Source: Kiritimatiellia bacterium (GTDB taxonomy: Bacteria; Verrucomicrobiota; Kiritimatiellia; RFP12; UBA1067). From it: a DNA stretch of 64,000 bases. Under the pieces are notes generated by a model, which worked only from the letters and a program-made list of their open reading frames with translations, did no database searches and had not been told where the DNA came from. The stretch is from positions 19,466 through 83,465 of the forward strand of contig JAZOQU010000001.1 of the NCBI GenBank assembly GCA_045656225.1. The letters are read 5' to 3'. A program made the position numbers and the translations under genes. Below, in pieces: positions 1 to 64,000 of this stretch. Position 1 is the first letter of the stretch, and each line of letters starts with the position of its first letter.

Positions 1-1482
1 TTTCTGCCGCAGGCTACTCAAGACTACTCCGAGAAGAGCGGTCGCGTCTGGGATATCCGTGACGACAAGTGGGTGGACGAATACTGGAAGCTGACTACTG
101 CTGCCGTGCGTGACTTTGGACGCCCCGGTCCCGGACTTCTCCACACAATCGGTCTTGGAGAGCGCATGTGCTACAGGAAACGCGCCGACAATCTGAAGCT
201 CAAGCGCCTTGCGCTCGACAAGTTCATCAAGCGCGCCGAGCGCGACTATCCGGATTCGAAAGTGCTGATCGCGGGATGGGATTTCTACTACACCTGGTTT
301 CCGAACGAAGTGCAGGAGCTCGTCAAGACGCTTGATCCCAAGCGTGTGATAATATGGGACTACGAAGGCGATGCAACGCGTGACGAGCGCCCGGAGATGA
401 AGGGCAAAAAGAACAATTTCACCAAGTGGGGGCTTGTGGGCAGGTTCCCGTACACGTTCTCGGTGTTTCTTGCGTATGAATCGGCGCTCGATATCCGGGC
501 AAACTATCCGCTCATCGAAGAGCGCCAGAAGATCGTACAGAACGATCCATTCTGCGCAGGCTACATCTTATGGCCGGAGGCGAGCCATACCGACACGCTG
601 CTCCTCAGCTATTTCACGGAGAATGCCTGGCGCAAGGGCGGCGCAGGAATCGAAAGCGTCCTGCCCGTGTTCTGCCGCGACCGCTACGGCGAGGATGCCG
701 GGCGCATGCAGGGATTGTGGGAGAGGGTGTCTAAGCTTTCGACACTGCTGGACTGGAGCCATAATTATTTCCAGCTGACGCTTCGGCACTCGCGCTACCA
801 TAACCCGAAGAGGCGCATCAACATATACAACAATCCGGCGAAGTGGCGCAGCCGGAAGATCGCCGATTCGCTTCGCTGCACTCCGGAGATCTTTCGCGAA
901 TTGGCTGCTCTCGATTGGAAGAAGACTCCCTTTATCGAGCGTGATGCGATCGATCTGGCGCGTACTTCCGCCGATAGGCTCATCATTGCCGCGCATGCGC
1001 GGCTGCTCAAGGCATATCACGACTGGAAGGCGGGCGCTGCGTCCGCCGATGACATAAGGCGCTATGCAGGCGCGTTTACGGCGCTCAACGACGCCATTGT
1101 CGAGGTCTTTGCCCTCCACACGGACTATTCGCTTGCGGAATCCTACGACCGTCTCGATGCGATCGAGAAGATCCGTAATCCGAATTTCGCCAAGGTGCTT
1201 GTCGAGAACGCCACTTGCGCCTATTGCGCATCCCACCAGTACGAAGCGGCGGAGTACTGGTACAAGCCGGCGGCGCATGATTTTGCAGACGATATCGTCC
1301 GGCGTGTGACGGCGGGCGACCGCTCCAGGCTCGGCCCGTACGAAAGATTCGAGACATACCGCGACAAGAGGCTTTATGCAAAGCCTCTTTCCGAGATGCG
1401 TCCGACCCTTGCCAGGACACAGGAGAATTACGTCCGAGTCATGAACGCGCTTGCGGATGCCGCCGAAATCGTTGTCAAATGA
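1..1482 (+). CDS. alpha-N-acetylglucosaminidase-like glycoside hydrolase (GH89/NAGLU-like), 5' end outside window
   Basis: Frame 1 is open from nt 1, with no stop before the listed GTG at 73, so the gene begins upstream of the window. From memory it is collinear with the barrel and C-terminal helical part of NAGLU-type enzymes (AGWDFYY, RVIIWDYEGD, GYILWPEASHTD, SYFTENAWRK, FCRDRYGEDAG). Confidence 0.55.
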   Translation, partial: FLPQATQDYSEKSGRVWDIRDDKWVDEYWKLTTAAVRDFGRPGPGLLHTIGLGERMCYRKRADNLKLKRLALDKFIKRAERDYPDSKVLIAGWDFYYTWFPNEVQELVKTLDPKRVIIWDYEGDATRDERPEMKGKKNNFTKWGLVGRFPYTFSVFLAYESALDIRANYPLIEERQKIVQNDPFCAGYILWPEASHTDTLLLSYFTENAWRKGGAGIESVLPVFCRDRYGEDAGRMQGLWERVSKLSTLLDWSHNYFQLTLRHSRYHNPKRRINIYNNPAKWRSRKIADSLRCTPEIFRELAALDWKKTPFIERDAIDLARTSADRLIIAAHARLLKAYHDWKAGAASADDIRRYAGAFTALNDAIVEVFALHTDYSLAESYDRLDAIEKIRNPNFAKVLVENATCAYCASHQYEAAEYWYKPAAHDFADDIVRRVTAGDRSRLGPYERFETYRDKRLYAKPLSEMRPTLARTQENYVRVMNALADAAEIVVK

Positions 1483-1521
1483 AGCAGAAAGTCGATAACT
1501 AAGCATTAGATTGGAGTTTAA

Positions 1522-3750
1522 ATGAAATTCTTCAGATTCCTTTTTTCTGCGGCGGCGGCGCTTGTTGCCGCCAATGCCTCTCTTGCGCAGCCTGACGCAA
1601 AGGATTCGCCTCTGCGAATAGCCGTGTATGTGGATAGCGGCGCGCGCAATGCCGGAGTGTTTCGCTGGCTTGAGCTGACGGCCCGTGCAAAAAATGTCGT
1701 TGCGACGCCTGTAGACGGCGAGGCGATCAGGAGAGGCGCTCTTGATGCGGCGGATGTCCTCGTGATGCCGGGCGGCTCTTCTATTGTGGAATCGAGGACG
1801 CTTGGGGCGGAAGGGGCCGCAAAGCTCAAGAAGTTTGTCAAGAACGGCGGCGGCTATGTCGGCACATGCGCAGGATGCAGCCTTTTGATGCAATCGTCGA
1901 AGTGCCATCCTAATATGCTCAACATGATTCCGTATACGTTTTCTGTGACAGGCGGAGCTACGGATCTCTCGATAATGTTCAACCGGCGTGCTCAGGACCT
2001 TGCAGGCATAAGCAAAGGCAAGCGGAAGATCCGCTATGCTCTCGGGCCCGTTCTCGTTCCTTCGCTGCCGGTCAAGGATGCCGATTTTGAGGTGGTGGCC
2101 TATTACAACAGCGACATCAATCTGATGAGCGACAGGGAGCGCATGTCCATGGCCGGGCAGGCTGCCGCAGTGGCCGGAACATACGGCAAGGGCAGGATTT
2201 TCGCGATTGCGGTCCATCCCGAGGCCGATTACGACGATCACCATATCATCCGCGGCGCGTTCCGCTATGTCGCGGGGCGCGAAATCGAATGGGATGTGCC
2301 GCAAAGAAAGCGCGGCCAGCTTGCCGTGGGGTTCATGTGCGACAATTCTTTCGGCGTTGAAACTGCGCGGCTTATACAGCGGCTTGTTACCGAATGCGAG
2401 TTTGATGTCATTGCGCTCAACAAGGGATTGATCGAGTCGGGATATCTGCGGCGCGTAGACGCAGTCCTTTCGCCGGCTACCGTCGGTTCCGGCAAGGCCG
2501 GCTCCGGGCTTTACGGCGGCAATGCCGAAAGGACCAGGGAGTTCATCGCGCGCGGCGGACGAATTTTCGCTTGGGGGAATGCGGCTGCGGCCGCGAAGGA
2601 ACGCGGCAGCGGTGAGATATGCGTTGCCGATTCCGAGGCCGCTCTCGCAGGGCTCCGCGCTTTTGCGGCGGAGCCTCTTCCGGCGCCCGCGGCGATTCCG
2701 CCCAAGGTGGAGAAGCCTGTTCGCGCCGGAATTCTGCAGAACGAGAAGAATTCAAGCATCATCATCGCCCGGATGCTCGCACTTGCTCCGGAATTCGAGC
2801 TTAAGATCCTTTCTCCGGAGGAATATGCCAAAGGCGGGCTTGACGGCCTTGATCTTGTGATTCAGCCCGGCGGCGGTTGCACAAGCCAGTACAAGGCCCT
2901 GGGAGAGGACGGAGCTGAAGCTCTCAGGCGCTTTGTTCTCGAGGGAGGCAAGTATTATGGCGTATGCGCCGGAGCGTTTCTTGCGCTTCAGCAGTCGCGC
3001 GAGGGCTACCCGCGCCTGGGGCTTGTGCCCTTCAAGGGTGACGATCCTCGGCATTATCGCGGCAAGGCGCCTGTCAAGGTTGCATTGACAGATGAAGGCA
3101 AGGAGGTGTTTGAGGGGTCGAAGTCCAGCAGAACCGTCATTTATGCGGGCGGCCCTGCGGCTGTTCCCGGCGAGAGCGTGGAGGATGCCGATGTGGTTGT
3201 TTTGGGCAAATACGTCGGGCGGACAATCAATGTCGCCAATCCCGAGCCGGTGGAGCCGATGACCGGCAAGGCAGCTTTCCTTGGCGGCAGAGTCGGCAAG
3301 GGCAAGGTCTTCCTCTCCTGCCCCCATCCCGAGTTTGAGGAATCCGATCATGATATGGTCAGGGCCGGCATCAGGTACCTTGCGGGCATTGCGCCCTCTC
3401 CTGTGTATCTCAACAGAACGCGCGGGGCAATGGCGGTTAAATTCTGCTCTTCCGACAAGGCGTCCGCAGAGTTTCTTTTCGGCACTCTCGAGCGCGACAG
3501 CCGCTTTTATGTCTGGTCCGGCAAAAGCCTTGAATCGCTCTCTCACGTTGATGCGGCGGTCCTGACGGATCAGGTGTCAAAAGCCGACGTCAAAACCTTG
3601 GCCCCCTACATCTCCCGCGGGCTTAAGGTGGTTGTGCTCGCAGATACCGAAGATAAGCGTGCGGCCGCGAAGAAGCTCCTGCCCGAAGCCGTCGCCGTAG
3701 ATTCATACGCGAAGGTTGTGGATGCGCTCCTCGGAGGATCTCATGAATAA
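1522..3750 (+). CDS. secreted protein with two class-I glutamine-amidotransferase-like (BPL_N/DJ-1-like) modules
   Basis: A GGAG lies upstream of the ATG. The N-terminus is signal-peptide-like (MKFFRFLFSAAAALVAANASLAQP). The motif PGG...GGxYxGxCAG occurs twice (VLVMPGGSS..GGGYVGTCAGCSLL and LVIQPGGGC..GGKYYGVCAGAFLAL). Confidence 0.6.
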   Translation: MKFFRFLFSAAAALVAANASLAQPDAKDSPLRIAVYVDSGARNAGVFRWLELTARAKNVVATPVDGEAIRRGALDAADVLVMPGGSSIVESRTLGAEGAAKLKKFVKNGGGYVGTCAGCSLLMQSSKCHPNMLNMIPYTFSVTGGATDLSIMFNRRAQDLAGISKGKRKIRYALGPVLVPSLPVKDADFEVVAYYNSDINLMSDRERMSMAGQAAAVAGTYGKGRIFAIAVHPEADYDDHHIIRGAFRYVAGREIEWDVPQRKRGQLAVGFMCDNSFGVETARLIQRLVTECEFDVIALNKGLIESGYLRRVDAVLSPATVGSGKAGSGLYGGNAERTREFIARGGRIFAWGNAAAAAKERGSGEICVADSEAALAGLRAFAAEPLPAPAAIPPKVEKPVRAGILQNEKNSSIIIARMLALAPEFELKILSPEEYAKGGLDGLDLVIQPGGGCTSQYKALGEDGAEALRRFVLEGGKYYGVCAGAFLALQQSREGYPRLGLVPFKGDDPRHYRGKAPVKVALTDEGKEVFEGSKSSRTVIYAGGPAAVPGESVEDADVVVLGKYVGRTINVANPEPVEPMTGKAAFLGGRVGKGKVFLSCPHPEFEESDHDMVRAGIRYLAGIAPSPVYLNRTRGAMAVKFCSSDKASAEFLFGTLERDSRFYVWSGKSLESLSHVDAAVLTDQVSKADVKTLAPYISRGLKVVVLADTEDKRAAAKKLLPEAVAVDSYAKVVDALLGGSHE

Positions 3751-4912
3751 ACATCTGACATTCGGAATTGCCGCCGCATTGATGGCGTTTTCTCTCACGG
3801 CGGCGGAATCCCCGGCGCGGTTCGAGGAGAAGATAGGCTCTCTCATCAAGGAGAACAGGACGGCCGGCATGGCGGTCGTTGTGGTCAAGGGCGGAAAGGT
3901 CATCTACGAAAAAGCGTTCGGCTGCCGCGACAAGGATACGCGCGAAGCGCTGGAGATCGACGACATCTTCCGCATCGCCTCGATCTCGAAGTCTTTTTCG
4001 GCGATGTCGATAATGCAGCTTGTGGAGGCCGGCAAGATCTCGCTCGACGACGATGTGAACAAAATACTCGGTATGGACATCCGCAATCCGCGCTATCCCG
4101 ATACGCCCGTCACGATAAGGATGCTTTTGTCGCACACTTCAAGCATGAAGGACGGCGGCCATCATCGCGATCTTACGTATGTGGACAAGACGAAGACGGA
4201 CATTGCCGTCATCCGCGAAAAGGCGTGGCTCGATTATGCGCCCGGCAAAGGCTACAAGTACTGCAACAGGGCGTACAACATCATGGGCAACGTCATCGAA
4301 ACGGTCTCGGGCGAGCGGTTTGACGAATACATCCTCAACCATATCCTCAAGCCCATCGGAGCGAAAAACGCGGGCTTCAATCTCGATACGCTCGACCGTA
4401 CGAAGGAGGTCAAGCTCTACGGCTACAGCAAGAAGCGCGATGAGCTATACCCCGGCGGCGGCTATTTGCGCATAAATGAGCCGAAGGTCAGGGACGGTAC
4501 GTACAAACTTGGCAAGGACGGCTGCTATTGGTCGCCTACCGGCGGCATGAAGATGTCCGCTCCCGATCTCGCCAAGTGGATGATGACGCTCCAGAGAGGC
4601 GGCGTAGCCCCGAACGGCAGCCGCATCGTTTCCGAAGCGGGGTGCAAGGCAATGATGACGCCTGCAGTAACGGTGGATCCCACCACTGAATACTGCTTCG
4701 GCATCCGCTTCGAAAAGCGGTTCTTTGAAGGCAAGCGGCTCATAGGGCATACCGGAGGCGCGCACGGGCTTTACAGCTGCATGTACTTCTGTCCCGAGGA
4801 GGATTGGGGCATCGTATGCATCTGCTCGAGCGGCGTACCCGACAAGGTCAACGGCATCCGCAAGTGTCTCTACACTATTCTGCACCTCCTCTACAGCGAA
4901 CTCCTCAAATAA
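3743..4912 (+). CDS. beta-lactamase-family serine hydrolase
   Basis: SxxK motif (ASISKSF), a Y-x-N-like motif (RAYN) and an HTG box (IGHTGGAHG). I prefer the ATG at 3743 (MNKHLTFGIAAALMAF signal-like), which overlaps the upstream stop by 8 nt. Confidence 0.8.
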   Translation: MNKHLTFGIAAALMAFSLTAAESPARFEEKIGSLIKENRTAGMAVVVVKGGKVIYEKAFGCRDKDTREALEIDDIFRIASISKSFSAMSIMQLVEAGKISLDDDVNKILGMDIRNPRYPDTPVTIRMLLSHTSSMKDGGHHRDLTYVDKTKTDIAVIREKAWLDYAPGKGYKYCNRAYNIMGNVIETVSGERFDEYILNHILKPIGAKNAGFNLDTLDRTKEVKLYGYSKKRDELYPGGGYLRINEPKVRDGTYKLGKDGCYWSPTGGMKMSAPDLAKWMMTLQRGGVAPNGSRIVSEAGCKAMMTPAVTVDPTTEYCFGIRFEKRFFEGKRLIGHTGGAHGLYSCMYFCPEEDWGIVCICSSGVPDKVNGIRKCLYTILHLLYSELLK

Positions 4913-4917
4913 ATCTT

Positions 4918-7467
4918 ATGCGTACCGTCAAATTTGCTCTTCCTGCTGCGTTGATGATTGTCCTTCCGGCGTTTGCCGCGCCGGATCTAGGCGTTGCGTT
5001 GCCGCATCGTCCGTCTGACGGATATGCCGACGTGAGGCGCGCGAACATTTTGGGAGCGGAGAAGCGCACCGAGGAAGGGCGCGCCTTTATCGCGAAGTTG
5101 CGCGCCTTGCCCGTTGAGAACAGAAATCTCGAGGAGCGGCAGTCTGTTGATATGGCGGAGTATGCGTTTCTGCGCCATGATACCGGCGCGAACAAGGCCC
5201 GCTGCATCGAGTGCCTGAAGGCCGTATACGATTCATGCCCCACCTCATTCTGGGGCTGGGCGGCCTTCAGCTTTCTCAAGGAATATGGCGAGGATGTCCT
5301 TGAACCGCGCAAGGATCCGCTACGGGGGCTCGGCCCGTTCGGTGACGGGGTCGTGAATCTCGTGCCCAGGATGCTTGAAAAGGCGGCCGCCCCTGACGGG
5401 AATCTCTCTTCCGCCCTGGAGCGCATCATGGCGGCCACCAACGATGTGCAGATTGCCAATCTGTCGGGGCTGAAGCCCGGTTCGCCGGTCAGGCGCGCGA
5501 TTCTGCGCAAGCGGCTCGTCGAGATATGCGGCGCGGACAAGATAGGCGAGGTCCTTTCCGCCGAAGGCGGCGCGGCGCTTTTCGCGAGGCTCTGGAAGGA
5601 CGATGCCGTGCTGGAGGACTTTCTGCTTTCGGGGCCCGTTTTCTCCGGGCCGAAGGCGCTTGAGGTTTTGATGACGCTTTTTCTCAACGATAGCTCCGAG
5701 CAGTGGTCCAAAACGGAAATCGGGCGGCGCGTGACAGTGGCGGTCGCGCTCAACGCGAAGGCGGGAGACGATCTTGCCGCCACAGTGCGCCACTGGGCGG
5801 CCTTCAGGCGCATCGCCGAGGTGGATGGCTTTCTCAAGGAGGCCGCATCCAACGATTGTCGCGAATGGCGTTTTGTGGTGACGCGCCCGAGAGATTCGGC
5901 GGAAACGCTTTACCTCAATTCGCGGCGCCATTTTCCCACGAGGAATTTCTACCGCCTCATCAACAATGTTCCGTACCGCAGGACCAACTGTTTCGGAGCA
6001 AGCAAGTTCAGGAGGTTTAGCAAGCACATGAAGGCCTGGGAGGGATACATGAGGCCATGGGATGCCTCTGGACTATCGCGCCTCTATCTCCGCTCTCGCA
6101 TCGGTGGCGTATGCGTGGAGCAGTCGAAATGGGCGGCGTATGCGGCAAATTCCCAGGGGCTCATGGCCGTGACGGGCGGACAGCCCGGGCGAAGGGCCAC
6201 CAAGTTCCGCCCCAAAGCGCCTCCGCACTTGAGCTGGGTGCTGCGCGGCGCGAACGGCAACTGGCGCGTATTGAACAACATAAGGCCATATACGCACAGC
6301 GTGTTCTCGATCTGGGGGAGCGATTTCCAGCATCTTCTTTCCGTTGAGCGCGCGTTTGCCGACCGCGAGGCGCACGACGAGTCCGAGCTTCTGCTTTTTG
6401 CGGGGCGCACAAGGGAGGCGGCCATGCGCTGCCCCTACAATTACACGGCATGGCGTGCATACGCGGACGGCTTCCGGAAGGGTGACGCTTCGATCGCCCA
6501 ATGGCAGCGCTATCTGGCGGAGCTTCTGGAGCTCCAGCCGGAGGGGCGTCAGGTCACGTGGGATTTTGCGCACGAGGCGCTTGATGCGATGGCGAAGAAG
6601 GGTATGGTCAAGAATGAGCTGGCCAAGGAGACGGCGAAGGTGTTTATGGCCCTTCCGCAGCCGAAGGTGCGCGTTGCCGAGGAGATGAATTTCAGGAAAA
6701 AAGCGCTCATGCGCGCTTTGCGGCATTTCAAGGACCATCCCGAGCTGGAGGACAAGCTTCTGGGCGTTGCGTTCGAGGCCAACAAGGAAAGCCCCGCCTA
6801 TCTGCCGCAGATATTCGGCCATGTGCTGGCGCGTCTCGGTAAGGACAAGGAGCGCCTCGGGAGATTTTTTTCCGTCATAGCGTCCATCGGCAGGAGCGCC
6901 GAGGCTGATGCGCCCGGGACCGTAGATTGGCGGAGAGTATTCACCATGGCGGATTTCAGCTCGGACAGGGAAGCGTTTCGCATGATGGCCAATTTCAGGG
7001 ATGAGAGCGATCCGCCCGCAGGTGCGGCGAAGGTCCCCCTGAACGATTACGGCGCGGCGCTCGCGTCGGACGATGCGCTTGTGGTCGTCTCGTCGCGCGG
7101 CAAGGGCGATACGCCGGAGGATCATCCGAGGGTTACGGACGCTACGCCCTACGATCCCAAACGCAAGGGGCTTTTGACCACAAAGGCGCAGAAGGCGCCG
7201 TGGGTGACGGTTGAGCTTGCCGGTCTTGTGAAACTCTCGGGTATCACCGTGGACGGCGCCGGGAAGGGCATGACGATTTGGATTTCCGACGACGGCGAGC
7301 AGTGGAGCAAGATCGCCGAATGTGGCAAGGACAATTCCGCCTGGCGCGTGGATCTCCGCAAGGACGCTCCCTCCGGCAAGCTCGTCAAGCTCGGCTACGA
7401 GCCGGGCGAAAAGAGGAAGGTCCTTGCGATCAGAAAGATCCTCGTCTACGGCAACAGGCAATATTGA
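4918..7467 (+). CDS. secreted hypothetical protein with C-terminal F5/8 type C (discoidin)-like domain
   Basis: I prefer the ATG at 4918 (MRTVKFALPAALMIVLPAFAAPD signal peptide). The listed 4804 start overlaps the previous gene. The C-terminal ~130 aa look discoidin-like (WVTVELAGLVKLSGITVDG...WISDDGEQWSKI...AIRKILVYG). Confidence 0.6.
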   Translation: MRTVKFALPAALMIVLPAFAAPDLGVALPHRPSDGYADVRRANILGAEKRTEEGRAFIAKLRALPVENRNLEERQSVDMAEYAFLRHDTGANKARCIECLKAVYDSCPTSFWGWAAFSFLKEYGEDVLEPRKDPLRGLGPFGDGVVNLVPRMLEKAAAPDGNLSSALERIMAATNDVQIANLSGLKPGSPVRRAILRKRLVEICGADKIGEVLSAEGGAALFARLWKDDAVLEDFLLSGPVFSGPKALEVLMTLFLNDSSEQWSKTEIGRRVTVAVALNAKAGDDLAATVRHWAAFRRIAEVDGFLKEAASNDCREWRFVVTRPRDSAETLYLNSRRHFPTRNFYRLINNVPYRRTNCFGASKFRRFSKHMKAWEGYMRPWDASGLSRLYLRSRIGGVCVEQSKWAAYAANSQGLMAVTGGQPGRRATKFRPKAPPHLSWVLRGANGNWRVLNNIRPYTHSVFSIWGSDFQHLLSVERAFADREAHDESELLLFAGRTREAAMRCPYNYTAWRAYADGFRKGDASIAQWQRYLAELLELQPEGRQVTWDFAHEALDAMAKKGMVKNELAKETAKVFMALPQPKVRVAEEMNFRKKALMRALRHFKDHPELEDKLLGVAFEANKESPAYLPQIFGHVLARLGKDKERLGRFFSVIASIGRSAEADAPGTVDWRRVFTMADFSSDREAFRMMANFRDESDPPAGAAKVPLNDYGAALASDDALVVVSSRGKGDTPEDHPRVTDATPYDPKRKGLLTTKAQKAPWVTVELAGLVKLSGITVDGAGKGMTIWISDDGEQWSKIAECGKDNSAWRVDLRKDAPSGKLVKLGYEPGEKRKVLAIRKILVYGNRQY

Positions 7468-7515
7468 GAATCACATAGAGGCTCATGCCACGAGTTCGGC
7501 GTTGAGGAGGATTCT

Positions 7516-8718
7516 TCATTTTTTTGCGCGGCACTGGCTACGGTAGTCGCGCATGGAGATGCCGAAGCGGCGCTTGAAGAGTACCTTTGGAGGCGTGGGG
7601 TTGTTCCAGCCGCAGCTCTCGGTTATTACCGAGATGGGTTCGTCAGTCTGACGGAGACGCCGTTTGACCTCTTCAAGTCTGATTCGGAGCATTGCCTCGT
7701 AGACGCTTTCGCCCTGAAGTTCTCTGAATCTTAACTCGAGGAGCGAACGCGAAACGTTGAAGCGCCGCGCCACGTCCTTTACTCCGATTCCTTTGCAGGC
7801 CTCTTTGTTTATGTAGACGAGCACCCGTTGGATGAATTTTCCGGCTTCTGACTGCGGTACGGTTGACTCTCTAAGTACTATAGTGCGTATTCCTACGAGC
7901 CTTAAGATTTTCTCCGATGGTATCTTTCCGCCAGACATCATCATGTTTAGAAGTTCAGCCGCGAGTCGACCTTCGCCGATAAAGTCGGGCTGTACGCTTG
8001 AAAGTTTAGGTTCTGAGTTTTCACACAAAAGGGGATCGTTGTTGACGCCGAGGATGCCGATCTCTGCCGGGATTTTGATTCCGATTTCATTGCATAAGTC
8101 CGAGATCTCAAACGCGCGGTCATCGCACGCCGCGAGAAGTCCGCATGGTTTTGGAAGCTCTTTAAGCCATTTGGTCAAAGTCTTTTTGTCTTCTATTTTA
8201 TTTTTGAAATGATTTACATCGAACATTTTTACGCTGAAACCTGCTGCGGCGAGCGTGTTGTGAAAACTTATGCCGCGTTCACGGCTCCAATCCTCGTCGG
8301 TGCGGTAGCCTGTGTAGGCGTAACTTTTATAGACGCCTTGTTTAAGAAGGGTTTGCGCGGCCTCTCTGCCGACTTGAGCGGAGTCGCTTTTCACGAATGC
8401 GATATTCGTTTCTCGTTCTAAGATGTTTTCGCCGGAGACGTTCATTACTACTGTAGGGATATTGGTATTAGCGAGAACTTTAAGAGCATCTTCTGTCCCC
8501 GGTATGCCAACAATGAAGCCGTCGGTGCCGCGTTCCAGTTCGTGCCGGACGGTCTCAGCGGTGAATTCGTGTCTTGTTCTATAGATGACAAGTTGCCAGC
8601 GGTGTCCTGCGCTAAGATATTCGAAAACTCCGTTGAGCTTGTCTTGGCCGGCGATGCCCGCCATTCTTAGCGCGACTACGACGCGACGCGGGAAGGCTTT
8701 TGGTGTTTTCTTTTTCAT
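7516..8718 (-). CDS. XylR-type AraC-family transcriptional regulator (periplasmic-binding-protein-like sensor plus AraC HTH)
   Basis: This is the only convincing minus-strand gene. The N-terminal ~270 aa are LacI/PBP-like. The C-terminal part is an AraC-type HTH (VKDVARRFNVSRSLLELRFRE...FGISMRDYR). It is divergent from a sugar transporter operon. Confidence 0.85.
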   Translation of the reverse strand: MKKKTPKAFPRRVVVALRMAGIAGQDKLNGVFEYLSAGHRWQLVIYRTRHEFTAETVRHELERGTDGFIVGIPGTEDALKVLANTNIPTVVMNVSGENILERETNIAFVKSDSAQVGREAAQTLLKQGVYKSYAYTGYRTDEDWSRERGISFHNTLAAAGFSVKMFDVNHFKNKIEDKKTLTKWLKELPKPCGLLAACDDRAFEISDLCNEIGIKIPAEIGILGVNNDPLLCENSEPKLSSVQPDFIGEGRLAAELLNMMMSGGKIPSEKILRLVGIRTIVLRESTVPQSEAGKFIQRVLVYINKEACKGIGVKDVARRFNVSRSLLELRFRELQGESVYEAMLRIRLEEVKRRLRQTDEPISVITESCGWNNPTPPKVLFKRRFGISMRDYRSQCRAKK

Positions 8719-8747
8719 GGTTGGTTAGTCGTTACTCTTTAGTGGTT

Positions 8748-8756
8748 ATTATATCA
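8748..8756 (-). promoter_or_regulatory. extended -10 promoter (TGaTATAAT on minus strand) for the regulator
   Basis: The plus-strand sequence attatatca at 8748-8756 is the reverse complement of TGATATAAT. It lies 29 nt upstream of the minus-strand ATG at 8718. Confidence 0.5.
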
Positions 8757-8830
8757 TAATCGGACGATGCTGTTTGGTGAAAAGATAATGTAATTTTGGC
8801 GGATATATAATTGGTGTAAAAAGTGAGTTT

Positions 8831-8839
8831 TGATAAAAT
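8831..8839 (+). promoter_or_regulatory. extended -10 promoter (TGaTAAAAT), leaderless-type, for the MFS gene
   Basis: The hexamer ends at 8839. The ATG at 8847 follows after 7 nt with no Shine-Dalgarno sequence. Confidence 0.5.
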
Positions 8840-8846
8840 ATTCGGC

Positions 8847-10178
8847 ATGAAAGAGAAAGCATCGGTATATAAACTTCTTGCGATTGCAGGATTGGGGGGT
8901 CTTCTCTACGGAGTGGACTTCGGCGTTATCGCCGCGGCCGAGCCGTATATGAAGGCGCTCGGAGTTTACAGCGGCTCTCAAATAAGCCACATCGTCGGAG
9001 CTGTGCTTCTCGGAGGGCTCCTTTCGTCGATTACCTCTGGTTGGCTCTGCGACTTTTTCGGACGCAAGAAGATGATTGTCGCTTCGTCGGCGATGTTTCT
9101 TTTTTCCATTCCGATAGTATGCCTTTCTCTTGAGTCGTATCCGGTCCTTTTTATCGGGCGCGTTCTTCAGGGAATGAGCGCGGGGTATATGGCGGTTGTC
9201 ATGCCCATGTATTTAACGGAGACTCTGCCTGCCGATATACGCGGGCGCGGCACAGGAATATTTCAGTTCTGCCTTGGGCTTGGGCTTATGGTTGCCGCCG
9301 GAGCGGGTTGTCTAATCGCGATGTATTACGGCGCGTCTGACAGCGCGAACATTGACGCCGCAGGAAAGACTGCCGCGTGGAGCGCAAATTTCTGGTGGAC
9401 GATGATTCCCGTAGCTGTTCTCTTTTTCGGCAGTTTTTCGCTTCCCGAAAGTCCTGTTTGGCTCTCGGGCGGCCATAAGAAGGCTAAAGATTCCTTGTCG
9501 GTCAAACATGAGGGCGGATCTCTTCTTCAGCGTCGCTATGTCGTTCCGTTTCTTTTGGCCGTTATCGTGCTTACGTTGAATAAGACAACAGGAATGAGTT
9601 CATTTACGAGCTATCTCGTTTCGATTCTTCAGGGTTCCGGTCTCGACGGAATGGCTGCGAACTGGGGTCAGCTTGTCGTTAAGACATCGAATATGCTTTT
9701 CACGATTGCGGCGGCGGCGCTCATAGATCGTGTTGGGCGTGTAAAGCTTCTTAAGCTCGGAACGGGCGGGATGGCGCTCTTTCTTGGGGTCATCGCGTCG
9801 ATATTCCTGGCTGTGGAGCGCTTCGGTGTGGAGGCGACGAATTTGACCGGCTCTCTTATGCTCGTATCGTTTATCTTTATGCAGGCTTTTTATGCGCTCG
9901 GTCCCGGGATCTGCGTGTGGCTCGTTCTTTCCGAACTTATGCCTACGCGCATTCGCGCCAACGGAATGGCTTGTGCGCTTTTCATGAATCAGCTAGTTGC
10001 CTGGGGTCTCGCTTCCTGGTTCCGTCCATGGATTGAGGCGTGGGGCTGGTCGTCGATGTTCTTCTTCTTCGCCGCGAACGGAGTACTCTATTTCATCGTA
10101 TCATTCTTCATTCCTGAAACGAAAGGCAAACCGATAGAGGAACTTGAACACCTCTTTGATAAAAAAAACAACACCTAA
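8847..10178 (+). CDS. MFS sugar porter family transporter
   Basis: Sugar-porter motifs are present (GRKKMI, PESPVWL, PETKGKPIEELE) along with about 12 hydrophobic segments. I prefer the ATG at 8847 over the GTG at 8823 because of the promoter geometry. Confidence 0.85.
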   Translation: MKEKASVYKLLAIAGLGGLLYGVDFGVIAAAEPYMKALGVYSGSQISHIVGAVLLGGLLSSITSGWLCDFFGRKKMIVASSAMFLFSIPIVCLSLESYPVLFIGRVLQGMSAGYMAVVMPMYLTETLPADIRGRGTGIFQFCLGLGLMVAAGAGCLIAMYYGASDSANIDAAGKTAAWSANFWWTMIPVAVLFFGSFSLPESPVWLSGGHKKAKDSLSVKHEGGSLLQRRYVVPFLLAVIVLTLNKTTGMSSFTSYLVSILQGSGLDGMAANWGQLVVKTSNMLFTIAAAALIDRVGRVKLLKLGTGGMALFLGVIASIFLAVERFGVEATNLTGSLMLVSFIFMQAFYALGPGICVWLVLSELMPTRIRANGMACALFMNQLVAWGLASWFRPWIEAWGWSSMFFFFAANGVLYFIVSFFIPETKGKPIEELEHLFDKKNNT

Positions 10179-10211
10179 CCCCTAATCACTAACCCCTAAC
10201 TACTAACCACT
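10179..10211. repeat. TAAC-word simple repeat spacer
   Basis: The spacer cccctaatcactaacccctaactactaaccact fills the whole gap between the stop and the next ATG. Its reverse complement contains TAGTGGTTAG, GTTAGGGG and GTGATTAG, words also found at 8721-8750 and 17041-17070. Confidence 0.6.
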
Positions 10212-11240
10212 ATGATCACACAAACATCCATCAGCTACTATGGTCTTAACTATGTCGAACACGCCGAGGCGGACTTCAAGGAAATGAAGGCGCACGGAGT
10301 CACCCAGGTGATTCTCGCCGTAACGGAATTCGACTTTGATTTCTGGCGTCCGAATATTCCCGCCATCGTCGCCAAGGCGCATGAACTCGGTCTTCGCGTT
10401 CTTATCGATCCGTGGGGCAACGGCAAGTACTTCGGCGGAGAGCAGGTCTCGAAGTTCCTTCAGGACAATGTCGAGAACCGCCAGGTTTCGGCGCTCACGG
10501 GCGAAAAGCTTCCCTACGCCTGCTTCAATACCAACAGCTATCGCGATTACTTCAAGAATTTCTGCGTAACCCTCGCTCGCGAATGCAAACCCGACGGCTT
10601 TTTCTGGGACGAGCCTCACTACGCATTCCCGAAGGGCATCGCGTCGATTACGGGCGGTGTCGCCGACGACTGGACATGCTACTGCCCCGTCTGCCGCAAG
10701 CGCTTTGAGGATTACTATGGCTATCCGATGCCCAAGTACATGACGAACGATGTTAAACTCTTCCGTTGGCGCGAGGCGCTCGTCGTTCTTTCCGATACAT
10801 CCAAGGCGCTCAAGGAGGTTGATCCCAATCTCGAAATCACCTGCTGCGTACATGCTACGCAGAACGGCTACTATGTTTCTGAATATCGCGGCTACGACAA
10901 CTGGGACATGGTCGGCGAGTGCCCCTACTTCGACGTTTTCTCAACGACGATCGTCAATTGGGCGCTTCCCGAGGATTTCTACCGCGACATCACCGAGCGC
11001 ACAGTCGCCATCGCCAAGAAGTACGGCAAGAAGTCCGAGCGCTGGCTCATGGGCTACTACAAGCAGCCCAAGGATTTCGCCCAAGTCGCCAAGTGGGTTG
11101 ACATTGCGCGTGATGCCGGCGTTGACCGTCTTGCTGCGTGGACGTACCGCGGCGGCTACGGCACTGTGGTCGGCGCGCCCGATGCGCTCAAGCTCTGGGA
11201 TACGATCGGCGAGAACTATAACCGGGTCCTGGAAAAGTGA
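10212..11240 (+). CDS. TIM-barrel glycoside-hydrolase-like protein (family uncertain)
   Basis: The alternating beta/alpha pattern looks like a barrel (GVTQVILAV, GLRVLIDPWG, DGFFWDEPHY). There is a Cys cluster CYCPVCRKRF like the zinc site of some GH42-type barrels. No search was done. Confidence 0.45.
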   Translation: MITQTSISYYGLNYVEHAEADFKEMKAHGVTQVILAVTEFDFDFWRPNIPAIVAKAHELGLRVLIDPWGNGKYFGGEQVSKFLQDNVENRQVSALTGEKLPYACFNTNSYRDYFKNFCVTLARECKPDGFFWDEPHYAFPKGIASITGGVADDWTCYCPVCRKRFEDYYGYPMPKYMTNDVKLFRWREALVVLSDTSKALKEVDPNLEITCCVHATQNGYYVSEYRGYDNWDMVGECPYFDVFSTTIVNWALPEDFYRDITERTVAIAKKYGKKSERWLMGYYKQPKDFAQVAKWVDIARDAGVDRLAAWTYRGGYGTVVGAPDALKLWDTIGENYNRVLEK

Positions 11241-12085
11241 ACAGAGTTCCGACAGCGTCTTTCGGAGTGCTGCTGGCTATGGCATGCTTGGCCGCTCCGG
11301 AAGATAATACGGCAAAGTCGATGCAGATTGCTGCGGAGCGACTGGGTGCGAAAAATGCCTTTGAGGTCGCTCGTGCGGTGACAGAGGCGAAGGTATGGAA
11401 CGGTGCGGATGGCGGTACGCTTCCGTACCGGCTTCATGTTCCGGCGACTCTCGATCGCGCCCGTCGTTACCCGATGGTTGTCCATATGCACGGTGCCGGA
11501 TCGCGCGGCACGAACAATCTCGATCAGATCCGCACCGGAGGTGCAGATTTCATCTCATGGGCGACTCGACGCGGTGAGGAATATGTGTTTGTAGCGCCTC
11601 AATGCCCTTTGAACGCCAAATGGGTGGATTCTCCGTGGGGTGCCAGGCAGAGCATAATGAAAGAGTCTCCGACACCGCATCTCAAGATGGCGATGGAGTT
11701 GCTTGACGATATCATGAAACGCTATCCGGTTGATAGGAATCGCGTATATATCATGGGTATTTCGATGGGCGGCTATGCCACTTGGGAGTTGCTTCAGCGT
11801 CGCCCCGGCATGTTTGCGGCTGCATTGCCGTGTTGCGGCGGCGGCGATGAGAAATTGGCCGATCGTCTTGCGGATGTTGCGGTGTGGGCGTTTCATGGGG
11901 CGAAGGACGGCGTTGTGCCGGTATGCCGTTCGCGCAATATGGTCGAAGCGATGAAATCGGCTGGGAATCGTTCGGTTCGCTATACGGAATACGCGTCGCG
12001 CGCCCACAATGTTTGGACGCCGGCCTTTGGTGACGCGGCGGTTTTTGAATGGCTTTTTGAGCAACGAAAGACAGGAGATAAATAA
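11237..12085 (+). CDS. secreted alpha/beta-hydrolase esterase (carbohydrate-esterase-like)
   Basis: The GTG start overlaps the upstream stop (GTGA). The N-terminus is signal-like, there is a GxSxG nucleophile elbow (GISMGGYATW), and HGAKDGVVP and a His lie near the C-terminus. Confidence 0.7.
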   Translation: MNRVPTASFGVLLAMACLAAPEDNTAKSMQIAAERLGAKNAFEVARAVTEAKVWNGADGGTLPYRLHVPATLDRARRYPMVVHMHGAGSRGTNNLDQIRTGGADFISWATRRGEEYVFVAPQCPLNAKWVDSPWGARQSIMKESPTPHLKMAMELLDDIMKRYPVDRNRVYIMGISMGGYATWELLQRRPGMFAAALPCCGGGDEKLADRLADVAVWAFHGAKDGVVPVCRSRNMVEAMKSAGNRSVRYTEYASRAHNVWTPAFGDAAVFEWLFEQRKTGDK

Positions 12086-12786
12086 TGAAAGAGTATCTTG
12101 ATGAAATCACTGCATTGTTGGGCAAAATCAACAATGAAGAGTCGTCGGCGATCGAAAGTGCCGCGCAGGCGGTTGCGGATGTGATATGCAATGACGCGCT
12201 GGTTCACATTTTCGGCTGCGGTCACTCACATCTCGTGGCGCTCGATACGTTCTATCGCGCAGGCGGGCTTGCTTGCGTCTCGGCGCTTCTTGACGAGGAT
12301 CTCATGCTTCACGACGGCGCCGCGAAGTCGAGCCGCATGGAGAAAATGCCCGGCGTCGGTGCGGAGGTGTATCGCCGCCACGCCGTAAAGCCGGGCGATC
12401 TCGTTGTGGTCATCTCCGCGAGCGGCAAGAACGCGGCTCCCGTTGAAGTTCTGCGCGCGGCCAAGGCGGCCGGCGTCAAGACGGTTGCGATATCATCTTC
12501 GGCATACACGGCAAAGGGCGGCGTTCTTCTTGCCGAGGCCGATATCGGCATCGACAGCAAGGTCGCCTACGGCGATGCCATCATCCCCGTCGGCGATGCG
12601 TTCATGGGCGGGATGTCCACGTTCGCGGGGCTTTTCATCCTCAATTCCATGCTGATCGATGGCGCCCGCAAGGCGCACGCACGCGGCACCGTTCCGCCGA
12701 TCTACAGAAGCGGCAACGTCGAGGGCGGCACTGCCGGAAATGCGCTTTTGGAGGCGCGCTACTTCGATCGCATAAAGAGGCTCTGA
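12085..12786 (+). CDS. SIS (phosphosugar-binding/isomerase) domain protein
   Basis: Single SIS-fold motifs are present (HIFGCGHSHLVA, VVVISASGKNAAPVE). The start overlaps the upstream stop by 1 nt. Confidence 0.7.
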   Translation: MKEYLDEITALLGKINNEESSAIESAAQAVADVICNDALVHIFGCGHSHLVALDTFYRAGGLACVSALLDEDLMLHDGAAKSSRMEKMPGVGAEVYRRHAVKPGDLVVVISASGKNAAPVEVLRAAKAAGVKTVAISSSAYTAKGGVLLAEADIGIDSKVAYGDAIIPVGDAFMGGMSTFAGLFILNSMLIDGARKAHARGTVPPIYRSGNVEGGTAGNALLEARYFDRIKRL

Positions 12787-13613
12787 TGATGGCTAAAGTC
12801 GTTGTGATAGGCGCGGTCGGAAAGTCCGTTTCAATGGATGTGGAGAACTTCCACGTAGGTGGCGAGACAATCTTCGCAAAGAGCGCCCACATGGAGTTCG
12901 GCGGCAAGGGCTTCAACCGCGCCGTCGCCTCGGCGCGGCAGGATGTGGAGACGGTCTTCATTGCCGCCTGTGGCGCCGAAGACGCCAAGGAGATTGAAGA
13001 GCTTTTCGCGGCGGAAAATGCGCGTGCACTTTTGGTCAAGCGCGAAGGCGAGAAGTCCGATTTCGCTTCGATAATCACCGATGCCGCAGGCACCACGCAC
13101 GTTACGGTCTTTCAGGGCGCGGCGCTCAAGGCGGATGACGTTTCCTCGTTTGCAGACGAGATCGCTTCCGCCTCGGCAGTCGTTCTCGACAACGAAATCC
13201 CCGAGGAGGTTAATGTGGCGGCGGCGGAGATCGCATCTGCGCATGGCGTCAAGGTGATCCTAAATCCCGCTCCCCAGCGTCCGCTCGGCGCGAGAATCAT
13301 GGAGCTGGTGGACATCTACACCCCGAACGAATTCGAAACCGAAGGGCTTGAAAACGTCCGCGGCGAAGTCGTAGGGACGCTTGGCGCGAAGGGCTGTGTA
13401 ATCCGCTCCTCCGGTGTCGTGGTCCCTCCGGTCGATCATGGCAAGAGTGTCGACACGACCGGAGCTGGCGATACGTTCAACGGCGTTCTCGCCGCCCGTC
13501 TTGCCGAAGGCGAGGCGCTTGAGGCGGCCTGTCTTGCGGCTAATGACGCGGCTGGATACGAGGTAACGGTCCGTTACGTCCTTCCGGCGATTCCTCGGAG
13601 GAACAAAATTTAA
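12786..13613 (+). CDS. PfkB-family carbohydrate kinase (ribokinase-like)
   Basis: PfkB signature DTTGAGDTFNGVLAARL. The N-terminus is a GG-type sugar lid (FGGKGFNRA). The start overlaps the upstream stop. Confidence 0.8.
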   Translation: MMAKVVVIGAVGKSVSMDVENFHVGGETIFAKSAHMEFGGKGFNRAVASARQDVETVFIAACGAEDAKEIEELFAAENARALLVKREGEKSDFASIITDAAGTTHVTVFQGAALKADDVSSFADEIASASAVVLDNEIPEEVNVAAAEIASAHGVKVILNPAPQRPLGARIMELVDIYTPNEFETEGLENVRGEVVGTLGAKGCVIRSSGVVVPPVDHGKSVDTTGAGDTFNGVLAARLAEGEALEAACLAANDAAGYEVTVRYVLPAIPRRNKI

Positions 13614-13635
13614 TAATAGAACAAGGAGAAAAAGT

Positions 13636-15153
13636 ATGAAAAAATTGACACTGTGTATCATAGCGCTAGCAGCGAGCCTGACAGCCGCTTTCGGCGCGGC
13701 GGCTTTTAAGCAGGATTTTAAAATGGACACATCTTCGTACGTGCCGTTTGATGCGGCTACTACGCTGACGCTTGAGTGCCCCGATCCAGAAGGCGCGAAG
13801 TGGATTAAGGCGCATTTCGCAGAGTGGTTCGGTAATGCCGCTCCGAAGGTTGTGGAGGGTAAAACGGAGCTTTCGCTCCCCGAGACTCCCGCTGACGCGA
13901 AAGCCGACAGGCAGATTGCCACATATGACGAGGCGTATGCCGCCAAGGTCGACGCTTCCGGCGTTAAAATTAAGGCTCGCACTCTCGCAGGCGTCAGATG
14001 GGCGTGCAATACCTTAAGGCAGCTCGCAATCGCAAAGCGTGGGACGCTCAAGGTAGAGGGTCGTCTTCTTCCCGAGCTTACAATCATCGATAAACCTCAT
14101 CTCGCATTCCGTGCGGTGCATCTCTGCTGGTTCCCCGAGACGCGCGGTGAGCAGATCGAACGCGCAATTCGCTTAGCCGCGCTTTTAAAGTTTAACTATG
14201 CGATTATAGAGCCTTGGGGAACCTACAGGAGCGAGAAACATCCGTGGTTCGCGTGGCCTGACGCTCCTCTTGGTAAGGCGGAAGTTAAGCGCCTCGTCGC
14301 GATCGGCAAAGATCTCGGCATAACGCTCATTCCTCAACTCAACTGTTACGGCCATGCCTCCTTTGCTCGCAGTTCGTCCAAGAAGCATTCAACGCTCGAT
14401 ATAAATCCGGACTACGAGCCGCTCTTCGAGCCGGGCGGATGGGTGTGGTGTATCATGAATCCCGAGACGCAGCGCGTTCTGCGCGAAATTATCGCCGAGA
14501 TGCATGAAGATTTCGGAAATCCTCCTTATTTCCATATCGGATGCGATGAGGCATTCGGCGCACAGAAATGCCCCCTTTGCGTTAAAGGCTCGCACTCTGA
14601 GCAGCTCCTCGCTCATCTCAACGGGCTTTCCGATTTTGTAAAATCCCGCGGAGCTCGCGCGATGATGTGGCATGATATGCTTCTTGATAAAACCGATCCG
14701 AAGTGGAAGAACTTTGTGAAATTCGGCTCTAAGGAATCCGCGTCGATCGTGGATCGCCTTTCTCGTGATCTTATAATCTGCGACTGGCAGTATTCCTACG
14801 GCAATATGAAGGAGACTCGCAAGGATTGGCCCACCATCGGATACTTCAAAGAGAAGGGCTTTCCTGTGGCGGGCTGTCCGTGGATGAACTACAACTCCAT
14901 GAAGCCGATGGCCGACTACCTCGTGGCGAACGACTGTTTCGGATTCATCGAGACTACATGGCACCGTCTGCGCGGGAAGGCGTGGGAGAATATGTTTAAG
15001 TCCGCCGCCCACGCCGCGTGGGGATCTCCTGTATCGCACGGCGTATCGTTCGAGCGCTCGCTCAGGCTTGTCAGCAGGGATATGAAGATAAAGAATTATC
15101 TTGATACCGGTTATATCAATTATCAGATTCCGCCGTCTTACAATGGCGATTGA
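13636..15153 (+). CDS. GH20-like beta-N-acetylhexosaminidase-family protein, secreted
   Basis: An AAGGAG Shine-Dalgarno sequence and a signal peptide are present. The barrel start is GH20-like (FRAVHLCWFPE..LLKFNYAIIEPWG) and the catalytic-region motif is FHIGCDEA. Confidence 0.55.
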   Translation: MKKLTLCIIALAASLTAAFGAAAFKQDFKMDTSSYVPFDAATTLTLECPDPEGAKWIKAHFAEWFGNAAPKVVEGKTELSLPETPADAKADRQIATYDEAYAAKVDASGVKIKARTLAGVRWACNTLRQLAIAKRGTLKVEGRLLPELTIIDKPHLAFRAVHLCWFPETRGEQIERAIRLAALLKFNYAIIEPWGTYRSEKHPWFAWPDAPLGKAEVKRLVAIGKDLGITLIPQLNCYGHASFARSSSKKHSTLDINPDYEPLFEPGGWVWCIMNPETQRVLREIIAEMHEDFGNPPYFHIGCDEAFGAQKCPLCVKGSHSEQLLAHLNGLSDFVKSRGARAMMWHDMLLDKTDPKWKNFVKFGSKESASIVDRLSRDLIICDWQYSYGNMKETRKDWPTIGYFKEKGFPVAGCPWMNYNSMKPMADYLVANDCFGFIETTWHRLRGKAWENMFKSAAHAAWGSPVSHGVSFERSLRLVSRDMKIKNYLDTGYINYQIPPSYNGD

Positions 15154-15192
15154 TACGTGATAAAAAAAGTTTAAATCTAAAAGGAATAAAAA

Positions 15193-15945
15193 ATGAACCT
15201 GAAAAAGATGAACAAAGGGCTCGACTTCCTGCGCGAGAAATACACTGCGGCGAAGGGCGAGATTACTCTGAAGGACGGCCATTGCTACGTCGGTGCTGTG
15301 CCGCTTCTCCCCGGACGTATGGAGCGCAAAATCGTCGAACTTAAAAAGATGACGGAGAATGGAACGCTCGAAGGCGTATCCACGCTCCGCTTCGCGGCGT
15401 TCGTTCCGAAAGGTGCGGATGTTAAGGAAGTCCTCGCCAAGGAGCTTGATCTTGCCGCCTATCTCGGAGCGTCGGACGTAGTCCGCGTCATGGCGGCCGG
15501 CAACGACAATGCGATCAATGTTCTTGCGAAGCTCGCTAACGATGTGAATGTTTCCGTCGAGGTCGCGGCTTCTCTTCCTAAGGGCGAGGTAGCGTTCGAC
15601 CGCCATGAGATTATCGCCAAGCGCGGAGTCGCTTGCGATCAGACGGTCGATACTCATACGCCTCACGCTTCCATCCGCTGCTATGGCGCGAAGGGTGCGA
15701 TAGAGTATACGGATGTCGATACGGAGCTTTTCGGCCTTACGTACGAAGAAATCTGGAACGTCCGCGCGGCGTTCGCGCTTCTTCAGAAGCGTGCCGACGC
15801 CAAGGTCTGGAAGGCGGCGTGGGGTAAGGCCGTAAAGGCGGCGGATCTGGCGTTCAAAGCCGACAAGTCAAAGGCGGCGAAAACGATAGCGGTTAAAGCC
15901 GGGCTTGACACGAACCAGTCGATCAAAGTAGCGGAGGTGAGATAA
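15193..15945 (+). CDS. hypothetical protein, translationally coupled to the following oxidoreductase
   Basis: Codon usage matches the neighbours and the stop overlaps the next ATG (TAATG). I did not recognise any motif. Confidence 0.5.
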   Translation: MNLKKMNKGLDFLREKYTAAKGEITLKDGHCYVGAVPLLPGRMERKIVELKKMTENGTLEGVSTLRFAAFVPKGADVKEVLAKELDLAAYLGASDVVRVMAAGNDNAINVLAKLANDVNVSVEVAASLPKGEVAFDRHEIIAKRGVACDQTVDTHTPHASIRCYGAKGAIEYTDVDTELFGLTYEEIWNVRAAFALLQKRADAKVWKAAWGKAVKAADLAFKADKSKAAKTIAVKAGLDTNQSIKVAEVR

Positions 15946-17021
15946 TGAAACCAGTTAAAATTGCAATGATGGGAATGACACACGGTCATACCCGCAAGTA
16001 CTATCAGACACTTCTTGACAATAAAAAACTCGATTGGATCGCTTCATGCGCCCAGGATGAGGATGCGAAGAAGACATACGAGCTTTATCAGACGGGCGTC
16101 CCGTGCTATCTCGATCCTGAGGAGATGTACGAAAAGCATCCCGACATTGAAGCTGTCGTAATCGCTTCCGCGAACGACAAGCATTTCGAGCAGATGAAGT
16201 GGTGCGCCGAGAAGGGTATCCATATTCTCTCGATGAAGATTCCCACGTTTGATATGGCCGAGTACGACGCCATGATTGAGATGTGCGACAAGGCCGGCAT
16301 CGTCTGCCAGATCGAGCTTGAAATGCACTATAATTCCGTCGTCCGCCGTTTGAAGAAGCTTATCGCCGACGGCGCGATCGGAAAGATCAAGTCGTTCCAG
16401 GCTACGAATATCACGCTCTCTCCTGTGTGGGCGTTCCCGTGGCAGGGAGACCCCAAGGCGAGCTTCGGCAAGGTTGAGCGTCTTAAGAAGGGCGATGAGC
16501 GCTTTAAGGGCGGAGCCTTGTGCGACCATCCCCATGTCTTCGATTTGATCCGTCATTTAACCGGTAGCTCGTTCGACTACATTTATGCCGAGGTCGCACC
16601 GAACCTACGCGACGGGCTCAAGGTTGAGGATATGCTTATGGCTGTCGGCAAGATGAAGGACGGGACGGCGTTTCTCTTCGATCCGAGCTGGTCTCGTTTG
16701 GAAGAGAAGCTTAAAGTCCCGGGCCCTGGCTGGGAGCGCTTCCCGAAACGCATGGAGGTAAATGTCACCATCACGGGCGAGAAGGGCATGATCACCTGCG
16801 ACTGCTTCGGTCCGAACGTTTACCACAACGGCGCTCCGAACGACCGCTACACGGTGCAGTACACGTACTTCGACGAATGGATCGGACTTATCGACGAATT
16901 TGTCGACTGCATCCGCAACAAAAAGACTCCGCTCATCAATCTCAAATGGCACAAGGAGTCCATCCAGGCGATGCTCGGCTGCTATGAATCTATCGAATCT
17001 GGCAAGATTGCGAAGATTTAA
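15945..17021 (+). CDS. Gfo/Idh/MocA-family oxidoreductase
   Basis: The N-terminal Rossmann-like strand is MKPVKIAMMGMTHGH. The typical IASANDKHFE..AEKGIHILSMKIP (EKP-like) region is present. Confidence 0.8.
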   Translation: MKPVKIAMMGMTHGHTRKYYQTLLDNKKLDWIASCAQDEDAKKTYELYQTGVPCYLDPEEMYEKHPDIEAVVIASANDKHFEQMKWCAEKGIHILSMKIPTFDMAEYDAMIEMCDKAGIVCQIELEMHYNSVVRRLKKLIADGAIGKIKSFQATNITLSPVWAFPWQGDPKASFGKVERLKKGDERFKGGALCDHPHVFDLIRHLTGSSFDYIYAEVAPNLRDGLKVEDMLMAVGKMKDGTAFLFDPSWSRLEEKLKVPGPGWERFPKRMEVNVTITGEKGMITCDCFGPNVYHNGAPNDRYTVQYTYFDEWIGLIDEFVDCIRNKKTPLINLKWHKESIQAMLGCYESIESGKIAKI

Positions 17022-17024
17022 CGA

Positions 17025-17335
17025 GAGGGATGAGAAAAGAGTGATTAGTCGTTAGTGGTTAGGGGTAGGTGTAGAGAGGAGTTAGGGGTCAGGGGTTAGG
17101 AGTTAGGTGAAGGTGAAGAGTGGATATTTTTTTTCTACCGCTACCGCTAACGACTAACCCCTAACCCCTACCGCTACCGCTTTTCTCTACAACAAACTCT
17201 GAACTCGAACTCTCGCCTCTCTTCACCTTCACCTTTAACCTTCACCTCTCTCTATCCTAATCTCTGACTCCTAACCCCTAACCCCTAACTCTCATCCCTC
17301 ATCTCCCATCTCTTATCTCTCATCTCCCCTCTCCC
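17025..17335. repeat. composite palindromic element built from heptamer-like words (REP/MITE-like)
   Basis: There is a perfect 10-nt terminal inverted repeat, GAGGGATGAG at 17025-17034 and CTCATCCCTC at 17291-17300. The inner arm 17079-17120 (gagttaggggtcaggggttaggagttaggtgaaggtgaagag) is complementary to 17219-17291. Tandem CCCTAAC and CCTTCAC heptamers are present. Confidence 0.7.
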
Positions 17336-17341
17336 AAAAAA

Positions 17342-17350
17342 TGCTATAAT
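17342..17350 (+). promoter_or_regulatory. extended -10 promoter (TGcTATAAT), leaderless-type
   Basis: The hexamer ends at 17350. The ATG at 17358 follows after 7 nt with no Shine-Dalgarno sequence. Confidence 0.55.
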
Positions 17351-17357
17351 ATCCAAT

Positions 17358-18917
17358 ATGGAAAAGATAGCGACAGATATTTATACGTTTGAGAAGCTCC
17401 GTAAGAACGGCTTTACGTACGTTGATAAGACGGACGAACTTTATGCTATGGCGTCGGGCGATATCGGAAGTCAGTTTTTTATCGCCCGTCCCCGCCGGTT
17501 CGGTAAGTCGCTTGCGGTTTCCACATTGAAGTCGCTGTTCCAAGGGGAGCGCGAACTTTTCGCCGGGCTTAAAATCGAGCCTAAATGGGATTGGTCGAAG
17601 AAGTGGCCTGTTTTGCATCTTGATATGGGAAGCGCCCAGACAACGACTGTTGCCGAATTGCAAAAGCGTTGGAGGACTATCCTTCGGAACGAATGTGTAC
17701 GCAACGAAATTCCGTTTCGTGACGACGAAAATCCTGCGACTGCGTTTGAGAATACGCTTAATGATTTTGCCGCGAAGTCTGCCGACGGACAGATGGTCTT
17801 ATTGATAGACGAGTACGACAAGCCGCTTTTGGGGCATTTGATGAAAAGTGACGTCACGGAGTTTCGCGATGCTTTGAAAGCGTTCTACTCTGTCGTCAAG
17901 ACGCTTGAATCGAAGCAGCGCTTTACGTTTTTGACGGGAGTATCTAAATTTTCGAAGGTATCGATTTTCTCCGACTTGAATAACCTCAAGGACTGGACGA
18001 TGCACACGAAAGCGGCAACGCTTTTCGGCTATACCCATGATGAGGTATTGAAGTATTTCCCGGGCCTCATTCATGAACTGGCAGAAGTGAACGGTTTAAC
18101 GGATGAAGAGGCGTTCGGGGAGATTATAGAGTGGTATGACGGGTATAAGTTCCACCCTGCCGGAGAGAGGGTGATAAACCCTGTGTCTCTTGGCTGTTGT
18201 TTTGACAGGAACGAATTCAACAACTACTGGTCCACTACCGCGATGCCGACGTTTCTTCTTGACATCCTGCGCAAGAAGCCCCTCGACTTCTCTCGCATCG
18301 ACATATCGGACACGGAACTCGGGAACTATGAGCCGTCCAATCCGCGTGACACAACGCTTCTGTACCAGACCGGCTATCTGACGATTTCCGGCTTTCGGAA
18401 CATCGGCGGCTCGCGTCTGTTTACGCTCGACTTCCCGAATCGCGAGGTGCGTGAGTCGTTCCTGCACGATCTCGCGCCTGTCTATTCGGGGCTTCGTGAG
18501 GATCAGGCAAGCTCGGCGCAGATTGCGGCAATTACCGCGCTCTACGATCATGATGTCCCGAAGTTCATGAAGGCTCTTAGGACTTTCTTCTCGAACATCC
18601 CCTATAGTCTGACCGATCGCCAGAACGAGCAGATGTGGCAGACGATTGTTTATGTTGTTTTGCGTCTTATCGGCGTAAGCGCTCAAGGGGAGGTTGAGAC
18701 TAATGACGGTCGCATTGATCTTGTCGCGAAGACGCCTGATGATATTTACATTATTGAGTTTAAGCTTGATAAGCCGGCCTCGGAGGCGATGGAGCAGATA
18801 AAGGGTAAGGACTATGCGGGTAAGTACGCGCTTTCGGGTAAGCGCTTAACGCTTATCGGTATATCCTTCTCGTCCGAAAAGCGTACCATCGTCGAGGAGT
18901 TGGTGGAGATTGTTTGA
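17358..18917 (+). CDS. AAA-ATPase-like plus PD-(D/E)XK nuclease-like protein (PF09820/PF08011-type architecture)
   Basis: The N-terminus is typical of this family (FEKLRKNGFTYVDKTDELY..FFIARPRRFGKSL). The C-terminal part has a nuclease-like core (GRIDLVAKTPDDIYIIEFKLDK). Confidence 0.8.
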   Translation: MEKIATDIYTFEKLRKNGFTYVDKTDELYAMASGDIGSQFFIARPRRFGKSLAVSTLKSLFQGERELFAGLKIEPKWDWSKKWPVLHLDMGSAQTTTVAELQKRWRTILRNECVRNEIPFRDDENPATAFENTLNDFAAKSADGQMVLLIDEYDKPLLGHLMKSDVTEFRDALKAFYSVVKTLESKQRFTFLTGVSKFSKVSIFSDLNNLKDWTMHTKAATLFGYTHDEVLKYFPGLIHELAEVNGLTDEEAFGEIIEWYDGYKFHPAGERVINPVSLGCCFDRNEFNNYWSTTAMPTFLLDILRKKPLDFSRIDISDTELGNYEPSNPRDTTLLYQTGYLTISGFRNIGGSRLFTLDFPNREVRESFLHDLAPVYSGLREDQASSAQIAAITALYDHDVPKFMKALRTFFSNIPYSLTDRQNEQMWQTIVYVVLRLIGVSAQGEVETNDGRIDLVAKTPDDIYIIEFKLDKPASEAMEQIKGKDYAGKYALSGKRLTLIGISFSSEKRTIVEELVEIV

Positions 18918-19026
18918 GAGATGAGAGATGAGGAGGAACTTGAACTCTCTTCATCTTCACCTTTTACCTTCACCTCTTTACCCTTTACTCCTTACCCTTT
19001 ACTCTTTACTCATCCCTCATCCCCCT
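18918..19026. repeat. second, shorter copy of the palindromic heptamer element
   Basis: The termini GATGAGAGATGA (18920-18931) and TCATCCCTCATC (19010-19021) are inverted with 11/12 complementarity. The interior holds cttcatcttcaccttttaccttcacctct plus CTTTAC(C/T) heptamers, collinear with 17201-17306. Confidence 0.65.
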
Positions 19027-19028
19027 CG

Positions 19029-19067
19029 TGACAGTTTTTTGCAATTGGCCCTGACAGGAATTTGCAA
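19029..19067 (+). promoter_or_regulatory. tandem direct repeat TGACAG-N5-TTGCAA, two copies with 23-nt period; possible operator
   Basis: The copies are tgacagttttttgcaa (19029-19044) and tgacaggaatttgcaa (19052-19067). They sit just upstream of an extended -10 element. Confidence 0.35.
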
Positions 19068-19116
19068 CAATTTCGCCCCATGAGTTTTTATAGCTTAAGT
19101 TTTCTATGGGATGTTA

Positions 19117-19125
19117 TGTTATAAT
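19117..19125 (+). promoter_or_regulatory. extended -10 promoter (TGtTATAAT)
   Basis: It lies in an AT-rich spacer, 31 nt upstream of a GGAGG-led small ORF. Confidence 0.45.
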
Positions 19126-19155
19126 ATAATTCGTATAAAATCATTGGAGGCTGTT

Positions 19156-19290
19156 ATGAAAAACTTGTCGCATATTTTATTGATTGTTTTTCGAAATTTA
19201 ACTTGTTTTATGAAATTTATGAATTTGATGGTATTCTCTCATCTACGCGGCATTGGATGGATGTTTTTCAGTTGTGAACTCAACCGTTAA
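19156..19290 (+). CDS. candidate small hydrophobic protein or leader peptide (44 aa)
   Basis: This ORF is not in the ORF track (below the size cut-off). GGAGG at 19146-19150 lies 5 nt before the ATG at 19156. My translation is MKNLSHILLIVFRNLTCFMKFMNLMVFSHLRGIGWMFFSCELNR, with the stop at 19288-19290, 20 nt before the next gene. Confidence 0.3.
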   Translation: MKNLSHILLIVFRNLTCFMKFMNLMVFSHLRGIGWMFFSCELNR

Positions 19291-19309
19291 ACTCAAACAT
19301 TAAAATTCC

Positions 19310-20614
19310 ATGAATCGTTTAGTTCTTTTTGTATACGGTGTGGCAGCAGCCATCTTGATGTGTGCAGGTACGGCTCTGGGAAATGTAAAGGAGCTGTGCG
19401 TCGGAGTATGGAAGGGCGGAGCGTCTGGCCTTTCGAAAGAGACATATCTTGTTGTGCGGACCGACGGTACTGGCGCCGCGTTTGGCGTTTCGGGGCGTGG
19501 CGAACAGAAAAAGGCTTATGAGTTTGAATTCGAACCCGACGGTGATGTGCTGAAATTGAAAAATCGCTGGGCGATGCGAAAGGGAAAGCGTCGCGATTAC
19601 AACGACCGTAATGAAGGCCGCCTTTGGGTTGAGGCGAAGAGCGGAAAGTTGATGATGTCGGACGGGACTCGTATGAAGTCTTTCGAGCGGGCCAGAGACA
19701 TTGAGGATCCTTTTCGGCGAAATGCCGGCAAGTCTTTAAAGGATGCAGTGGTTGGAGTGTGGTGCGGAGGAAGCGAATTCAATGCGTGCAGCATGGTGCT
19801 GGCGAAAAACGGCGACGCGTTGTTTGTTTTCGCCGCAGGCGGAGCGTTTGGGAAGTGGTCTCTTACGCCTGAGGGTGGTGTAAAACTTCTGTTGGATGAT
19901 TCTGGAGATACCCAGAGTATGGTTGCGCATTATGATCCCGCGGAAGATATGATGTCTTTCGGTAAGACCCGAGAGATCTTTCGCAATGTGAAGGTTTCGC
20001 CGGAAGAAGCCATGAGACCGTTCAATGAAAAGATTGCTGAAATAGCCAGGCAAAAGGCGCGCCGACGTGAATTGTATTTAGCAGACAAGAATTGCGTTAC
20101 GACGACGAATGAGTTTACCTCCGTTGCAGAAATTGTGACGAGCCTTTTAGCGGATAGGAGCGATGGCTTTTGTGAGCGTTTGATAACGATAGAGACGGGT
20201 GTTGAAAGCCTGTCGGACAGTTTTCATGTAGATACACGTGGCTCCGGTTTTGTTCGCGCTTTTTTTCAGACTGGCTACTCGGAAAGGGGGCCTCAACCTG
20301 CGGATGCAGATGTGTTTGTGTCGGAGTGGAGATATTCACGGCCTCGTGGGATTGTAGATCCTAAAAGGACCTTTCGGCATGGCATTGACAAGATTAAGGA
20401 TAGTGCGCAGGCGTACAAGGGTGCAGGTATAGCTTGCAGGGAAGGTTGGCAGGTGCGGTCGCGGGGAATGTGGCATTCATGGACGGAAAACGCAATGATG
20501 GATTGGAATACCGCAAAGGCTGACAACGAGGCATTCATCAAACTTCTCGAGCCCAGATTCGAAGGTCGCTTCCCTTGCAAAGGGACAGTGCTCACAATCA
20601 GGACGAAGAAATAA
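19310..20614 (+). CDS. secreted hypothetical protein with internal duplication
   Basis: Signal peptide MNRLVLFVYGVAAAILMCAGTALG. Two related segments are present (VGVWKGGASG...GDVLKLK and VVGVWCGGSEF...GGVKLLL). GC content looks lower than in neighbours. Confidence 0.6.
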   Translation: MNRLVLFVYGVAAAILMCAGTALGNVKELCVGVWKGGASGLSKETYLVVRTDGTGAAFGVSGRGEQKKAYEFEFEPDGDVLKLKNRWAMRKGKRRDYNDRNEGRLWVEAKSGKLMMSDGTRMKSFERARDIEDPFRRNAGKSLKDAVVGVWCGGSEFNACSMVLAKNGDALFVFAAGGAFGKWSLTPEGGVKLLLDDSGDTQSMVAHYDPAEDMMSFGKTREIFRNVKVSPEEAMRPFNEKIAEIARQKARRRELYLADKNCVTTTNEFTSVAEIVTSLLADRSDGFCERLITIETGVESLSDSFHVDTRGSGFVRAFFQTGYSERGPQPADADVFVSEWRYSRPRGIVDPKRTFRHGIDKIKDSAQAYKGAGIACREGWQVRSRGMWHSWTENAMMDWNTAKADNEAFIKLLEPRFEGRFPCKGTVLTIRTKK

Positions 20615-20787
20615 GATTTATTGGGAACCAGATACCATTATTTTTAGTCGGAAGATGTAGTTAAAAAGATGGTTTTGGGGGACTGTCTCCAACGGTGATA
20701 ATTCTACAAATTGCATTCTCGTCGTTCGTGACATCCCTTGCTTCGAACTTATCATTAATTGTCGCGCTTTTATTTTATGGGCTAAAG

Positions 20788-20796
20788 TGGTATAAT
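20788..20796 (+). promoter_or_regulatory. extended -10 promoter (TGgTATAAT) upstream of the helicase gene
   Basis: The motif match is exact. It lies about 117 nt upstream of the ATG at 20913. Confidence 0.4.
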
Positions 20797-20912
20797 TGCT
20801 GGCGATAATGATGAACGATTATAAAAATTCGATAAGAGGAATCGGCAAGTTGAATCACGCTTGAGCCGATTTATTGTAATAAGCAGTGTTAAAAATCTAA
20901 AACGGTTAAAAA

Positions 20913-23066
20913 ATGACAGATTTTTCGAAGCTTCTCAACCCAGAGCAGTGCGCCGCCGCAACAACGGGCGATGGCCCCATGCTCGTTCTGGCCGCCGCCG
21001 GAACGGGTAAAACCCGCACGCTCGTCCACCGCGTCGCGTATCTGATCGAAAAGGGGGTGCCCGCCGAAAGAATCCTTCTACTGACGTTCACGAACAAGGC
21101 GGCGAAGGAAATGCTTGAGCGGGCGAGGCAGGTTGTAGGTCCGTCGGTAGAAACGATCTGGAGCGGAACATTCCATTCGATATGCGCGAAGTTTTTACGG
21201 CGCTACGCCTCCCTCATCGGCTATCAGCCGGGCTTTCAGATTCTCGACGAGGACGATCAGAAAAAACTCATCGGCGATATAATAAAGAAGGTCGCCAAGG
21301 ATCCTAAGGATTTCATTAAAAAGGAGATTGTCGCGAAGATGATTTCCGAGGCCGCGAACGAGCAGAAGCCGATTCAGTTTATCGCGTCGCGCTATCTCAC
21401 AAAAGTCGCCGGTGTCGTCCCTGAAGAGATTCAGATGGTCGCCGATAAATACAAGGCGCGCAAGCTTGAATTGGGTGCGATGGATTTTGACGATCTTCTG
21501 GTTAACGGACTGCGGCTTTTAAAGGAAAAAGATTCCGTCAGGGAATTTCTGCAGGAGCATTTTCTCTACGTACTCGTCGACGAATATCAGGATACGAACG
21601 GTATTCAGGCCGAGTTTACCGACATTATTGCCGCGAAGCACCGCAACATTATGGCCGTAGGCGACGACTTTCAGTGCATTTACACCTGGCGCGGAGCGCA
21701 GATTGAAAACATCATGGAGTTTCCGAAGCGATGGGACGGATGCCGCGTGGTGAAACTCGAGCGCAACTATCGTTCTCAGTCGGGCGTTCTTGATGTCGCC
21801 AATACGGTGATGAAAGATGTTCCCGAGCAGTTTCAGAAGGTCTTAAAGCCTGTACGGACGGCGTCGTACGCGAAGCCGACTCTTTGTAAGGGCGGCGACA
21901 GCAAGTCTCAGGCGCAGGAGATTCTTCGCCTTGTAAGACAGGCGAAGGAGGCGGGCTACGGTTACAGCGACATGGCGGTTCTTTACCGCAGTCACTTCCA
22001 GTCGATCGATGTTCAGATGACTTTGGCGCGCATGAAGATTCCCTACCGCATCACTTCGGGAGTCGGCGTGTTCGAGCAGATTCACGTTAAAGATACTCTC
22101 GCTTATCTGCGGCTTTTGGTCAATCCGATGGATGAACTTTCGTTCCTGCGTTTTGTTTCACTCCTCCCCGGAGTCGGTGAGGCGACGGCGCGGAAATACT
22201 GGGATAAACTCGGGCGGCAGTTCGATCCGAAGCGACGCGAAGACCGTAATGCGCTCGGGGGGCTACTTGGTGCAAAGGCGAAGAGCGTTTGGTCGCCGCT
22301 TGTAAAGGCGATGGAATCGGCTGAAGAACATCTTAAGGAACACGCTGTCGGCGAGCTCGTGGACGACTTTGTGGACTTTTTCTATGAGGATTACTTGAGA
22401 GAGGAATGGGAAGAGGCGGATGCCGAGGATCGTCTTCAAGATGTAAAAGAGTTGGCTGTTCAGATAGCCGATTCCCCCGACGGGCTTGAAGGGTTTCTTT
22501 CTGACGTGGCGCTTATGACGAATCTCGATGCCAGGAAGAATAACATTTCGGCAGATAGAGTCACACTTTCGACAATACATCAAGCTAAGGGTATGGAGTG
22601 GCCCGTAGTTATGGTGCCGTGGTGCAGTGAGGGGTTGTTCCCTTCGGCCAAGGCGGCTGAGGAGGGGCGTCTTGACGAGGAGCGTCGTCTATTTTACGTT
22701 GTGGTGACGCGTGCGAAAGATGAGCTTTATATGTTTTCTCCTGCGATGCGCAAGTCGGCTGACGGCGGAATGTTCCCAGTCGAACCGTCCGTATTTGTGA
22801 AGGCAATACCTGATAATCTGGTTAATTTGCGCCGTTTGATGTTTACGCCCGATCAGTTCTCTCAACGCCCTGGCGGATGGGGACAGTCCCCTCGCGGCGG
22901 ATACGGAGGCGGATACGGAGGCGGCTATGGCGCGGGCCGAGCGGGTTACGGCGCCGACCGTCCCCATTACACTTACGGCCAGGGGGGACAGTCCCCTCGC
23001 GGCGGCGGAGGAGGAAAGTCGGGCTCGGGCGGCGGTTATATTACTAAAACGACATGGAGACGGTGA
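20913..23066 (+). CDS. UvrD/PcrA/Rep-family ATP-dependent DNA helicase with C-terminal RGG/YG-rich tail
   Basis: Walker A (AAAGTGKTRTL), motif II (DEYQDTN), NYRS and TIHQAKGMEW are present. The last ~65 aa are low-complexity (GQSPRGGYGGGYGGGYG...GQSPRGGGGGKSGSGGG). Confidence 0.9.
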   Translation: MTDFSKLLNPEQCAAATTGDGPMLVLAAAGTGKTRTLVHRVAYLIEKGVPAERILLLTFTNKAAKEMLERARQVVGPSVETIWSGTFHSICAKFLRRYASLIGYQPGFQILDEDDQKKLIGDIIKKVAKDPKDFIKKEIVAKMISEAANEQKPIQFIASRYLTKVAGVVPEEIQMVADKYKARKLELGAMDFDDLLVNGLRLLKEKDSVREFLQEHFLYVLVDEYQDTNGIQAEFTDIIAAKHRNIMAVGDDFQCIYTWRGAQIENIMEFPKRWDGCRVVKLERNYRSQSGVLDVANTVMKDVPEQFQKVLKPVRTASYAKPTLCKGGDSKSQAQEILRLVRQAKEAGYGYSDMAVLYRSHFQSIDVQMTLARMKIPYRITSGVGVFEQIHVKDTLAYLRLLVNPMDELSFLRFVSLLPGVGEATARKYWDKLGRQFDPKRREDRNALGGLLGAKAKSVWSPLVKAMESAEEHLKEHAVGELVDDFVDFFYEDYLREEWEEADAEDRLQDVKELAVQIADSPDGLEGFLSDVALMTNLDARKNNISADRVTLSTIHQAKGMEWPVVMVPWCSEGLFPSAKAAEEGRLDEERRLFYVVVTRAKDELYMFSPAMRKSADGGMFPVEPSVFVKAIPDNLVNLRRLMFTPDQFSQRPGGWGQSPRGGYGGGYGGGYGAGRAGYGADRPHYTYGQGGQSPRGGGGGKSGSGGGYITKTTWRR

Positions 23067-23094
23067 TTTCCAAAGTTAATCAGGGAGGTTTAAT

Positions 23095-23664
23095 ATGGCA
23101 AAGTCTACCAAAAAGGATGTCGAAATTCTTCTCGTCAATGCGGAGATTACGGCTCTTCCGGAGCGAAAGCTTATAAAGACACGCAATCTTGTTTGTGTGG
23201 ATCTTATTTGGCCGCGAAGGGGAATTGCACGCAAATCCGCCGCACGTGAGGCTGTTATTCGCAGGGGTAAAGTTGATTTTACTTCCGAAGAATGGGCAAA
23301 GCGCGTGCTTTTGCGTGAGGAGATTGAGGATCATAGTGCGATAGCAGTTTCTATCACAGAGTCTGTCAATGTTCAGAAACTCAAGCGATTTGCGCGATTG
23401 ACCGCCAAGTATGCGTTAAGAATGGGTGCTGATTTTATGGAAAAGGCGATGGTCGGTTATGCAGATATCGCATCATCCCCGATCGACGCGTTGTCTGCGA
23501 TGGTTGGTGAGAAGGATGCTCCGGAGGCGATCGCACAGGGTGTAATTGATATTTCTGTGGTGTCTTTTGATAACCCGGAGACGTTGATCAATATTCCCCT
23601 TAAACGCCCGGGCGAGGACAAGATCATAGGAACGATGGTTGTTGCGTTGCGTATTTTGAACTGA
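23095..23664 (+). CDS. hypothetical protein
   Basis: A strong GGGAGG Shine-Dalgarno sequence lies 7 nt upstream of the ATG. Codon usage is coding-like. I did not recognise any motif. Confidence 0.55.
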   Translation: MAKSTKKDVEILLVNAEITALPERKLIKTRNLVCVDLIWPRRGIARKSAAREAVIRRGKVDFTSEEWAKRVLLREEIEDHSAIAVSITESVNVQKLKRFARLTAKYALRMGADFMEKAMVGYADIASSPIDALSAMVGEKDAPEAIAQGVIDISVVSFDNPETLINIPLKRPGEDKIIGTMVVALRILN

Positions 23665-23699
23665 CAGAGGAGAATCTTTTTCGATACCCCTCCTTTTTA

Positions 23700-23708
23700 T
23701 GGTATAAT
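23700..23708 (+). promoter_or_regulatory. extended -10 promoter (TGgTATAAT), short or no leader
   Basis: The hexamer ends at 23708. The ATG at 23720 follows after 11 nt with no Shine-Dalgarno sequence. Confidence 0.5.
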
Positions 23709-23719
23709 ATTCAACCGAT

Positions 23720-24286
23720 ATGTGGAACTATTCTGATAAGATGATGGACCATTTCCGGAATCCCCGGAATGTTGGTACGATTGAAAATCCCGACGGCAGC
23801 GCGACGGTAGGCTCTCTCGCCTGCGGTGACGCGCTTAAATTTCAGTTTAAGCTCGGAGAAGACGGTAAAATCGTCGAAGCTAAATTCCAGACTTTCGGTT
23901 GCGCGAGCGCAATCGCGTCCAGTTCGGCGCTTACCGAGATGGTTCTCGGCAAGACTCTCGAAGAGGCCAAAAAGATTACGAATCAGGAGATCGCCGACTA
24001 TCTCGGCGGGCTTCCGCCTCAGAAGATGCATTGTTCGGTAATGGGCCGCGAGGCGATGGAAGCGGCTATAAAAAATTACGAAACGGGCGAGAATTCCGAT
24101 AAGAACCTGGAAGAAAGCGTTCTCTGTTCATGCTACAACGTTTCCGAGAACGAGATCCGCCGCGTCGTGACGGAGAACCAGCTTACGTCGGTCGAGGAGG
24201 TAATGAACTTTACCAAGGCTGGCGGCGGCTGCGGACGCTGCAAAGAAAACATTCAGAAAATCATCGACGAAATCATAAAGCGTTGA
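23720..24286 (+). CDS. nifU: NifU/IscU-type Fe-S cluster scaffold with C-terminal BFD-like [2Fe-2S] domain
   Basis: The N-terminus is IscU-like (YSDKMMDHFRNPRNVG..GSLACGDALKF..FGCASAIASS..MHCS). It is followed by CSCYNVSENEIRRVV..GGGCGRC. Confidence 0.85.
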   Translation: MWNYSDKMMDHFRNPRNVGTIENPDGSATVGSLACGDALKFQFKLGEDGKIVEAKFQTFGCASAIASSSALTEMVLGKTLEEAKKITNQEIADYLGGLPPQKMHCSVMGREAMEAAIKNYETGENSDKNLEESVLCSCYNVSENEIRRVVTENQLTSVEEVMNFTKAGGGCGRCKENIQKIIDEIIKR

Positions 24287-24304
24287 CGCGGATCGGCGGG
24301 GTAA

Positions 24305-25312
24305 ATGAGATTAGGATTTGACAACGATAAGTATGTTCGCGAGCAGTCGAAGGAAATTCGCCGCCGCGCTGAGAAATACGGCAAGCTCTATCTTGAATTC
24401 GGCGGCAAACTGATGAACGACAATCACGCCGCGCGCTGCCTGCCCGGGTACGATCCTAACGTAAAGCTCCGTCTTCTGCAGAGTTTAGGCGATCAGGCCG
24501 AACTTGTGCTTTGCATTTACGCCGGCGATATCGAGCAGAAGAAGCGCCGCGCCGACTACGGCACGACGTACGAGGAAGAGACCCTTAAGCTCATCAACGC
24601 GATGCGCGAATTCGGCATCTCCGTGCGCGGAGTCGCGATAACGCGCTTCGACGGCCACCCCTCGACGCGCGCTTTCGCGAAGACTCTCGAGGACGCGGGC
24701 GTGGCGGTATTTTATCATTATCCGATTCAGGGTTATCCCAACGACCTTGATACCATCGTGAGCGATTCCGGTTACGGACGCAACGATTACATCCCGACCG
24801 ATAAACCGATCGTCGTCGTTACGGGGCCTGGTCCCGGCTCGGGAAAGTTCGCCACGTGTCTTACGATGCTTTATCACGAGGTGAAGCGCGGCAATAGGGC
24901 GGGTTATGCGAAATTCGAGACGTTCCCTGTATGGAATCTCCCTTTGATGCATCCGTTGAACGTCGCGTATGAAGCGGCGACGCTGGAGCTTAAGGACGAG
25001 AATCAGATCGACCCTCATCACTTTTTGGCTTACGGCGAAATCCGCGTAAATTACAACCGCGATGTCGAGGGCTATCCTATTCTGCGCGAAATCTGGGAGC
25101 GGATGATGGGCGAGTCGTGCCCGTACAAGTCGCCGACCGACATGGGCGTAAACAGAATCGCAAGCGGCATTGTCAACGACGTCGTCGTGCGTGCGGCATG
25201 CCGCGAGGAGTGCGTCCGGAGATACAGCAGGATAAAAGCCGATTTCGATGCCGGCAATGTCGGCACGGAAATGCTGGCACGCGCGTTGACCGTTATGGCC
25301 CGCGCCGATTGA
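24305..25312 (+). CDS. DUF1846 (UPF0371) family protein, apparently lacking the usual C-terminal third
   Basis: The N-terminus is family-typical (KLYLEFGGKLMNDNHAARCLPGYDPNVKLRLL; GPGPGSGKFATC; YAKFETFPVWNLPLMHPLNVAYEAAT; SPTDMGVN). The ORF stops at 335 aa. Confidence 0.75.
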   Translation: MRLGFDNDKYVREQSKEIRRRAEKYGKLYLEFGGKLMNDNHAARCLPGYDPNVKLRLLQSLGDQAELVLCIYAGDIEQKKRRADYGTTYEEETLKLINAMREFGISVRGVAITRFDGHPSTRAFAKTLEDAGVAVFYHYPIQGYPNDLDTIVSDSGYGRNDYIPTDKPIVVVTGPGPGSGKFATCLTMLYHEVKRGNRAGYAKFETFPVWNLPLMHPLNVAYEAATLELKDENQIDPHHFLAYGEIRVNYNRDVEGYPILREIWERMMGESCPYKSPTDMGVNRIASGIVNDVVVRAACREECVRRYSRIKADFDAGNVGTEMLARALTVMARAD

Positions 25313-25329
25313 TCGAATGTTTTTGCCAC

Positions 25330-25358
25330 TTGAAAGTTTGGATGAAAAAGGGTAAAAT
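25330..25358 (+). promoter_or_regulatory. sigma70-like promoter TTGAAA-17-TAAAAT, short or no leader
   Basis: The -35 element is at 25330-25335 and the -10 at 25353-25358, with a 17-nt spacer. The ATG at 25370 follows after 11 nt. Confidence 0.5.
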
Positions 25359-25369
25359 AACATTCCGTT

Positions 25370-25984
25370 ATGGCACGCATTAAGTTGACAAAAACGGAAT
25401 TAAAAGCGCAGACAGACGCTCTCAAGCGTTTTCAGCGCTTTCTTCCTATGTTGCAACTTAAAAAGCAGCAGCTTCAAGGCGAAATCGCGTTGATTTCCGC
25501 GAAAGCAGACGAAGTAAGCGCGAAGGAGCGCGAGACACGCACAGAATTAGATAAGTGGGTTGGGCTTTTCGCAACTGATGAAGAGTTGCTCTCTGGTCTC
25601 GTTAAAGTTAAATCCGTCAATACGGGCGAGGCGAATATAGCGGGGGTCGCCATTCCTACTTTCGATTCCATTGAGACTGACGTTAAAGAGGTTGATCTTT
25701 GGGATACTCCGGCGTGGGTTGACGACGCGGTTGACGCGACGACTCGAATATTGACTCTTCAGTGCGAGCGGGCTATATTTGAAGAACAGCGCCGTCTTGT
25801 GACGATTGAACTTCATCAGACTTCCCAGCGCGTCAATCTTTTTGAGAAGGTTAAGATTCCCGATTGTAAGGAAGCTATTCGCGTTATTAAAATCGCTCTT
25901 GGTGATGAGCAGACTGCTGCCGTTACGCGCGGTAAAATCGCTAAGTCGAGAACGCCCGCAGTCAATTCCGGGGAGGAAGCGTAA
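25370..25984 (+). CDS. ntpD: V/A-type ATP synthase subunit D
   Basis: The N-terminus is typical (MARIKLTKTELKAQTDALKRFQRFLPMLQLKKQQL). The C-terminal motifs QRVNLFEKVKIP and LGDEQTAAVTRGKIAK match subunit D. Confidence 0.8.
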   Translation: MARIKLTKTELKAQTDALKRFQRFLPMLQLKKQQLQGEIALISAKADEVSAKERETRTELDKWVGLFATDEELLSGLVKVKSVNTGEANIAGVAIPTFDSIETDVKEVDLWDTPAWVDDAVDATTRILTLQCERAIFEEQRRLVTIELHQTSQRVNLFEKVKIPDCKEAIRVIKIALGDEQTAAVTRGKIAKSRTPAVNSGEEA

Positions 25985-27621
25985 TGTTAGTTAAAATGCT
26001 TCATCTCGATCTTCTGTGCGTTGCGGAAGAATCAGATTCAACCCTTGAAAAGTTGCGCTCACTCGGAGCGGTTCATTTGGATTTGTCGTCGGCCCAAGGC
26101 GCTGAAGTGTCTTCCGCCAAGGGTGATGCCGCCGATGCCGAGAAAGCCGTCAGATATGTTTTAAAAGCGCGCGGTAAAGGCGCTCAGGGTACGGTGCAGC
26201 GTTCGGTTGAAGATATTCTCTCAATCCAAAACACTATCGAAGAGCTTTCTGACGCATTGGAGGATTTGAATCGTGAAATCGCCAAGTATGAGCCTTATGG
26301 CGATTTCGATCCCGTGCTCGCCCAAAAACTTCTTGATTACGGGATAGATCTGAATAGCATCGCAGAACTTCCAGAAATACTGCCGGCGAAGCGTCTTGGT
26401 GAAATGAAGTCGGATGCCGCGAGGCTTGAGTTTGAGATAACCGGCAGGGTTGCGGATCTCGCTGCAACCGATGAGAATGCTGTTGTCGCTTTGTTTCCCT
26501 CGATTGCTGAACGTATCGCTTTTGCTGCGGCACGTGAGATAATGGTCGTAAACGGTGCTGTTTCTGTTATTTCAGGCTGGATTCCTGCGCGTTCTCTCAA
26601 TGATCTTAAATCGTCTGCAGACAAGGAGGGTTGGGGTCTTTTGACCCGTGATGCCTATGATGGCGAGAAGCCTCCGACTCTAATTGAACCTCCTAAGTTT
26701 TTCCGGCCGATGAAGGCTTTGTTTGACGGACTCGGTATAGCTCCCGCTTATACCGAGAGTGATGTTTCCGTGCCATTCATGTGTTACTTTTCGATTTTCT
26801 TCGCGATGCTTGTGGGAGATGGAGCATACGGAGCTATTTTTCTTACCGGTGCGTTTGCTATGCGGAAAAAGCTTCCCCGCAGCTGGTTTATTCTTCTGTC
26901 TGTATTTTCTATCGCCACCATCGCCTGGGGAGTCTTTTCCAACACATGGTTCGGTGCACAGATTCCTTTGCTTGCCTCGTTGCCGACCGTCCGGTGGCTC
27001 GCAGATCCGAGTTATCATAACATGATGCTTCTCTGTTTCACGATAGGCGTTTCCCATTTGATGCTCGCCAGAATATGGAACGGTATATGCCGTTTTCCGG
27101 ATTCTACAGCTCTCGCCGAGTTCGGCTGGTCTGGAATTGTTCTTTTCATGTATCTTGTGACCAATTCCATCGTTGGTATTTTCCCTGCAGTTCCGTCATG
27201 GGGTTTCTATGTGTTTTACACGTCGCTCGCGCTTGTCGTCCTCTTTTCCGTAAAGCCATCTGAGCTTAAAACACGCGGAGCAGAGATCGGGATGCTGCCG
27301 TTGACGATAATGAGCACACTTGGAGATATAATTTCGTATGTTCGTCTTTTTGCGGTTGGCTTAGCGTCTGTAAAGGTTGCGGAAAACTTTAATTCAATGG
27401 CGACCGGTCTTCTTGACGGTGCCGACGGAGTGTGGGTTAAAATTTTGATGTCGATCGCGATGGTGGCTATTCTTTTCATCGGACATGCTCTTAATCTCGC
27501 GATGGCGGGGCTTTCGATTCTTGTTCATGCCGTCCGTCTTAACACATTGGAGTTTTCTAACCATAAGGGTGTTACATGGTCGGGTGTGCTCTATAATCCG
27601 TTTAAACGTAAGAAAGTTTAA
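25984..27621 (+). CDS. ntpI: V/A-type ATP synthase subunit I (a-subunit)
   Basis: The start overlaps the D stop. A soluble N-terminal half is followed by a polytopic C-terminal half with the conserved Arg region (SYVRLFAVGLAS) and HALNLAMAGLSILVHAVRLNTLEF. Confidence 0.8.
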   Translation: MLVKMLHLDLLCVAEESDSTLEKLRSLGAVHLDLSSAQGAEVSSAKGDAADAEKAVRYVLKARGKGAQGTVQRSVEDILSIQNTIEELSDALEDLNREIAKYEPYGDFDPVLAQKLLDYGIDLNSIAELPEILPAKRLGEMKSDAARLEFEITGRVADLAATDENAVVALFPSIAERIAFAAAREIMVVNGAVSVISGWIPARSLNDLKSSADKEGWGLLTRDAYDGEKPPTLIEPPKFFRPMKALFDGLGIAPAYTESDVSVPFMCYFSIFFAMLVGDGAYGAIFLTGAFAMRKKLPRSWFILLSVFSIATIAWGVFSNTWFGAQIPLLASLPTVRWLADPSYHNMMLLCFTIGVSHLMLARIWNGICRFPDSTALAEFGWSGIVLFMYLVTNSIVGIFPAVPSWGFYVFYTSLALVVLFSVKPSELKTRGAEIGMLPLTIMSTLGDIISYVRLFAVGLASVKVAENFNSMATGLLDGADGVWVKILMSIAMVAILFIGHALNLAMAGLSILVHAVRLNTLEFSNHKGVTWSGVLYNPFKRKKV

Positions 27622-27650
27622 TTAACACTATAAAAAGAAGGAGATAAGAA

Positions 27651-28109
27651 ATGAGTGATGCAGCAATGATAGTCGCGGGCGCGATCGCCTGCTTGGGTCT
27701 CGCCGGTGCCGGCAGCGCTTTCGGTACGGGTTATGCCGCTGCTGCGGCTGTAGGCGCGTGGAAGAAGTGCTATGCGGCCAACAAGCCCGCTCCGTTCCTT
27801 CTTCTTTCGTTCGTGGGCGCTCCCATCACCCAGACGCTCTACGGAATGATTCTTATGTTCATTATGCTCGGCAAGGTCGGCAACGTCGCTCCCGGCGCCG
27901 GAGTTCCTGTTCTTGTCGCAGGTATTTTCGCAGGCCTCGCCATCGGTCTTTCGGCTCTCTTCCAGGGCCGCGCCGGAGCCGCCGCATGCGACGCTCAGGC
28001 CGAGACTAATCAGGGCTTCACTAACTATCTCGCCGCGCTCGGCATCGTAGAGACGGTCGCTATTTTCGCGATGGTCTTCGCGCTTATCGCTCTTGGCGCC
28101 ATTAAGTAA
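27651..28109 (+). CDS. ntpK: V/A-type ATP synthase subunit K (proteolipid)
   Basis: An AAGGAG Shine-Dalgarno sequence is present. The protein is a Gly/Ala-rich four-helix proteolipid with an essential-Glu-type motif (GIVETVAIFAM). Confidence 0.8.
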   Translation: MSDAAMIVAGAIACLGLAGAGSAFGTGYAAAAAVGAWKKCYAANKPAPFLLLSFVGAPITQTLYGMILMFIMLGKVGNVAPGAGVPVLVAGIFAGLAIGLSALFQGRAGAAACDAQAETNQGFTNYLAALGIVETVAIFAMVFALIALGAIK

Positions 28110-28119
28110 GATTTAGGTA

Positions 28120-29811
28120 ATGCGTCGCGAGAAATTCGTCTCGTTACTCGCCTTCACTGCCATTTTCGCGGTGTTGGCGAGTTTCGTTTTTTGGGGAACA
28201 TGGGGCTTAGGTGTTGTGCCAATTATGCCTGATTGCCCAACATCGTTTTCCGTTGATTACGCCGGCGACTTCTGTCGCAATTGGCTATTGAACGGTAAGT
28301 TCGTACCGGGCGATATGATAGCCTTTATCGGCGATCCGTATTTCTGGGTTGAACTTAAATATGTGCTGGCTCTTTTCTTCGCCGCCTTTGCGCTTTCGTA
28401 TTTTTTAATTGGGCGGGGCTTGAGCCGTTTTGCGGCGTATTCGGCTGGACTCTTTCTCGCTTTCAGCGGTTATTGGTGCACTCTTTTTTCGGCCGGACAT
28501 CTCGGTTGGTTTCAATGGATGACGTATGGGGTTTTCGCATTCGGGCTTATTGATCGAATGCTTGAGAAAGGTAAATTGCGTCATTCGGTGATGCTGGGAG
28601 CTGTCGTTGCATGGGGTAGTTTCTATCAAGCCGATTTATGGCTTATTTTTACTTTATTTACATCTTTTTATTTTATATTCCGCTCAATTATGGTACGCCC
28701 GGGGTGGAAGGCGTGGTCGCTACGCTCTCTTGTGGCGCTTGTTGTTTTTGTCGTGATCGGACTTCCGAGTTTCCGCAGCGCTCTTTACTCCGATCTTGCG
28801 GGACGCGATAAACAGATTGAAGAAGGTCAGACATTGACCGAAGATCCTCTCAATCCCGAAGAGAAGCGTTGGCGTTTTGTTACAAATTGGTCGATGCCGC
28901 TTGAAGATACGGCGGAATTTTTCTTTGCCGGAGTTCACGGAGATACAAGCTGCCCTATGACTTTGGCGATAGCAAAATCTCGCGGGATGGACGTAAAGGC
29001 GTATAAAGGGCGTCTCGGCAGGCCTTTAATGTCCAACGGCAAAGAGGCTCCGAGCGGGAATTACCGGCAGCATTCATTGTATGTCGGATGGGTGACTGGT
29101 ATTTTCGCGCTTATGGGTATTATCTCAATGTTTTTCAAAGGCGATTCAGACGAGAAAAAGGTTTTCGACAAAAGGGTTACCATCACGTTCTTTTTAATAG
29201 CGGCGATTGTTTTCTGGGTTTTCTCGATGGGGCGCTATGTTGAAGGGGTTTACAGGTGCGTATTCGCGCTTCCTTTCGGCGATTATCTGAGAGCTCCTGT
29301 AAAATGGCATCATCTAACAGAATTTTGCATTGTGGTTCTTGCAGCGTTTGGAGTTGGTTTTGCATGGTCATTGGTATCGCGTTATGGCGTATACGCCCGA
29401 ATGGCTCTTATTGCGATAGTGGTTTACGGCGCATGTGATTTGGCGGCAGAAGCCAAGAAATATTGTGCTCCTCATACTGCAGATACCAATGTTGGACCAT
29501 TGCCTCAACCCATACCGGTTTCTAATTTCGAACGCGAAGCGTTTTTAAAAGAAGTTCGCAGATATGGTCTCAAACCGATTGCGACGATGGATTCGCCGTT
29601 CCAGATGCGTGACGGTTCGGTAAAAAAAATGGAGGTTCTTGTCGTAGAGCAGAAATCTGACCGTCCTCGTCCCTTAAAGCGCGATTATGACAATGAATTG
29701 AAGGGACTGCCGTTCATAATCTCCGTAGCTTCGATGATTGCAACGATTGTTTTACTTTTGTATTTAATCGCTTCAATATTTATAAGGCGTGTTGATCGTA
29801 TAAAGATATAA
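28120..29811 (+). CDS. polytopic membrane protein, function unknown (possibly GT-C/YfhO-like)
   Basis: About 10 or more hydrophobic segments with one large loop. The family guess is weak and unverified. Confidence 0.55.
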   Translation: MRREKFVSLLAFTAIFAVLASFVFWGTWGLGVVPIMPDCPTSFSVDYAGDFCRNWLLNGKFVPGDMIAFIGDPYFWVELKYVLALFFAAFALSYFLIGRGLSRFAAYSAGLFLAFSGYWCTLFSAGHLGWFQWMTYGVFAFGLIDRMLEKGKLRHSVMLGAVVAWGSFYQADLWLIFTLFTSFYFIFRSIMVRPGWKAWSLRSLVALVVFVVIGLPSFRSALYSDLAGRDKQIEEGQTLTEDPLNPEEKRWRFVTNWSMPLEDTAEFFFAGVHGDTSCPMTLAIAKSRGMDVKAYKGRLGRPLMSNGKEAPSGNYRQHSLYVGWVTGIFALMGIISMFFKGDSDEKKVFDKRVTITFFLIAAIVFWVFSMGRYVEGVYRCVFALPFGDYLRAPVKWHHLTEFCIVVLAAFGVGFAWSLVSRYGVYARMALIAIVVYGACDLAAEAKKYCAPHTADTNVGPLPQPIPVSNFEREAFLKEVRRYGLKPIATMDSPFQMRDGSVKKMEVLVVEQKSDRPRPLKRDYDNELKGLPFIISVASMIATIVLLLYLIASIFIRRVDRIKI

Positions 29812-29832
29812 AATCCATCTTTGGTTATAGGT

Positions 29833-30675
29833 ATGAGTTGCAATAATGACAGATTGTTTTTGGAAATCGACAGCTGGCAGAGCGAAACGGATTTGGTTTC
29901 AGCCGAGACATACCGAGATTATATGCGCGATGGTGATACGCGCTCGCTCGCGTCTTTAGAGAAATTGGAACGAGCATTCGAGCGAGTTCTAAACGAGATT
30001 CATTCAACTAAGGTCACTGATACTCCCGCGGTGTGGAGCCTTTATAACATGGGATATCTCGTAAAGACGCGCGAATCGTTCTTTTCGATTGATCTTATTC
30101 ACCGCCGCGCGATGGAACTTGTTGATAAGCTTGATTTTGCGCTCATAACCCACAACCACGGCGATCATTGCGATCTTAATGTTTATCAGGCTCTTAATTC
30201 AGCGGGTAAGACCGTGATTTCGAGTTTTCTCGACAATTACGGTGCGACGCGTGATAAGACTAAGAATTCCGCAGGCGGCGGATTTGTTATGGGCGAGAAG
30301 ATTTTCAGGATAAAAGATGTAGAGATTTCAACGTCTTTAGTCGACCACAATAAGTATCTGCTCGACTTTACGACCGCATTTGAAATCCGCGCCGGAAAGT
30401 GGAAACTTTATCATACGGGCGACTGTGGAGTCGCCGATAAGCTTAAAACGCGCTGGGGTAGGCCCGATGTCTGGATGTTTTTCCCTGGGTGCGGAATTAA
30501 GGTTGATAAGGCGGTTAAAATGATACAGCCTAAAAAGTTGGTCTTTGGTCACTTGTGGGAGCTGAATCACAATACCGGCAGATTAAACGCGCCGCTTATT
30601 AAGCGTGCTGTTAAAAAATCCCAAAGCGTCGACGTAATGCCTCATGTCGCATTTTGGGGTGAGCGGATTTTTTGA
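29833..30675 (+). CDS. MBL-fold metallo-hydrolase
   Basis: HxHxDH motif (ITHNHGDHCD) with later His/Asp ligands (YHTGDCG, FGHLWE). I prefer the ATG at 29833 over the listed non-ATG start at 29821. Confidence 0.7.
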   Translation: MSCNNDRLFLEIDSWQSETDLVSAETYRDYMRDGDTRSLASLEKLERAFERVLNEIHSTKVTDTPAVWSLYNMGYLVKTRESFFSIDLIHRRAMELVDKLDFALITHNHGDHCDLNVYQALNSAGKTVISSFLDNYGATRDKTKNSAGGGFVMGEKIFRIKDVEISTSLVDHNKYLLDFTTAFEIRAGKWKLYHTGDCGVADKLKTRWGRPDVWMFFPGCGIKVDKAVKMIQPKKLVFGHLWELNHNTGRLNAPLIKRAVKKSQSVDVMPHVAFWGERIF

Positions 30676-30698
30676 TTTCAATAAAGCGAAGTTTTTTT

Positions 30699-30935
30699 AT
30701 GAATGATGTGATATTTGCGGCAGAAGATAGGAAGGAAGCTTTTTTTCGACTTGCCGCCGAAATTTTTGAAGTTGAACGGGCGGCTTTAACGGAGAATTCG
30801 TGTTACGGCGATATTCCAAGCTGGGACAGCGTTAATCATTTGAGGCTCGTTATGGAGACGGAAAGACGTTTCGGCGTTTCGTATCCGCTTGAAAAAATAC
30901 CTTCAATGAGAACTTTATCTGATTTTTTGATATAA
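30699..30935 (+). CDS. acyl/peptidyl carrier protein-like (phosphopantetheine attachment motif)
   Basis: The carrier-protein core is IPSWDSVNHLRLVMETERRFGV, with the Ser in the DS motif. I prefer the ATG at 30699 (MNDVIFAAEDRK). Confidence 0.6.
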   Translation: MNDVIFAAEDRKEAFFRLAAEIFEVERAALTENSCYGDIPSWDSVNHLRLVMETERRFGVSYPLEKIPSMRTLSDFLI

Positions 30936-30936
30936 T
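30928..30936 (+). promoter_or_regulatory. extended -10 promoter (TGaTATAAT) overlapping the ACP stop codon
   Basis: The motif match is exact and lies 28 nt upstream of the metY ATG. Confidence 0.4.
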
Positions 30937-30964
30937 ATACGAGTATTTTTAAGAAAGGGCAGAG

Positions 30965-32242
30965 ATGAAAATAGATACTTTGTGTGTACAGGGCGGTTGG
31001 TCGCCCAAGTGCGGCGAGCCGCGCCAGGTTCCGATTTATTCCTCCACCACATTCAAGTACGATACGACGCAGCACATGGCCGATCTTTTCGACCTTAAGG
31101 CGTCGGGCTATTTTTATACGCGTTTGGCGAATCCCACCAACGATGAGGTGGCTAAAAAAATCGCCGCGCTTGAGGGCGGTGTCGCCGCGATTCTCACGAG
31201 TTCAGGCCAGGCGGCGTCGACGTTCGCGATTTTAAATCTCTGCGGCGCGGGAGACCATGTCGTATGTTCCGCCCAGATCTACGGCGGAACTTTCAACCTC
31301 TTTGCCGTTTCTCTCAAGAAGCTCGGTATCGAATTCACGTTCGTCGATCCCGATTCCGACGCGAAGACGATTCAGGCGGCGTTCCGTCCTAATACGAAAT
31401 GCGTTTTCGGCGAGACCGTCGCAAATCCTTCCGGCTGCGTTCTCGACATCGCGAAGTTCGCCAAGATCGCCCACAAAAACGGAGTTCCGCTCATTATCGA
31501 CAATACGTTCCCGACGCCGATTCTCTGCCGTCCGTTCGAGTTCGGGTGCGATATCGTTACCCACGCCACGACAAAATACATGGACGGCCATTCATCGCAG
31601 GTCGGCGGATGTATCGTCGACTCTGGTAATTTCGACTGGGAGGCCCACGCCGATAAATTCCCGGGTCTCGTCGAGCCCGATGAATCGTACCACGGTTTGA
31701 GCTACACCAAGGCTTTCGGAAAGTTGGCGTACATCACGAAGTGCACCGCCCATCTTATGCGCGACTTCGGCGCGATCCCTTCGCCTTTCAACGCGTTTCT
31801 CGTGAACCTCGGTCTTGAGTCGCTTCATCTGCGCATCCGCCGCCATGCGGAGTCGGCGCTTAAGATCGCGAAGTGGCTTAAGAAGCAGCCGAAGGTAGCG
31901 TGGGTAAACTTCGCGGGGCTGCCCGATTCGAAGTATCATAAGCTCGTGAAAAAGCAGTTCAGCGGCAATTCGCCATGCGGTGTCATGACATTCGGCATCC
32001 GCGGCGGAAGAAAGGCGTCCATCAGATTCATGGATTCTTTGAAGCTCATCGGCATCGTAACACACGTCGCCGACGCATGGAGCTGCGTTCTTCACCCGGC
32101 TTCGCATACTCATCGCCAGCTGACGGACAAGCAGCTTAAGGAAGCGGGGATTCCGCCGGATCTGATTCGTCTTTCGGTCGGGCTCGAAGACCCCGGCGAT
32201 CTTATCGCCGATCTTGAACAGGCCATAGAGAAGGTCAGGTAA
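30965..32242 (+). CDS. metY: O-acetylhomoserine sulfhydrylase / aminocarboxypropyltransferase (PLP-dependent)
   Basis: Cys/Met-metabolism PLP family motifs are present (YTRLANPT, ATTKYMDGHS with the PLP Lys, LSVGLEDPGDLIADL). Length is 425 aa. Confidence 0.85.
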   Translation: MKIDTLCVQGGWSPKCGEPRQVPIYSSTTFKYDTTQHMADLFDLKASGYFYTRLANPTNDEVAKKIAALEGGVAAILTSSGQAASTFAILNLCGAGDHVVCSAQIYGGTFNLFAVSLKKLGIEFTFVDPDSDAKTIQAAFRPNTKCVFGETVANPSGCVLDIAKFAKIAHKNGVPLIIDNTFPTPILCRPFEFGCDIVTHATTKYMDGHSSQVGGCIVDSGNFDWEAHADKFPGLVEPDESYHGLSYTKAFGKLAYITKCTAHLMRDFGAIPSPFNAFLVNLGLESLHLRIRRHAESALKIAKWLKKQPKVAWVNFAGLPDSKYHKLVKKQFSGNSPCGVMTFGIRGGRKASIRFMDSLKLIGIVTHVADAWSCVLHPASHTHRQLTDKQLKEAGIPPDLIRLSVGLEDPGDLIADLEQAIEKVR

Positions 32243-32274
32243 TGTTTTAATCTCAAGACTTAAGGAGTTTAGAA

Positions 32275-35200
32275 ATGGAAGAAATTAAATTAAAGCGCAA
32301 ATCGCCGCGTCTGGTCGATTGGACAGTTTCGCTCGCCGTTGCATCCGTTGCATTTCTGGTGTATGCGTTATTGAGTGTTGATTGCGTGCCTGCGGGTATG
32401 GACAGCAAGGTTGTCGTTTCATGGCTTGGTCTTGATGTTCAGGCGCATAATCCGTTCGTCCTCTGCGGATTCTTCGCCAGGATGTTTTCCGTTTCCGGCT
32501 TTTTTAATGTATTTGTCGGTGTGATGGCGACGCTTTGCGTTTTTCATCTGGTTAATACATATCTTCGTCAGACGTTCGGTGCCTTTTTCTCCGATTCCCA
32601 GAAACTGCTTACTTCAAGAATCGGCGCTGTCGCCGCTTCACTTGTTTTTGTTTTCACTTCCTCCGTGCTTGATTCGGCAACACATTCCGGCCCTGCGCTT
32701 TTCGATACGTTCTGGGCGATGCTTGCAATAGCCGTTTTCATTTTGTACTCAAGAGTATCGAGGTGGGTTGCGTGGGTCGTACCTTTTGCATCGGGAGCGT
32801 TGATAGCTTTCGGCATTGTCGATACGATAGCGTTCTTCTTCCTCATTCCTTTTTGCGGAACCCTCGCATGGATGATTGCGTCGAGAAACGGAAGAATGGG
32901 CTATGTGGCTTCCGGATTTTTCATTCTCGGATTCCTTCTTTCACTTCCTTTTGTTTTTGCGGCCGTTGGGGATTTTAATGCTTTCGTGGAAGCTCAGAAA
33001 CTATTCTTCAAAGAGGAATATTTCAACAGAGGGTGGTTTTATGCGCTGCTTTTTGCCGTTGTTCCGTTCATGATTTCCCTTTTCTCGAGCAGATCTGTTT
33101 TCTCCTCCGAAAAAGCCAGAGAAATTGTTGTTATTGTGTTTCATTTCATAATGTCCGCGATTGCCGTCATAGCGATCGCCGAAGAATCGATGCTCGGCAC
33201 TTCAGGATATCAGCCGGCGTGTATCGCGGCGATGATTGCGGTTATGACGGGGTATCTCATCTCGTATTGGTGGTGTCTTATCGTTGATTCCTTTCCGGTT
33301 CGCTCCGGCAAGCATGATTTATCCGCGCCATCCCGCTCGATGCGCCCGGTCGGATTGATCGGCGGAATCGGACTTTCGCTTGTATTGGTTCTGCTCCTTG
33401 CGATCAACTTGTTCATTAACACCGATCGCGAGAACGTGAGAATTCTGGACGAGATTTCCGGTCGCGTAGTCTCGTCTATGGGCGAGAAGACCTGGATCGT
33501 GACGGACGGCGTCATTGACGACGGTGTATTGATCGCCGCGCACCGCCAGGGGAAGAAGCTTCATCTCGTTTCATTGATTCGCGAAAACGATAAAGATTAT
33601 CTCAAAGCTCTTGCGCAGACCGTTTTGGCGGAGAAACTGGGCGGAGAGACGCTTTCGAAGGAATTGGCCGAACTTCTCGTTAAGGATGACGGCGTTCAGA
33701 GGCAGAGACTTCTTCCCTTTATCGAGCACTGGTTCAGAAACGATCCCGAAGCCGCATCGAAAGTCGTCGTTTGGGGCGCTCCTCATCTTTGGATGAACGT
33801 CGAAAAGGAGCCCTTGCCCGAGCTTTATTTCTTTACCTGCGATAGCGGAGGTAAGGAGCCCGGCGACTGGGTCGCCCATTGGTCTTCCATCAAGGATTTC
33901 CTGTCCGTTCCGGACGATTGGGGCAGTTACAGAATCGGGAACTTTAAAGATAAATCGAAAAAGGAAGTCGTCTCTGCCCGCGAGCGCAATTGCCGTAATA
34001 TCAGGCGTCATATCGGTCTGCTGGCCACAAATCAGGGCAATTACCACCATTTCAACGGATTGAAACTCCATGAAAGCGGCAAAAAGGCCGAAGCTGAGAT
34101 CGAGTTTAAAAAAGCATTCTCTCTGTATGAGCTGGTCTTGAGCGAAATCGACCCCGACAATCTCGCGGCTTTGATCAACGAGGAGCTTCTTGCGTCCAAA
34201 AACGGTCTGAAGAGTGCCGTTGATAAACATAAGGTGATTAAAAAAGCTCTCGAGGTCGTGTATAAAGACGTCAACCGCCGTTATGATCCCGTGCAGCTTT
34301 CACTTCTCTATGGAACGATCTGTGACCCGAGTTTCATGTTCAGCTACGGTCAGGCGCTCATTTCGCGTCGCGGCCAGTATGCTCACGGTGTCTTTCAGAT
34401 CCGCAGGGCGATTGATCTGATTCCTGCCGAGCAGAGAAGGATGGCGGAGTTGAATATTCTTGCGCATTATTTTTCAGAAGGTTCCGGCGCCCATAAGATG
34501 AAGGCGCGTAACATCTATCTTGATGAACTGAAGAGCGATCCGGGCAATAAACTGGCTCTCATCAGGCTGGCCAATCTTGAAGCGCTCGACGGGAACGTCG
34601 AAAAAGCCAAAGAATATCTTCAGCTTGCGCTGAAAGGTGTTGAAAACAATGTCAACTATGCCAAGCAGCAGGCCCAGTTGTGTCTTCTGAACGATGATCT
34701 GAGAGGTGCTGAAAGCGTGCTCAGGCGCGCGATCGACGCCTATCCCAAGGATATTCACGCCTGGGCGCTTTTGGTGCATGTTCTGATTCGCGATATTGAT
34801 AATATGGGCGATGTTAAGCCGGGCACGAAGCGCGCTCAGCGCAGGAATGAGCTTCTTAATGAGATTGAAACCGACCTTCTTCCGGTTATGGAAACTTTGA
34901 CCAGGGATGGCGCTGGAGTCGATAACGACATAGTCTACAGATCCGCCAAGGCGCTGTTCCTTATCCGAAAGGGAGGCGTTGATAACATTCGTAGCGCACG
35001 CGATTCCTTTGACGAGGTTTCGAAGACGCGTCGTGTCTCGAGCAGTACGGGCGATATGATTCTAAGTCTCGATATGCAGCTCAACGACAAAGTACACGCC
35101 GAGGATAAGGCCAAGAGTATTTTGGCGACTAATCCTTCCGATTCCATGGCCAATTACATCATGGGCTCCATTTCTCTGCATCGCGGCGAGAACGGAATTG

Positions 35201-35622
35201 CCGAGTCGTATCTCAGAAAAGCCGTAGAGGGGAATCGCGTAGTTCCTTTGGCGTTCAACGATCTTGCAGAGGTTCTTCGTCGTCGCAAAGCGTATGACGA
35301 AGCGGAGAAGGTGGCGCGCCAGGCTGTTGTCCACACTCCGAATCTTTACGTCGCATGGGAAACGCTCGGTTCGATTTTGATGGACGCGGGCAAATCGTTT
35401 GAAGAAGCCGAGAAGTATATTCAAAAGGCCTGTGATCTTTCAAAGGACGAACAGGGCGGAGCTGCCGACGTCAGAATGCTTATTTCTCTCGCCCGCGTCC
35501 AGATAAAGCGCGGTCAGATGCTTCGCGCCAAGGGGACGATGCGAGTGGTTCAGGGGAGAATGAAAGAGCTTACCGAGTACGAAAGAAAAGAGTTTGAGGA
35601 ATTGATGAGAAGTGTTAAGTAG
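32275..35622 (+). CDS. large membrane protein: N-terminal polytopic GT-C/DUF2723-like domain plus C-terminal TPR repeats
   Basis: An AAGGAG Shine-Dalgarno sequence is present. The first ~390 aa are polytopic with an early acidic loop (VPAGMDSKVVVSWLGLDVQAHNPF). The C-terminal ~600 aa hold multiple TPR-like units (e.g. AEKVARQAVVHTPNLYVAWETLGSILMDAGKSFEEAEKYIQKA). Confidence 0.65.
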   Translation: MEEIKLKRKSPRLVDWTVSLAVASVAFLVYALLSVDCVPAGMDSKVVVSWLGLDVQAHNPFVLCGFFARMFSVSGFFNVFVGVMATLCVFHLVNTYLRQTFGAFFSDSQKLLTSRIGAVAASLVFVFTSSVLDSATHSGPALFDTFWAMLAIAVFILYSRVSRWVAWVVPFASGALIAFGIVDTIAFFFLIPFCGTLAWMIASRNGRMGYVASGFFILGFLLSLPFVFAAVGDFNAFVEAQKLFFKEEYFNRGWFYALLFAVVPFMISLFSSRSVFSSEKAREIVVIVFHFIMSAIAVIAIAEESMLGTSGYQPACIAAMIAVMTGYLISYWWCLIVDSFPVRSGKHDLSAPSRSMRPVGLIGGIGLSLVLVLLLAINLFINTDRENVRILDEISGRVVSSMGEKTWIVTDGVIDDGVLIAAHRQGKKLHLVSLIRENDKDYLKALAQTVLAEKLGGETLSKELAELLVKDDGVQRQRLLPFIEHWFRNDPEAASKVVVWGAPHLWMNVEKEPLPELYFFTCDSGGKEPGDWVAHWSSIKDFLSVPDDWGSYRIGNFKDKSKKEVVSARERNCRNIRRHIGLLATNQGNYHHFNGLKLHESGKKAEAEIEFKKAFSLYELVLSEIDPDNLAALINEELLASKNGLKSAVDKHKVIKKALEVVYKDVNRRYDPVQLSLLYGTICDPSFMFSYGQALISRRGQYAHGVFQIRRAIDLIPAEQRRMAELNILAHYFSEGSGAHKMKARNIYLDELKSDPGNKLALIRLANLEALDGNVEKAKEYLQLALKGVENNVNYAKQQAQLCLLNDDLRGAESVLRRAIDAYPKDIHAWALLVHVLIRDIDNMGDVKPGTKRAQRRNELLNEIETDLLPVMETLTRDGAGVDNDIVYRSAKALFLIRKGGVDNIRSARDSFDEVSKTRRVSSSTGDMILSLDMQLNDKVHAEDKAKSILATNPSDSMANYIMGSISLHRGENGIAESYLRKAVEGNRVVPLAFNDLAEVLRRRKAYDEAEKVARQAVVHTPNLYVAWETLGSILMDAGKSFEEAEKYIQKACDLSKDEQGGAADVRMLISLARVQIKRGQMLRAKGTMRVVQGRMKELTEYERKEFEELMRSVK

Positions 35623-36721
35623 TCTTCTAATCGCAACCGCTTTTCAGATCGGGCCTTTTTATGAACAGAGGCCCGATTATTTCGCGTTGAGGCCGGTTGT
35701 TTCGCATGAGGCTGAAACGACAGACGTTCTGTGGCCTGTATTTACCTCGCACCGCGACTGGTGGAGATTCTGCTACATCGTCAATTATCAGAATTACGGT
35801 GTCGATGACGGGTATCAGTTTTCTGTTTTACCGATTTGGTTTAACGGCGAAGATAAAGAGAAGGGTGCGTACGTCGGGCTTTTCCCGATAACGGGTTATC
35901 ATCCCCATATTCTTATGCTCCATGACTGGGAGTTCGCGATGTGGCCGGTGTGGATGCGTTATAAAATGCCGCGCGGCCGCGATTGGCTTGAGACGAATTC
36001 CGTTCTCTTTCCGTTCATCAGCTGGCGCAGTGACGGAGCGTGGAGCGTTTGGCCGTTCTACGGCGTCAATTATCAGCGCGAGAGCGACCACCGCTACGCG
36101 TTTTGGCCGTTGGTGACATGGGCGTCATACCGTGCCGACCGCGATACCGCCGGAGCCGGATACTCATGGATGGTGTGGCCGCTGTACGGTAAGGTCAGGC
36201 GGGAGCGCGAAAGGCAGACGATGTATCTCCCTCCGTTCTTCTCATGGACGGAAATCATTACGGACGGTAAAGGCAGGCAAGGTGAGATGCGCAGCTTCCC
36301 GTTTGTCAGACTTCGCTGTCCTTGGCCATTCCTTGAATTAGAGGATATGCCTCGGCGTATTCGCATTTCCTTTTGGCCGTTTTACGAGTCTGTTGAAAAT
36401 TACAGTTACAAGGACGGTTCTCGCGTGAGCGGAGTAAAGAGATTCGGCTGGAAGCTTGTTGAAATATACGATGATGAGACGCGCGTTTTTCCGTTCTGGA
36501 CCTCGTCGGAAGATTTCACCCGCGTTTGGCCGTTTTGGGAGTGTGATGAAGACGGCGAGATAACGCATTCCAAAGTCCTTTCTCTTATGCCTATACGATG
36601 GGATCCTGCCGTAGAACGCAACTGGTCAAAATTCTGGACTTTATATGAGAATGAATCGTGTCCTGTTTATACGGATCATTCTCTTTTTTGGGGACTTATC
36701 CGCTGGAGGACGAACAAATGA
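35612..36721 (+). CDS. Trp/Pro-rich repeat protein (about 14 aromatic-Pro-aromatic motifs), function unknown
   Basis: The GTG start overlaps the upstream gene by 11 nt. Motifs of the type WPVF, WPFYG, WPLYG, FPFW and WPFWE recur every ~20-25 aa. Confidence 0.6.
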   Translation: MLSSLLIATAFQIGPFYEQRPDYFALRPVVSHEAETTDVLWPVFTSHRDWWRFCYIVNYQNYGVDDGYQFSVLPIWFNGEDKEKGAYVGLFPITGYHPHILMLHDWEFAMWPVWMRYKMPRGRDWLETNSVLFPFISWRSDGAWSVWPFYGVNYQRESDHRYAFWPLVTWASYRADRDTAGAGYSWMVWPLYGKVRRERERQTMYLPPFFSWTEIITDGKGRQGEMRSFPFVRLRCPWPFLELEDMPRRIRISFWPFYESVENYSYKDGSRVSGVKRFGWKLVEIYDDETRVFPFWTSSEDFTRVWPFWECDEDGEITHSKVLSLMPIRWDPAVERNWSKFWTLYENESCPVYTDHSLFWGLIRWRTNK

Positions 36722-37632
36722 CGCTCGAGCGGCTAAGAGTCTGGCTTAAAGCTTTAAGAGTCAACCAGTGGACTAAAAACGGCATCGTTTTTCTCGCCTG
36801 GTTCTTCGCGTTCGCCGACGACACTCAGGCAGCGATGGCGCGCGGGTACAGGCCGTTCCTTCTCGTTTCGGCGATGGCTGTTTCGTTCTCGCTGATATCG
36901 AGCGCGTTTTATCTTTTAAACGACATATCGGATTATGACGCCGACAGACTCCATCCCGTCAAGCGTCTCCGTCCGATTGCGGACGATCTGATTTCCAAGA
37001 TTGACGCGGTAAGAGCCGCGCTCGCGTTGTACGCGTGTTCGCTCGCGTTTCCTGCGTATCTCGTTTTTCGGCATCCCGACCGCACATGGGGCTTTGCGGT
37101 GATTTTGATTTATACGGTGATGCAAAGCCTTTATTCCGGTTTTCTGAAGCGTATTCCGTATGTCGACGTCGCCGTTATCGCCGCCGGGTTCGTGCTTCGC
37201 GCCGTCGCGGGAGCGGCGGCTATGGACGTAAGAATTTCACCGTGGCTGCTCGGGTGCGCGTTTTCGATTTCGATGTTTCTCGCGCTCTGCAAGCGCCGTC
37301 ATGAAAAGGCGATCGCTTGCGAATCGCGCGCAGCGCTTGCGAACTATCATCCGATTGTTCTCGACACTTTGATTTTCACTTCCGCATTTGCGACGCTCGG
37401 GGTTTATCTCTGGTATACGCTCGCCGCCGACACGGTCGCAAGATTCGGAACCCGCGCGCTTTCGCTAACGGCTCTCTTCGTCGCTTTAGGGATTATCCGA
37501 TATCTCTATCTCCTTTTCCGCAAAGAGGATGTCGGGCGGCCAGAGCGCATTCTTCTGACCGATAAGATCACATGGCTTGTTCTGTTAGGATACGGCGTCA
37601 GCGCAGTTCTCGCAGTCTGGAGCGGAAGATGA
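36718..37632 (+). CDS. UbiA-family polyprenyl-phosphate phosphoribosyltransferase (DPPR-synthase-like)
   Basis: An ATGA overlap joins it to the upstream stop. Family-typical motifs are present (LRVNQWTKN; YLLNDISDYDADRLHPVKRLRPIA) with about 8 TM segments. I reject the listed 36658 start. Confidence 0.8.
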   Translation: MTLERLRVWLKALRVNQWTKNGIVFLAWFFAFADDTQAAMARGYRPFLLVSAMAVSFSLISSAFYLLNDISDYDADRLHPVKRLRPIADDLISKIDAVRAALALYACSLAFPAYLVFRHPDRTWGFAVILIYTVMQSLYSGFLKRIPYVDVAVIAAGFVLRAVAGAAAMDVRISPWLLGCAFSISMFLALCKRRHEKAIACESRAALANYHPIVLDTLIFTSAFATLGVYLWYTLAADTVARFGTRALSLTALFVALGIIRYLYLLFRKEDVGRPERILLTDKITWLVLLGYGVSAVLAVWSGR

Positions 37633-38891
37633 ATTTTCTCGAACAGCTCGCCGCCCGCCGTCGCTTCGGAATGAGGCCCGGACTTTCAACCATCCGTGCC
37701 GTCTGCCGTTCGCTCGGCGATCCGCAGGAGCGGATCAGGGCGGTTCACATAGCGGGAACGAACGGGAAGGGAGCCGTTGCGGCGCTTTTGGACGCTTCGC
37801 TCCGGTCCGCCGGACTGAAGGTAGGCCGCTACACCTCGCCTCATCTGGTAAGACTCAACGAGCGCTTTTTTCTGAACGGGTCGCCCGTTGATGACGACAA
37901 GCTCGAGGAAATTTCACTGCGCGTAGAGAAGGCCGTTTCGTCTACGGGCGACGCCGGAGAAGGGACCACATTTTTCGAGGCGTTGACTGCCGTCGCGTTT
38001 TCGCTTTATGCCGACAGCAGCGTTGACGCGGCGGTTCTTGAAACGGGTCTCGGCGGGCGTCTCGACGCGACGAATATCTGTAACCCCGCCCTCACGGTTA
38101 TAACGCGTATCGGACTTGATCATTGCGACTGGCTCGGAGATACCGTAGAAAAAATCGCTGTTGAAAAGGCTGGAATAATCAAGAGCGGCGTGCCTGTCGT
38201 GCTCGGCGAAAATCTCCCCGAAGTGCGCAAGATTATCGAAAAACGCGCCTGTGAACTTGACGCTCCCTTTTATTATGCTCCGGATATGGCGCTTGAACTG
38301 GAAATTCCCGCCGGCTATTCGCTTCAAGGCTCCTTCAATCGCGAAAACGCATTGACGGCCATCGCCGCACTGAAGGTAATCCGCGAGAGGAAACTCTTTA
38401 ATCTACCTCAAGCCGAACGGTTAAATGACGGTTTCTCGAATGTCGTCTGGCCCGGACGTTTCCAGAAGGCCGGCAATGTGCTTGTCGACGGCGCCCACAA
38501 TCCCCCCGCCGCGCGTGCGTTGGTCAACGCTCTTAAGGAACTGCCCGAGAAAAAGTATATTCTCGTCGCAGGCTTTTGCGCCGACAAGGATGTCGGCGAG
38601 ACGCTTTCTATTCTTGCACCTTTCGTTTCAAAGGCGTATGCTGTTAAAACGAACAATCCGCGCTCGCTTGAACCGTCCGAGCTTGCGCTCAAGATGCGCT
38701 CGCAAGGCATCGACGCCGATACGTCATCGACGTTAAGTGAGGCTCTCCGGCTGGCGAAAGCCGATGTTCAGTCGACAGGCGGAGCAGCGGTACTTGTGTG
38801 CGGTTCTCTCTTTCTCGCCGGCGAGGCGCTTGTTGCATTGAACGCCTATCCGTGGTCATTTTCACGTTTCGATCTCTCTGAGCGTTTGTAA
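37629..38891 (+). CDS. folC: bifunctional folylpolyglutamate synthase / dihydrofolate synthase
   Basis: An ATGA overlap joins it to the upstream stop. P-loop HIAGTNGKGAV and a Mur-ligase-type core (LETGLGGRLDATN) are present. I reject the listed 37572 start. Confidence 0.85.
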   Translation: MNFLEQLAARRRFGMRPGLSTIRAVCRSLGDPQERIRAVHIAGTNGKGAVAALLDASLRSAGLKVGRYTSPHLVRLNERFFLNGSPVDDDKLEEISLRVEKAVSSTGDAGEGTTFFEALTAVAFSLYADSSVDAAVLETGLGGRLDATNICNPALTVITRIGLDHCDWLGDTVEKIAVEKAGIIKSGVPVVLGENLPEVRKIIEKRACELDAPFYYAPDMALELEIPAGYSLQGSFNRENALTAIAALKVIRERKLFNLPQAERLNDGFSNVVWPGRFQKAGNVLVDGAHNPPAARALVNALKELPEKKYILVAGFCADKDVGETLSILAPFVSKAYAVKTNNPRSLEPSELALKMRSQGIDADTSSTLSEALRLAKADVQSTGGAAVLVCGSLFLAGEALVALNAYPWSFSRFDLSERL

Positions 38892-38943
38892 CATCCGTTG
38901 TTTGACGGAAATATTACAGTTGGTCATCAGCGCTGTAAAGGAT

Positions 38944-38972
38944 TTGGAAAGTACAGTTCTTTGTGGTATAAT
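38944..38972 (+). promoter_or_regulatory. promoter TTGGAA-17-(TGg)TATAAT
   Basis: The -35 element is at 38944-38949 and the extended -10 at 38964-38972. The glgB ATG lies 30 nt downstream, preceded by AAGGAA. Confidence 0.55.
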
Positions 38973-39001
38973 ATTACCATTAAGACGAAAGGAACGCCAA
39001 G

Positions 39002-40999
39002 ATGCCCAAGTTGTTAGATGATGTTTATCTTAAGCCGTTTGAAAATGCGATACGCGGAAGAGCGGAAAACGCATTTAGAAGGGCTCGTGAGTTGACATGC
39101 GGCAAGTCTCTTTCGGAATGGGCGAGCGCACATGAGTTTTACGGGCTTCATCGTACGAAGGACGGTTGGGTTTTTCGCGAGTGGGCTCCTAACGCTACCT
39201 CGATGTGGCTCGTCGGAGATTTTTCAGGATGGAAAATAAACCCCGATTTCGAGCTTTTCCGTATTCCGGGAACCGATACGTGGGGGCGCGAATTTCCTAA
39301 AGACGCGATAAAAGACGGCGACAACTACCGCCTCGAAATGCGCTGGGAGGGCGGACACGGCGAGCGCATTCCCGCCTACGCCCGTTATGTCGTTCAGGAT
39401 CCACAGACGAAGCTTTACTCGGCCCGCGTTTACGAGCCCGCTAAAAAATACGTGTGGAAAAACTCGGCTCCCGCGAAACGTCCGGGCTTCAGGCCGTTTA
39501 TTTACGAGGCCCATGTCGGGATGGCGAGTGAAGAAGGTAAGGTGGCAACATACGCGGAATTCCGCGACAATATTCTTCCGCGCATCAAGAAAGCCGGATA
39601 TAACGTCGTCCAGCTTATGGCGATAATGGAGCATCCGTACTACGGCAGTTTTGGATATCATGTAAGCTCCTTTTTCGCCGCGTCGTCGCGTTTCGGTACG
39701 CCTGACGAGCTTAAGTCCCTTATCGATACCGCCCACGGGATGGGGCTAAGGGTGATTATGGATATCGTCCATTCCCATTCGGTGAAGAATGAGCGCGACG
39801 GTCTTAGCTGCTTTGACGGAACGGAATGGCAGTATTTCCATTCAGGCGCGAAGGGATGGCATAGGGCTTGGGACAGCCGCTGCTTCGATTACGGCAAGAC
39901 GAACGTCATTCATTTCCTTCTTTCAAACTGCAAGTTTTGGCTTGAAGAATATCATTTCGACGGTTACCGCTTCGACGGAGTTACCTCGATGCTCTTCTGG
40001 GATCACGGGCTCGGAGATTCGTTCACGAATTACGGGATGTACTTCAACGGTTCGATGGACGACGACGCGTGGTGCTATCTCCAGCTCGCGAACCGTGTCA
40101 TCCACGAGGTGAATCCTGACGCCATCACGATAGCCGAGGACGTTTCCGGAATGCCGGGGTGCGCTGCCCCCGTAAAGGATTGCGGAATGGGCTTCGACTA
40201 CCGCATGGCGATGGGCGTTCCGGATTTCTGGTTCCGTCTCGCGGAGAAGGTTCGCGACGACGATTGGCCGATGGGCGGAATCTACTACGAACTTACCAAC
40301 AAGCGCGCCGAGGAGAAGGTCGTCAGTTACGTCGAGTCCCACGATCAGGCTCTCGTCGGCGGAAAGACGTTTTTCTTCCAGCTCGCCGACGCCGCTATCT
40401 ACTGGGGTATGGCGAAAGATCAGCACGGACTCGAGGTCGAGCGCGCGATCGCGCTTCACAAGATGGCCCGCCTCGCAACGGCGGCGTTGAGCGCAGGGGC
40501 GTATCTTAATTTCATGGGCAACGAGTTCGGCCATCCCGAATGGATCGATTTCCCGCGCGCCGAGAACGGCTGGGATTATTCGCACGCGCGACGCCAGTGG
40601 TCTCTTCGGGATGATCCGGGGCTCAGGTTCAAGGCGCTCGCCGACTTTGACGAGATGATGATTTCCGCTCTTGCCGCCGACCGCAAACGCTCGCGGCCCA
40701 TTCATCTTCTCTCGAACGAGCCTGACAAGGTTCTCGCTTTCATCCGCGGGGACTTGATGTTCGTCTTCAATTTCCATCCGTCGAATTCGTACACGGATTA
40801 CGGCGTTATCGTTCCGCCCGCGACGAAGTGGAGTCATTTCTTCGATTCCGACGAGGAACGTTTCGGCGGACAGGGCCGTATCAAGGCGGGGCAGAAATAT
40901 GAGCCGGTGTTGGTAGAAGACAAATCCGAGCTTGTGCAGCAGATTAAGCTTTATCTTCCCGCGCGCACCGTTACTGTTCTCAAGCATGTCCGCTCATAG
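39002..40999 (+). CDS. glgB: 1,4-alpha-glucan branching enzyme (GH13, eukaryote-like subtype)
   Basis: GH13 regions I-IV are present (DIVHSHS; GYRFDGVTSM; IAEDVSGMP; YVESHDQ). Length is 665 aa. Confidence 0.85.
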   Translation: MPKLLDDVYLKPFENAIRGRAENAFRRARELTCGKSLSEWASAHEFYGLHRTKDGWVFREWAPNATSMWLVGDFSGWKINPDFELFRIPGTDTWGREFPKDAIKDGDNYRLEMRWEGGHGERIPAYARYVVQDPQTKLYSARVYEPAKKYVWKNSAPAKRPGFRPFIYEAHVGMASEEGKVATYAEFRDNILPRIKKAGYNVVQLMAIMEHPYYGSFGYHVSSFFAASSRFGTPDELKSLIDTAHGMGLRVIMDIVHSHSVKNERDGLSCFDGTEWQYFHSGAKGWHRAWDSRCFDYGKTNVIHFLLSNCKFWLEEYHFDGYRFDGVTSMLFWDHGLGDSFTNYGMYFNGSMDDDAWCYLQLANRVIHEVNPDAITIAEDVSGMPGCAAPVKDCGMGFDYRMAMGVPDFWFRLAEKVRDDDWPMGGIYYELTNKRAEEKVVSYVESHDQALVGGKTFFFQLADAAIYWGMAKDQHGLEVERAIALHKMARLATAALSAGAYLNFMGNEFGHPEWIDFPRAENGWDYSHARRQWSLRDDPGLRFKALADFDEMMISALAADRKRSRPIHLLSNEPDKVLAFIRGDLMFVFNFHPSNSYTDYGVIVPPATKWSHFFDSDEERFGGQGRIKAGQKYEPVLVEDKSELVQQIKLYLPARTVTVLKHVRS

Positions 41000-41089
41000 G
41001 ATTTATACCGCTAATGCCTCGATAAGTGTATTTTCTTCCGGATCACATGCGTGAAAGGTTGCGGATTTTCACAATCGGGTCGGTATTTT

Positions 41090-41098
41090 TGGTATAAT
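41090..41098 (+). promoter_or_regulatory. extended -10 promoter (TGgTATAAT)
   Basis: The motif match is exact and lies 25 nt upstream of the ATG at 41124, which is preceded by GAAAGGAAG. Confidence 0.5.
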
Positions 41099-41123
41099 AT
41101 AGCGGTTTTATGAAAGGAAGATA

Positions 41124-41687
41124 ATGAGCATCCAATCCAAAGTCGGCGAGCGGATTAAAACATACCGCGAGCGCCTCGAAATGAGTGTTGAAGATCTCGC
41201 TCAAAAAAGCGGGGTCTCTGGTTATATTATTAAATCTATCGAATCGTCCGAAGTCCTTCCTGCATTAGGAGTTTTGACTAAGATTTCGCGTGCTCTCGGT
41301 CAGCGTCTCGGTACGTTCATGGACGATCAGTTTAAGCCTGATCCCATTATCACGCGCGCTGCCGATCTTGAGGCTGCGAAGGTTGCCCGTCACGGGATGA
41401 ACGAGTTCGGCTATGCCACCCACTCTCTCGCCATCGGTAAGCCCGACCGCCACATGGATCCGTTCCGCATCGAACTCGCGGCGGGCGGACAGGCTAAAGA
41501 TTCGTCGCACGAGGGTGAAGAACTTATCATTTGTCTTGCCGGCGAAGTCGAATTGCAGTACGGTAACGAGAAGTCCGTCCTTAAGGCGGGCGATACGGCT
41601 TATTACAACAGTGTCGTAAAGCATTCTCTTCGCGCGATGGGCGATAAGCCCGCGTCGATTTACGGTATTGTTTTCATGCCGTTTTAA
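41124..41687 (+). CDS. XRE-family HTH transcriptional regulator with C-terminal cupin domain
   Basis: The N-terminus is an HTH_3-like segment (IKTYRERLEMSVEDLAQKSGVSGYIIKSIE). The C-terminus is cupin-like (HEGEELIICLAGEVELQYG..GDTAYYNSVVKHSL). Confidence 0.8.
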   Translation: MSIQSKVGERIKTYRERLEMSVEDLAQKSGVSGYIIKSIESSEVLPALGVLTKISRALGQRLGTFMDDQFKPDPIITRAADLEAAKVARHGMNEFGYATHSLAIGKPDRHMDPFRIELAAGGQAKDSSHEGEELIICLAGEVELQYGNEKSVLKAGDTAYYNSVVKHSLRAMGDKPASIYGIVFMPF

Positions 41688-41719
41688 GTTTTAACATCCC
41701 TAAAATCAAGGAGAGTTAG

Positions 41720-42550
41720 ATGAGCTGGTTCCAACCTAAGACAGAAAAGCCGAAGATTCCACCGGCCAAGGCGCTTTGGGCGATCTGCCCCAAATGCAAA
41801 AGCCACTTTACGAAGGAAGTCTGGAAGAAGAACGACTCGATTTGCCCTAAATGTAATTATCACGGTCGTCTTTCGGCCCGCGAGCGCATTTCGCGAATTG
41901 CCGACGAGGGTTCTTTCGCTGAAATCTTCAGCGAGATTTCCTACAGCGATCATCTCAACTTTCACGATGCGACGGGAGATTACAAGTCCAAGGTCGAAGC
42001 GACCATCGCTAAGCTCGGCGAGAAGGAGTCGGTCGTCGTCGGCACGTGCGAGATCGACGGCCATAAGGCTGTTCTCGGCGTTATGGACTTCTCGTTCATG
42101 GGCGGTAGCCTCGGTACGGGCGCGGGCGAGAGAATCGCCAGAGCCTGCGAGTTCGCCGTCAAGGAGAACCGTCCGCTCGTCATCTTCTCCGCTTCCGGCG
42201 GTGCGCGTATGCACGAGGGAATTCTTTCGCTTATGCAGATGACTAAGACTTCGGCCGCGATCGGGCGCCTTAAAGACGCGGGGCTCGCCTACATCTCCGT
42301 TCTCACCGATCCCACGACGGGCGGAGTCAGCGCCTCGTACGCGATGCTCGGCGACATCAACATCACCGAGCCGCGCGCGCTCATCGGTTTCGCCGGCCGC
42401 CGCGTTATCGAGAACACGATCAAGCAGAAGCTTCCCGCCGATTTCCAGTCTGCTGAATATCTTGAGAAGCACGGCTTTGTCGATAAGATCGTCGAGCGAA
42501 AGAACATGAAGGCGTTCATCGCCAAGATGCTTAATTTCTGGGGGTTCTGA
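41720..42550 (+). CDS. accD: acetyl-CoA carboxylase carboxyltransferase subunit beta
   Basis: An N-terminal zinc ribbon (CPKCKSH...CPKCNYH) and a carboxyltransferase core (MGGSLG, SGGARMHEG) are present. Confidence 0.9.
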   Translation: MSWFQPKTEKPKIPPAKALWAICPKCKSHFTKEVWKKNDSICPKCNYHGRLSARERISRIADEGSFAEIFSEISYSDHLNFHDATGDYKSKVEATIAKLGEKESVVVGTCEIDGHKAVLGVMDFSFMGGSLGTGAGERIARACEFAVKENRPLVIFSASGGARMHEGILSLMQMTKTSAAIGRLKDAGLAYISVLTDPTTGGVSASYAMLGDINITEPRALIGFAGRRVIENTIKQKLPADFQSAEYLEKHGFVDKIVERKNMKAFIAKMLNFWGF

Positions 42551-42552
42551 TC

Positions 42553-43404
42553 ATGGCTAAAAAAACAGTTAAGAAAACGGTCGCTAAAAAAGCTCCTGAA
42601 AAGGCTAAAGCTCTTACCGCGTGGGATAAGGTTAAGATCGCGCGCGACGCCAAGCGTCCTCATGTTAAGGATTTCATCGCCGGCGTATGCTCCGATTTCG
42701 AAGAGCTTCACGGCGACAGAATCGTCAACGACGATAAGGCGATGGTAGCGGGCTTCGGTACGATTGAAGGTATCAACTGCCTTATTCTCGGCCACAACAA
42801 GGGCGCCACGATCGAAGAGAACATGGAGTCCAACTTCGGTATGGTTACTCCCGACGGGTATCGTAAGGCGATGCGCTTGGCGAAACTCGCCGAGCGTTTC
42901 GGCAATCCGATCGTCACTTTCGTCGATACTCCCGGCGCATATCCCGGCCGCGAGGCCGAGGAGCGCGGTCAAGCCGAGGCGATCGCGAAGAGCCTTGAGT
43001 TCTTCTCAGGCCTTAAGACTCCGATTGTCGTCGTCGTTACGGGCGAGGGCGGCTCCGGAGGTGCGCTCGCCATCGCCGTCGGCGACAGGATCCTCATGAT
43101 GGAGAATGCGGTTTATTCGGTTATTTCGCCCGAGGGCTGCGCCGGTATTCTCTGGCGCGACGGTGCGAGAGCGCCCGAGGCTGCCGAAGCTCTTAAGATT
43201 ACCGCTCCCGAACTTCTTAAGCTCGGTGCGATTGATGAGATTATCCCTGAGCCCAAGGCCGGTGCGCACAAGAACCCCGAGGCGGCTATAAAGGCCGTCA
43301 AGAAGGCTGTAGTAAAGGCTCTTAAGGAGCTCACTTCCATCGAGACGGATGATCTCGTAGAAGGGCGTTACAATAAGATCCGTTCCTACGGTAATTTCTA
43401 TTGA
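42553..43404 (+). CDS. accA: acetyl-CoA carboxylase carboxyltransferase subunit alpha
   Basis: Core motifs are present (FVDTPGAYPGREAEERGQAEAIA, GEGGSGGALAI, SVISPEGCAGILW). The Lys-rich N-terminus is shorter than in E. coli AccA. Confidence 0.9.
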   Translation: MAKKTVKKTVAKKAPEKAKALTAWDKVKIARDAKRPHVKDFIAGVCSDFEELHGDRIVNDDKAMVAGFGTIEGINCLILGHNKGATIEENMESNFGMVTPDGYRKAMRLAKLAERFGNPIVTFVDTPGAYPGREAEERGQAEAIAKSLEFFSGLKTPIVVVVTGEGGSGGALAIAVGDRILMMENAVYSVISPEGCAGILWRDGARAPEAAEALKITAPELLKLGAIDEIIPEPKAGAHKNPEAAIKAVKKAVVKALKELTSIETDDLVEGRYNKIRSYGNFY

Positions 43405-43464
43405 GATTTTGACTGATATAAAACAATACATGCGTCGTAAGGCGTTCTATTCAATAAAAGTAAG

Positions 43465-44361
43465 ATGAAAATAAAAAAACTCAAAGGTCTTATCGCGGCT
43501 GCTCACACAGCGTTTAACGATGACGGCAGTGTCAATTACGACGTCATCCCCAAGCAGGCTCAAATGCTTATCAAGCAGAACGTTACGGGCGTTTATGTAA
43601 GCGGAACGACAGGCGAGGGTGTCCACTGTTCCACTGAAGAGCGCAAGAAGGTTTTTGATGCCTGGACCAAAGCCGCGAAGGGTAAACTTTACCTCATCGC
43701 CCATGTGGGTTCCTTGTCGCTTCCCGATACGCAGGAACTTGCCCGCTACGCCCAGGAGATCGGTATGGATGCGACATCGATTGTGCCGCCGTGTTTCTTC
43801 CGTCCCGGTTCGATCCAGGGTCTTATCGATTATATCAACGAGGCTCTCAAGTACGCCGATAAGATTCCGTTCTATTATTACCACACATCAATGAGCGGTG
43901 TCACTTTCGATATGGAAGCGTTCTTAAAGGCGGCCGACGGCAAGATCAAGAATCTCGCCGGCATCAAGTTCAACTATCCAGATCTCTATATGTATCAGCG
44001 CTGCCTTAAGGCCTGCGGAGGTAAATATGATATCACGTGGGGTATCGACGAATGGTTTGCCGGCGCGGTCGCTCTCGGTGCTGAATCAGCCATAGGCTCC
44101 ACATACAACTATTCGGCCGGTATCTATTACAAGATTTGGGACGCCGTAAAGAAGGGCGATCTCAAAACTTCTCAGAAGCTCATGAAGAAGGTGTGCGATA
44201 TCGTCGACATTCTCGTTGAGTTCGGCGGTGTCGCCGCCGGCAAGGCGATGTGTGCTGTTCACGGTGTCGATCTCGGCACGGTCCGTGTACCGTTGAAGCC
44301 CCTTACAAAAGAGCAGAAGACCGAGATTGTCAGCCGCCTTAAAAAGATCGGGTATAAGTAA
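43465..44361 (+). CDS. nanA: N-acetylneuraminate lyase (DapA/NanA family)
   Basis: The protein is collinear with NanA/NPL (GVYVSGTTGEG; LIAHVGS; AGIKFNYPDLYMY with the Schiff-base Lys; GSTYN). Confidence 0.75.
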   Translation: MKIKKLKGLIAAAHTAFNDDGSVNYDVIPKQAQMLIKQNVTGVYVSGTTGEGVHCSTEERKKVFDAWTKAAKGKLYLIAHVGSLSLPDTQELARYAQEIGMDATSIVPPCFFRPGSIQGLIDYINEALKYADKIPFYYYHTSMSGVTFDMEAFLKAADGKIKNLAGIKFNYPDLYMYQRCLKACGGKYDITWGIDEWFAGAVALGAESAIGSTYNYSAGIYYKIWDAVKKGDLKTSQKLMKKVCDIVDILVEFGGVAAGKAMCAVHGVDLGTVRVPLKPLTKEQKTEIVSRLKKIGYK

Positions 44362-44377
44362 TAGAAATTCACAAAGT

Positions 44378-44422
44378 GAAATAAATTGAGGCAGGCCAAG
44401 TCGGCTTGCCTTAATTTATTTC
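44378..44422 (+). terminator. long hairpin after nanA (20-bp stem, 5-nt loop)
   Basis: The arm gaaataaattgaggcaggcc pairs with ggcttgccttaatttatttc (18 Watson-Crick pairs plus 2 G-U). The 3' arm is U-rich. This segment is also homologous to the leaders of the two giant genes. Confidence 0.55.
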
Positions 44423-44574
44423 ATAGTGCATAATGCCCATCGTGCTCCACGCGGTGGGTACAACTTAAGGGGAGCGCGAGGGGGTGAGAGTTGGCGTCAG
44501 GAGGGTGGATGAGTTTGGGGTGTTGATTGGATAAGTTGTTAAAATGAGTGAAAATTGCGCTTTTTATTAAGTTA

Positions 44575-44583
44575 CCCCCCCCC
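44575..44583 (+). repeat. homopolymeric C9 tract upstream of the giant gene 1 promoter
   Basis: The context gttaCCCCCCCCCatcga was counted by hand. The tract ends 17 nt before the putative -35 element. Confidence 0.9.
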
Positions 44584-44600
44584 ATCGATACTTCTAAGAG

Positions 44601-44629
44601 TTGTTTTTAGTAATTAGAATTGATAGAAT
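44601..44629 (+). promoter_or_regulatory. putative promoter TTGTTT-17-(TGa)TAGAAT of giant gene 1
   Basis: It aligns position-for-position with TTGATT-17-(TGc)TAAAAT upstream of giant gene 2. The implied leader is about 120 nt. Confidence 0.45.
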
Positions 44630-44758
44630 TTCCTAAATAATGGTCACAGGATTATGGATGAAATATGCAGTATCGAAATTGGTTAGGTAAAAGCGAGTTG
44701 AGTTAATTCGCCTTAATTGATGTTCGTGATGCATGATTCAAAAAAAACGGAGTAAGTT

Positions 44759-47700
44759 ATGCGTAGCATAGTTCGAGGGGTTGTCGCGCTATTCGCGGCA
44801 TTTTTAATGATGGATGTGGCTAAAGCCGCGCCAACGATAGTCAGCCCGGCTGATTATTCGTCGTTTTCCACATACTCTTTGGCGTTCAAGGAGATTTTGG
44901 AAGAAGGGTCGTTGGGGCCAGATGCTTATGTTTCTTCGACATGGAGCAACCCGTATTTCGGGTATACCGACTACTCGTCAGGTGCTACGGCGGCGACATC
45001 CAAACGTGTTGCCGACAGATTGCTCATGCGTGACAACGCATTGCCTGTAACATTGAAGTGGGCTGGTTCCGCCGGGCAGGTAGTGGTTAAATTGTGGCGC
45101 ACCAAGAAGGACTCTGCGAACAATCCTCAGTTTACCGTTACGACAACAGGTACGTCGGCCAAGTTTTACGACTTGGAGTTCGGGCGCAATTATACTTGGA
45201 CTGTAACCGATTCAACCGGCACTGCCACCGGTCACTTCTATATCACGAACGATAGCGGCGCGCCCCGTATTCTTCTTTACGATCACGATCCCGACGCCAG
45301 CGGAGCCGATACCTCCAATACGCGCGATATGGGCGGATGGCGCACGACAAACGGCAAGGTCGTGAAACAGGGTCTTATCTACCGTACGGCTGAGCTTGAA
45401 TGGTGCAATCCTACAGATGCGAACGGAATGCGTCAGGAATTGACTTATCTTAAGAATACTCTCGGCATCAAGTTCGATATGGATTTTCGCAATTATACCG
45501 ATCTGCAGAATAAACTGGCCTATGTCGGCGCAAATTCAATTACTGAGCATGGCTGGAGATGGGCTTGGAAGAATGGCTCTTATTTGAATTTGAATGAATC
45601 GAACATCGGCGAAGGCGTCGTCCGTTTGAATATCAATAAATTAACGGGTGTTCAGTTTGGCTCGTATACAGAGCTTATTCCTAAAAAGTCTGCTACCGCC
45701 ACGGATAACAAGGACGATAGAAAGAACGTCTGGTGCGCGTTCACGAATCTTGCCAACAGCGCGAACTGGCCTATGGTGTTCCATTGCTCCCACGGCAAGG
45801 ATCGTGCGGGAACGTTCGCTTTAGTGATTCAAGGTGTATTGGGCGTTCCTAAAGAGGCGGCCTTGAAGGATTATGCCATTTCCTGGTTCGATAGCCCGGA
45901 TGAAACATTGGGTTATCTAACAATTTCCAATACCTGCGCCAATTTGGCCACCTATGTTTCAGGCAGCAATCTTTCGACGACATATTTCAAGGATCAGTGC
46001 ATCAACTTTTTGGTGCAATGCGGCAAGGATGCGGGGCTTTCCGAAGAAACTGTCAAAACCAAGATTACGGCGTTCCAGACTGCAATGCTTGAGGATCCAG
46101 AGATGCCCGATCTTGATCCGAACTTGACATCTGCGCCAGAGACTGACGGCGATACGTTTACGTATGTAAACCTTTATCACCGCAGACATGCTGGCGGCGG
46201 AGGAGTGGCCTCTACCAATGACGCTAAGACTGAATTGAGTTACATGTATACTACAGAAACTGGAGAAACTACTCATCCGGCTCCTTCCAAATTCGACAAT
46301 TATGATGTGTGTTTGTATTTCTATCCTACAGCAGGTTTGCCATATTCAACTCCCGTTGGCGCATATTATAAGGTAGGTAAAGTTGTTTCCAACGGTTATT
46401 ATTCTCCGTCTGCTGTAGGTCCCTATAGTTTCAAGTTTTATTTTTCGAGTGCTGATCATTCCAAGTCCGACAGAACGATTATTGAGCATAGGGCAGGTGT
46501 CGGTAAATATGAAAATGTTGACCTTTACTTTACTAAGTATGATTCGTCAAACTTAGGTGAAGGCGGTCGAAATTTGGCATACGTTTATACTGGTAGCAGT
46601 GCAGCTATTGAAGTATGGGCTAATGCTACAATGCGCATTATGGATATGAGGGATATGTCCCAGTTGCGCAGCGCGAAGGGTTACAAGGCTTATATCAAGT
46701 TCCCTAAAGGTAGGTGTGCCAATGCGCGCTTAGAAGCACTTGAGACTGATCGAGGTGACAGGTGTTCGCTCGGCTGGTTCACTGGCGGTGAAGCCGGAAC
46801 GCGCCAGTACATGAAGGTTAGCAATACATTGCTTGAGTTCAATGCGCCTAACAAGACGAGTACGGTGGAGGGTTCTCTCGGTCTTGAATTCTCATTGGGC
46901 AGCGTGAATACAACTTCAAGTCAGGCGATGCTCAAGGTCGCAGATAAGCTTGTAATTCCCGCAGGTTCGACCATTACTGTCAACGCAGGTCGCAAGGGCG
47001 CCGGCACCTACAGGCTTATTCAGGCTGGCACCCTGATTGATAACGCCAACCTCACCTTAAGGACCAACTACAAAGTTGACAACTGCAAGATTGGCTATTA
47101 TGGTACTATTGTTAATGATGGCAATAACCTTAACCTCGTCGTTCAAGAGGGTGAACCACCAGAGGAGGATCCTGAGGATATCGGGGATGCTGATGAAGGT
47201 GATTGGGGCTATAGAGTTAGAGGCTTAGGCGCTCTTAAGAATGAGACGGCTCTTGTATTTACCAATAGTGCTAAGACGGCTAACTGGGTAGTTCCCTCGA
47301 ATCTTGAGAATGTTCAGTTCCTCGTAGTCGGCGGCGGCGGTGGCGGCGGCGCTGATACTTGCGCGTCTGACGCATACTCTGGCGGCGGCGGTGGCGGCGG
47401 CGGCGGCGTAGTTACAGGTCTCGTTTCGTTTGCTGAGAATTCTTATGTCACTATTACTGTAGGTAAGGGCGGTGCCGGCGGTACTGAGGAAACGAAGTAC
47501 AATAGTCAATACGGTGCGTCAGCTTCGGGTGGCAATAGTATGTTTATTACAAGTGATGGACTTAGGGCGACTGCGTTTGGCGGTGGCGGCTCAGGCGGCA
47601 TTAGCGGCGGGACAAAAGTTCGCACTACAGTTGAATCTGGTCCAGCGGGCGGCTCAACGGCTGGTGGTCGCGCTAAGTCAGATGCCGATAAGAATACATT

Positions 47701-50700
47701 CGCTGGCCCTGTCGCTACAGCAACTAAGGGCGAAGTCGTCGGCATAACCGTTTATGGAACGATGGGTAATAACGGTGGTGAGAGTACTGGTAATTATGCC
47801 GGCGCCGGCGGCGGCGGCGCTATGGGTAAGGGCGATGATACAACCGGGGATGCTGCGAATGGCGGACCTGGCTATGAGTCTAATATTACCGGTAGTCGCG
47901 CTGTTTATGGTTCAGGCGGCGGCGGATCTGTTATTACTGGTGTCGGTGGCTTAGGTGGTGAAGGCGCTGGTAATGGTAATAGTTCGGCTGGTGCTTCTGG
48001 TACTGACGGCTTAGCTAACCAGGGTGGCGGCGGCGGCGCTGGTGGCCGTGGTGATTTAGATAGCGTTACTAAAGGCGGTAATGGCGGCTCGGGTATCGTA
48101 GTTATTCGCTATGTTGATGAGGCTGGTTCGCCTGATGATCCCGATGCTCCCGTCGTCAAGATCGCTTCAGATCCTGCGGTCATCCCTAATCTTGTGTACA
48201 ACGGTAATGAGCAGAACGGTGTTATTGCCGGAGAGGGATATGTTCTCTCGGGCGTCACAAAGGCCACATTCGCCGGCACTTACGAGGCGGTAGCTACGCT
48301 CAAGTCCGGTTATACGTGGTCTGATGGAGCGACTGAAGCGAAGACTCTAACATGGGCGATCGCGCAGTTCTCGAATTCTTGGACGATCGAACCTTCGATT
48401 TCGTTGGATTCGTGGATTTCGGGGGGCGCGGCAGGTGAACTTATTGCTGGTGTAGCTCGGTTTGGCGGTGTTCCAACTGGAGTATTTGTGAAGGGCGGCG
48501 AAGGTGAGTTTACAACTATGCCGACCGCGCCTGGCGAATACGAAGTTAAGTTTACAATCCCTGAGACGAGCGATTGGACAGGATTGACCAAGACGGTTGC
48601 GTTTACGATCCTTGAGCCGGGCGAAATCAATCCTACTGAGTATGGTACAGCCGATTCTGCGGAATCGACTTATGCGTGGATTGGGTATACTGGGCCTTGG
48701 ATGTATACGACTAACTGGACGGCTACAGCTAGCGGAACGTATGGAGTACCTAATAACGGAACATACGCGACGGCGGACTTCCCCGCGACGCGCGAGAATG
48801 AGTTTACTTGTACGCTTAACCAGAGTGTTGCGGTTAATAAGGCTGAATTTAATTCGCCTAATATGACATTCGTTTTAGATAATGCGCTCCTAACCCTTAA
48901 AGGTAAGGTTGATAGCTATGCAGCGTGCGACTTCGGTGATGGTGAAAACGATAATTCCACCATTGAATTGAGAGGCGCTAACGCTGGAATTGTTTCAGAC
49001 ACTAAAGAAGTTCGTCTCAATTTTGGCTATCGCCATGGTGAAGTGACTCCAACTGGTATTGTAACTGTTCGCTTCGTTGTTCCTGAAACCGGTTGGGAAA
49101 GCGATGCGAGACTTAAAGCAACGGGTATAGATTCTAAGGTTGTTTTTTATGCCAACTCTAAGCTCGAGATCGATGCGACGGCTCTTGGTGTTCCAGCCGA
49201 AGGCACGACAAAGACCGTTTATCTTGCTTCGGGTACGGGCGATGATGGCGTTTATGTTGAGTCCAAGACGACTAATATCGTATGCGCAGCAGGCGCGAAG
49301 GGTTCTATTAAGATAGAGTCTAAGAAGCTTGTTCTTACGGTTGAGGCCGATGAGATGACTGAGCCTGATGAGCCTCAGGAGCCTCAGTTGACGGCGGTTG
49401 ACGCGCCTGTCGCTCAGGTTGGTCTCGTTTACACGGGCCTTGAGTTGACGGGTGTTGAAAGCGGCACTGGTTATACGCTTACAGGTAATACGGCGACTGA
49501 CGCGGGCGAGTATATCGCCATAGCTACGCTCGCTGAAGGGTATAAGTGGTCTGATGGCTCGACTGATAATAAGGAAATTAGTTGGTCTATCGCTAAGGCG
49601 ACGAACGAGTGGACGACAGAGCCTTCGATTTCTCTCGAGTCCTGGACTCAGGGCGAGACAGCTGGCGTTTTAACGGCTGGTGTCGCTAAGTTCGGTACGG
49701 TTACAGCTTCAATGACTGAGCTCCCGACTGAAGTTGGTTCTTATACGATTACTTATACGGTAGCTGAGACTAAGAACTATACTGGTCTTACCGCGACTGT
49801 TCAGTTCGAGATTAAAGAGACTGAAAACGTTGGTCCAGGTGGAGATGCTAGTGATGATGAGGAAGATCCGATTGCTGTAATTGATGCGAACATGAAGAAG
49901 AACGGTTGGGGATATGTAAAGACTGGTCTTGGCGATCTTAAAAATGAAGTAGCTATTGTCTTCACTAACCATGTTGACAAGACTATGTCTTGGACCGTTC
50001 CTGATACGATCGAAAACGTCCAGTTCCTCGTCGTCGGCGGTGGCGGCGGTGGCGGCGGTTGTATTAGAAAGGGATCTAACTATGTTAAGAATGATGATGA
50101 AGGCGGCGCTGGCGGCGGCGGCGGCGGCGTAGTCACTGGATTGGTTAAATTTAATAAGGGTGATGTTGTAAGTGTTGCTGTCGGTGTTGGTGGTACTGGC
50201 GGTACTGGAGCGGATAATACTTCTACCGGTGGTGCTGGTGCTGGTACGAATGGTGGCGAAAGTAATTTTTATGTAGGTAACAACTTGTATATTAAGGCAT
50301 TTGGCGGTGGTGGAGATGGCGGATATGAGAGGGCTGGCGCTGTAGGCGGTTCCAGTGCCGGATGCCGTCCTAACAAAACCAGCGCGTCTCGTTCTGAAAC
50401 TAATATTGGAACTAAAGGTTCTAATGCAACAGCATATCTCTCGAATGTTGTGTTTAGGGGTTATACTGGAGGCGCAGGTTATACGTCTTGTACATCTGGC
50501 GGTGGCGGCGGTGCAACAGCTGCTGGTACTAAACCCTCAAACTCAGGTTATGGTGGTTATGGTGGAGCTGGTCTTACATTAAGTATTGCTGATGATATTG
50601 CTGTTACTTATGGTTCTGGCGGCGGCGGCGGTACTGCTAGGGATACTGGTGGCGGCGGTATGGGAGGTGATGGTGCTGGCGATGGCGGCGCTCGAGAAGG

Positions 50701-52753
50701 AAATACAGATCTTAATGGCGTCTCTGGTGCCCCAAATCAGGGTGGCGGCGGTGGCGGCGGTTCTTGGAATCAAGAGATTAGTACAACAACTTTCGGTAAT
50801 GGTGGGAATGGCGGCTCTGGTATCGTTGTCTTCCGCTATACGATTAAGAGCGAGGTAAAGGTAGATCCAGTTGAATATATTCAGTCTAAGATTTCCGACA
50901 AATATTATACTGGTATGCTTCAGACTTCTGGATTGACCGAAAATGAGGCTTATACAGTATCTGAAGTTGGCGGGATTAATGCGGGAGAGTATGAGCTTGA
51001 GGTTACGCTTAAGTCTGGCTTTGTATGGGCTGATGATTATCCGAATAAGCGTCGTATCTTCAATTGGAATATTCTCAAGGAGCCTAATAACTGGAAGACT
51101 CCGATGGCGCTTTCAGTCAAGAGTTGGGCACAGCATTATGCAGCCAATGTCAAGTTTGTTAAGCCCGTTCAGACGATTGGCGAGCTTAATGCCACGATTA
51201 CCAAGGATGGCGTAACAGAAACTTTTAACGGAACTTTACCTGTTGAGCCTGGCGTATACACTCTCAAATATTGGGTCGAAGAGAACGCTCTTAACTACAA
51301 CGGTTGCTCGTGTGAGGTTACATTTGTTATCTATCGTTCTGAGTCGATTGACGGAGGCTATAAGGTCTTTGGTCTTGGCGAAAAGGGTAATGAAGAGGCT
51401 ATGGTATTTACTGAGTCGGGTAACTGGACTCTTGATAAGAGCCTTAACAATGTTCAGTTCCTCGTAGTCGGCGGTGGCGGCGGCGGTGGTGCTGACAATA
51501 GTAAAACATCGGATCAACGTCAAGGCGGCTCTGGCGGTGGTGGCGGCGGTGTTGTTACAGGACTTGTCAATTTTGTCAGTGGTCAGACGATAACGGTTAC
51601 TGTCGGTGCCGGTGGTCAGGGCGGTGAACGTGGCGGTTCAACAAGTCCCTACGGTGCTGTAAAGACTCAGGCTGAGAATTCTTCGTTTGCTATTGGTACT
51701 GCAACATCTGTAGTTGCGTTTGCTGGTGGTGGAGATACCGGATCTACTAGTGATTCTTCAGATTCTACTGGCGGACAGACTGGCGGAAACGGCGGATCGG
51801 GCGCTGGTTCGCGTGCTACTGCGACTGGACGCGGCGAAGCTACTTGCGGCAATGTAAATGATACTGCGAAGGCTATTGTCTGCTCCAATACTCTCGGCAA
51901 TGACGGTGGCGCTGGCGCAGCAAAATACCAGGCCGGCGGCGGCGGCGGCGCTACTGCTGAAGGTGGCGCTGGCACAGAAGACGCCGGCGGTAATGGCGGT
52001 GAAGGCTTAGCCTCTAATATTATCGGTACAGACCTCGTTTACGGCTCCGGTGGTGGCGGTGGTGCCGTAGCTGGTGGCGCACAAGGTCCTGGCTTTGGCG
52101 GTAGTGGTGCTGGCAATGGCGGTCATGAAACAGAAGCTACTTCGGCTGTTCCCAATCAGGGTGGCGGCGGCGGTGGCGGCGGCCGCGCTGGTAACGGCGG
52201 CAACGGCGGCTCGGGTATCGTAGTGTTCCGCTATGTCGTTCTTAAATCTCCGACGATTGGAGATTCGCCTGTGGATGCAGCCGAGGCATTCGAAATCGCG
52301 AAGGTCTCCAAGCCTGTTCTCTATCCCAGCGAGCCTGAAGTTTCGACCAACACGGTTGACGGCGTTAAGGTTGTGACGGTGGCTTTTGGCGGCGTTAATG
52401 CTCCGGTTCCTGATTGCTATGACGTAATCAAGAGCGTCACAGATAAAGGCTATCAGATCAGTCTTGTGATCAAGGATGAGTTTAAGAATCCTACGATTGC
52501 CGACTCTGCTGATGATGAGACTCCGGCGATCAAGATTGAGAACGGTAAGGTTAAGATTCATCTTGAGGGAACTCACGAAAAACTTCATTATTCGCTCATG
52601 ACATCGACATCGATCGATCCAAGTGCAACTTGGACGACGGCGGAAGGCGATTGGACTGACAACGCCAACTTTGAGTTCGGCGATGGAGTTCAGAAGCTTG
52701 ATGACGTTCGCTTCTTCAAGGTGGGTGAAGTTTCCGACGAGCCGATAGAATAA
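44759..52753 (+). CDS. giant secreted multidomain protein 1 (2664 aa): phosphatase-like head, beta-helix-type segment, three polyglycine modules, three tandem Ig-like pairs, conserved C-terminal domain
   Basis: A GGAG lies upstream. The signal peptide is MRSIVRGVVALFAAFLMMDVAKA/AP. The Cys-X5-Arg motif is FHCSHGKDRAGT (Cys codon 45785-45787). The ORF is uninterrupted for 7995 nt and is followed by a strong terminator. Confidence 0.9.
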   Translation: MRSIVRGVVALFAAFLMMDVAKAAPTIVSPADYSSFSTYSLAFKEILEEGSLGPDAYVSSTWSNPYFGYTDYSSGATAATSKRVADRLLMRDNALPVTLKWAGSAGQVVVKLWRTKKDSANNPQFTVTTTGTSAKFYDLEFGRNYTWTVTDSTGTATGHFYITNDSGAPRILLYDHDPDASGADTSNTRDMGGWRTTNGKVVKQGLIYRTAELEWCNPTDANGMRQELTYLKNTLGIKFDMDFRNYTDLQNKLAYVGANSITEHGWRWAWKNGSYLNLNESNIGEGVVRLNINKLTGVQFGSYTELIPKKSATATDNKDDRKNVWCAFTNLANSANWPMVFHCSHGKDRAGTFALVIQGVLGVPKEAALKDYAISWFDSPDETLGYLTISNTCANLATYVSGSNLSTTYFKDQCINFLVQCGKDAGLSEETVKTKITAFQTAMLEDPEMPDLDPNLTSAPETDGDTFTYVNLYHRRHAGGGGVASTNDAKTELSYMYTTETGETTHPAPSKFDNYDVCLYFYPTAGLPYSTPVGAYYKVGKVVSNGYYSPSAVGPYSFKFYFSSADHSKSDRTIIEHRAGVGKYENVDLYFTKYDSSNLGEGGRNLAYVYTGSSAAIEVWANATMRIMDMRDMSQLRSAKGYKAYIKFPKGRCANARLEALETDRGDRCSLGWFTGGEAGTRQYMKVSNTLLEFNAPNKTSTVEGSLGLEFSLGSVNTTSSQAMLKVADKLVIPAGSTITVNAGRKGAGTYRLIQAGTLIDNANLTLRTNYKVDNCKIGYYGTIVNDGNNLNLVVQEGEPPEEDPEDIGDADEGDWGYRVRGLGALKNETALVFTNSAKTANWVVPSNLENVQFLVVGGGGGGGADTCASDAYSGGGGGGGGGVVTGLVSFAENSYVTITVGKGGAGGTEETKYNSQYGASASGGNSMFITSDGLRATAFGGGGSGGISGGTKVRTTVESGPAGGSTAGGRAKSDADKNTFAGPVATATKGEVVGITVYGTMGNNGGESTGNYAGAGGGGAMGKGDDTTGDAANGGPGYESNITGSRAVYGSGGGGSVITGVGGLGGEGAGNGNSSAGASGTDGLANQGGGGGAGGRGDLDSVTKGGNGGSGIVVIRYVDEAGSPDDPDAPVVKIASDPAVIPNLVYNGNEQNGVIAGEGYVLSGVTKATFAGTYEAVATLKSGYTWSDGATEAKTLTWAIAQFSNSWTIEPSISLDSWISGGAAGELIAGVARFGGVPTGVFVKGGEGEFTTMPTAPGEYEVKFTIPETSDWTGLTKTVAFTILEPGEINPTEYGTADSAESTYAWIGYTGPWMYTTNWTATASGTYGVPNNGTYATADFPATRENEFTCTLNQSVAVNKAEFNSPNMTFVLDNALLTLKGKVDSYAACDFGDGENDNSTIELRGANAGIVSDTKEVRLNFGYRHGEVTPTGIVTVRFVVPETGWESDARLKATGIDSKVVFYANSKLEIDATALGVPAEGTTKTVYLASGTGDDGVYVESKTTNIVCAAGAKGSIKIESKKLVLTVEADEMTEPDEPQEPQLTAVDAPVAQVGLVYTGLELTGVESGTGYTLTGNTATDAGEYIAIATLAEGYKWSDGSTDNKEISWSIAKATNEWTTEPSISLESWTQGETAGVLTAGVAKFGTVTASMTELPTEVGSYTITYTVAETKNYTGLTATVQFEIKETENVGPGGDASDDEEDPIAVIDANMKKNGWGYVKTGLGDLKNEVAIVFTNHVDKTMSWTVPDTIENVQFLVVGGGGGGGGCIRKGSNYVKNDDEGGAGGGGGGVVTGLVKFNKGDVVSVAVGVGGTGGTGADNTSTGGAGAGTNGGESNFYVGNNLYIKAFGGGGDGGYERAGAVGGSSAGCRPNKTSASRSETNIGTKGSNATAYLSNVVFRGYTGGAGYTSCTSGGGGGATAAGTKPSNSGYGGYGGAGLTLSIADDIAVTYGSGGGGGTARDTGGGGMGGDGAGDGGAREGNTDLNGVSGAPNQGGGGGGGSWNQEISTTTFGNGGNGGSGIVVFRYTIKSEVKVDPVEYIQSKISDKYYTGMLQTSGLTENEAYTVSEVGGINAGEYELEVTLKSGFVWADDYPNKRRIFNWNILKEPNNWKTPMALSVKSWAQHYAANVKFVKPVQTIGELNATITKDGVTETFNGTLPVEPGVYTLKYWVEENALNYNGCSCEVTFVIYRSESIDGGYKVFGLGEKGNEEAMVFTESGNWTLDKSLNNVQFLVVGGGGGGGADNSKTSDQRQGGSGGGGGGVVTGLVNFVSGQTITVTVGAGGQGGERGGSTSPYGAVKTQAENSSFAIGTATSVVAFAGGGDTGSTSDSSDSTGGQTGGNGGSGAGSRATATGRGEATCGNVNDTAKAIVCSNTLGNDGGAGAAKYQAGGGGGATAEGGAGTEDAGGNGGEGLASNIIGTDLVYGSGGGGGAVAGGAQGPGFGGSGAGNGGHETEATSAVPNQGGGGGGGGRAGNGGNGGSGIVVFRYVVLKSPTIGDSPVDAAEAFEIAKVSKPVLYPSEPEVSTNTVDGVKVVTVAFGGVNAPVPDCYDVIKSVTDKGYQISLVIKDEFKNPTIADSADDETPAIKIENGKVKIHLEGTHEKLHYSLMTSTSIDPSATWTTAEGDWTDNANFEFGDGVQKLDDVRFFKVGEVSDEPIE
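47204..48112 (+). repeat. polyglycine module 1 of giant protein 1 (~303 aa)
   Basis: The module starts WGYRVRGLGALKNETALVFTN..WVVPSNLENVQFLVVGGGGGGG. It contains GGGGGGGGGVVTGLV, AFGGGGSGG, YGSGGGGS and NQGGGGGAGG. It ends GGNGGSGIVVIRY. Confidence 0.85.
48178..48614 (+). repeat. tandem Ig-like (MBG-like) pair A
   Basis: The sequence LVYNGNEQNG..AGTYEAVATLKSGYTWSDG..TWAIAQFSNSWTIEPSISLDSW..PGEYEVKFTIPETSDWTGLTKTVAFTILE is paralogous to 49388-49819, 50903-51334 and 56558-56989. Confidence 0.7.
49388..49819 (+). repeat. tandem Ig-like (MBG-like) pair B; best-conserved nucleotide tract shared with giant gene 2
   Basis: This 432-nt tract is collinear with 56558-56989, which has the same length. 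It includes identical runs such as tcgctaaggcgacgaacgagtggacgac and atgactgagctcccgac. Confidence 0.8.
49907..50839 (+). repeat. polyglycine module 2 of giant protein 1 (~311 aa)
   Basis: The module starts WGYVKTGLGDLKNEVAIVFTN..WTVPDTIENVQFLVVGGGGGGGG and ends GNGGNGGSGIVVFRY. Confidence 0.85.
50903..51334 (+). repeat. tandem Ig-like (MBG-like) pair C (most divergent)
   Basis: The sequence is YYTGMLQTSG..AGEYELEVTLKSGFVWADD..NWNILKEPNNWKTPMALSVKSW..PGVYTLKYWVEENALNYNGCSCEVTFVIY. Confidence 0.6.
51359..52234 (+). repeat. polyglycine module 3 of giant protein 1 (~292 aa)
   Basis: The module starts YKVFGLGEKGNEEAMVFTE..WTLDKSLNNVQFLVVGGGGGGG and ends GNGGNGGSGIVVFRY. The 26-mer aatgttcagttcctcgtagtcggcgg is identical to the one in module 1. 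Confidence 0.85.
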
Positions 52754-52776
52754 ACATAAATTATAGAGTAGAAACG

Positions 52777-52808
52777 CGAGCCTCCTTAAAAAAGGGGGCT
52801 CGTTTTTT
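52777..52808 (+). terminator. rho-independent terminator of giant gene 1
   Basis: The stem cgagcctcc / gggggctcg has an 8-nt A-rich loop and is followed by T6. It is nearly identical to the terminator at 58996-59029. Confidence 0.85.
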
Positions 52809-52937
52809 AATTTCATTTATTAATCCTATATAAGTAGCGCGAGGCGTTGAAAAGGCGCGATAGAAGAGATGACTGTTTTGGTATGTAAAATTATATATGA
52901 TAAAAAAGTGTAGGACTTTTAATTTTTCATTAACTTA

Positions 52938-52947
52938 CCCCCCCCCC
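52938..52947 (+). repeat. homopolymeric C10 tract upstream of the giant gene 2 promoter
   Basis: The context acttaCCCCCCCCCCtcga was counted by hand. Its position relative to the -10 is the same as for the C9 tract of gene 1. Confidence 0.9.
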
Positions 52948-52963
52948 TCGACGTTTCTGAGAT

Positions 52964-52992
52964 TTGATTTTTGAAAATTAGAGTGCTAAAAT
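52964..52992 (+). promoter_or_regulatory. putative promoter TTGATT-17-(TGc)TAAAAT of giant gene 2
   Basis: It is homologous in position and sequence to 44601-44629. The implied leader is about 120 nt. Confidence 0.45.
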
Positions 52993-53116
52993 TGCAATTG
53001 CGTATAGCAATTTTGGGTTTTGTATTGTGAATTTGATTAGGTTGTCTGCAAGCCGAGGCGACTTGCCTTAATCAGTATTGCAATGCATTAATTCAATTAA
53101 AATGGAGTAAATAATT

Positions 53117-56100
53117 ATGCGAAGTATAATTCGAGGTGTTGTCGCTTTATTCGCGGCATTTTTAATGATGGATGTGGCTAATGCCGCGCCAACGATAGTT
53201 AGCCCAGTCGATTATTCGACGGTTCAGACATTAACGGATTCAATGAAGAACTTAATAAGTCCGTTGAATTCAGATGTTTCAATTTTTAGTAAAGCTAATA
53301 CTACTGCGCGTGACAATTATGAAACGGAGTATTTTTATAACAACTCAGTTCCCGCCACCTTGTCATGGAGCGGCACTACAGGTGATTGCACCGTTAAGGT
53401 TTGGCGTACGAACGGCGGTAGCGAAAGCGCTCCGTTCTTTAGCGAAACGGTTTCAGGTACTTCAACCGAATGTTACAACCTTGAAGTAGGGTGCAACTAT
53501 ACATGGAAAGTTACCGATTCTCAGGGTAATTCCGCTGTCGGTCACTTCTTTACCGAAGATCAGGCGCCTCGTATTATTCGCGGTCGTAGAAGCAATTTTA
53601 CTTATACGTCCGGCGCTGACTGTTCTAACGGTCGTGATATCGGCGGATGGGCTACAGCTGACGGCAAGCGCGTCAAACAGGGTAAGATATATCGCTCTGG
53701 ACAGCTTGAATATTGCTCATTTAAGGAAGGATCAGGTATTTATCAGAAGATGGATATGCTCTACGATGTGCTCGGCATTCGCGTAGATGTTGATCTTAGA
53801 ACTGTAGAAAATGTTAATGCGTTTGCAGATTGGAAGGCTGAATGGGATACGGGCTCTGATAATGTTTGTAAATGGTCTGGCATCGGCCCTGATGTAGAGC
53901 GATTCACCATTGAATGGGAAACTCTCGGTAAGGGACCTTCTGAAGGTAATCCGTACGTATATGATGGTAAGTATGGTTGCCAGTTCCCCTCGTATAGCGG
54001 TTTTTATAATAGTATGTCTATAGATTATAAAGTAGGCGATACGACAAAAACATATACTCAGACTGCAGCACAGAATAAGATTGCGGTGTGGGCGGCGTTC
54101 AACAGAATTTATCAAGCTGTTGTTGTAGATAAAGAGCCTGTGCTCTTCCATTGTTCACACGGTAAGGATCGCACAGGTTCGCTCGCTTTGGTGATTCATG
54201 GTCTTCTCGGTGTTTCAGAAGCGAATATTAAAAGAGATTTCGCAACGGCTTGGTTCTGCAATCCGGATTATACATTCACGCAGACCAGCATGAATAATAT
54301 GATTACTGGGCTTAAGAATTTAGATACTGCTTCTACTAAGACTCTCGCTGGTGGTTGCGAAAACTATTTGATCAGTTGTGCGACCTCGGCCGGTGATACG
54401 GCTGGTGCTACTAAGGTTGCGGCGTTTAAGTCTGCGATGTTAGAGGATGTCGAGACTGCGGCAGAAAATCCCAATCAGGAATTGGCTTCGACTGTCTCTT
54501 CCGCTATAGCTTCGTATGTAACTTATCCTACGCCTAAATTTACGGTTAGCGGCTCTATAGCTCTTGGGACCGGCACTACGACCGCGATGCTTTATTATTC
54601 GCTTAACAGCAGTGATTGTGATCAGACTGCTGAACTTACTCTTGGTGAGGACGGGACGTTTTCTTATGATATTGATTATGTAAATCCGACAGATACGCTT
54701 ACATGGTATGTTTCGGTTACAACGGTTAATGAAGGTAAGAGCGTTACAAATCAGACTAATTCGGCTACTGTAACGCGTACGAGAGATTCTGGTAATATTA
54801 CTTATTGTTGGACAGGTGCTGCTGGTGATGGTAAGTGGTCCAATATGGCGAACTGGACTGCCGATACTACGTATGACGCGTGGGGGTATCCTGGTCTTAT
54901 TGATGCGAATAGTGCGTATTATCGTTCTACTACTAAATTTGATTCACGCGCCAATAATGCTGTTATCGACCTTGAAGGTAATGCATATCAGGGAAGAGAT
55001 GGCAATGACGCTATGATCTTTGATTCAAATGTTGGCCCTGTTACATTGAAAAACGGTACCTTCTATTTCAATAAAAGTGGTACTACAATTGGTGCGTCTG
55101 GTGCTGTCATTGTATTTGACGGCATGGTCCTCAATAGAAGTAGCGGGTATACATCATTCACGTTGACATCGGCAAGTGGCTTTACGATGCGATTTGTCGG
55201 AGATCAAACTTATGTTGAAGGTGGATTGATATTTAGCGGTACGTATGGCTTTACTATTCCCGCTGAAGGACTTGGAGCTGCTCCTCTTAAAGCGAAGACA
55301 TTGACTGCTGGTGCTGCGACTATTGAAGTCGATGTTACGGATTATACAGCTGCGGGCCAGATTCCTCTTATGACATTCACGGGAACGGTTTCTGATCCAA
55401 GGAGTTCGTTGACGCTCGTTACGAAGGTTAATGGTCAGACAGTAACTGGTCGTGGTGAACTTGTTTGGAGTTCTAAGACCCTTTATTATAAACAGGATAA
55501 GCAGGAAGTTGTTGATCCTGATCAGCCTGGCGGCGAAACTCCTGAAACTCCTGAAACTCCTGAAATTCCACCAAGTGAGGGCGGTGTAACTACTAACGCA
55601 ATGGCTGATGCTTCATGGGGTTATATCGTCACGGGGCTTGGCGACAATCATAATGAGACGGCTGTAGTATTTACGAACGAGAATGCGACGGCGATGACCT
55701 GGACCATACCCGAAACTCTCAATAATGTTCAATTCCTCGCTGTCGGCGGTGGCGGTGGTGCTGGTGGTGCTGCGTCATATCATACATCTTCTGGCAAATA
55801 TAACCGCGGCGGTGCCGGCGGTGGTGGCGGCGGTGTTGTCACTGGCTTGGTTGACTTTGTCGATGGGTCTATAGTGTCGGTAACAGTCGGCAAAGGTGGC
55901 GAAGGCGGTGTTCGAGTAAACAATACTACGAATGGTACGGCAGCTGCAAAAAGTGCAGGTGGTAAATCCTCATTTTCTGTAAATGATATTAGCTATGTTA
56001 TAGCTCGCGGCGGTGGCAGAGATCTTGGTCTTGGCAAGAGTGGTGGTTATGGCGGGTCTAATGCAGGAAGTCGAACGACCAGTAGGCAGGAAAAGTTTTC

Positions 56101-58969
56101 GTGGCTAGATACTGATGTTAATACGACTTATATAACTGCGTATGAGAAACTTGGTAATTATGGCGGTGTGGCGTATTCAAAAAATAACAATGTGCGAGCT
56201 GGCGCCGGTGGCGGCGGTGCTACAGAAGAGGGTGCATCTTGCACTGATCAAGATAATGCTGCTAAGGGTGGTAAAGGCCTTGCCTCTGATATTACAGGCG
56301 TAAGCGCAGTATATGGCTCAGGCGGCGGTGGCGGATCTGGATATAATGGTGTCGGTGCGTCTGGCGGTAGTGATGAAGCTGGTGCTGGCGGTAACTCTTC
56401 ATCAAGTACAACTCCTAATGATGGTGGAGATGGTCTTGCGAACTACGGTGGTGGCGGCGGCGGCGCTGGCCGTGAAGGTAAAGGCGGTAACGGTGGCTCG
56501 GGTATCGTTGTCTTCCGTTATACAACTACGCCTACGACCGAACCTGATGTGCCTGTCTTGACGGCGGTTGATGCGCCTGTGGCTGTTGCTGACCTCGTTT
56601 ATACTGGTTCTGAGTTGACGGGTGTTGTTGCAGCTGACGGTTACACGCTTACCGGTAATACTGCTACGGATGCTGGAACTTACGAGGCAACGGCTACGCT
56701 CGCTGAAGGCTATAAGTGGTCTGACGATACGACTGAGCTTAAGACAATCAGCTGGTCGATCGCTAAGGCGACGAACGAGTGGACGACCGAGCCCTCGATC
56801 TCTCTCGAGACCTGGACTCAGGGTGAAACGGCCGGCGTTTTAACATCTGGTGTCGCTAAGTTCGGCGAGGTTACATCTACGATGACTGAGCTCCCGACGG
56901 CTGTTGGTAAGTATACGATCACTTACACGGTAGTCGAGACCGATAACTATAGTGGTCTTACTAAGGAGGTTTCGTTCGAAATTCTTAAGAAGCCCACTTC
57001 TTACGACTTCACGGTCGGCGATGTTGCTCTTACTGACGGTAAGCTTACCTTCAAGGGTAATTTCGCGATTGACGGCGAATCCGAAGCGACCGAGATGAAT
57101 CTCGTAGTAAGCGTTTACGATGTTGCCGAGGGTGGTGACGCTCTTAAGATGGTTACTGTTGAGGGTATTCCAGCTGGCGAATTCAATCAGGAGATTGATA
57201 TTGCCGCGCTTGAACTCGCTGACGGCGTATATTATCTCGCCTTCGAGGTTCAGGACGAAGCCGGTAATGTTCTCGACAAGGTCGAAGAGCGCTCGATGCT
57301 CACCATCGGCGAGGTTAAGGCTGTTAAGCCTACGGTCAATTACGCGAGCGGAACTAAGTTTACGGCTATCGGTGTTGAGCAGAAGCCGGTCGTAACGCCT
57401 GCTGACGGTAATGGTTACACGGTCAGCTACGAAGGCGACTTCACTTCTGCCGGCACTCATAGAATCGTTATCGCGCTTAAGGACGGTTGGACTTGGAGCG
57501 ACGGAACGAGCGACAGCTTAACGTATGAGTACGAGTTCATTGAACGTACATATACTGAGTATTATATCAAGTCACGTGGAGGAGCCTCAGATGGAGGTAC
57601 TTACCAGTCGAATGACCGTTGGTATACTGATCCTGAGTTTGCTGCTGGTTCTAAGATGTCCACATGTCCTAATGTGTATGATGCTCATAATATTGCCAAC
57701 ATCCCCTCTGACTCACAGTGCTGGCTCTTGATTGATAACGAAGAGGACATTGTTGTTACGCCTAAGTTCGGTAAATTTACCGTTGATGGTAATCTCCGTA
57801 TAGTTACATACAGCGGCGCATTGATGTTCCAGAATGATACGGCTACACCTATGCCGATCTGGGAGGTTAAATCAGGCGTCTCCACTATTGACGGTGTCGT
57901 CTTTGACGTAAATGGCGCTGGTACCGGTTATATTGATATTGCCGCTAATGCCACAAATGTTCTAGGCGGTGTTAACTATAAGAGTGGGTTAGAATCGAGC
58001 AAGAAGCTCTTCGTTCGCTTCAGCGATGAAGCTACGGCGGGTTCGGCACTTCGCGTTCATGATTTCGAAAGCTACTACGCTACAAATCTCGGCTGGTTTG
58101 AGGGCGGCGCTGAAGGTTCGACTTACACGTTGGATTTTGACGAGGGCGCTTTAAATCTCACCAATCCCGATGCTGTCAGCGGTGTTGCCGGCGATCTCGC
58201 GATTACCGTAAAGCTCGGCGATAGGGTTGGCGCGGAGAATGCCTACCTTAATGTTGCGGGTACGCTCAATATCAACGAGGGCTCAACTCTCGCGGTTGAC
58301 GCTAACAGCATGCCTTGCGGCGTTTACACGATCATCAATGCCGCGACATTCAACGGCGCCGATCTCTTGACGAGCGCTGCGGGCGCTACGGTAACGGGTC
58401 TCGCCGAGTTTACGAGCGGTGAGCTCGTTCGCGAAGGCAATAAGATCGTACTCTATATCGAGACGACGATCCCGCCGAGAGTTCCCGGTATTGAAGGGGA
58501 TTCTGTCGCGACGAACGCCGTATTCGAGACAGCTCGTGTCGCTAAGCCGATCTGGTATAAGACTATGCCTGCGATCAACGGTGATGAGATTACGTTTAAC
58601 CGCGTCACGGTTAAGGTTCCCGAGTACTATGACGTTACCTTGGAAACTTTGGCTGACGGCTATCTCGTAAATCTCAAGCTTAAGGACAACCTCAAGGCCT
58701 TCATCGCCAATAAGGTTGAGAACGATCAGATCGTGACACCTGCCATCAGGATTGAGAACGAAAAGGTCTATATCCACCTTGAGAACACCAAGTCGGATCT
58801 CTATTATACGCTTTTGAAGTCGACTAAGCTCGGCGCTGAAGCTGAATGGAAGCCGACCGAAGAGTATGCGATAGGTAAGGCCGACTTTGAGTACACGCCT
58901 GCGGAAGGTGAAGCCGAGACATGCTTCTTCAAGGCGGGCGACGTAATGGACGAGCCACCGGCAAAGTAA
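53117..58969 (+). CDS. giant secreted multidomain protein 2 (1950 aa), paralog of protein 1 with one polyglycine module
   Basis: The signal peptide MRSIIRGVVALFAAFLMMDVANA/AP is about 90% identical to gene 1 at nucleotide level over the first ~100 nt, by eye. The Cys-X5-Arg motif is FHCSHGKDRTGS (Cys codon 54152-54154). It shares the C-terminal domain and the terminator. Confidence 0.9.
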   Translation: MRSIIRGVVALFAAFLMMDVANAAPTIVSPVDYSTVQTLTDSMKNLISPLNSDVSIFSKANTTARDNYETEYFYNNSVPATLSWSGTTGDCTVKVWRTNGGSESAPFFSETVSGTSTECYNLEVGCNYTWKVTDSQGNSAVGHFFTEDQAPRIIRGRRSNFTYTSGADCSNGRDIGGWATADGKRVKQGKIYRSGQLEYCSFKEGSGIYQKMDMLYDVLGIRVDVDLRTVENVNAFADWKAEWDTGSDNVCKWSGIGPDVERFTIEWETLGKGPSEGNPYVYDGKYGCQFPSYSGFYNSMSIDYKVGDTTKTYTQTAAQNKIAVWAAFNRIYQAVVVDKEPVLFHCSHGKDRTGSLALVIHGLLGVSEANIKRDFATAWFCNPDYTFTQTSMNNMITGLKNLDTASTKTLAGGCENYLISCATSAGDTAGATKVAAFKSAMLEDVETAAENPNQELASTVSSAIASYVTYPTPKFTVSGSIALGTGTTTAMLYYSLNSSDCDQTAELTLGEDGTFSYDIDYVNPTDTLTWYVSVTTVNEGKSVTNQTNSATVTRTRDSGNITYCWTGAAGDGKWSNMANWTADTTYDAWGYPGLIDANSAYYRSTTKFDSRANNAVIDLEGNAYQGRDGNDAMIFDSNVGPVTLKNGTFYFNKSGTTIGASGAVIVFDGMVLNRSSGYTSFTLTSASGFTMRFVGDQTYVEGGLIFSGTYGFTIPAEGLGAAPLKAKTLTAGAATIEVDVTDYTAAGQIPLMTFTGTVSDPRSSLTLVTKVNGQTVTGRGELVWSSKTLYYKQDKQEVVDPDQPGGETPETPETPEIPPSEGGVTTNAMADASWGYIVTGLGDNHNETAVVFTNENATAMTWTIPETLNNVQFLAVGGGGGAGGAASYHTSSGKYNRGGAGGGGGGVVTGLVDFVDGSIVSVTVGKGGEGGVRVNNTTNGTAAAKSAGGKSSFSVNDISYVIARGGGRDLGLGKSGGYGGSNAGSRTTSRQEKFSWLDTDVNTTYITAYEKLGNYGGVAYSKNNNVRAGAGGGGATEEGASCTDQDNAAKGGKGLASDITGVSAVYGSGGGGGSGYNGVGASGGSDEAGAGGNSSSSTTPNDGGDGLANYGGGGGGAGREGKGGNGGSGIVVFRYTTTPTTEPDVPVLTAVDAPVAVADLVYTGSELTGVVAADGYTLTGNTATDAGTYEATATLAEGYKWSDDTTELKTISWSIAKATNEWTTEPSISLETWTQGETAGVLTSGVAKFGEVTSTMTELPTAVGKYTITYTVVETDNYSGLTKEVSFEILKKPTSYDFTVGDVALTDGKLTFKGNFAIDGESEATEMNLVVSVYDVAEGGDALKMVTVEGIPAGEFNQEIDIAALELADGVYYLAFEVQDEAGNVLDKVEERSMLTIGEVKAVKPTVNYASGTKFTAIGVEQKPVVTPADGNGYTVSYEGDFTSAGTHRIVIALKDGWTWSDGTSDSLTYEYEFIERTYTEYYIKSRGGASDGGTYQSNDRWYTDPEFAAGSKMSTCPNVYDAHNIANIPSDSQCWLLIDNEEDIVVTPKFGKFTVDGNLRIVTYSGALMFQNDTATPMPIWEVKSGVSTIDGVVFDVNGAGTGYIDIAANATNVLGGVNYKSGLESSKKLFVRFSDEATAGSALRVHDFESYYATNLGWFEGGAEGSTYTLDFDEGALNLTNPDAVSGVAGDLAITVKLGDRVGAENAYLNVAGTLNINEGSTLAVDANSMPCGVYTIINAATFNGADLLTSAAGATVTGLAEFTSGELVREGNKIVLYIETTIPPRVPGIEGDSVATNAVFETARVAKPIWYKTMPAINGDEITFNRVTVKVPEYYDVTLETLADGYLVNLKLKDNLKAFIANKVENDQIVTPAIRIENEKVYIHLENTKSDLYYTLLKSTKLGAEAEWKPTEEYAIGKADFEYTPAEGEAETCFFKAGDVMDEPPAK
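55616..56521 (+). repeat. polyglycine module of giant protein 2 (~302 aa)
   Basis: The module starts WGYIVTGLGDNHNETAVVFTN..WTIPETLNNVQFLAVGGGGGAGG and ends GKGGNGGSGIVVFRY. Confidence 0.85.
56558..56989 (+). repeat. tandem Ig-like (MBG-like) pair of giant protein 2
   Basis: This is the 432-nt counterpart of 49388-49819 (LVYTGSELTGV..AGTYEATATLAEGYKWSDD..SWSIAKATNEWTTEPSISLETWTQGETAG..). Confidence 0.8.
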
Positions 58970-58995
58970 GAATTGTATTAACTAGATGCTAAAAA

Positions 58996-59029
58996 CGAGC
59001 CTCCTTTAAAAAGGGGGCTCGTTTTTTTT
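58996..59029 (+). terminator. rho-independent terminator of giant gene 2
   Basis: The stem cgagcctcc / gggggctcg has an 8-nt loop and is followed by T8. Confidence 0.85.
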
Positions 59030-59060
59030 AAGAGGGTCTTGGTTTTCTCTGAAAAAAATA

Positions 59061-59069
59061 TGATAAAAT
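59061..59069 (+). promoter_or_regulatory. extended -10 promoter (TGaTAAAAT), leaderless-type
   Basis: The hexamer ends at 59069. The ATG at 59079 follows after 9 nt with no Shine-Dalgarno sequence. Confidence 0.45.
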
Positions 59070-59078
59070 GTTCCTGTT

Positions 59079-59972
59079 ATGAATAAAGATATCAGAAAAT
59101 TTTCGTTATCCTGTTTTGCCGCCCTGGCGATTTTGTTGCCGGCATTCAACATCTACGCAGATGGAGTCCGTTCCGTCAATGTGGAACGCAAGATGGTTTT
59201 GAAAGATGTCATTGCTTCAAAGTATGATATCGTCCGCACCGACAAATGGCACGGTTATAGCAGGATCGTGTTCAAATTTCAAGGTCATGAGGCGTGGATT
59301 GTCGAGCCGAGCTGTGCGCCTCGAGCCGACCGAGCGTGGACATGGACGATGCAGTGGGCGGATGCGTTTGTCGAGCGCACGGGGGTATTGGATCTTCTCG
59401 GCAAGGGGTGGCACCATGTGACGATAGATACATTCCGTCACCGCATGAACGAAGAAGGACTTCGCGTCAGCAGGGAGTATCAGAAATTTCTTGTCGACGA
59501 GCTCGGCTTTAAATCAAAGGCGAATCTTGTGGGTATGAGTTGGGGCGGATTTTTCTCTACGAGGTACGCTTCGCGTTATCCCGATTGTGTTTCAAAAATC
59601 TATTTAGATGCGCCGCTTTTGGTTTTGGACCGTTTAAGAGGTCTTCCCGAGGCTGATACCGTTGAAAAGGCGGAACGGATTATCGGACCCTGGGCGAGGA
59701 CGGGAATTAAGAGCGGAGAATGGAAGAATAATCCTGAAATGCCGATCAATCTTGCGGAAAGGCTGGCTAAAACAGGGATCCCGATTCTTCTTCTTTACGG
59801 CGGCGAGGATCAGACGGTTCCTCCTGAATTGAACAGTGAGGTTTTTATCGAAAAGTTCAAATCGGCCGGCGGAAAGATTAATGTGAAAAGGAGATATCTT
59901 TTCGGTCATCATCCGCATGGCGAGGAGTTAAACAATCTCGGTGTGATAACCCGCTTTTTCGAAAATGATTGA
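59079..59972 (+). CDS. secreted alpha/beta-hydrolase (esterase/dienelactone-hydrolase-like)
   Basis: A signal peptide, a GxSxG motif (GMSWGGFFS) and a C-terminal LLYGGEDQTVP...FGHHPHG are present. Confidence 0.7.
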   Translation: MNKDIRKFSLSCFAALAILLPAFNIYADGVRSVNVERKMVLKDVIASKYDIVRTDKWHGYSRIVFKFQGHEAWIVEPSCAPRADRAWTWTMQWADAFVERTGVLDLLGKGWHHVTIDTFRHRMNEEGLRVSREYQKFLVDELGFKSKANLVGMSWGGFFSTRYASRYPDCVSKIYLDAPLLVLDRLRGLPEADTVEKAERIIGPWARTGIKSGEWKNNPEMPINLAERLAKTGIPILLLYGGEDQTVPPELNSEVFIEKFKSAGGKINVKRRYLFGHHPHGEELNNLGVITRFFEND

Positions 59973-60000
59973 TGACGGCGGTGTTTATAATGCAGTGGGA

Positions 60001-60029
60001 TTGACTTAATAAAAATAAAATAGTATACT
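60001..60029 (+). promoter_or_regulatory. sigma70-like promoter TTGACT-17-TATACT upstream of tRNA-Pro
   Basis: The -35 element is at 60001-60006 and the -10 at 60024-60029, with an exact 17-nt AT-rich spacer. The tRNA starts 49 nt downstream. Confidence 0.55.
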
Positions 60030-60077
60030 ATTCTAAGTTTTGCGTTTCAGTATTTTTATATATTGAATTTCCCGTGT

Positions 60078-60154
60078 CGGAGCGTAGCGCAGTCTGGTAG
60101 CGCGTTTGCTTCGGGAGCAAAAGGTCGAGGGTTCAAATCCCTCCGCTCCGACCA
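60078..60154 (+). tRNA. tRNA-Pro (anticodon CGG), CCA encoded
   Basis: I folded the cloverleaf by hand. The acceptor stem is CGGAGCG/CGCTCCG (7 bp) and the D stem is GCGC/GCGC. The anticodon stem is TTTGC/GCAAA with loop TTCGGGA. The T arm is GAGGG-TTCAAAT-CCCTC, with discriminator A plus CCA. Length is 77 nt. Confidence 0.9.
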
Positions 60155-60382
60155 ATTCCCTGCCTTCAATAATAACCACAACCTTGCTTTAGCTTTGTGT
60201 TTGGTACCGGTGTATTCGTTTGTGGCCATTCGAGACATTGTTATTTTACCGACAGTGTTTAGTATTTGGCAAACGGGGCGCAAATAGAAACAGCCTGCCT
60301 TTGGTGATAGTGTCCGTTATTATGGAAAAAATCGCGGGGCTTTGATTTTCCAAAAAAACTATGGAAGAATCATGCTTGTATT

Positions 60383-60391
60383 TGCTATAAT
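60383..60391 (+). promoter_or_regulatory. extended -10 promoter (TGcTATAAT), leaderless-type
   Basis: The hexamer ends at 60391. The ATG at 60401 follows after 9 nt with no Shine-Dalgarno sequence. Confidence 0.5.
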
Positions 60392-60400
60392 TTTACAAGT

Positions 60401-61771
60401 ATGAAAATGAAATATCTGTCTCTTGATAAATATTGTAAAGAATATATGGAATATCTCGGCACTGCGAAGACCGAGCGCTTGAGTTATTCCGAGAGTGTCC
60501 GTCGCCTTGAGGCTAAGGGTTTTAAGGAGCTTTCCTCGTTTAAGAAGCTTAAGGCGGGCGATAAAGTTTACCGCGGTTACGAGGGTCGTACAATTATGGC
60601 CGCTGTCATCGGCAGAAAGCCCATCGCCGAGGTCGGACTTAAGGTTGTAGGCGGCCATACCGATGCGCCGAGGCTCGATCTCAAGCCGAAACCTCTTTAC
60701 GAGAAGGGCGGGCTTGTTTATTTCGACTGCCACATCTACGGCGGTATTAAAAAGTATCAGTGGCTTACGATGCCGCTCGCGCTTTACGGAACGGTGATCC
60801 GCAAGGATGGATCCGCCGTCGATGTCGCGGTCGGCGACAAGCCGGGCGATCCGATCTTTCTCATCAGCGATATTCTTCCTCATCTCGGTTATGATCAGGC
60901 GAAGAAGACGCGAGACGAATTCTTCCCCGCCGAAGATCTCGACGTCATCGGCTGGTCGACTTACGCGAAGGGCGGCAAGGACGACGATAAGGACGCCGCG
61001 CCCAAGGGCGATAAGAACGCGCTCGTCGAATATCTGAAGAAGACGTATAAAATCGACGAGGCAGATCTTCTTTCCGCCGAGCTTGAGATCGTCCCCGCCG
61101 GAATGCCGCGCGAAGTCGGCTTCGACCGTGCGCTTATCGCCGGATACGGTCATGACGACCGCGTCTGCTCGTTCGCCGGGCTTATGGCTCTTATTGACGC
61201 TGCGGATGGTAAAACTCCCGAAGTAACCGCTTCGATTCTCATGTGCGACAAGGAGGAGATCGGCTCGATGGGTTCGACGGGCATGCAGTCGAGCTTCTTC
61301 GAGAATACGGTCGCCGAATTCATCGAACGCCAGGAGAAGGACGCGCGCGACATTATGGTCCGCCGCGCGCTCGAGCGCTCGTCAATGCTTTCGGCCGACG
61401 TGACCGCCGCCTTCGATCCACATTTCCCTGACGTCAATTCGACCGGCAACTGCGCTTATCTCCATAAGGGTCCCGCCGCTTCGAAGTACACGGGCGGAAC
61501 GTCCAAGGGCGGTTCGAGCGATTGCGGTCCCGAGTTCGTCGCCGAAATCCGCAAGATCATGGACGAGGGCGGCGTAACCTGGCAGATGGCCGAACTCGGA
61601 AAGATGGAGAAGGGCGGCGGCGGAACCATCGCCCAGTACATGTCGCGCTTCGGCATGAAGGTTCTCGACATGGGAACTCCGCTTTTCAATATGCATGCGC
61701 CGTGGGAGATCGCGTCGAAGTTCGACTGCCATCAGACCTACTGCGCGTACAGCGCCTATCTAAGAAGTTGA
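60401..61771 (+). CDS. M18-family aminopeptidase (aminopeptidase 1 type)
   Basis: Family-typical motifs are present (GGHTDAPRLDLKPKPLYE; YGGIKKYQWLTMPLALYG; GYGHDDRVC; MCDKEEIGS). Confidence 0.8.
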   Translation: MKMKYLSLDKYCKEYMEYLGTAKTERLSYSESVRRLEAKGFKELSSFKKLKAGDKVYRGYEGRTIMAAVIGRKPIAEVGLKVVGGHTDAPRLDLKPKPLYEKGGLVYFDCHIYGGIKKYQWLTMPLALYGTVIRKDGSAVDVAVGDKPGDPIFLISDILPHLGYDQAKKTRDEFFPAEDLDVIGWSTYAKGGKDDDKDAAPKGDKNALVEYLKKTYKIDEADLLSAELEIVPAGMPREVGFDRALIAGYGHDDRVCSFAGLMALIDAADGKTPEVTASILMCDKEEIGSMGSTGMQSSFFENTVAEFIERQEKDARDIMVRRALERSSMLSADVTAAFDPHFPDVNSTGNCAYLHKGPAASKYTGGTSKGGSSDCGPEFVAEIRKIMDEGGVTWQMAELGKMEKGGGGTIAQYMSRFGMKVLDMGTPLFNMHAPWEIASKFDCHQTYCAYSAYLRS

Positions 61772-61782
61772 AAACTTTGAAT

Positions 61783-61817
61783 TCTAAACTCTAAACTCTA
61801 AACACTGAACTCTAAAC
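61783..61817. repeat. tandem heptamer array TCTAAAC (3 perfect copies, 1 variant, 1 perfect)
   Basis: The array is tctaaac tctaaac tctaaac actgaac tctaaac, between the peptidase stop and the next Shine-Dalgarno sequence. Confidence 0.85.
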
Positions 61818-61831
61818 TAAAAGGAAACATC

Positions 61832-63355
61832 ATGAAGCTCAACAGAAGAAACTTTATTTTCGGTACTGCCGCGGCTGCTGCGCTCGCAGGTTGCAATACA
61901 GCGAAGACAGGCGTTCGTCCTCTTAAGCCCGGCGAGAAGCGCAAAGCCGCTATGATCGGCTACGGAATTCAGATGCGTACTGTTCTTTTGAAGTCGTTCC
62001 TCAACCCCGCGTACGCTCCTAATGTCGAGGTCGTCGCCGTTTGCGATTGCGACAAGGTTCGTGCCAAGGCCGGCGCCGAGCAGGTAAACAAGGCTTACAA
62101 TAACAACAAGTGCAAGGTTGTTTACGATTTCCGTGAAGTTCTTCAGGATCCTTCGATTGAAATCGTCTGCATCGGTACGCCTGATCATTGGCATGCCTAT
62201 ATCGCTGTTGAGGCGATGAAGCACGGCAAGGATGTTTATTGCGAGAAGCCTCTTACATTCTCTATCGACGAGTCCAAGAAGGTTATCGCCGCCCAGAAGA
62301 AGTATGGCCGCATTTTCCAGACAGGTTCGATGCAGCGCAGCTGGCGCGAATTCCGCGACGCGGTTTCGCTCGTTCGCGGCGGTGTTATCGGCGATATCAA
62401 GTATGTAGACGCCAACTATGGCCGCGGCGGTCAGAAGCTCGGCGGACCTTCCCATCCTGTACGTTTCTGGGACGATCCGAAGAATGCCGCGACAGAAGGC
62501 AAACCCAATCCCGACGTCGATTGGAAGATGTGGCTCGGCCCCGCGAAGATGCGCCCTTATTCCGATCAGCTCGCTCCCCGCGGCGTAAACAATTTCTATC
62601 CGATGTTCTGGCGCTTCGACGACGATATCGGCTCGGGGTATAACGGCGACTGGGGCGCCCACCACCTCGACATCGCCCAGTGGGGTCTCGATATGGACAA
62701 CTCCGGCCCCTACAAGATCATCCCCTCGAATGAGCCTTACTCCACCGACCTTTATCACGGCGGCCGCCGTCAGTTCGGTATGAAGATGCTCTTCAAGAAG
62801 CCTTACGGCGATGTCGAGCTTTATCACGGAGCTTTCAATGTCTGGGGTACCGTCTTCTACGGCACTAACGGTATCGTCGCCATCAACCGCGGCAAGATCG
62901 CCGTTTGGGTCGGTTTCGACGCTACAGCGAAAAAGCCCGATGCCGCCATCCGCAAGGGTATTGAAGACGTCTCGTACATGAAGGACAAGATTGTCGTCGA
63001 GTCCGTCGGTAAGGACTACGGCACCGCGGCGACCGCCAAGAAGGATAACAAGCTTGCCAAGGCTCTCGACAAGATCGAGGAAGTTTACGCAAAGGAAATT
63101 CGCAAGGCCGATCTTTACAAGAGCGCCAACCACATTCAGAACTTCTGCGAGTGCGTCGAGTCGCGCGAGCAGACGATCACGCCCGCCGAAGTCGGCGGTC
63201 GCAGCTGCACGCTCTGCCTCCTGTGCAACATGAGCTATCAGTACGATTGCGGCTTCGATTGGGATCCTAAGGCGATGGACTTCGCCAACGGCACGGGCGT
63301 CGGAATGACGCTCAAGCGCGAAGGCGATTGCAACGGCTGGAAGGTCGAGGTCTGA
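61832..63355 (+). CDS. Gfo/Idh/MocA-family oxidoreductase with twin-arginine (Tat) signal
   Basis: An AAAGGAAA-type Shine-Dalgarno sequence is present. The Tat-like N-terminus is MKLNRRNFIFGTAAAAALAGC. A Rossmann region and the motif CEKPLT are present. Confidence 0.8.
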   Translation: MKLNRRNFIFGTAAAAALAGCNTAKTGVRPLKPGEKRKAAMIGYGIQMRTVLLKSFLNPAYAPNVEVVAVCDCDKVRAKAGAEQVNKAYNNNKCKVVYDFREVLQDPSIEIVCIGTPDHWHAYIAVEAMKHGKDVYCEKPLTFSIDESKKVIAAQKKYGRIFQTGSMQRSWREFRDAVSLVRGGVIGDIKYVDANYGRGGQKLGGPSHPVRFWDDPKNAATEGKPNPDVDWKMWLGPAKMRPYSDQLAPRGVNNFYPMFWRFDDDIGSGYNGDWGAHHLDIAQWGLDMDNSGPYKIIPSNEPYSTDLYHGGRRQFGMKMLFKKPYGDVELYHGAFNVWGTVFYGTNGIVAINRGKIAVWVGFDATAKKPDAAIRKGIEDVSYMKDKIVVESVGKDYGTAATAKKDNKLAKALDKIEEVYAKEIRKADLYKSANHIQNFCECVESREQTITPAEVGGRSCTLCLLCNMSYQYDCGFDWDPKAMDFANGTGVGMTLKREGDCNGWKVEV

Positions 63356-64000
63356 TGAAAGCTCCGGTAAGAGCGATTATTCTCGGTTACGGCATAAGGG
63401 GCCGCGCTTACGCGGCCTATGCCAAAACCCATCCTGAAGACTTCATCATCGCCGGTCTCGCCGATCCAGTCGCCGAGTTTCCGGACGATCCCGATATTCC
63501 TACATGGAAGCGTTGGGAGGATGCGCTCGAGTCTGATACTCCCGCCGACGCCGTGATTATCGCTCTTCCCGACCGTCTCCATCACGACGCCTGCGTGATG
63601 GCGCTCGAGAAGGGTTATCACGTGCTTCTCGAGAAGCCCATCGGCTGCACGTGGGACGAATGCATAGCGATCCGCAACGCCCAGATAAAGGCGCGCCGTC
63701 TCGTTTTGACTGGTTACGTCCTCCGTTTCGCGCCGTTCTATAAGAAGCTTCGCGAAGTGATCACTTCGGGCGTCATCGGCGACATTACGAGCGTTCATCA
63801 CCTGGCCGCGATTTCGTACGGCAAGGCGTCCCATGCCTACTGCCGCGGAAACTGGTCTGTCGAAGACAAGGGTACGGGCATGCTCGTTAATAAGTGCACC
63901 CATGACTTCGATCTTATCGAATGGTGGACGAAGGGTAAAAAGTGCACTAAGATATCGAGCTTCGGCTCGCTCTTCCATTGGCGGCCCGAGAATAAGCCGG
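63355..64000 (+). CDS. Gfo/Idh/MocA-family oxidoreductase, 3' end outside window (absent from ORF track)
   Basis: The ATG at 63355 overlaps the upstream TGA (TGATG). My hand translation is open to the window end: MKAPVRAIILGYGIRGRAYAAYAKTHPEDFIIAGLADP...ALEKGYHVLLEKPIGC...NKCTHDFDLIEWW. The listed minus-strand ORF 63238-63978 is its shadow. Confidence 0.8.
   Translation, partial: MKAPVRAIILGYGIRGRAYAAYAKTHPEDFIIAGLADPVAEFPDDPDIPTWKRWEDALESDTPADAVIIALPDRLHHDACVMALEKGYHVLLEKPIGCTWDECIAIRNAQIKARRLVLTGYVLRFAPFYKKLREVITSGVIGDITSVHHLAAISYGKASHAYCRGNWSVEDKGTGMLVNKCTHDFDLIEWWTKGKKCTKISSFGSLFHWRPENKP

Follow-up and report, generated by a model that had tools for sequence, protein, structure and literature searches.

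The window, a stretch of 64,000 nucleotides from a rumen-type Kiritimatiellae bacterium, contains four overlapping genes on the same strand (A to D), with a metY-like gene upstream:

30965-32242, + strand: metY-like gene for a PLP enzyme of the O-acetylhomoserine sulfhydrylase family (Pfam PF01053, E 3e-124)
32275-35622, + strand: gene A, 1115 aa, ending with TAG at 35620-35622
32401-32403, + strand: codon of Asp43 of protein A, candidate catalytic acid in the first periplasmic loop, motif P-A-G-M-D-S
35612-36721, + strand: gene B, 369 aa, GTG start at 35612
36718-37632, + strand: gene C (UbiA family), 304 aa
37629-38891, + strand: gene D (FolC), 420 aa

Genes A and B overlap by 11 nt, and the pairs B/C and C/D overlap by 4 nt each through ATGA at 36718-36721 and 37629-37632, both preceded by GGAGGA or GGAG. 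The open reading frames, the overlap at the GTG start and both ATGA overlaps are exactly as described in an earlier note on this DNA. A Shine-Dalgarno sequence lies ahead of each of the four genes, with GAGGA 12 nt 5' of the GTG of gene B; this GTG is the sole possible upstream start because a TGA at 35606-35608 closes the frame. Identical overlaps of 11, 4 and 4 nt occur in the relatives L004-L007, whose B proteins share just 62 to 66% identity, which indicates that the overlaps are conserved and not accidental. The end of the metY-like gene and the start of gene A are separated by 32 nt. Promoter-like and terminator-like sites in a scan of positions 30600-39200 are not more common than in shuffled sequence, and the best plus-strand promoter-like site (38944-38972) is situated 3' of folC, ahead of the next gene. 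Genes A to D, with the metY-like gene upstream, probably constitute one operon.

The metY-like gene, present once in the genome, opens the conserved block, probably as an unrelated housekeeping gene. It likewise lies 5' of gene A in L004-L007, L106, L108, L114, L117-L122 and L159. Gene D encodes FolC (folylpolyglutamate/dihydrofolate synthase), with 351.6 bits against TIGR01499 at a cut-off of 162.65, and is the only folC copy of the whole genome. Its coupling to the other genes, left unexplained by the earlier note, is limited to family f1, to which the adjacency of UbiA and FolC is confined, and FolC is probably a hitch-hiking housekeeping gene. Since metY and folC are clearly unrelated genes, being encoded in this operon says little about a common function.

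Protein C belongs to the Pfam family UbiA (PF01040) and has no fused phosphatase domain; its predicted activity is that of a polyprenyl-phosphate 5-phosphoribosyltransferase (PPPRS/DPPR-synthase type). The best NCBIfam matches are three DPPR-synthase models (E 7e-55, 3e-39 and 2e-32) and a HAD-UbiA model. Against NF008977 the protein scores 186.5 bits (E 7e-55), short of the cut-off of 234 bits, and it also falls below the cut-offs of the remaining NCBIfam DPPR-synthase models; it is therefore filed under the same clade and mechanism and not as a decaprenyl-phosphate phosphoribosyltransferase equivalog. Rv3806c of M. tuberculosis is the sole PDB protein matched in a phmmer search (8J8J, E 7.5e-23, residues 10-295 against 18-294), both listed sequences being Rv3806c entries, and none of the other UbiA-family structures in the PDB is matched. 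Protein C keeps 12 of the 13 substrate-binding residues of Rv3806c: R14, K20, Y65, N68, D72 and K82 correspond to R22, K28, Y70, N73, D77 and K87, and R85, Q136, Y139, K144, F158 and K192 correspond to R90, Q135, Y138, K143, Y157 and K191. The equivalent of K208 is not conserved. The phosphoribose-specific contacts of Rv3806c, K28, Y70, Q135 and Y157, are represented by K20, Y65, Q136 and F158; these contacts are absent from aromatic prenyltransferases. The residue roles, including the Mg/pyrophosphate motif and the K/R cluster of R22, K87, R90 and K143, were described for Rv3806c, and the exchange of Tyr for Phe at the position of Y157 is also seen in some mycobacteria (PMC10994848). The motif NDxxDxxxD...HPxKRxRPIA (N68, D69, D72, D76, H79, K82, R85 and P86), recognized previously as the hallmark of decaprenyl-phosphate phosphoribosyltransferases, is found and is invariant in 13 class-wide homologues, among which R14 is likewise invariant and K144 nearly so.

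The phylogenetic tree groups protein C with Rv3806c and also with a homologue from Nitrospirales whose flanking genes are DprE1-like and DprE2-like, far from the two other UbiA paralogues of the genome. Tree, NCBIfam and PDB alike assign the homologue to the Rv3806c type and not to the quinone or haem prenyltransferases, a distinction that the earlier note had left to phylogeny. If protein C were a common aromatic prenyltransferase of quinone or haem synthesis, any idea of glycosylation would be void; membership in PF01040 and scores under the curated DPPR-synthase cut-offs would agree with this. However, protein C reaches E 4e-6 with the haem O synthase model and 2e-3 with that of 4-hydroxybenzoate prenyltransferase, compared to 7e-55 with DPPR synthase; the phosphoribose-binding residues are conserved, the PDB match is confined to Rv3806c, and the two other paralogues sit on very long separate branches. 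This alternative is extremely improbable and is effectively refuted by model scores, PDB match, residues and tree.

In protein A, residues 1 to ~385 carry about 11 transmembrane helices; a soluble linker connects them to an extended TPR domain (~570-1115). Residues 383-1115 are placed in the periplasm by the positive-inside pattern, hydropathy and the AF2 model (predicted topology). Protein A is, as judged from remote homology, a very divergent GT-C module of the TMEM260/DUF2723 type joined to TPR repeats, a putative transferase. The N-terminal profile of the A family aligns with the canonical TMEM260-like family in hhalign with a probability of 98.1% (E 8e-14, 192 columns), and the A-family HMM matches canonical TMEM260-like members at E 1e-13 to 1e-20. 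The best PDB match of the A-only profile is human TMEM260 (9rql), in register at a weak E of 0.022, and the only one with a whole-sequence E below 1. In precomputed data PF11028 is assigned to P0010, a distant homologue, and an A-family paralogue in L044 reaches E 8.9e-4 with this model, below the cut-off. The description of the 1115-residue protein as GT-C/DUF2723-like in its N-terminal part and TPR in its C-terminal part, made earlier, is thereby borne out as a remote homology. The HMM- and structure-based classification suggested along with it gives a divided result: the profile-profile comparison finds the TMEM260-like family, whereas PF11028 does not match protein A at E up to 0.1, direct Pfam matches being TPR families only (residues 743-1097), and a Foldseek search of the PDB with the full-length AF2 model (pLDDT 75, with moderate values of 50 to 90 in the membrane part) returns only TPR proteins.

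Of 67 Kiritimatiellae genomes, 40 have a member of the A family, which is absent from all 134 genomes examined from other classes; the 11-helix module is conserved as a whole over the family. D52 has a catalytic role in TMEM260 (PMC10214176), with D77 as its equivalent in PMT1. Most A-family members contain Glu, in the motif PGES, in the column aligned with D52; a few distant members have no acid there, and two of the three EDSGE acids are missing from the family. In protein A of the window, the acid (D43) follows one residue later than the family Glu, and DSGE lacks its second acid; in the alignments PAGMDS stands, offset by one residue, opposite the family PGES and the GGD52SGE of human TMEM260. 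The shift of the acid and the loss of the second one mean that protein A could be a noncatalytic paralogue.

Protein B is a Trp-rich protein of 369 aa with 27 Trp residues and 12 [WF]P motifs. The AF2 model (pLDDT 89.9) consists of all-beta hairpin repeats, with some 36 short strands. The sequence matches no family in Pfam, NCBIfam or the PDB, and the model finds no global fold match in the PDB, with TM-scores of at most 0.22. Homologues occur in all 67 class genomes. Of 20 loci from the class and the phylum, 17 have gene B first, in the order B-mlaE-mlaF-mlaD. The mlaEFD genes of the window genome lie on contig C38, apart from gene B, and MlaA and MlaC are not detectable in this genome, though MlaE, MlaF and MlaD are present. 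As read from gene order, gene B has moved behind gene A in this lineage, away from the mla operon. Homologues across the class are exported proteins, with signal or lipoprotein-type N-termini on distant ones, and the window protein has just a short hydrophobic N-terminus. The position directly 5' of mlaE-mlaF-mlaD in most Kiritimatiellae connects protein B with the Mla/MCE system (MlaFEDB, MlaC and MlaA of E. coli). Protein B resembles none of MlaA, MlaB and MlaC in sequence or fold and is encoded outside the mla operon in the window, any lipid-transport role being deduced from gene order alone. Protein B is probably not involved in making the donor, its ancestral partner probably being the MlaEFD lipid transporter, and gene B appears to be a passenger in the four-gene arrangement. 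The inclusion of this WP-repeat protein in a glycosylation unit, as first put forward, does not agree with its ancestral place in mlaEFD operons.

The block metY-A-B-C-FolC is confined to a single sub-clade within one family, where at least 11 species-level genomes carry it, with UbiA identity as low as 52%. In sister genera, A-B and GT2-UbiA(-FolC) are unlinked and lie on different contigs. A-B adjacency is wider in family f1 than A-UbiA adjacency, which is limited to the one sub-clade and two other loci; A-family genes near UbiA occur in L044 and L050. The survey thus does not sustain the four-gene set as a conserved pathway unit; the distribution marks the arrangement as young and not an ancient unit. 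Class-wide, a gene for a small GT2 polyprenyl-phosphate sugar synthase lies beside UbiA in 55 of 56 loci; in the window genome this partner is unlinked to gene C. The similarity of this GT2 partner to ArnC, PpgS and AglJ, all polyprenyl-phosphate sugar synthases, suggests lipid-linked donors as the theme of the neighbourhood. A canonical TMEM260-like/TPR gene is located directly 3' of GT2-UbiA in 11 of the 56 Kiritimatiellae loci, scattered over the tree, far more often than the estimated chance rate of ~0.3% (3 such genes per 2.6 Mb). The link between UbiA and TMEM260-like/TPR proteins therefore holds across the class, with the qualification that this adjacency concerns the canonical paralogue, which the window genome carries on contig C24, and not the A family. 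Outside the class, UbiA has a TMEM260-like gene close by in one Chitinivibrionales locus and, in one Brocadiia locus, a gene that weakly matches the TMEM260-like profile.

The four-gene system is probably a variant of known periplasmic glycosylation systems. The three-component system of Citrobacter youngae O1/O2 consists of the PPPRS ORF15, the MATE flippase ORF14 and the GT-C enzyme ORF12 of family GT136 (PMC11127046). Both loci place a UbiA-fold PPPRS gene beside a GT-C with an extra periplasmic substrate-binding domain and would use a PRPP-derived donor, for which DprE1/E2 are unnecessary if ribofuranose itself is transferred. Whereas the three-component pentofuranose system links PPPRS, phosphoribose phosphatase, flippase and GT-C, only PPPRS and a GT-C-like protein are linked here; protein C lacks a fused HAD phosphatase, and neither a phosphatase nor a flippase gene lies next to it. 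In place of a GT136 enzyme with a carbohydrate-binding module there is a TMEM260/DUF2723-type GT-C whose TPR repeats suggest a protein acceptor. The genes belong to a class-wide core, in contrast to a serotype-specific O-antigen locus.

In the mycobacterial decaprenyl-phospho-arabinose pathway, comprising Rv3806c, Rv3807c, DprE1/DprE2 and the Emb/Aft GT-C enzymes (PMC10994848), the likeness lies in the end-to-end alignment of protein C with Rv3806c and the shared substrate-binding residues. Differences are the equivalog cut-offs not attained by protein C, the lipid, here presumably undecaprenyl phosphate, and the loci examined, which have no Emb/Aft-type GT-C or PAP2 phosphatase gene beside UbiA. 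The epimerase genes noted as missing from the window are, as regards a DprE1-type (ALO-domain) oxidase, missing from the whole genome (92.7% complete). Human TMEM260, a protein O-mannosyltransferase (PF11028; 9rql; PMC10214176), shares with protein A the ~11 transmembrane helices followed by a non-cytoplasmic TPR domain and, at or beside the D52 position, an acid within the first external loop. The similarity is very remote and missed by the Pfam model, the motifs DSGE and HPPGYP are degraded in the A family to PG(x)[ED]S and YPL, and the donor of TMEM260 is dolichol-phosphate-mannose. The arabinosylation of group IV pilin in Pseudomonas aeruginosa, as cited in PMC11127046, employs the GT-C TfpW with homologues of Rv3806c, DprE1 and DprE2. 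As far as that citation describes it, it is likewise a Gram-negative protein glycosylation through a PPPRS-type UbiA enzyme and a GT-C; its epimerase genes and its pilin-specific, pilin-adjacent GT-C have no counterpart here. The supposed novelty of such a pathway outside the actinobacteria does not stand, as polyprenyl-phosphoribose synthase with GT-C is already on record for Citrobacter youngae and proposed for the Pseudomonas aeruginosa pilin (PMC11127046); the link of donor synthase and GT-C is of a kind known from Citrobacter, Pseudomonas and mycobacteria.

We propose that protein C would move ribose-5-phosphate from PRPP to polyprenyl phosphate, probably undecaprenyl phosphate, at the cytoplasmic face of the inner membrane. 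The ~11-helix module of protein A would use the flipped polyprenyl-phosphate-linked sugar in the periplasm, with the long TPR domain selecting the acceptor, most likely an envelope protein. Because a DprE1-type oxidase is lacking, the expected sugar is not arabinofuranose but ribofuranose, or ribose-5-phosphate should a phosphatase step be missing. Protein C is a plausible donor source for a TMEM260-type enzyme, either A or the canonical paralogue, because the adjacency of UbiA and TMEM260-like/TPR genes is class-wide and has been repeatedly re-formed. The ancestral arrangement would have been GT2-UbiA, with or without a TMEM260-like gene 3', and in this sub-clade the A-B pair may have taken the place of GT2 upstream of UbiA-FolC, with metY and folC as housekeeping genes on the same transcript. 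This reading as a whole, with C feeding lipid-linked ribose to a TMEM260-type protein A in a recent operon and B, metY and folC as bystanders, has about an even chance of being right.

The juxtaposition could also be neutral. In that case the lipid-linked ribose made by C would be destined for a different acceptor system, for instance the canonical TMEM260-like enzyme encoded on contig C24 or a modification of LPS or another glycan, and A and B would form a separate module without use for it. The lineage-specific block, the separate contigs in sister genera, the wider A-B adjacency, the canonical paralogue as the class-wide neighbour and an operon that, to judge from metY and folC, gathers unrelated genes all point this way. 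On the other hand, A-type and canonical TMEM260-superfamily genes are found repeatedly beside UbiA in differing arrangements, and the block is retained despite the divergence of its UbiA proteins, which leaves neutrality a serious though rather unlikely explanation. Distinctly less probable is a catalytically dead protein A that serves as a TPR membrane scaffold, acting with B in outer-membrane lipid homeostasis without any glycosyl transfer. The place of gene B at the head of mlaEFD operons, the genome without detectable MlaA or MlaC, the depleted EDSGE acids and the failure of A to reach PF11028 are in line with such a scaffold, but the acid aligned with D52 in most family members and the conservation of the entire helical module weigh against it, and nothing points to an interaction of A with Mla proteins.

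For the further steps of the proposed glycosylation, no recognisable gene for a phosphatase, MATE or GtrA protein is found among the ORFs scanned at 19310-44361 or among the genes that recur as neighbours across 56 related loci. GtrA-like genes are present elsewhere in the genome, on contigs C39 and C48.

The unit consists of four co-directional genes, whose coordinates in the ORF list are exactly those of the earlier note:

32275-35622, + strand: A, a membrane/TPR protein of 1115 aa
35612-36721, + strand: B, a Trp-rich protein of 369 aa with a GTG start
36718-37632, + strand: C, a UbiA-family protein of 304 aa from ATG
37629-38891, + strand: D, FolC, 420 aa from ATG

Reading of the DNA at the junctions likewise bears out the overlaps described there. 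A ends with the TAG at 35620-35622 and overlaps B by 11 nt. The TGA at 35606-35608 closes the frame of B on the upstream side, so that the GTG at 35612, with a GAGGA 12 nt 5' of it, is the sole possible upstream start. The B/C and C/D junctions are both ATGA, with GGAGGA or GGAG ahead, and the 11/4/4-nt overlaps are repeated in relatives with B proteins just 62 to 66% identical. The metY-like gene upstream, a single-copy housekeeping gene, ends 32 nt before the start of A. In a scan of 30600-39200, promoter- and terminator-like sites are not commoner than in shuffled sequence, and the best-matching + strand promoter-like site lies 3' of folC. Named homologues assign the source to an uncultured gut or rumen member of Kiritimatiellae; its assembly comprises 2.6 Mb in 62 contigs and is 92.7% complete.

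C matches the Pfam family UbiA. In NCBIfam, it is matched best by three models of decaprenyl-phosphate phosphoribosyltransferase (E values of 7e-55, 3e-39, and 2e-32), alongside the HAD-UbiA model PRK08238; the haem O synthase and 4-hydroxybenzoate prenyltransferase models score no better than 4e-6 and 2e-3. Every NCBIfam score is under the equivalog cut-off. Among all PDB sequences, the sole protein matched is Rv3806c of M. tuberculosis (8J8J), end to end with an E value of 7.5e-23. The functional residues of Rv3806c, taken from its structure paper (PMC10994848), were transferred to C through this alignment. R22, K28, Y70, N73, D77, and K87 of Rv3806c correspond to R14, K20, Y65, N68, D72, and K82 of C, and R90, Q135, Y138, K143, Y157, and K191 correspond to R85, Q136, Y139, K144, F158, and K192; K208 is the sole mapped residue without an equivalent. 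The set covers phosphoribose-specific contacts absent from aromatic prenyltransferases (PMC10994848). Across 13 class-wide homologues, R14, K20, Y65, N68, D72, K82, R85, Y139, and K192 are invariant, K144 and F158 almost so, and Q136 is shared by the majority. In a FastTree phylogeny of 144 sequences, C falls into a group with Rv3806c and a Nitrospirales homologue whose gene follows DprE1-like and DprE2-like genes; the window genome's two other UbiA paralogues are placed far away from C.

Because the NCBIfam, PDB, residue, and tree results all agree, C is, as far as sequence can tell, a polyprenyl-phosphate phosphoribosyltransferase (PPPRS)-type enzyme by every test made, though no NCBIfam equivalog. 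The earlier note's view of C as DPPR-synthase-like thus stands, also in its placement among UbiA proteins. The bare Pfam match and the scores under the cut-offs would suit an ordinary prenyltransferase as well, an exceedingly improbable reading; a quinone or haem prenyltransferase is ruled out by the NCBIfam scores, the PDB match to Rv3806c only, and the tree. No gene with an ALO domain (DprE1-type) is found in the window genome, the control Corynebacterium glutamicum being matched.

C lacks a fused phosphatase. A HAD-fused UbiA version with a DLDGT motif, like ORF15 of Citrobacter, is encoded by some other Kiritimatiellae. At locus L058 (9295-10836, minus strand, in a genome of one 2.95-Mb contig), an N-terminal HAD motif, YVDLDGTL, lies ahead of UbiA, similar to that of the fused phosphatase-PPPRS ORF15 of Citrobacter youngae. 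In some Kiritimatiellae families the UbiA homologue is contained in an open frame of 470 to 514 aa instead; genomes with these frames show no adjoining gene for GT2, a small lipid-sugar synthase. A Nitrospirales locus (L149, 3787-6876) contains DprE1-like (FAD_binding_4 plus ALO), DprE2-like (SDR), and UbiA genes in a row, and thereby, outside the actinobacteria, the complete gene set for a lipid-linked arabinofuranose donor.

Direct Pfam and NCBIfam scans of A return TPR repeats alone (residues 743 to 1097), and residues 1 to 420 give no GT-C match in Pfam, NCBIfam, or PDB sequences. The A family is small, with 54 clusters in an exhaustive search of 1.8 billion representatives, most full-length ones having 1040 to 1130 aa; it occurs in 40 of 67 Kiritimatiellae genomes and in 0 of 134 genomes of other classes of the phylum. 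Its N-terminal profile matches canonical TMEM260-like proteins (PF11028, DUF2723) with E values of 1e-13 to 1e-20, and hhalign aligns the two families with a probability of 98.1% and an E value of 8e-14 over 192 columns coinciding with the Pfam domain. The top PDB match of an A-only profile is human TMEM260 (9rql) with an E value of 0.022, the sole whole-sequence value below 1; its single aligned stretch of 12.4 bits is under HMMER's own inclusion threshold. In human TMEM260, a protein O-mannosyltransferase, Asp52 of the motif GGDSGE is catalytic (PMC10214176). The Glu of the A-family motif PGES is aligned in register with this residue; in the window protein the stretch is P-A-G-M-D43-S, its Asp shifted by one residue, and its close relatives read PG[IF]E. 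Otherwise, the canonical EDSGE and HPPGYP motifs are present only in degraded form. Hydropathy and the AF2 model (pLDDT 75) predict ∼11 membrane helices, and the positive-inside pattern puts the TPR half in the periplasm, the same predicted layout as in TMEM260, with its TPR half outside the cytoplasm. All 50 PDB matches listed by Foldseek for the full-length model are TPR or other helical-repeat proteins; this search is therefore uninformative on a GT-C fold. Profile comparison indicates that A truly belongs to the TMEM260/DUF2723 superfamily, as a very divergent member and a candidate enzyme. The earlier description of A as a GT-C/DUF2723-like protein with TPR repeats holds by the profile-profile and TPR matches, but direct family scans give no GT-C match.

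A genome from the same family (G197) holds at least five A-family paralogues. One of its loci (L044, 4327-10413) shows the order A-family paralogue, LpxL/PatA-type acyltransferase (PF03279), GT2, and UbiA; this 1146-aa paralogue was rejected as the ortholog of A, a closer copy being present elsewhere in that genome.

Gene neighbourhoods of UbiA were surveyed at 60 loci of class genomes and a further 80 of named species genomes by own-profile scans and clustering of neighbour genes. In the main Kiritimatiellae clade, a GT2 gene (∼245 aa) lies ahead of UbiA, usually overlapping it, in 55 of 56 loci. The best named relatives of GT2 are the polyprenyl-phosphate sugar synthases ArnC, PpgS, and AglJ and dolichyl-phosphate hexose transferase. 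In 11 of the 56 loci, scattered over the tree, the gene directly after UbiA is a canonical TMEM260-like/TPR gene (PF11028, E values of 1e-28 to 1e-34); with ∼three such genes per 2.6 Mb, chance adjacency is put at ∼0.3% by the authors' own estimate. A Pfam-confirmed TMEM260-like gene is also close to UbiA in a Chitinivibrionales locus, as is a weaker match to the own TMEM260-like profile in a Brocadiia locus. The window genome carries its GT2 ortholog apart from UbiA on contig C30 and a canonical TMEM260-like/TPR gene of 1384 aa (PF11028, E value of 1e-31) at C24:21256-25410 (L062 7257-11411, minus strand). The latter is directly downstream of a T2SSF platform gene (type II secretion/type IV pilus-like) and a gene for an FHA-domain T2SSE ATPase, which hints at secreted or pilin-like clients. 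No phosphatase, flippase, or epimerase gene is linked to C in the window, and the GtrA-like genes of the window genome lie elsewhere, not linked to UbiA. Other recurrent GT2-UbiA neighbours (ParA, topoisomerase VI, TruB, histidine kinases, and a Ser/Thr kinase) are unrelated.

The metY-A-B-UbiA-FolC block is found in at least 11 species-level genomes of the window genome's family (f1), one of them without B, with UbiA identities down to 52%. In the UbiA tree, these genomes are interleaved with GT2-UbiA and GT2-UbiA-FolC genomes. Since the survey found the block in family f1 only, the four-gene unit of the earlier note is not upheld as a conserved pathway unit. FolC (TIGR01499, 351.6 bits) is single copy in the window genome, and UbiA-FolC adjacency is confined to f1; the reported coupling is present with its overlap, but within this family only, and no functional reason was found for folC or metY in the block.

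B contains 27 Trp residues and 12 [WF]P motifs and matches no known family in Pfam, NCBIfam, or PDB sequences. Its AF2 model (pLDDT 89.9) consists of ∼36 short strands arranged as hairpin repeats; Foldseek finds no global fold match in the PDB (TM-score at most 0.22), the resemblance to teneurin YD shells and OspA sheets being merely local. Neither a beta-propeller nor an outer-membrane barrel is supported; strands of just 3 to 8 residues are too short to span a membrane. Homologues of B are present in 67 of 67 sampled class genomes, and 9 genomes of other classes also have them. B is directly upstream of mlaE-mlaF-mlaD in 17 of 20 loci from Kiritimatiellae and some other classes of the phylum (L021-L039, for example, L029 9221-13011); an apparent B-MlaE fusion in L032 was rejected, the two parts being in different reading frames. 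Distant homologues bear Sec or lipoprotein signal peptides. B follows A only in three genera of f1 (g1, g2, and g3), where its N terminus is reduced to a 10-residue hydrophobic stretch. The mlaEFD genes of the window genome are located at C38:15883-18529, and neither MlaA nor MlaC is detectable in it. Because of the mlaEFD gene order, the signal peptides, and the f1-only shift behind A, B is best read as a relocated exported accessory of an MCE/Mla system and not as a donor-synthesis component. It may be a so far undescribed accessory of an MCE-type lipid transporter, and a class-wide MlaEFD partner where MlaA and MlaC are absent offers a lead on lipid movement to the outer membrane. Three genes downstream of mlaEFD lies a BacA/UppP undecaprenyl-diphosphatase gene (C38:20877-21680; L065 12878-13681), separated by a 471-aa protein without a family and a GluQ-tRNA-synthetase-like gene.

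Family assignment of A and C is established at the level of sequence comparison, and recurrent gene adjacency leads us to infer a link between donor and acceptor. In the best-supported reading, C would make polyprenyl-phosphate-ribose(-5-phosphate) from PRPP, and the TMEM260-type GT-C/TPR enzymes of Kiritimatiellae would be the likely users of C-made and GT2-made lipid-linked donors. In this sub-clade, the divergent paralogue A, with the relocated B gene along, would have replaced GT2 ahead of UbiA. The A-B-C-D operon may alternatively be a neutral juxtaposition, a possible, rather doubtful explanation that suits the confinement of the block to f1 and the housekeeping genes at its ends and fits poorly with the repeated arrival of TMEM260-superfamily genes beside UbiA and with the retention of the block in at least 11 species-level genomes. 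A non-catalytic A acting with B in lipid homeostasis would accommodate the degraded motifs and the mla linkage of B; it is unlikely, given the acidic residue that most A-family members keep opposite Asp52 and the conservation of the whole 11-helix module. A fuller reading, in which a TPR-guided TMEM260-type periplasmic enzyme pentosylates envelope proteins of Kiritimatiellae from a polyprenyl-phosphate donor, in this sub-clade with B as dedicated client or partner, has only a slight chance of being correct as a whole; the pentose in it may be ribofuranose or ribose-5-phosphate. If true, an enzyme of the TMEM260 family would be seen to pentosylate proteins for the first time, and B as client or partner would link the glycosylation of envelope proteins with MCE-type lipid transport where MlaA and MlaC are lacking.

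Loss of human TMEM260 causes a congenital heart and kidney syndrome; its bacterial relatives have, to our knowledge, no known function, and none is described for bacterial DUF2723 proteins in the literature searched. The location of TMEM260 relatives beside lipid-linked sugar donor enzymes, here and across Kiritimatiellae, provides a concrete, testable donor-transferase pairing. Outside the actinobacteria, systems of PPPRS and GT-C have been characterised from Citrobacter youngae O1/O2, where the GT-C founded family GT136, and one is proposed for Pseudomonas pilin (PMC11127046). The kind of system is therefore already known, and the novelty first seen in its occurrence outside the actinobacteria falls away. 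In contrast to those systems, the Kiritimatiellae GT-C belongs to the TMEM260 type and carries TPR repeats, suggesting that its acceptors are proteins; GT2 is a near-obligate companion of the PPPRS throughout the class; phosphatase, flippase, and epimerase genes are unlinked; and the genes are core genes, not serotype-specific. The analysis adds the Mla origin of B, checks at residue level, and the finding that the block has a narrow phylogenetic range. If the donor-transferase pairing is true, the recently defined PRPP-derived lipid-linked pentose route, so far serving O-antigen side chains, pilin, and mycobacterial arabinan, would also serve a core function in the envelope of a whole class. 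The members of this class met in the analysis come from metagenome assemblies of rumen, gut, sediment, and other environments.

A PPPRS-type UbiA is directly followed by a protein, typically of 320 to 440 aa, in eight loci (L148, L152, L154, L155, L156, L163, L184, and L185) from Aminicenantes, Acidobacteriota, Zixibacteria, Planctomycetota, Armatimonadota, Chitinivibrionales, and one unclassified MAG. The two that were Pfam scanned, from L184 (6979-8106) and L185, are DUF362 proteins; we know of no function for such a partner. Kiritimatiellae blocks (GT2-UbiA-FolC, GT2-UbiA, or metY-A-B-UbiA) also occur inside MAG records titled Clostridiales bacterium, Limosilactobacillus gorillae, and Faecalibacterium prausnitzii. 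These oddly titled records (L112, L115, L118, and L146) are probably mis-binned contigs or mislabelled records; the Enterobacteriaceae-titled L146 holds a 38%-identical UbiA homologue in neither block.

Follow-up and report, generated by a model that had tools for sequence, protein, structure and literature searches.

Tandem genes for giant, probably phase-variable exoproteins with a phosphatase domain in a ruminant-gut Kiritimatiellae bacterium

An uncultured ruminant-gut bacterium of the class Kiritimatiellae has a pair of neighbouring genes for giant proteins that, in our judgement with slightly better than even probability, represent a lineage-specific, multi-copy, recombining and probably phase-variable family of surface exoproteins of ruminant-hindgut Kiritimatiellae. 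The genes lie in a window of 64,000 nucleotides (the whole stretch of DNA that was analysed); all features given below are on the + strand. As claimed in an earlier note on this DNA, they are same-strand tandem paralogues: gene 1 (44759..52753) encodes a 2664-aa and gene 2 (53117..58969) a 1950-aa exoprotein. Each was also said to form a self-contained cassette, and this was borne out: promoter, leader, open reading frame (ORF) and terminator are all present in each. The genes are flanked by accD/accA, dapA, an alpha/beta-hydrolase gene, tRNA-Pro and an M18 peptidase gene, and no phage, immunity or secretion genes were found among their neighbours in the window. With these housekeeping flanks, the statement that no secretion or chaperone gene is adjacent stands; the accompanying statement that no anchoring function is visible overlooks the C-terminal domain (CTD) described below. 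The locus had been called the most atypical of the window in composition, which is only mildly so (GC 0.45-0.51 versus ~0.52-0.59 elsewhere in the window): its GC skew is the highest in the window, and a second low-GC stretch lies at 28-30 kb.

Both proteins carry Sec-type signal peptides with an AxA cleavage site (44759-44827 and 53117-53185), near-identical as claimed (MRSI[VI]RGVVALFAAFLMMDVA[KN]A/APTIVSP; 28 of 30 residues the same). In gene 1, the signal peptide is followed by a fibronectin type III (FN3)-like N-domain (44828-45253), a PtpB-like phosphatase (45254-46168, CX5R motif at 45782-45805) and a beta-rich segment without domain assignment (46169-47158). Three Gly_rich_2 modules (47177..48112, with start and end motifs located; 49883-50839; 51317-52234) are then interspersed with three Ig-like pairs (48095..48634, recognised by internal repeats; 49328-49837; 50819-51352) and a W-x-G..NW segment (48635-49327), before the CTD (52226..52750). 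Gene 2 consists of an FN3-like domain (53186-53596), the phosphatase (53597-54526, CX5R at 54149-54172), a W-x-G..NW segment (54782-55516), one Gly_rich_2 module (55592-56521), an Ig pair (56504-57004) with more Ig-like domains (57005-57544), a beta-rich segment (57545-58486) and the CTD (58442-58966). The number of glycine-rich modules, three and one, agrees with the claim, by Pfam search and motif positions. The W-x-G..NW segment had been placed after the phosphatase. This is its position in gene 2 (aa 565), whereas gene 1 has it at aa 1307, beyond Gly module 1 and Ig pair 1. The tandem Ig-like pairs (~170 aa) are likewise present, but not every Gly module is Ig-flanked on both sides. Their internal repeats are 30-45% identical in gene 1, one segment is 78% identical between the two proteins (P1 1538-1685 versus P2 1142-1289, P1 and P2 being the products of genes 1 and 2), and Ig-type Pfam matches to the pairs were sub-threshold only.

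The predicted Cys-X5-Arg phosphatase-like domain was confirmed in both proteins (HCSHGKDR at aa 342 and aa 345), as was its assignment to Y_phosphatase3 (PF13350; E 5.6e-24 and 1.4e-26). The proposed beta-sandwich ahead of it appears FN3-like in an N-terminal AF2 model (pLDDT 79), which matches 8DHJ (E 7.5e-7) and PtpB (1.5e-4) as well as FN3 domains; in a PDB profile search, 8dhi was matched at 7.9e-17 and Mtb PtpB via the P-loop. In a 12-sequence alignment, the P-loop HCxHGKDR[TA]G, RD[IL]GG and the D-x-R acid motif were invariant, and catalytic residues were kept in 51 of 54 homologues. Judged by these motif residues, both proteins carry a catalytically intact PtpB-type Cys-phosphatase. The fold and the HCxxGKDRTG, RDxGG and DxR motifs are common to Mtb PtpB, the Clostridioides difficile PTP (8DHI/8DHJ) and Listeria LipA-type enzymes; PtpB and LipA are secreted. 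Those enzymes are single-domain proteins of ~250-300 aa, whereas here the phosphatase forms a head at the N-terminus of a multi-module exoprotein of 2000-2700 aa, sequence identity amounts to just ~17-19%, and the host belongs to a gut commensal lineage.

An intact catalytic phosphatase behind a signal peptide, in a ruminant hindgut habitat, would also suit released soluble nutrient scavengers, such as phosphatases acting on digesta phytate or phosphorylated glycans to liberate phosphate, with the Gly-rich modules, Ig-like modules and CTD as binding domains and the poly-C tract as a fixed promoter element. GDSL lipase or esterase domains, present in some members of the family, point the same way. 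We regard this reading as unlikely: the domain is PF13350 and not of the PTP-like phytase family, the tract varies in length (see below), and a length of 2000-2700 aa with at least 60% non-catalytic repeats, mosaicism and numerous paralogues in each genome are traits that typify surface or adhesion proteins and not a scavenging enzyme.

Three of the four Pfam families that had been predicted for the two proteins were wrong or sub-threshold in the Pfam/NCBIfam scan, PF13350 being the one recovered. In place of Gly_rich (PF12810), both proteins match Gly_rich_2 (PF21722; three stretches on gene 1, E 1.1e-60); PATR gave no match in the Pfam search, and MBG_2 reached just 14.5 bits (cut-off 25). 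The Gly modules also match PHROG 2295 (6.9e-107) and, more weakly, the tail-related PHROGs 863 and 754. Gly_rich_2 proteins that include these phage tail proteins share the same ~300-aa glycine-rich module (VQFLVVGGGGGGG ... GGNGGSGIVVFRY), so the pair might descend from tail fibres of phages or tailocins, or act in contact-dependent antagonism, with Gly-rich receptor-binding modules recognising other bacteria. This origin or role appears very improbable, as the neighbours are housekeeping genes with phage, immunity and secretion genes absent nearby, the catalytic domain lies at the N-terminus, a small immunity ORF is not conserved downstream at the compared loci, and tblastn with a Gly module as query (low-complexity filter on) gave no match in 50,697 phage records. 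Unlike the phage proteins, the carriers here are chromosomal secreted proteins with no adjoining phage genes, in which one to three module copies are interleaved with Ig-like pairs and combined with a phosphatase and a CTD.

The CTD shared by both proteins was present as claimed (175 aa, 36% identity between P1 and P2, ending FFKVGEV and FFKAGDV). No match to it was found in Pfam, NCBIfam, PDB or BFVD, and the sorting-domain models of Pfam/NCBIfam gave none even at E <= 10. Its AF2 model (pLDDT 88.5) consists of two beta-sandwiches, a generic fold, and it contains no transmembrane helix. At least 245 representative clusters were matched (119 at E <= 1e-10); in the best 150 of 245 matches the domain stands at the C-terminus or within ~25 residues of it, with a common tail motif (F[FY][KR]VxVxD). 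The CTD-bearing proteins are 80-4500 aa long, mostly with a signal peptide, and differ in cargo, which includes polysaccharide deacetylase and peptidase; such enzymatic cargo would also be compatible with the soluble scavengers considered above. Since hundreds of proteins with unrelated cargo end in the CTD, its behaviour is that of a sorting or anchor domain, and by position and distribution it is the best candidate for this function. Type IX secretion CTDs of Bacteroidota are a functional analogue, being likewise folded beta-sandwiches with which numerous unrelated signal-peptide proteins of one lineage terminate; the CTD here has about twice their length (two sandwiches), and its host belongs to the PVC group, not to Bacteroidota.

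The poly-C region and TGn-extended -10 described upstream of each gene are both present. Cassette 1 has its 5' boundary at a GCGCGAGG box (44474..44492, 285 nt upstream of the ATG) and cassette 2 at a GCGCGAGGCGTTGAAAAGG box (52837..52855, 280 nt upstream of the ATG). These are the positions of the box in the window; most paralogues have it 250-300 nt before the ATG. The poly-C tract of gene 1 is C9 (44575..44583; TTA-C9 44572-44583), ending 17 nt upstream of the -35, and that of gene 2 is C10 (52938..52947; TTA-C10 52935-52947), ending 16 nt upstream. The gene 2 promoter (52964..52992; TTGATT, 17-nt spacer, TG-extended TAAAAT) was detected by promoter scan, and the putative gene 1 promoter (44601..44629; -35 TTGTTT, 17-nt spacer, TG-extended -10 TGaTAGAAT), read from the sequence, is positionally homologous to it. 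By count alone, two poly-C sites could arise by chance (two or more matches in 13 of 100 shuffles); this origin is excluded because paralogues and orthologues keep the sites at homologous positions. Neither the window nor the first five related loci contain any C or G homopolymer of at least 7 nt other than these tracts.

At the smc-nusB chromosomal slot, tract lengths read from assembly consensus sequences, in which some homopolymer sequencing error is possible, were C7 (4 samples), C9 (3), C10 (5) and C11 (2). One allele was present as C10 and C11 copies with 0 substitutions across 5.5 kb, and two Logan contigs terminate within the tract. Random error would not give such lengths, which are reproducible within alleles and different between them. 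As far as these comparisons indicate, the tract is hypermutable, a feature that had escaped the earlier note; length was constant within three alleles (C7 in 4, C9 in 3 and C10 in 2 samples), so switching would not be very fast. Many members have no tract (the VWA-argG slot and loci L007 and L009-L012).

Promoter homopolymers also occur in phase-variable families of surface proteins: Mycoplasma hyorhinis Vlp (poly-A), Neisseria meningitidis Opc and Bordetella fim (poly-C). The Kiritimatiellae genes share with them a promoter-region homopolymer that differs in length between otherwise identical copies, and are likewise multi-copy, their variable modular bodies following a promoter, leader and signal peptide that are conserved. 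As in Bordetella fim, the tract is located upstream of the -35 and not in the spacer, so that any effect on expression would require an upstream factor. In contrast to these families, only some paralogues have the tract and its effect on expression is putative; the proteins are also 10-50 times larger than Vlp or Opc.

The conserved leader of ~120 nt that had been described is kept as a ~70-nt RNA hairpin, with structure in common more than sequence. Covariance model R1 detected it in the 5'-UTR of gene 1 (44648..44734, 77.4 bits) and gene 2 (53003..53088, 83.5 bits). The model has 24 pairs with 94.9% of cells paired and compensatory changes at 9 pairs (0 of 500 shuffles equal), and frequent G-U pairs indicate an RNA of the sense strand. 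The leader is thus, by its pattern of substitution, a covarying RNA structure, which had not been recognised before; no Rfam match was obtained. An orphan third hairpin (44353..44431, R1 42.4 bits, E 1.1e-7), outside the R1 training set, overlaps the dapA stop codon (44361), and its sequence stands immediately 5' of an intact family gene in contig L111. Apart from this copy, every hairpin detected in the window and the related loci searched precedes a family gene. Downstream, the same intrinsic terminator follows each gene, as claimed: by terminator scan, 52776..52809 for gene 1 (hairpin 52776-52803, 12-bp stem, then a T-run) and 58996..59029 for gene 2 (hairpin 58996-59021, then a T-run).

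Large genes with strong terminators and consensus-like promoters, several copies of which lack the tract, could alternatively specify a constitutive structural component of the envelope (S-layer or sheath-like), the poly-C differences being assembly artefacts and the hairpin an mRNA-stabilising stem only. We give this little credence: an S-layer usually has one dominant gene, as opposed to 4-7 mosaic paralogues with an enzymatic head, and tract length is reproducible within alleles over independent samples while differing between alleles.

The family comprises 52 clusters, all with PF13350 and PF21722 and with names that point to Kiritimatiellae only. Every member is metagenome-derived, with no cultured strain known, and by genome scan full-length relatives occur in 5 Kiritimatiellae MAGs only, from sheep and yak hindgut, with 4-7 or more copies each. 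The sole source name on relatives is 'MAG: tyrosine-protein phosphatase, partial [Kiritimatiellae bacterium]'. The claimed novelty of the part combination held in every resource searched (Pfam, two domain types only; NCBIfam, nothing; PDB, phosphatase only), and full-text literature searches returned no paper on proteins combining such parts. The tandem arrangement is not conserved as a 'system', since close relatives of either gene stand singly at other chromosomal sites. Several chromosomal slots (e.g. smc-nusB, VWA-argG) carry differing alleles, indicating allele replacement, and some members are mosaics: P0010 has a P1-like N-terminal and a P2-like C-terminal half, and P0016 joins a P2-like N-terminus to P1 residues 1289-1536 (92% identity). 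In size, repeated Ig-like modules and presumed surface role, the proteins resemble RTX adhesins, Bap and BspA-type LRR proteins; RTX, autotransporter and LRR domains were absent from both in the Pfam search, and an enzymatic head with Gly_rich_2 modules is unusual among giant Gram-negative adhesins.

For the favoured reading, phase-variable surface exoproteins, we propose that the protein would be exported by Sec and then sent to, or held at, the cell surface by the CTD. The phosphatase would be displayed at the distal tip of a stalk of Ig-like and beta-rich modules, with the Gly-rich modules as ligand-binding parts, and the protein may attach to the surface of a partner, be it host, feed particle or other microbe, and dephosphorylate something there. 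Each cassette is an autonomous transcription unit arranged as upstream box, poly-C tract ~16-17 nt upstream of the -35, extended -10, structured 5' UTR, ORF and terminator. Slippage in the tract would alter how far upstream sequences lie from the core promoter and could thereby switch or tune the expression of single copies, the leader hairpin probably stabilises the 6-8-kb transcripts or makes transcription processive, and module exchange between paralogues with allele replacement at fixed slots would diversify the exposed parts. Since a promoter with a mutation-prone C run and a conserved RNA hairpin belong to each gene separately, the cell can probably switch these surface proteins on and off.

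The best-supported reading of genes 1 and 2 is that they encode two members of a lineage-specific family of giant surface exoproteins. Gene 1 (44759..52753, + strand) and gene 2 (53117..58969, + strand) specify proteins of 2664 aa (P1) and 1950 aa (P2), respectively. The paralogy proposed in the earlier note was confirmed: P1 and P2 are 36% identical across the N-terminal 1300 residues, their signal peptides are almost the same, and their last ~160 residues are again 36% identical. The poly-C stretch (TTA-C9 in gene 1, TTA-C10 in gene 2), the TG-extended -10 box and the shared terminator hairpin behind each gene, all described in that note, were also recovered, and a -35 box lies upstream of each gene. 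Pfam left ~60% of each protein unassigned and an NCBIfam scan of the whole proteins gave no match. The nearby genes are housekeeping genes (accD/accA, dapA, an alpha/beta-hydrolase gene, tRNA-Pro and an M18 peptidase gene), with UvrD, a V-ATPase subunit and an MFS transporter encoded further away; a prophage or mobile-island origin of the locus was rejected because of these surroundings.

Elsewhere in the window, GC content is 57-59% at the start, against ~50% across 16-36 kb; the latter region includes an ORF with AAA-ATPase_like and PDDEXK_9 domains (17358-18914), and GC is also low at 28-30 kb (0.466). Three ORFs of 887, 434 and 563 aa (4804-7464, 19310-20611 and 28120-29808) had no Pfam match at E <= 1e-5. 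A 742-aa protein with BPL_N/GATase-like domains is encoded at 1522-3747, and BPL_N was also found elsewhere in one protein carrying the C-terminal domain (CTD) of P1 and P2.

The phosphatase-like domain of both proteins was assigned by Pfam HMM to Y_phosphatase3 (PF13350), as anticipated, with E-values of 5.6e-24 (85.9 bits, P1) and 1.4e-26 (94.4 bits, P2; gathering cut-off 22.2). The CX5R P-loop is intact (HCSHGKDR, at aa 342 in P1 and aa 345 in P2). In a 12-sequence family alignment, the P-loop and acid-motif residues H345, C346, G349, K350, D351, R352, D226 and R228 are invariant. The P-loop, RD[IL]GG and D-x-R motifs are invariant in the family, and the enzyme therefore looks catalytically competent, as judged from its sequence. 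Residues 1-400 of P2 were modelled with AF2 from the 12-sequence alignment (pLDDT 79); the model places a PTP fold after the signal helix and an FN3-like sandwich. The top Foldseek matches of this model were a Clostridioides difficile PTP (8DHJ/8DHI, E 7.5e-7) and Mycobacterium tuberculosis PtpB (2OZ5, 1.5e-4), followed by Siw14, TpbA and FN3 domains. The family profile matched 8dhi in the PDB at 7.9e-17, and PtpB was matched via the P-loop HCxxGKDRTG. PtpB-type phosphatases are known in pathogens as secreted effectors. A soluble scavenging enzyme fits fewer of the observations than a surface exoprotein does.

The glycine-rich modules proved to be Gly_rich_2 (PF21722; 206 bits over three stretches in P1, 70.6 bits over one stretch in P2, gathering cut-off 24.3); the ALK-type Gly_rich family (PF12810) that had been expected gave no Pfam match at E <= 0.1. 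The modules also match PHROG 2295 (6.9e-107) and the tail-associated PHROGs 863 and 754. A PDB sequence search with one module found no solved structure, and tblastn of a module against phage genomes gave no match, with a low-complexity filter that may mask matches. The PHROG matches bear on the alternative of a phage-derived or antagonism protein, which again accounts for fewer observations than the family of surface exoproteins.

Within the remainder of the presumed stalk of these exoproteins, the Ig-like pairs were borne out by internal repeats of ~170 aa each. Their proposed assignment to MBG_2 (PF18676) did not hold, since just one segment scored, with at best 14.5 bits (E 0.056; cut-off 25). 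One Ig-like pair is 78% identical between the paralogues (P1 1538-1685 and P2 1142-1289), far above the 35-45% of other parts, which points to recent exchange. The earlier note had placed a segment with a W-x-G..W..NW motif behind the phosphatase; this is the case only in P2, and in P1 the segment lies at aa 1307. The PATR domain (PF12951) predicted in that note was found neither in the whole proteins (E <= 0.1) nor in the isolated W-x-G..NW segments (E <= 1).

The last 175 residues, the CTD, are conserved throughout the family and were predicted to fold as a short helix and two beta-sandwiches (pLDDT 88.5). Searches with this fold against the PDB and BFVD returned nothing at E <= 1e-3, the only likeness being to generic tandem FN3 domains. 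The isolated CTD matched no NCBIfam family, even at E <= 10, and nothing significant in Pfam. Models of known sorting domains (T9SS Por_Secre_tail types A and B, PEP-CTERM, LPXTG and others of NCBIfam/Pfam) did not match the C-terminus. An end of the exosortase/sortase type (hydrophobic helix and basic tail) is absent, and the tails close with acidic, proline-rich residues after F[FY][KR]V.

Within the window, only P1 and P2 carry the CTD. A word-indexed homologue search with the CTD profile gave just 5 matches, too few to inform on taxonomy. A profile search found at least 245 clusters among 1.84 billion representative proteins, 119 of them with E <= 1e-10. For the best 150 of the 245 matches, the CTD stands at the C-terminus or no more than ~25 residues from the end, in host proteins of 80-4500 aa. 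Most of the listed CTD proteins have an N-terminal signal peptide, none has a hydrophobic anchor, and the tail reads F[FY][KR]VxVxD, then a few acidic or proline residues. When 50 CTD proteins were scanned with Pfam, Gly_rich_2 (9 proteins) and Listeria-Bacteroides repeats (4) were found, together with DUF4886, BspA-type LRR, polysaccharide deacetylase, LD-carboxypeptidase, GDSL lipase and PATR; the majority had no known domain. The cluster names of ten proteins (nine from the CTD search, and gene 1 itself) were uninformative. A domain that is terminal in many unrelated proteins with signal peptides is distributed as expected of a C-terminal sorting or anchoring domain, and from this position and distribution we infer such a role for the CTD. 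Other CTD proteins (P0080-P0198) form groups, each with its own almost identical signal peptides, e.g. MKRVALTLFAALCVGSVWA and MKKLLITTMAAVSVGLCAKA; a scheme of conserved signal peptide, variable body and conserved CTD may thus hold widely in these organisms.

Among 5.8 billion proteins searched, 52 clusters combine PF13350 with PF21722 as P1 and P2 do; all are metagenomic, and the sole names among them were 'MAG: tyrosine-protein phosphatase, partial [Kiritimatiellae bacterium]'. Some family members additionally contain GDSL lipase domains. When one genome per GTDB species was scanned, full-length N-terminal relatives were confined to five Kiritimatiellae MAGs from sheep rectum and yak cecum/rectum, two of which carry at least four and at least seven copies; the remaining matches were ordinary small PF13350 proteins of Clostridia and others. 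Members are mosaic: in P0010 the N-terminal half is P1-like and the C-terminal half P2-like, and P0016 combines a P2-like N-terminus (88%) with P1 residues 1289-1536 (92%).

Close P2 relatives are encoded by single genes behind smc-nusB or at other places, and P1 relatives lie between VWA genes and argG-grpE; at each of these sites the alleles differ from sample to sample. Since relatives of P1 and P2 stand singly elsewhere, the tandem pair was rejected as a conserved two-gene system. A gene for a 382-aa protein with a weak Y1_Tnp (IS200/RAYT-like) domain is found repeatedly, directly downstream of family members (8004-9152 in contigs L090-L092, 7312-7410 in L107), and may be tied to cassette mobility or REP-like boxes. 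A P2 orthologue in contig L001 is followed (15950-16129) by inverted CCCCAAGGGGAC(A)GTCCCC repeats and by a series of ATGTAAC motifs.

The C9 (gene 1) and C10 (gene 2) tracts stop 16-17 nt upstream of the -35 box. A single substitution separates the C9-A of gene 1 from the C10 of gene 2, and TTA therefore lies equally far from the -35 box in both genes. Runs of at least seven C or G, in the window as in the first five related loci retrieved, occur solely upstream of family genes; several paralogues have no poly-C tract. An exact DNA-pattern scan for the poly-C promoter in JGI metagenomes gave no matches.

At the smc-nusB site, tract length depends on the allele and ranges from C7 to C11: C7 in four copies of allele P0025, C9 in three copies of P0002, C10 in two copies of P0004 (plus two Logan contigs that end within the tract), and C10 in three and C11 in two copies of P0007, all lengths being read from assemblies, for which homopolymer errors remain a caveat. 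That lengths recur within alleles speaks against random error. Over 5.5 kb, no substitutions separate the C10 and C11 copies of P0007; the tract thus changes faster than any other position of the locus, as slipped-strand mispairing would predict. Tract length may affect expression. The notion of a constitutive structural layer covers fewer observations than a variable family of surface exoproteins. Logan contigs of single runs stop inside the tract or a few bases before it (L101 and L102 at position 1, L004 at positions 14-23); such ends are expected with heterogeneous or poor reads and give only a hint of mixed lengths.

For analysis of the leader, 12 and later 16 paralogous 5' UTRs were aligned. 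The leaders fold as an imperfect hairpin of ~70 nt with 24 pairs, nine of them with compensatory changes, and 94.9% of cells paired; no shuffle out of 500 reached any of the main measures, and slid controls were 27-47% paired. The many G-U pairs fit an RNA on the sense strand. Rfam gave no leader match in the whole window at gathering threshold, and none in 44380-44800 at E <= 1. The covariance model of the hairpin (R1) scored 83.5 bits for the gene 2 leader and 77.4 bits for the gene 1 leader, and it matched an orphan third copy outside the training set (44353-44431, + strand, 42.4 bits, E 1e-7), which overlaps the dapA stop codon. Across the related loci searched, R1 matches lie upstream of family genes only. 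The hairpin could serve in transcript stabilisation, in processive transcription of these 6-8-kb genes, or in protein binding.

The 5' edge of each cassette carries a conserved box, GCGCGAGG(G/C)GTTGAAAAGG (window 44474-44492 and 52837-52855), which also lies 250-300 nt upstream of the ATG in seven related contigs (L001, L005, L006, L009, L015, L016 and L019). The box may form a small hairpin (GCGAG...CTCGC); conceivable roles are those of an activator site, of a REP-like element or of a recombination boundary. In contig L111 (3-667), the same dapA end and an orphan-type leader lead directly into a different, P0044-type family allele. Relative to L111, the window has an extra module of ~280 bp (44432-44709), which comprises the GCGCGAGG box, poly-C tract and promoter along with the 5' half of a new leader. 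The comparison indicates that the site behind dapA is a conserved slot with allele replacement, and that the promoter/poly-C module itself is an insertion/deletion polymorphism.

In the proposed arrangement, a PtpB-like enzymatic head would be borne on an Ig or beta-rich stalk with phage-like glycine-rich binding modules, and the shared CTD would serve for sorting or anchoring. Family members would be expressed from autonomous, probably phase-variable cassettes, and would be diversified by module exchange and allele replacement. More tentatively, and with considerable doubt on our part, the CTD might, like the T9SS C-terminal domain of Bacteroidota, be a cargo tag, here of an undescribed pathway for export or attachment at the outer membrane of Kiritimatiellae; its flagship cargo would be the phosphatase-tipped giants, controlled by a two-part cis system with no described counterpart (a hypermutable poly-C promoter module, gained or lost as a ~280-bp unit, and a new structured leader RNA).

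The single ingredients have precedents, namely secreted PF13350 phosphatases, Gly_rich_2 proteins, C-terminal sorting domains and homopolymer-controlled families of variable surface proteins. The novelty claimed earlier for their combination stood, as no resource queried describes the domain combination, the CTD or the leader RNA. Literature searches on Kiritimatiellae glycine-rich proteins, on their signal peptides or C-terminal domains, on PF21722 and on 8DHI returned nothing relevant.

Kiritimatiellae are abundant in the ruminant and horse gut and nearly all are uncultured; to our knowledge, nothing is known of their cell surface. If the reading is correct, these genes would provide the first candidate surface or adhesion repertoire for the Kiritimatiellae and a candidate strategy of immune or phage evasion. 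The leader would add a cis-regulatory RNA motif, new and well supported by covariation, and a commensal would have put a PtpB-type phosphatase to unusual use at the head of a giant surface protein. The CTD would be a candidate sorting domain that defines the Kiritimatiellae exoproteome, with at least 245 protein clusters, most of them without a Pfam domain.

Follow-up and report, generated by a model that had tools for sequence, protein, structure and literature searches.

What are the glycine-rich modules that recur in two very long tandem genes of a ruminant-hindgut Kiritimatiellae bacterium, how did one gene come to hold three of them and its paralogue one, and what would they do for the cell? 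A preliminary description of the window (the whole 64-kb stretch of DNA analyzed here) had placed four such modules in two genes, likened them to the glycine-rich domain of the animal receptors ALK and LTK, and attributed the difference in copy number to unequal recombination. The four modules of about 300 aa, three in gene 1 and one in gene 2, are confirmed at the coordinates first given (Table 1): a four-module profile run over the six-frame ORFs of the whole window (hmmsearch) returned exactly four full-length matches, at aa 816-1118, 1717-2027 and 2199-2492 of gene 1 and aa 834-1135 of gene 2. Glycine makes up 27-32% of the modules vs 12-16% of the whole proteins. Pairwise identity between modules is 49-55%, or 32-40% without Gly-Gly columns, and the four-way alignment holds 96 invariant columns. 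The non-Gly motifs NVQFL, VVTGLV, YGSGGGG and GGNGGSGIVV.RY are invariant in all four, the last of these bearing out the closing motif GGNGGSGIVV[FI]RY of the preliminary description. Other motifs that it had reported as common to the set hold in part: the opening W.[VI]P reads W.LD in module 3, AFGGGG reads AFAGGG in module 3 and ARGGGR in module 4, and NQGGGGG reads NYGGGGG in module 4. The number of glycine runs, given as 8-10, has to be raised, as 14 runs, 6 with at least four Gly and 8 doublets, are conserved across 25 related modules.

Table 1. Coordinates, in the window, of the two genes, their domains and the signals around them
Feature	Position	Strand	Evidence and remarks
Poly-C tract C9	44575..44583	+	184 nt upstream of gene 1 start codon
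Gene 1	44759..52753	+	2664-aa predicted secreted multidomain protein; ORF listing, translation, Pfam, internal-repeat map
PTP-like phosphatase domain, gene 1 (PF13350)	45311..45883	+	Pfam E 5.6e-24; HCSHGKDRAG
TG1 (PF21722)	47204..48112	+	78 bits, E 1.4e-21, model 3-225/226
Ig-like pair after TG1	48113..48643	+	Internal repeats, alignment
Ig-like pair before TG2	49316..49858	+	Internal repeats; AF2 model
TG2 (PF21722)	49907..50839	+	77 bits
Ig-like pair between TG2 and TG3	50840..51355	+	Internal repeats, alignment
TG3 (PF21722), module modelled by AF2	51359..52234	+	79.8 bits; profile start 51353/51359
C-terminal ~170-aa domain, gene 1	52235..52750	+	Internal repeats, relatives
Terminator-like hairpin and T run	52776..52803	+	Between gene 1 and gene 2
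Poly-C tract C10	52938..52947	+	179 nt upstream of gene 2 start codon
Gene 2	53117..58969	+	1950-aa tandem paralogue of gene 1; ORF listing, translation, Pfam
PTP-like phosphatase domain, gene 2 (PF13350)	53618..54247	+	Pfam E 1.4e-26; HCSHGKDRTG
TG module, gene 2 (PF21722)	55616..56521	+	76.2 bits; hmmsearch
Ig-like pair after gene 2 TG module	56522..57004	+	Internal repeats, alignment
C-terminal domain, gene 2	58478..58966	+	Homologous to that of gene 1; internal repeats

The two chromosomal genes are both intact by ORF listing and translation, and their products begin with Sec signal peptides, read in the translations, that end in AKA and ANA. In gene 1 the signal peptide is followed by an N-domain, the PTP-like domain, an X domain, TG1, an Ig pair, a segment here called mid2, a second Ig pair, TG2, a third Ig pair, TG3 and the C-terminal domain; gene 2 has the same N-terminal part and then a single TG module, followed by an Ig pair, an X domain and, at the end, the C-terminal domain, and aa 1-1295 and 1-1296 of the two products are 36% identical. 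Pfam searches of the whole proteins at E<=1 found PF13350 and PF21722 as the only families in both, and NCBIfam matched neither protein. The PTP-like domain has an intact CX5R loop in both proteins (HCSHGKDRAG in gene 1, HCSHGKDRTG in gene 2), and that of gene 1 has a PDB sequence match to 8dhi_A (E 1e-10). For the segments between modules Pfam gave sub-threshold hints only (Bact_surface_Ig-like, MBG_2, Big_13). The Ig pair before TG2, which shares 77-81% identity with the Ig pair of gene 2, was modelled by AF2 as two beta-sandwiches (pLDDT 81.7), for which Foldseek found no match at E<=1e-3 and weak, Ig-like PDB matches (6s5y, 6xi1, 9g93). The type of C-terminal domain found in gene 1 is terminal in all relatives, where it occurs in several allelic types; it carries no recognizable sorting signal, and a homology search with it gave one protein only. 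From these sequences, the products of both genes are probably exported or held at the cell surface. The terminator-like hairpin suggests that the genes are separate transcription units. About 17 nt downstream of the C10 tract there is a match to a sigma70-like promoter (52964-52992), and tracts of C11-C14 stand upstream of related genes, with none in L001 and L004. An Rfam search found only a tRNA.

The modules are almost certainly members of Pfam family PF21722 (Gly_rich_2), with a compact predicted fold. All of them score well above the gathering threshold (76.2-79.8 bits vs 24.3), from model position 3, 4 or 7 to 225 of 226, and the whole gene 1 protein reaches 206 bits over 3 stretches. 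Chance resemblance is excluded, since each module matches the curated Pfam model at E 4e-22 to 5e-21. PHROG 2295 also matches the modules (E 1e-27 to 2e-36), with weaker matches to tail-protein PHROGs. The family named in the preliminary description, PF12810, was not recovered: hmmscan of each module at E<=10 listed PF21722 alone, and the whole proteins gave no match to PF12810 at E<=1. Because PF21722 is already in Pfam with solved phage representatives, the core finding is a known domain family, not a new fold. A PE_PGRS-like or antifreeze-like identity was rejected, as there were no family matches and the gut setting speaks against an antifreeze role.

The AF2 model of module 3 (pLDDT 93.4, pTM 0.93) has 242 of 292 residues at pLDDT >=90, ~78 residues in DSSP strands and no segment below 50, in agreement with the earlier view of a folded domain and not of linkers. 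It shows the predicted strands of a TNF-like sandwich interleaved with the ~14 conserved Gly runs in a compact fold, and it also reproduces the framing pattern described before, a strand, a W-strand and a hydrophobic strand that runs into a Gly run; the polyglycine-II geometry of the runs we infer from the solved phage homologues. In a Foldseek search of the PDB the first rank was taken by the tail tip of mycobacteriophage Bxb1 (9d93_Qa, E 6e-7, target TM 0.62), next came the Pam3 fibre (7ypx/7yfw, E 1e-4; 7ypx_A 1.3e-4, target TM 0.48), and then, still among the best 50 matches, ~20 ALK/LTK chains with TM-scores of 0.18-0.26. Below ~E 0.5, and among the matches listed, the glycine-rich/TNF-like ectodomains of ALK/LTK were the only non-phage PDB matches; S16 gp38 (6F45) was not among the best 50. 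At E<=1e-3, 237 viral models in BFVD matched, the highest query TM being 0.79, and those named 'Glycine-rich domain-containing protein' reached 0.77-0.79. Moreover, a profile search of PDB sequences found the Pam3 fibre (E 9e-4), in an alignment that takes in the strands at the N-terminus as well as the closing GG.G..GI..V.Y strand. When 50,697 phage records were searched by tblastn with module 3, no match was obtained, the low-complexity filter probably masking the Gly runs; the evidence that links module 3 to phages therefore comes from PHROGs, BFVD and the PDB.

Published work on these homologues offers points of comparison. In cyanophage Pam3, gp24, the nearest homologue with a solved structure, combines a TNF-like domain with a glycine-rich one, whose 12 glycine-rich motifs (GRMs) form a lattice of 4 layers. 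The distal loops have been proposed as the receptor site, and gp24 is structurally similar to C. elegans ALK (7LIR) and S16 gp38 (PMC9608196). The modules resemble gp24 (PF21722, 7YPX/7YFW) in the full-length HMM match, the profile hit and the Foldseek match, and in TNF-like strands that are interleaved with GGGG.GG runs and end in the same terminal strand. However, gp24, of 280 aa, forms a trimeric fibre whose tip carries a single domain, with a helical bundle at the N-terminus and a dedicated chaperone, whereas the modules are ~300 aa long, stand 1-3 to a cellular protein of 2-2.7 kaa, have 14 Gly runs vs 12 GRMs and show no helical bundle, and no chaperone gene was identified nearby. Polyproline-II (PPII) bundles have been recognized in 7YFW and in Bxb1 gp33/gp29 (PMC13243192), where gp33, named the 'tail wing brush', is a PPII bundle in PDB 9D93, and chains Qa/Qb are putatively gp33. 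These chains, the best structural match of the module, are likewise a glycine-rich PPII bundle, but of 230 aa, with 22% sequence identity and in an accessory virion protein. Since Bxb1 gp33 is non-essential, with an undefined role, and dispensable together with gp30/gp31 (PMC12646305), a receptor-binding role is established or proposed for some homologues only. The adhesin gp38 of Salmonella phage S16, a polyglycine-II sandwich, shares with the modules a conserved Gly lattice that presents variable loops, but has 10 helices in three layers and no TNF-like sandwich, and no Pfam or PHROG match to gp38 families was found. Rib/alpha-like proteins, RTX adhesins and the S-layer protein Sap are also long exported proteins with Ig-like sandwiches between functional heads; the weak Foldseek matches of the Ig-pair model to such proteins (6s5y, 6xi1, 9g93) all fall short of E<=1e-3, and the heads described here are PF21722 modules.

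Three other identities can be weighed against this assignment. High glycine content, and the fact that DSSP gives most residues no regular structure, might suggest that the Gly-rich stretches are disordered low-complexity linkers, a reading to which the high pLDDT of module 3, the conservation of Gly positions in 25 modules and significant matches over the full length, with a curated domain as with solved structures, leave practically no room. True membership of the animal ALK/LTK family (PF12810) draws on more: the ectodomains (7LIR, 7NX3, 7LS0, 7NX1) also interleave a beta-sandwich with Gly runs and are the only non-phage neighbours among the best 50 Foldseek matches (E 8e-4 to 0.13; 7lir with probability 1.0 over 128-138 columns), Pam3 gp24 has been superposed on 7LIR at 2.6 Å over 125 C-alpha atoms (PMC9608196), and ALK has been listed with 14 PPII segments (PMC13243192), the same number as that of the conserved Gly runs here. 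It is nonetheless very improbable given the hmmscan result, a PDB-sequence profile search that retrieved no ALK/LTK chain at E<=10, the low TM-scores and a full-length RMSD of 15-17 Å. ALK and LTK, moreover, are animal receptor kinases that bind ALKAL cytokines and have one copy per protein, and their architecture of EGF-like module, transmembrane helix and kinase was not found here, where Pfam finds PF13350 and PF21722 only. Phage matches lead and the ALK/LTK entries are weak; what survives of the likeness first proposed is thus, judged from the model, a remote fold relationship and not family membership. Finally, the module domain is abundant in phages, and the genes might be taken for phage, prophage or tailocin tail-fibre genes and not cellular ones. 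This is extremely unlikely: the neighbours are housekeeping genes (glgB-like, accD/accA, dapA, an M18 aminopeptidase, a V-ATPase operon and uvrD), phage structural genes were not found anywhere in the 64 kb, the products have Sec signal peptides and a multidomain architecture of 2-2.7 kaa, and several strains keep the locus in syntenic position behind dapA.

With PF21722 as the family, the copy number of the modules can be set against that of their relatives. Proteins of other Kiritimatiellae are built in the same way and carry 1-7 modules, and among the 150 best library hits 98 contain >=2 matched stretches, so that three modules in one protein are not unusual in this lineage, contrary to what had been supposed. 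Identity between strains is patchy. In a strain with 96% nt-identical housekeeping genes, the identity of gene 1 ranges from 38% to 97% nt, in blocks. Compared with L001, a block at aa ~790-1119 (the linker and TG1) is 91-98% nt-identical and its flanks 61-76%; dS is 0.20 in TG1 but runs from 1.3 to above 2 in the flanks, and dN/dS is ~0.2 throughout. The high conservation of TG1 is due to this low dS, i.e., to recent exchange. These alignments show that the genes are recombination mosaics: strains exchange whole TG modules and neighbouring domains as cassettes, with no change in how many modules there are or in the order in which they stand. The earlier idea of recombination at Gly tracts holds in so far as one junction falls directly after the first (GGN)7 run, but the outcome there is cassette replacement, not a change in copy number.

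Variation within the modules is distributed unevenly. In the 25 related modules, 64 columns have Gly at >=80% and an entropy of 0.20, compared with 1.61 for strands and 2.10 for the rest, and indels are confined to loops. TG2 is the most strain-variable module (54-55% identical to strain-variant TG2), and between its alleles 90% of Gly columns, 66% of strand and 34% of loop positions are identical. TG1 loops are nearly identical between distant strains, and 'hypervariable binding loops' are for this reason documented for TG2 and paralogues only; the dN/dS in TG1 (~0.2) indicates purifying and not positive selection, and positive selection on TG1 loops was accordingly rejected. A mechanism that fits these observations is that gene 1 and gene 2 encode exported, surface or secreted multivalent binding proteins, in which the glycine lattice would serve as a rigid scaffold, the variable loops between Gly runs would form the ligand-binding face, and separate modules may carry separate specificities. 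By analogy with the phage proteins, the chances that ligands are bound through the module loops seem to us evenly balanced. With moderate confidence, we take the best explanation overall to be exported proteins with PF21722 modules that undergo cassette exchange, the modules forming polyglycine-lattice heads spaced by Ig-like pairs.

Both the history and the role of the modules admit other accounts. The three-versus-one difference might be recent, produced by unequal recombination between (GGN)n tracts and polymorphic in populations: every module has (GGC/GGT)n runs, the longest of ~28 nt, at corresponding positions, the 9-Gly run in TG1 numbers 5 Gly in one strain variant, one recombination junction lies against the first Gly run, and copy number does vary across the family. 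Paralogous modules, however, are only ~50% identical (49-55%) and group by position with deep splits, three modules are present in all five full-length strain variants and in L012, and the longest exact DNA words common to modules measure 17-26 nt, at or below the ~25 nt usually quoted as the minimum for efficient RecA recombination. A recent origin is accordingly most improbable, and module copy number is, on this sequence comparison, old and stable. As to role, the modules could be mainly mechanical: rigid blocks, resistant to proteases, that with the Ig pairs build a long stalk to keep the N-terminal phosphatase-like domain at a distance from the cell, and that bind no ligand of their own. 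The Ig-like spacers in their beads-on-a-string arrangement, the conserved loops of TG1 under purifying selection and the catalytic loop kept by the PTP-like domain would all suit such a stalk. Yet the phosphatase domain adjoins the signal peptide at the N-terminus, and four relatives (L006, L007, L009 and L011) have no phosphatase domain at all, their TG module following the signal peptide. Furthermore, loops diverge on a fixed scaffold between alleles and between paralogues, which a spacer would not need, and all characterized homologues are placed at binding tips. We regard the stalk as rather unlikely, and retain the multivalent binding protein as the preferred reading.

Full-text literature searches found no published description of a protein family of the gene 1/gene 2 type, and nothing relevant on PF21722/PF12810, 8DHI or Kiritimatiellae surface proteins. 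It is tempting, if speculative, to see here a phage receptor-binding polyglycine-lattice fold in use as an exchangeable specificity cassette in gut Kiritimatiellae. What such a reading would add is several heads on one giant exported protein, possibly swapped by recombination at module ends and Gly runs, which we put forward tentatively; a further addition, similarly doubtful, is that poly-C tracts, or promoter deletions such as the forms found in L012 and L015, switch expression. Glycine-rich PPII/polyglycine-II bundles are a rare structural class, relevant to protein design and to the origin of the domain by which ALK/LTK bind their ligands, and they occur here as a phage-type fold in 1-7 copies within giant cellular proteins of a gut phylum that is abundant and has been little studied. 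The strains provide a natural series of loop swaps and module swaps on a constant glycine scaffold, and the scaffold-versus-loop hypothesis is therefore directly testable. For gut microbiology, the analysis flags a strain-variable, probably surface-exposed protein family, which, if the reading is true, would be a cellular and multivalent adhesin or recognition system that varies within populations and makes use of a fold so far studied in phage fibres and in ALK/LTK only.

A profile built from the four glycine-rich modules (TG1, TG2 and TG3 in gene 1, and one in its tandem paralogue, gene 2) and run against all six-frame ORFs recovered exactly four full-length copies in the window, at the positions reported in the preliminary description, whose motif strings also fit overall, apart from minor departures in modules 3 and 4. 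The modules contain 27-32% Gly and share 49-55% pairwise identity (32-40% without Gly-Gly columns), and many of the 96 invariant columns in their alignment are not Gly (NVQFL, VVTGLV, YGS, GIVV.RY). PF21722 (Gly_rich_2), whose cut-off is 24.3 bits, matches each module at 76-80 bits (E about 1e-21) along practically the full length of the model. The modules also match PHROG 2295 (E 1e-27 to 2e-36), with weaker matches to tail-protein PHROGs. PF21722 was present in all 78 relatives from a 5.8-billion-protein index, the nearest being Kiritimatiellae MAGs, and 11 of 11 related loci in species-representative genomes were Kiritimatiellae MAGs from yak or sheep hindgut. In an exhaustive profile search covering 1.84 billion representatives, E ≤ 1e-3 was reached by 2539 proteins, ≤ 1e-10 by 429 and ≤ 1e-30 by 84. 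Three modules in one bacterial protein had been thought unusual; however, related ORFs carry 1-5, a single 4528-aa protein contains seven in full, and at least two matched stretches occur in 98 of the best 150 proteins from the profile search. A PTP-like domain plus a varying number of PF21722 modules is a recurring architecture, while in a second subfamily the TG module immediately follows the signal peptide.

Each giant protein starts with a Sec-type signal peptide whose last residues are AKA/ANA, and the CX5R loop of the PTP-like domain is intact in gene 1 (HCSHGKDRAG) and gene 2 (HCSHGKDRTG), so that a putative extracellular phosphatase activity is possible. The nearest solved sequence to this domain is 8dhi_A (E 1e-10), and NCBI lists a partial orthologue as "tyrosine-protein phosphatase." Pairs of Ig-like sandwiches flank the TG modules (model pLDDT 81.7), with only weak structural neighbours (Ig-like, Rib, cadherin, S-layer). 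The C-terminal ~170-aa domain closes with a hydrophobic strand (e.g., FFKVG or FKLVF) and exists in at least three unrelated allelic types among strains. Neither Pfam nor NCBIfam matches it, hardly any relatives are indexed and no sorting signal was recognised, yet it may serve in anchoring or sorting. A terminator-like hairpin lies between the two genes.

Features of the giant genes and other elements in the window
Feature	Position	Strand	Remarks
ORF	17358-18917		AAA-ATPase_like (PF09820) and PDDEXK_9 (PF08011) domains; in a lower-GC stretch (about 47-50%) shared with a uvrD-like helicase and the V-type ATPase operon
C9 tract	44575-44583	+	184 nt upstream of gene 1
Leader hairpin, gene 1	~44690-44712		
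Gene 1	44759-52753	+	intact ORF, 2664 aa
PTP-like domain (PF13350), gene 1	45311-45883	+	after signal peptide
TG1	47204-48112	+	aa 816-1118 (profile search)
Middle segment	48644-49315		gene 1 aa 1296-1519
Ig pair before TG2	49370-49813		
TG2	49907-50839	+	aa 1717-2027 (profile search)
TG3	51359-52234	+	aa 2199-2492 (profile search)
C-terminal ~170-aa domain, gene 1	52235-52750	+	always extreme C-terminus, also in L002, L004, L006, L007, L009 and L011 ORFs
C10 tract	52938-52947	+	179 nt upstream of gene 2
Leader hairpin, gene 2	~53045-53065		
Gene 2	53117-58969	+	intact ORF, 1950 aa
PTP-like domain (PF13350), gene 2	53618-54247	+	after signal peptide
Gene 2 TG module	55616-56521	+	aa 834-1135 (profile search)
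Gene 2 Ig pair	56540-56983		
C-terminal ~170-aa domain, gene 2	58478-58966	+	as for gene 1
tRNA gene	60078-60151		RF00005, 71 bits; no other Rfam match in the window at gathering threshold

Judged from sequence comparison, both giant genes are strong recombination mosaics. Identity between gene 1 and its strain variants is 95-98% in TG1, 90-94% in a middle segment and 84-86% in TG3, but only 54-55% in TG2, and in the C-terminal domain it ranges from 24% to 97%. Relative to L001, a locus from another Kiritimatiellae genome, a stretch made up of precisely the linker and TG1 (aa ~790-1119) is 91-98% identical in nucleotides, and identity is 61-76% to either side of it. In this L001 comparison TG1 has a dS of 0.20 and the flanks have 1.3 to more than 2, while dN/dS is similar throughout (about 0.2), so TG1 conservation reflects recent exchange rather than stronger constraint. 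In strain L012, the TG1 allele differs despite four upstream housekeeping genes being 96% nucleotide-identical to the window and DapA being identical; near-perfect identity to gene 1 lasts until the first GGGGGGG run and collapses directly after it. The Ig pair before TG2 and the gene 2 Ig pair are 77.5% identical in nucleotides (77-81% in amino acids), compared with about 36% for the two genes elsewhere, which suggests that gene conversion has linked the two paralogues; this segment has two allelic forms among strain variants. The middle segment at aa 1296-1519 is 93% identical to aa 1152-1375 of the L004 ORF, from another MAG, which is otherwise a much more distant paralogue; on this comparison the segment, too, is a cassette that has been exchanged. 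A weak GDSL-lipase match is also present in L004. Recombination thus replaces modules as cassettes, with junctions sometimes at Gly runs, and does not change their copy number.

Recent unequal crossover, previously proposed to explain the 3-versus-1 module difference between the genes, is unsupported and improbable, because a neighbour-joining tree clusters the modules by position, with the positions deeply split from one another, three modules are present in each of five full-length gene 1 strain variants (2638-2657 aa) and the partial L012 copy, and the longest exact DNA words common to modules are 17-26 nt. Small-scale triplet slippage does occur, one strain variant having a 5-Gly run in place of a 9-Gly run. 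An AlphaFold2 model of module 3, made with a 53-sequence alignment (pLDDT 93.4, pTM 0.93, no segment below 50), has 13 short strands separated by long stretches that are neither helix nor strand. As these stretches are also modeled confidently, disordered linkers, the outcome that the preliminary description had held would undo its interpretation, have a virtually nil probability. In Foldseek searches of the PDB, the top match was the mycobacteriophage Bxb1 tail tip (9d93_Qa/Qb, E 6e-7, target TM 0.62), followed by the cyanophage Pam3 fibre (7ypx/7yfw, E 1e-4) and about twenty ALK/LTK ectodomain entries (E 8e-4 to 0.1, TM 0.2-0.26), with no other match below roughly E 0.5. Predicted viral structures gave 237 matches at E ≤ 1e-3, the highest query TM being 0.79; the viruses concerned were cyanophages, prasinoviruses, a halovirus and a Pelagibacter phage. 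A sequence profile search of the PDB also reached the Pam3 fibre (E 9e-4) and retrieved no ALK chain. The Pam3 fibre protein gp24 is a TNF-like sandwich whose strands run on into a glycine-rich domain, where 12 extended motifs form a four-layer lattice with a spacing of about 5 A, and is structurally similar to both S16 gp38 and C. elegans ALK 7LIR (PMC9608196). The ALK/LTK resemblance noted earlier is therefore real but distant, a relationship at the level of the fold that runs through the phage family; strict membership of the ALK/LTK family is hard to credit, and PF12810 went unmatched, given that PF21722 alone was found for any module in Pfam even at E ≤ 10. A prophage origin, which the viral matches might bring to mind, is less probable still, with housekeeping neighbours (glgB-like, accD/accA, dapA, M18 peptidase, V-ATPase operon, uvrD) and no phage genes anywhere in the 64-kb window.

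7YFW and Bxb1 gp33/gp29 have been listed as PPII-helical bundles (PMC13243192), and we infer polyglycine-II geometry for the modules by analogy. The main rival to a binding role, that the modules are purely a mechanical stalk, is unlikely, if less so than the alternatives just considered. When 25 full modules, taken from the window and from related loci, are aligned, at least 80% of them have Gly at 64 columns, which make up 14 conserved runs and have an entropy of 0.20, compared with 1.61 in strand columns and 2.10 in the remainder; insertions are located in the loops between runs. Between the window TG2 and strain-variant TG2, identity is 90% in Gly columns, 66% in strands and 34% in loops. 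Such a gradient would be expected of a fixed lattice showing variable loops; in gp24, distal loops are the proposed receptor site (PMC9608196).

Upstream regions also vary. The C9 and C10 tracts, the only C or G homopolymers of at least 8 nt in the whole 64-kb window, lie at homologous positions just upstream of a sigma70-like promoter match and are candidate phase-variation tracts. C11-C14 tracts occur about 152-157 nt upstream of related TG genes in L006, L007 and L009, and the tract is absent at the homologous site in L001 and L004. Among strains with identical DapA, the region 5′ of gene 1 (window 44362-44758) differs structurally: in L012 (3838-3973) about 136 nt are left and the promoter-like and poly-C region is gone, L015 (1988-2104) resembles the product of a deletion between a pair of GCCTTAATT direct repeats that joined the dapA hairpin to the 5′ leader, and L014 (1540-1847) has a different gene after dapA. 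The leader hairpin of the giant genes is conserved, also in L001 and L004, with compensatory changes (GCGA...TCGC in gene 1, GCAAG...CTTGC in gene 2, GCAAGC...GCTTGC in L001), and is followed before the ATG by conserved CCTTAATTGAT...GATTCAAAAA..GGAGTA.

The module fold is not new, because PF21722 is catalogued and phage members have been solved. A full-text literature search found no description of giant cellular proteins that combine tandem Ig-spaced modules with a PTP-like domain, or of module-precise cassette exchange, and both appear to be undescribed. The giant proteins are probably exported, surface-associated multidomain binding proteins. In the best-supported reading, the modules would be rigid glycine-lattice heads that bind ligands through the loops between Gly runs, Ig pairs would space these heads along the exported protein, and strain-level cassette exchange would diversify specificity or antigenicity.
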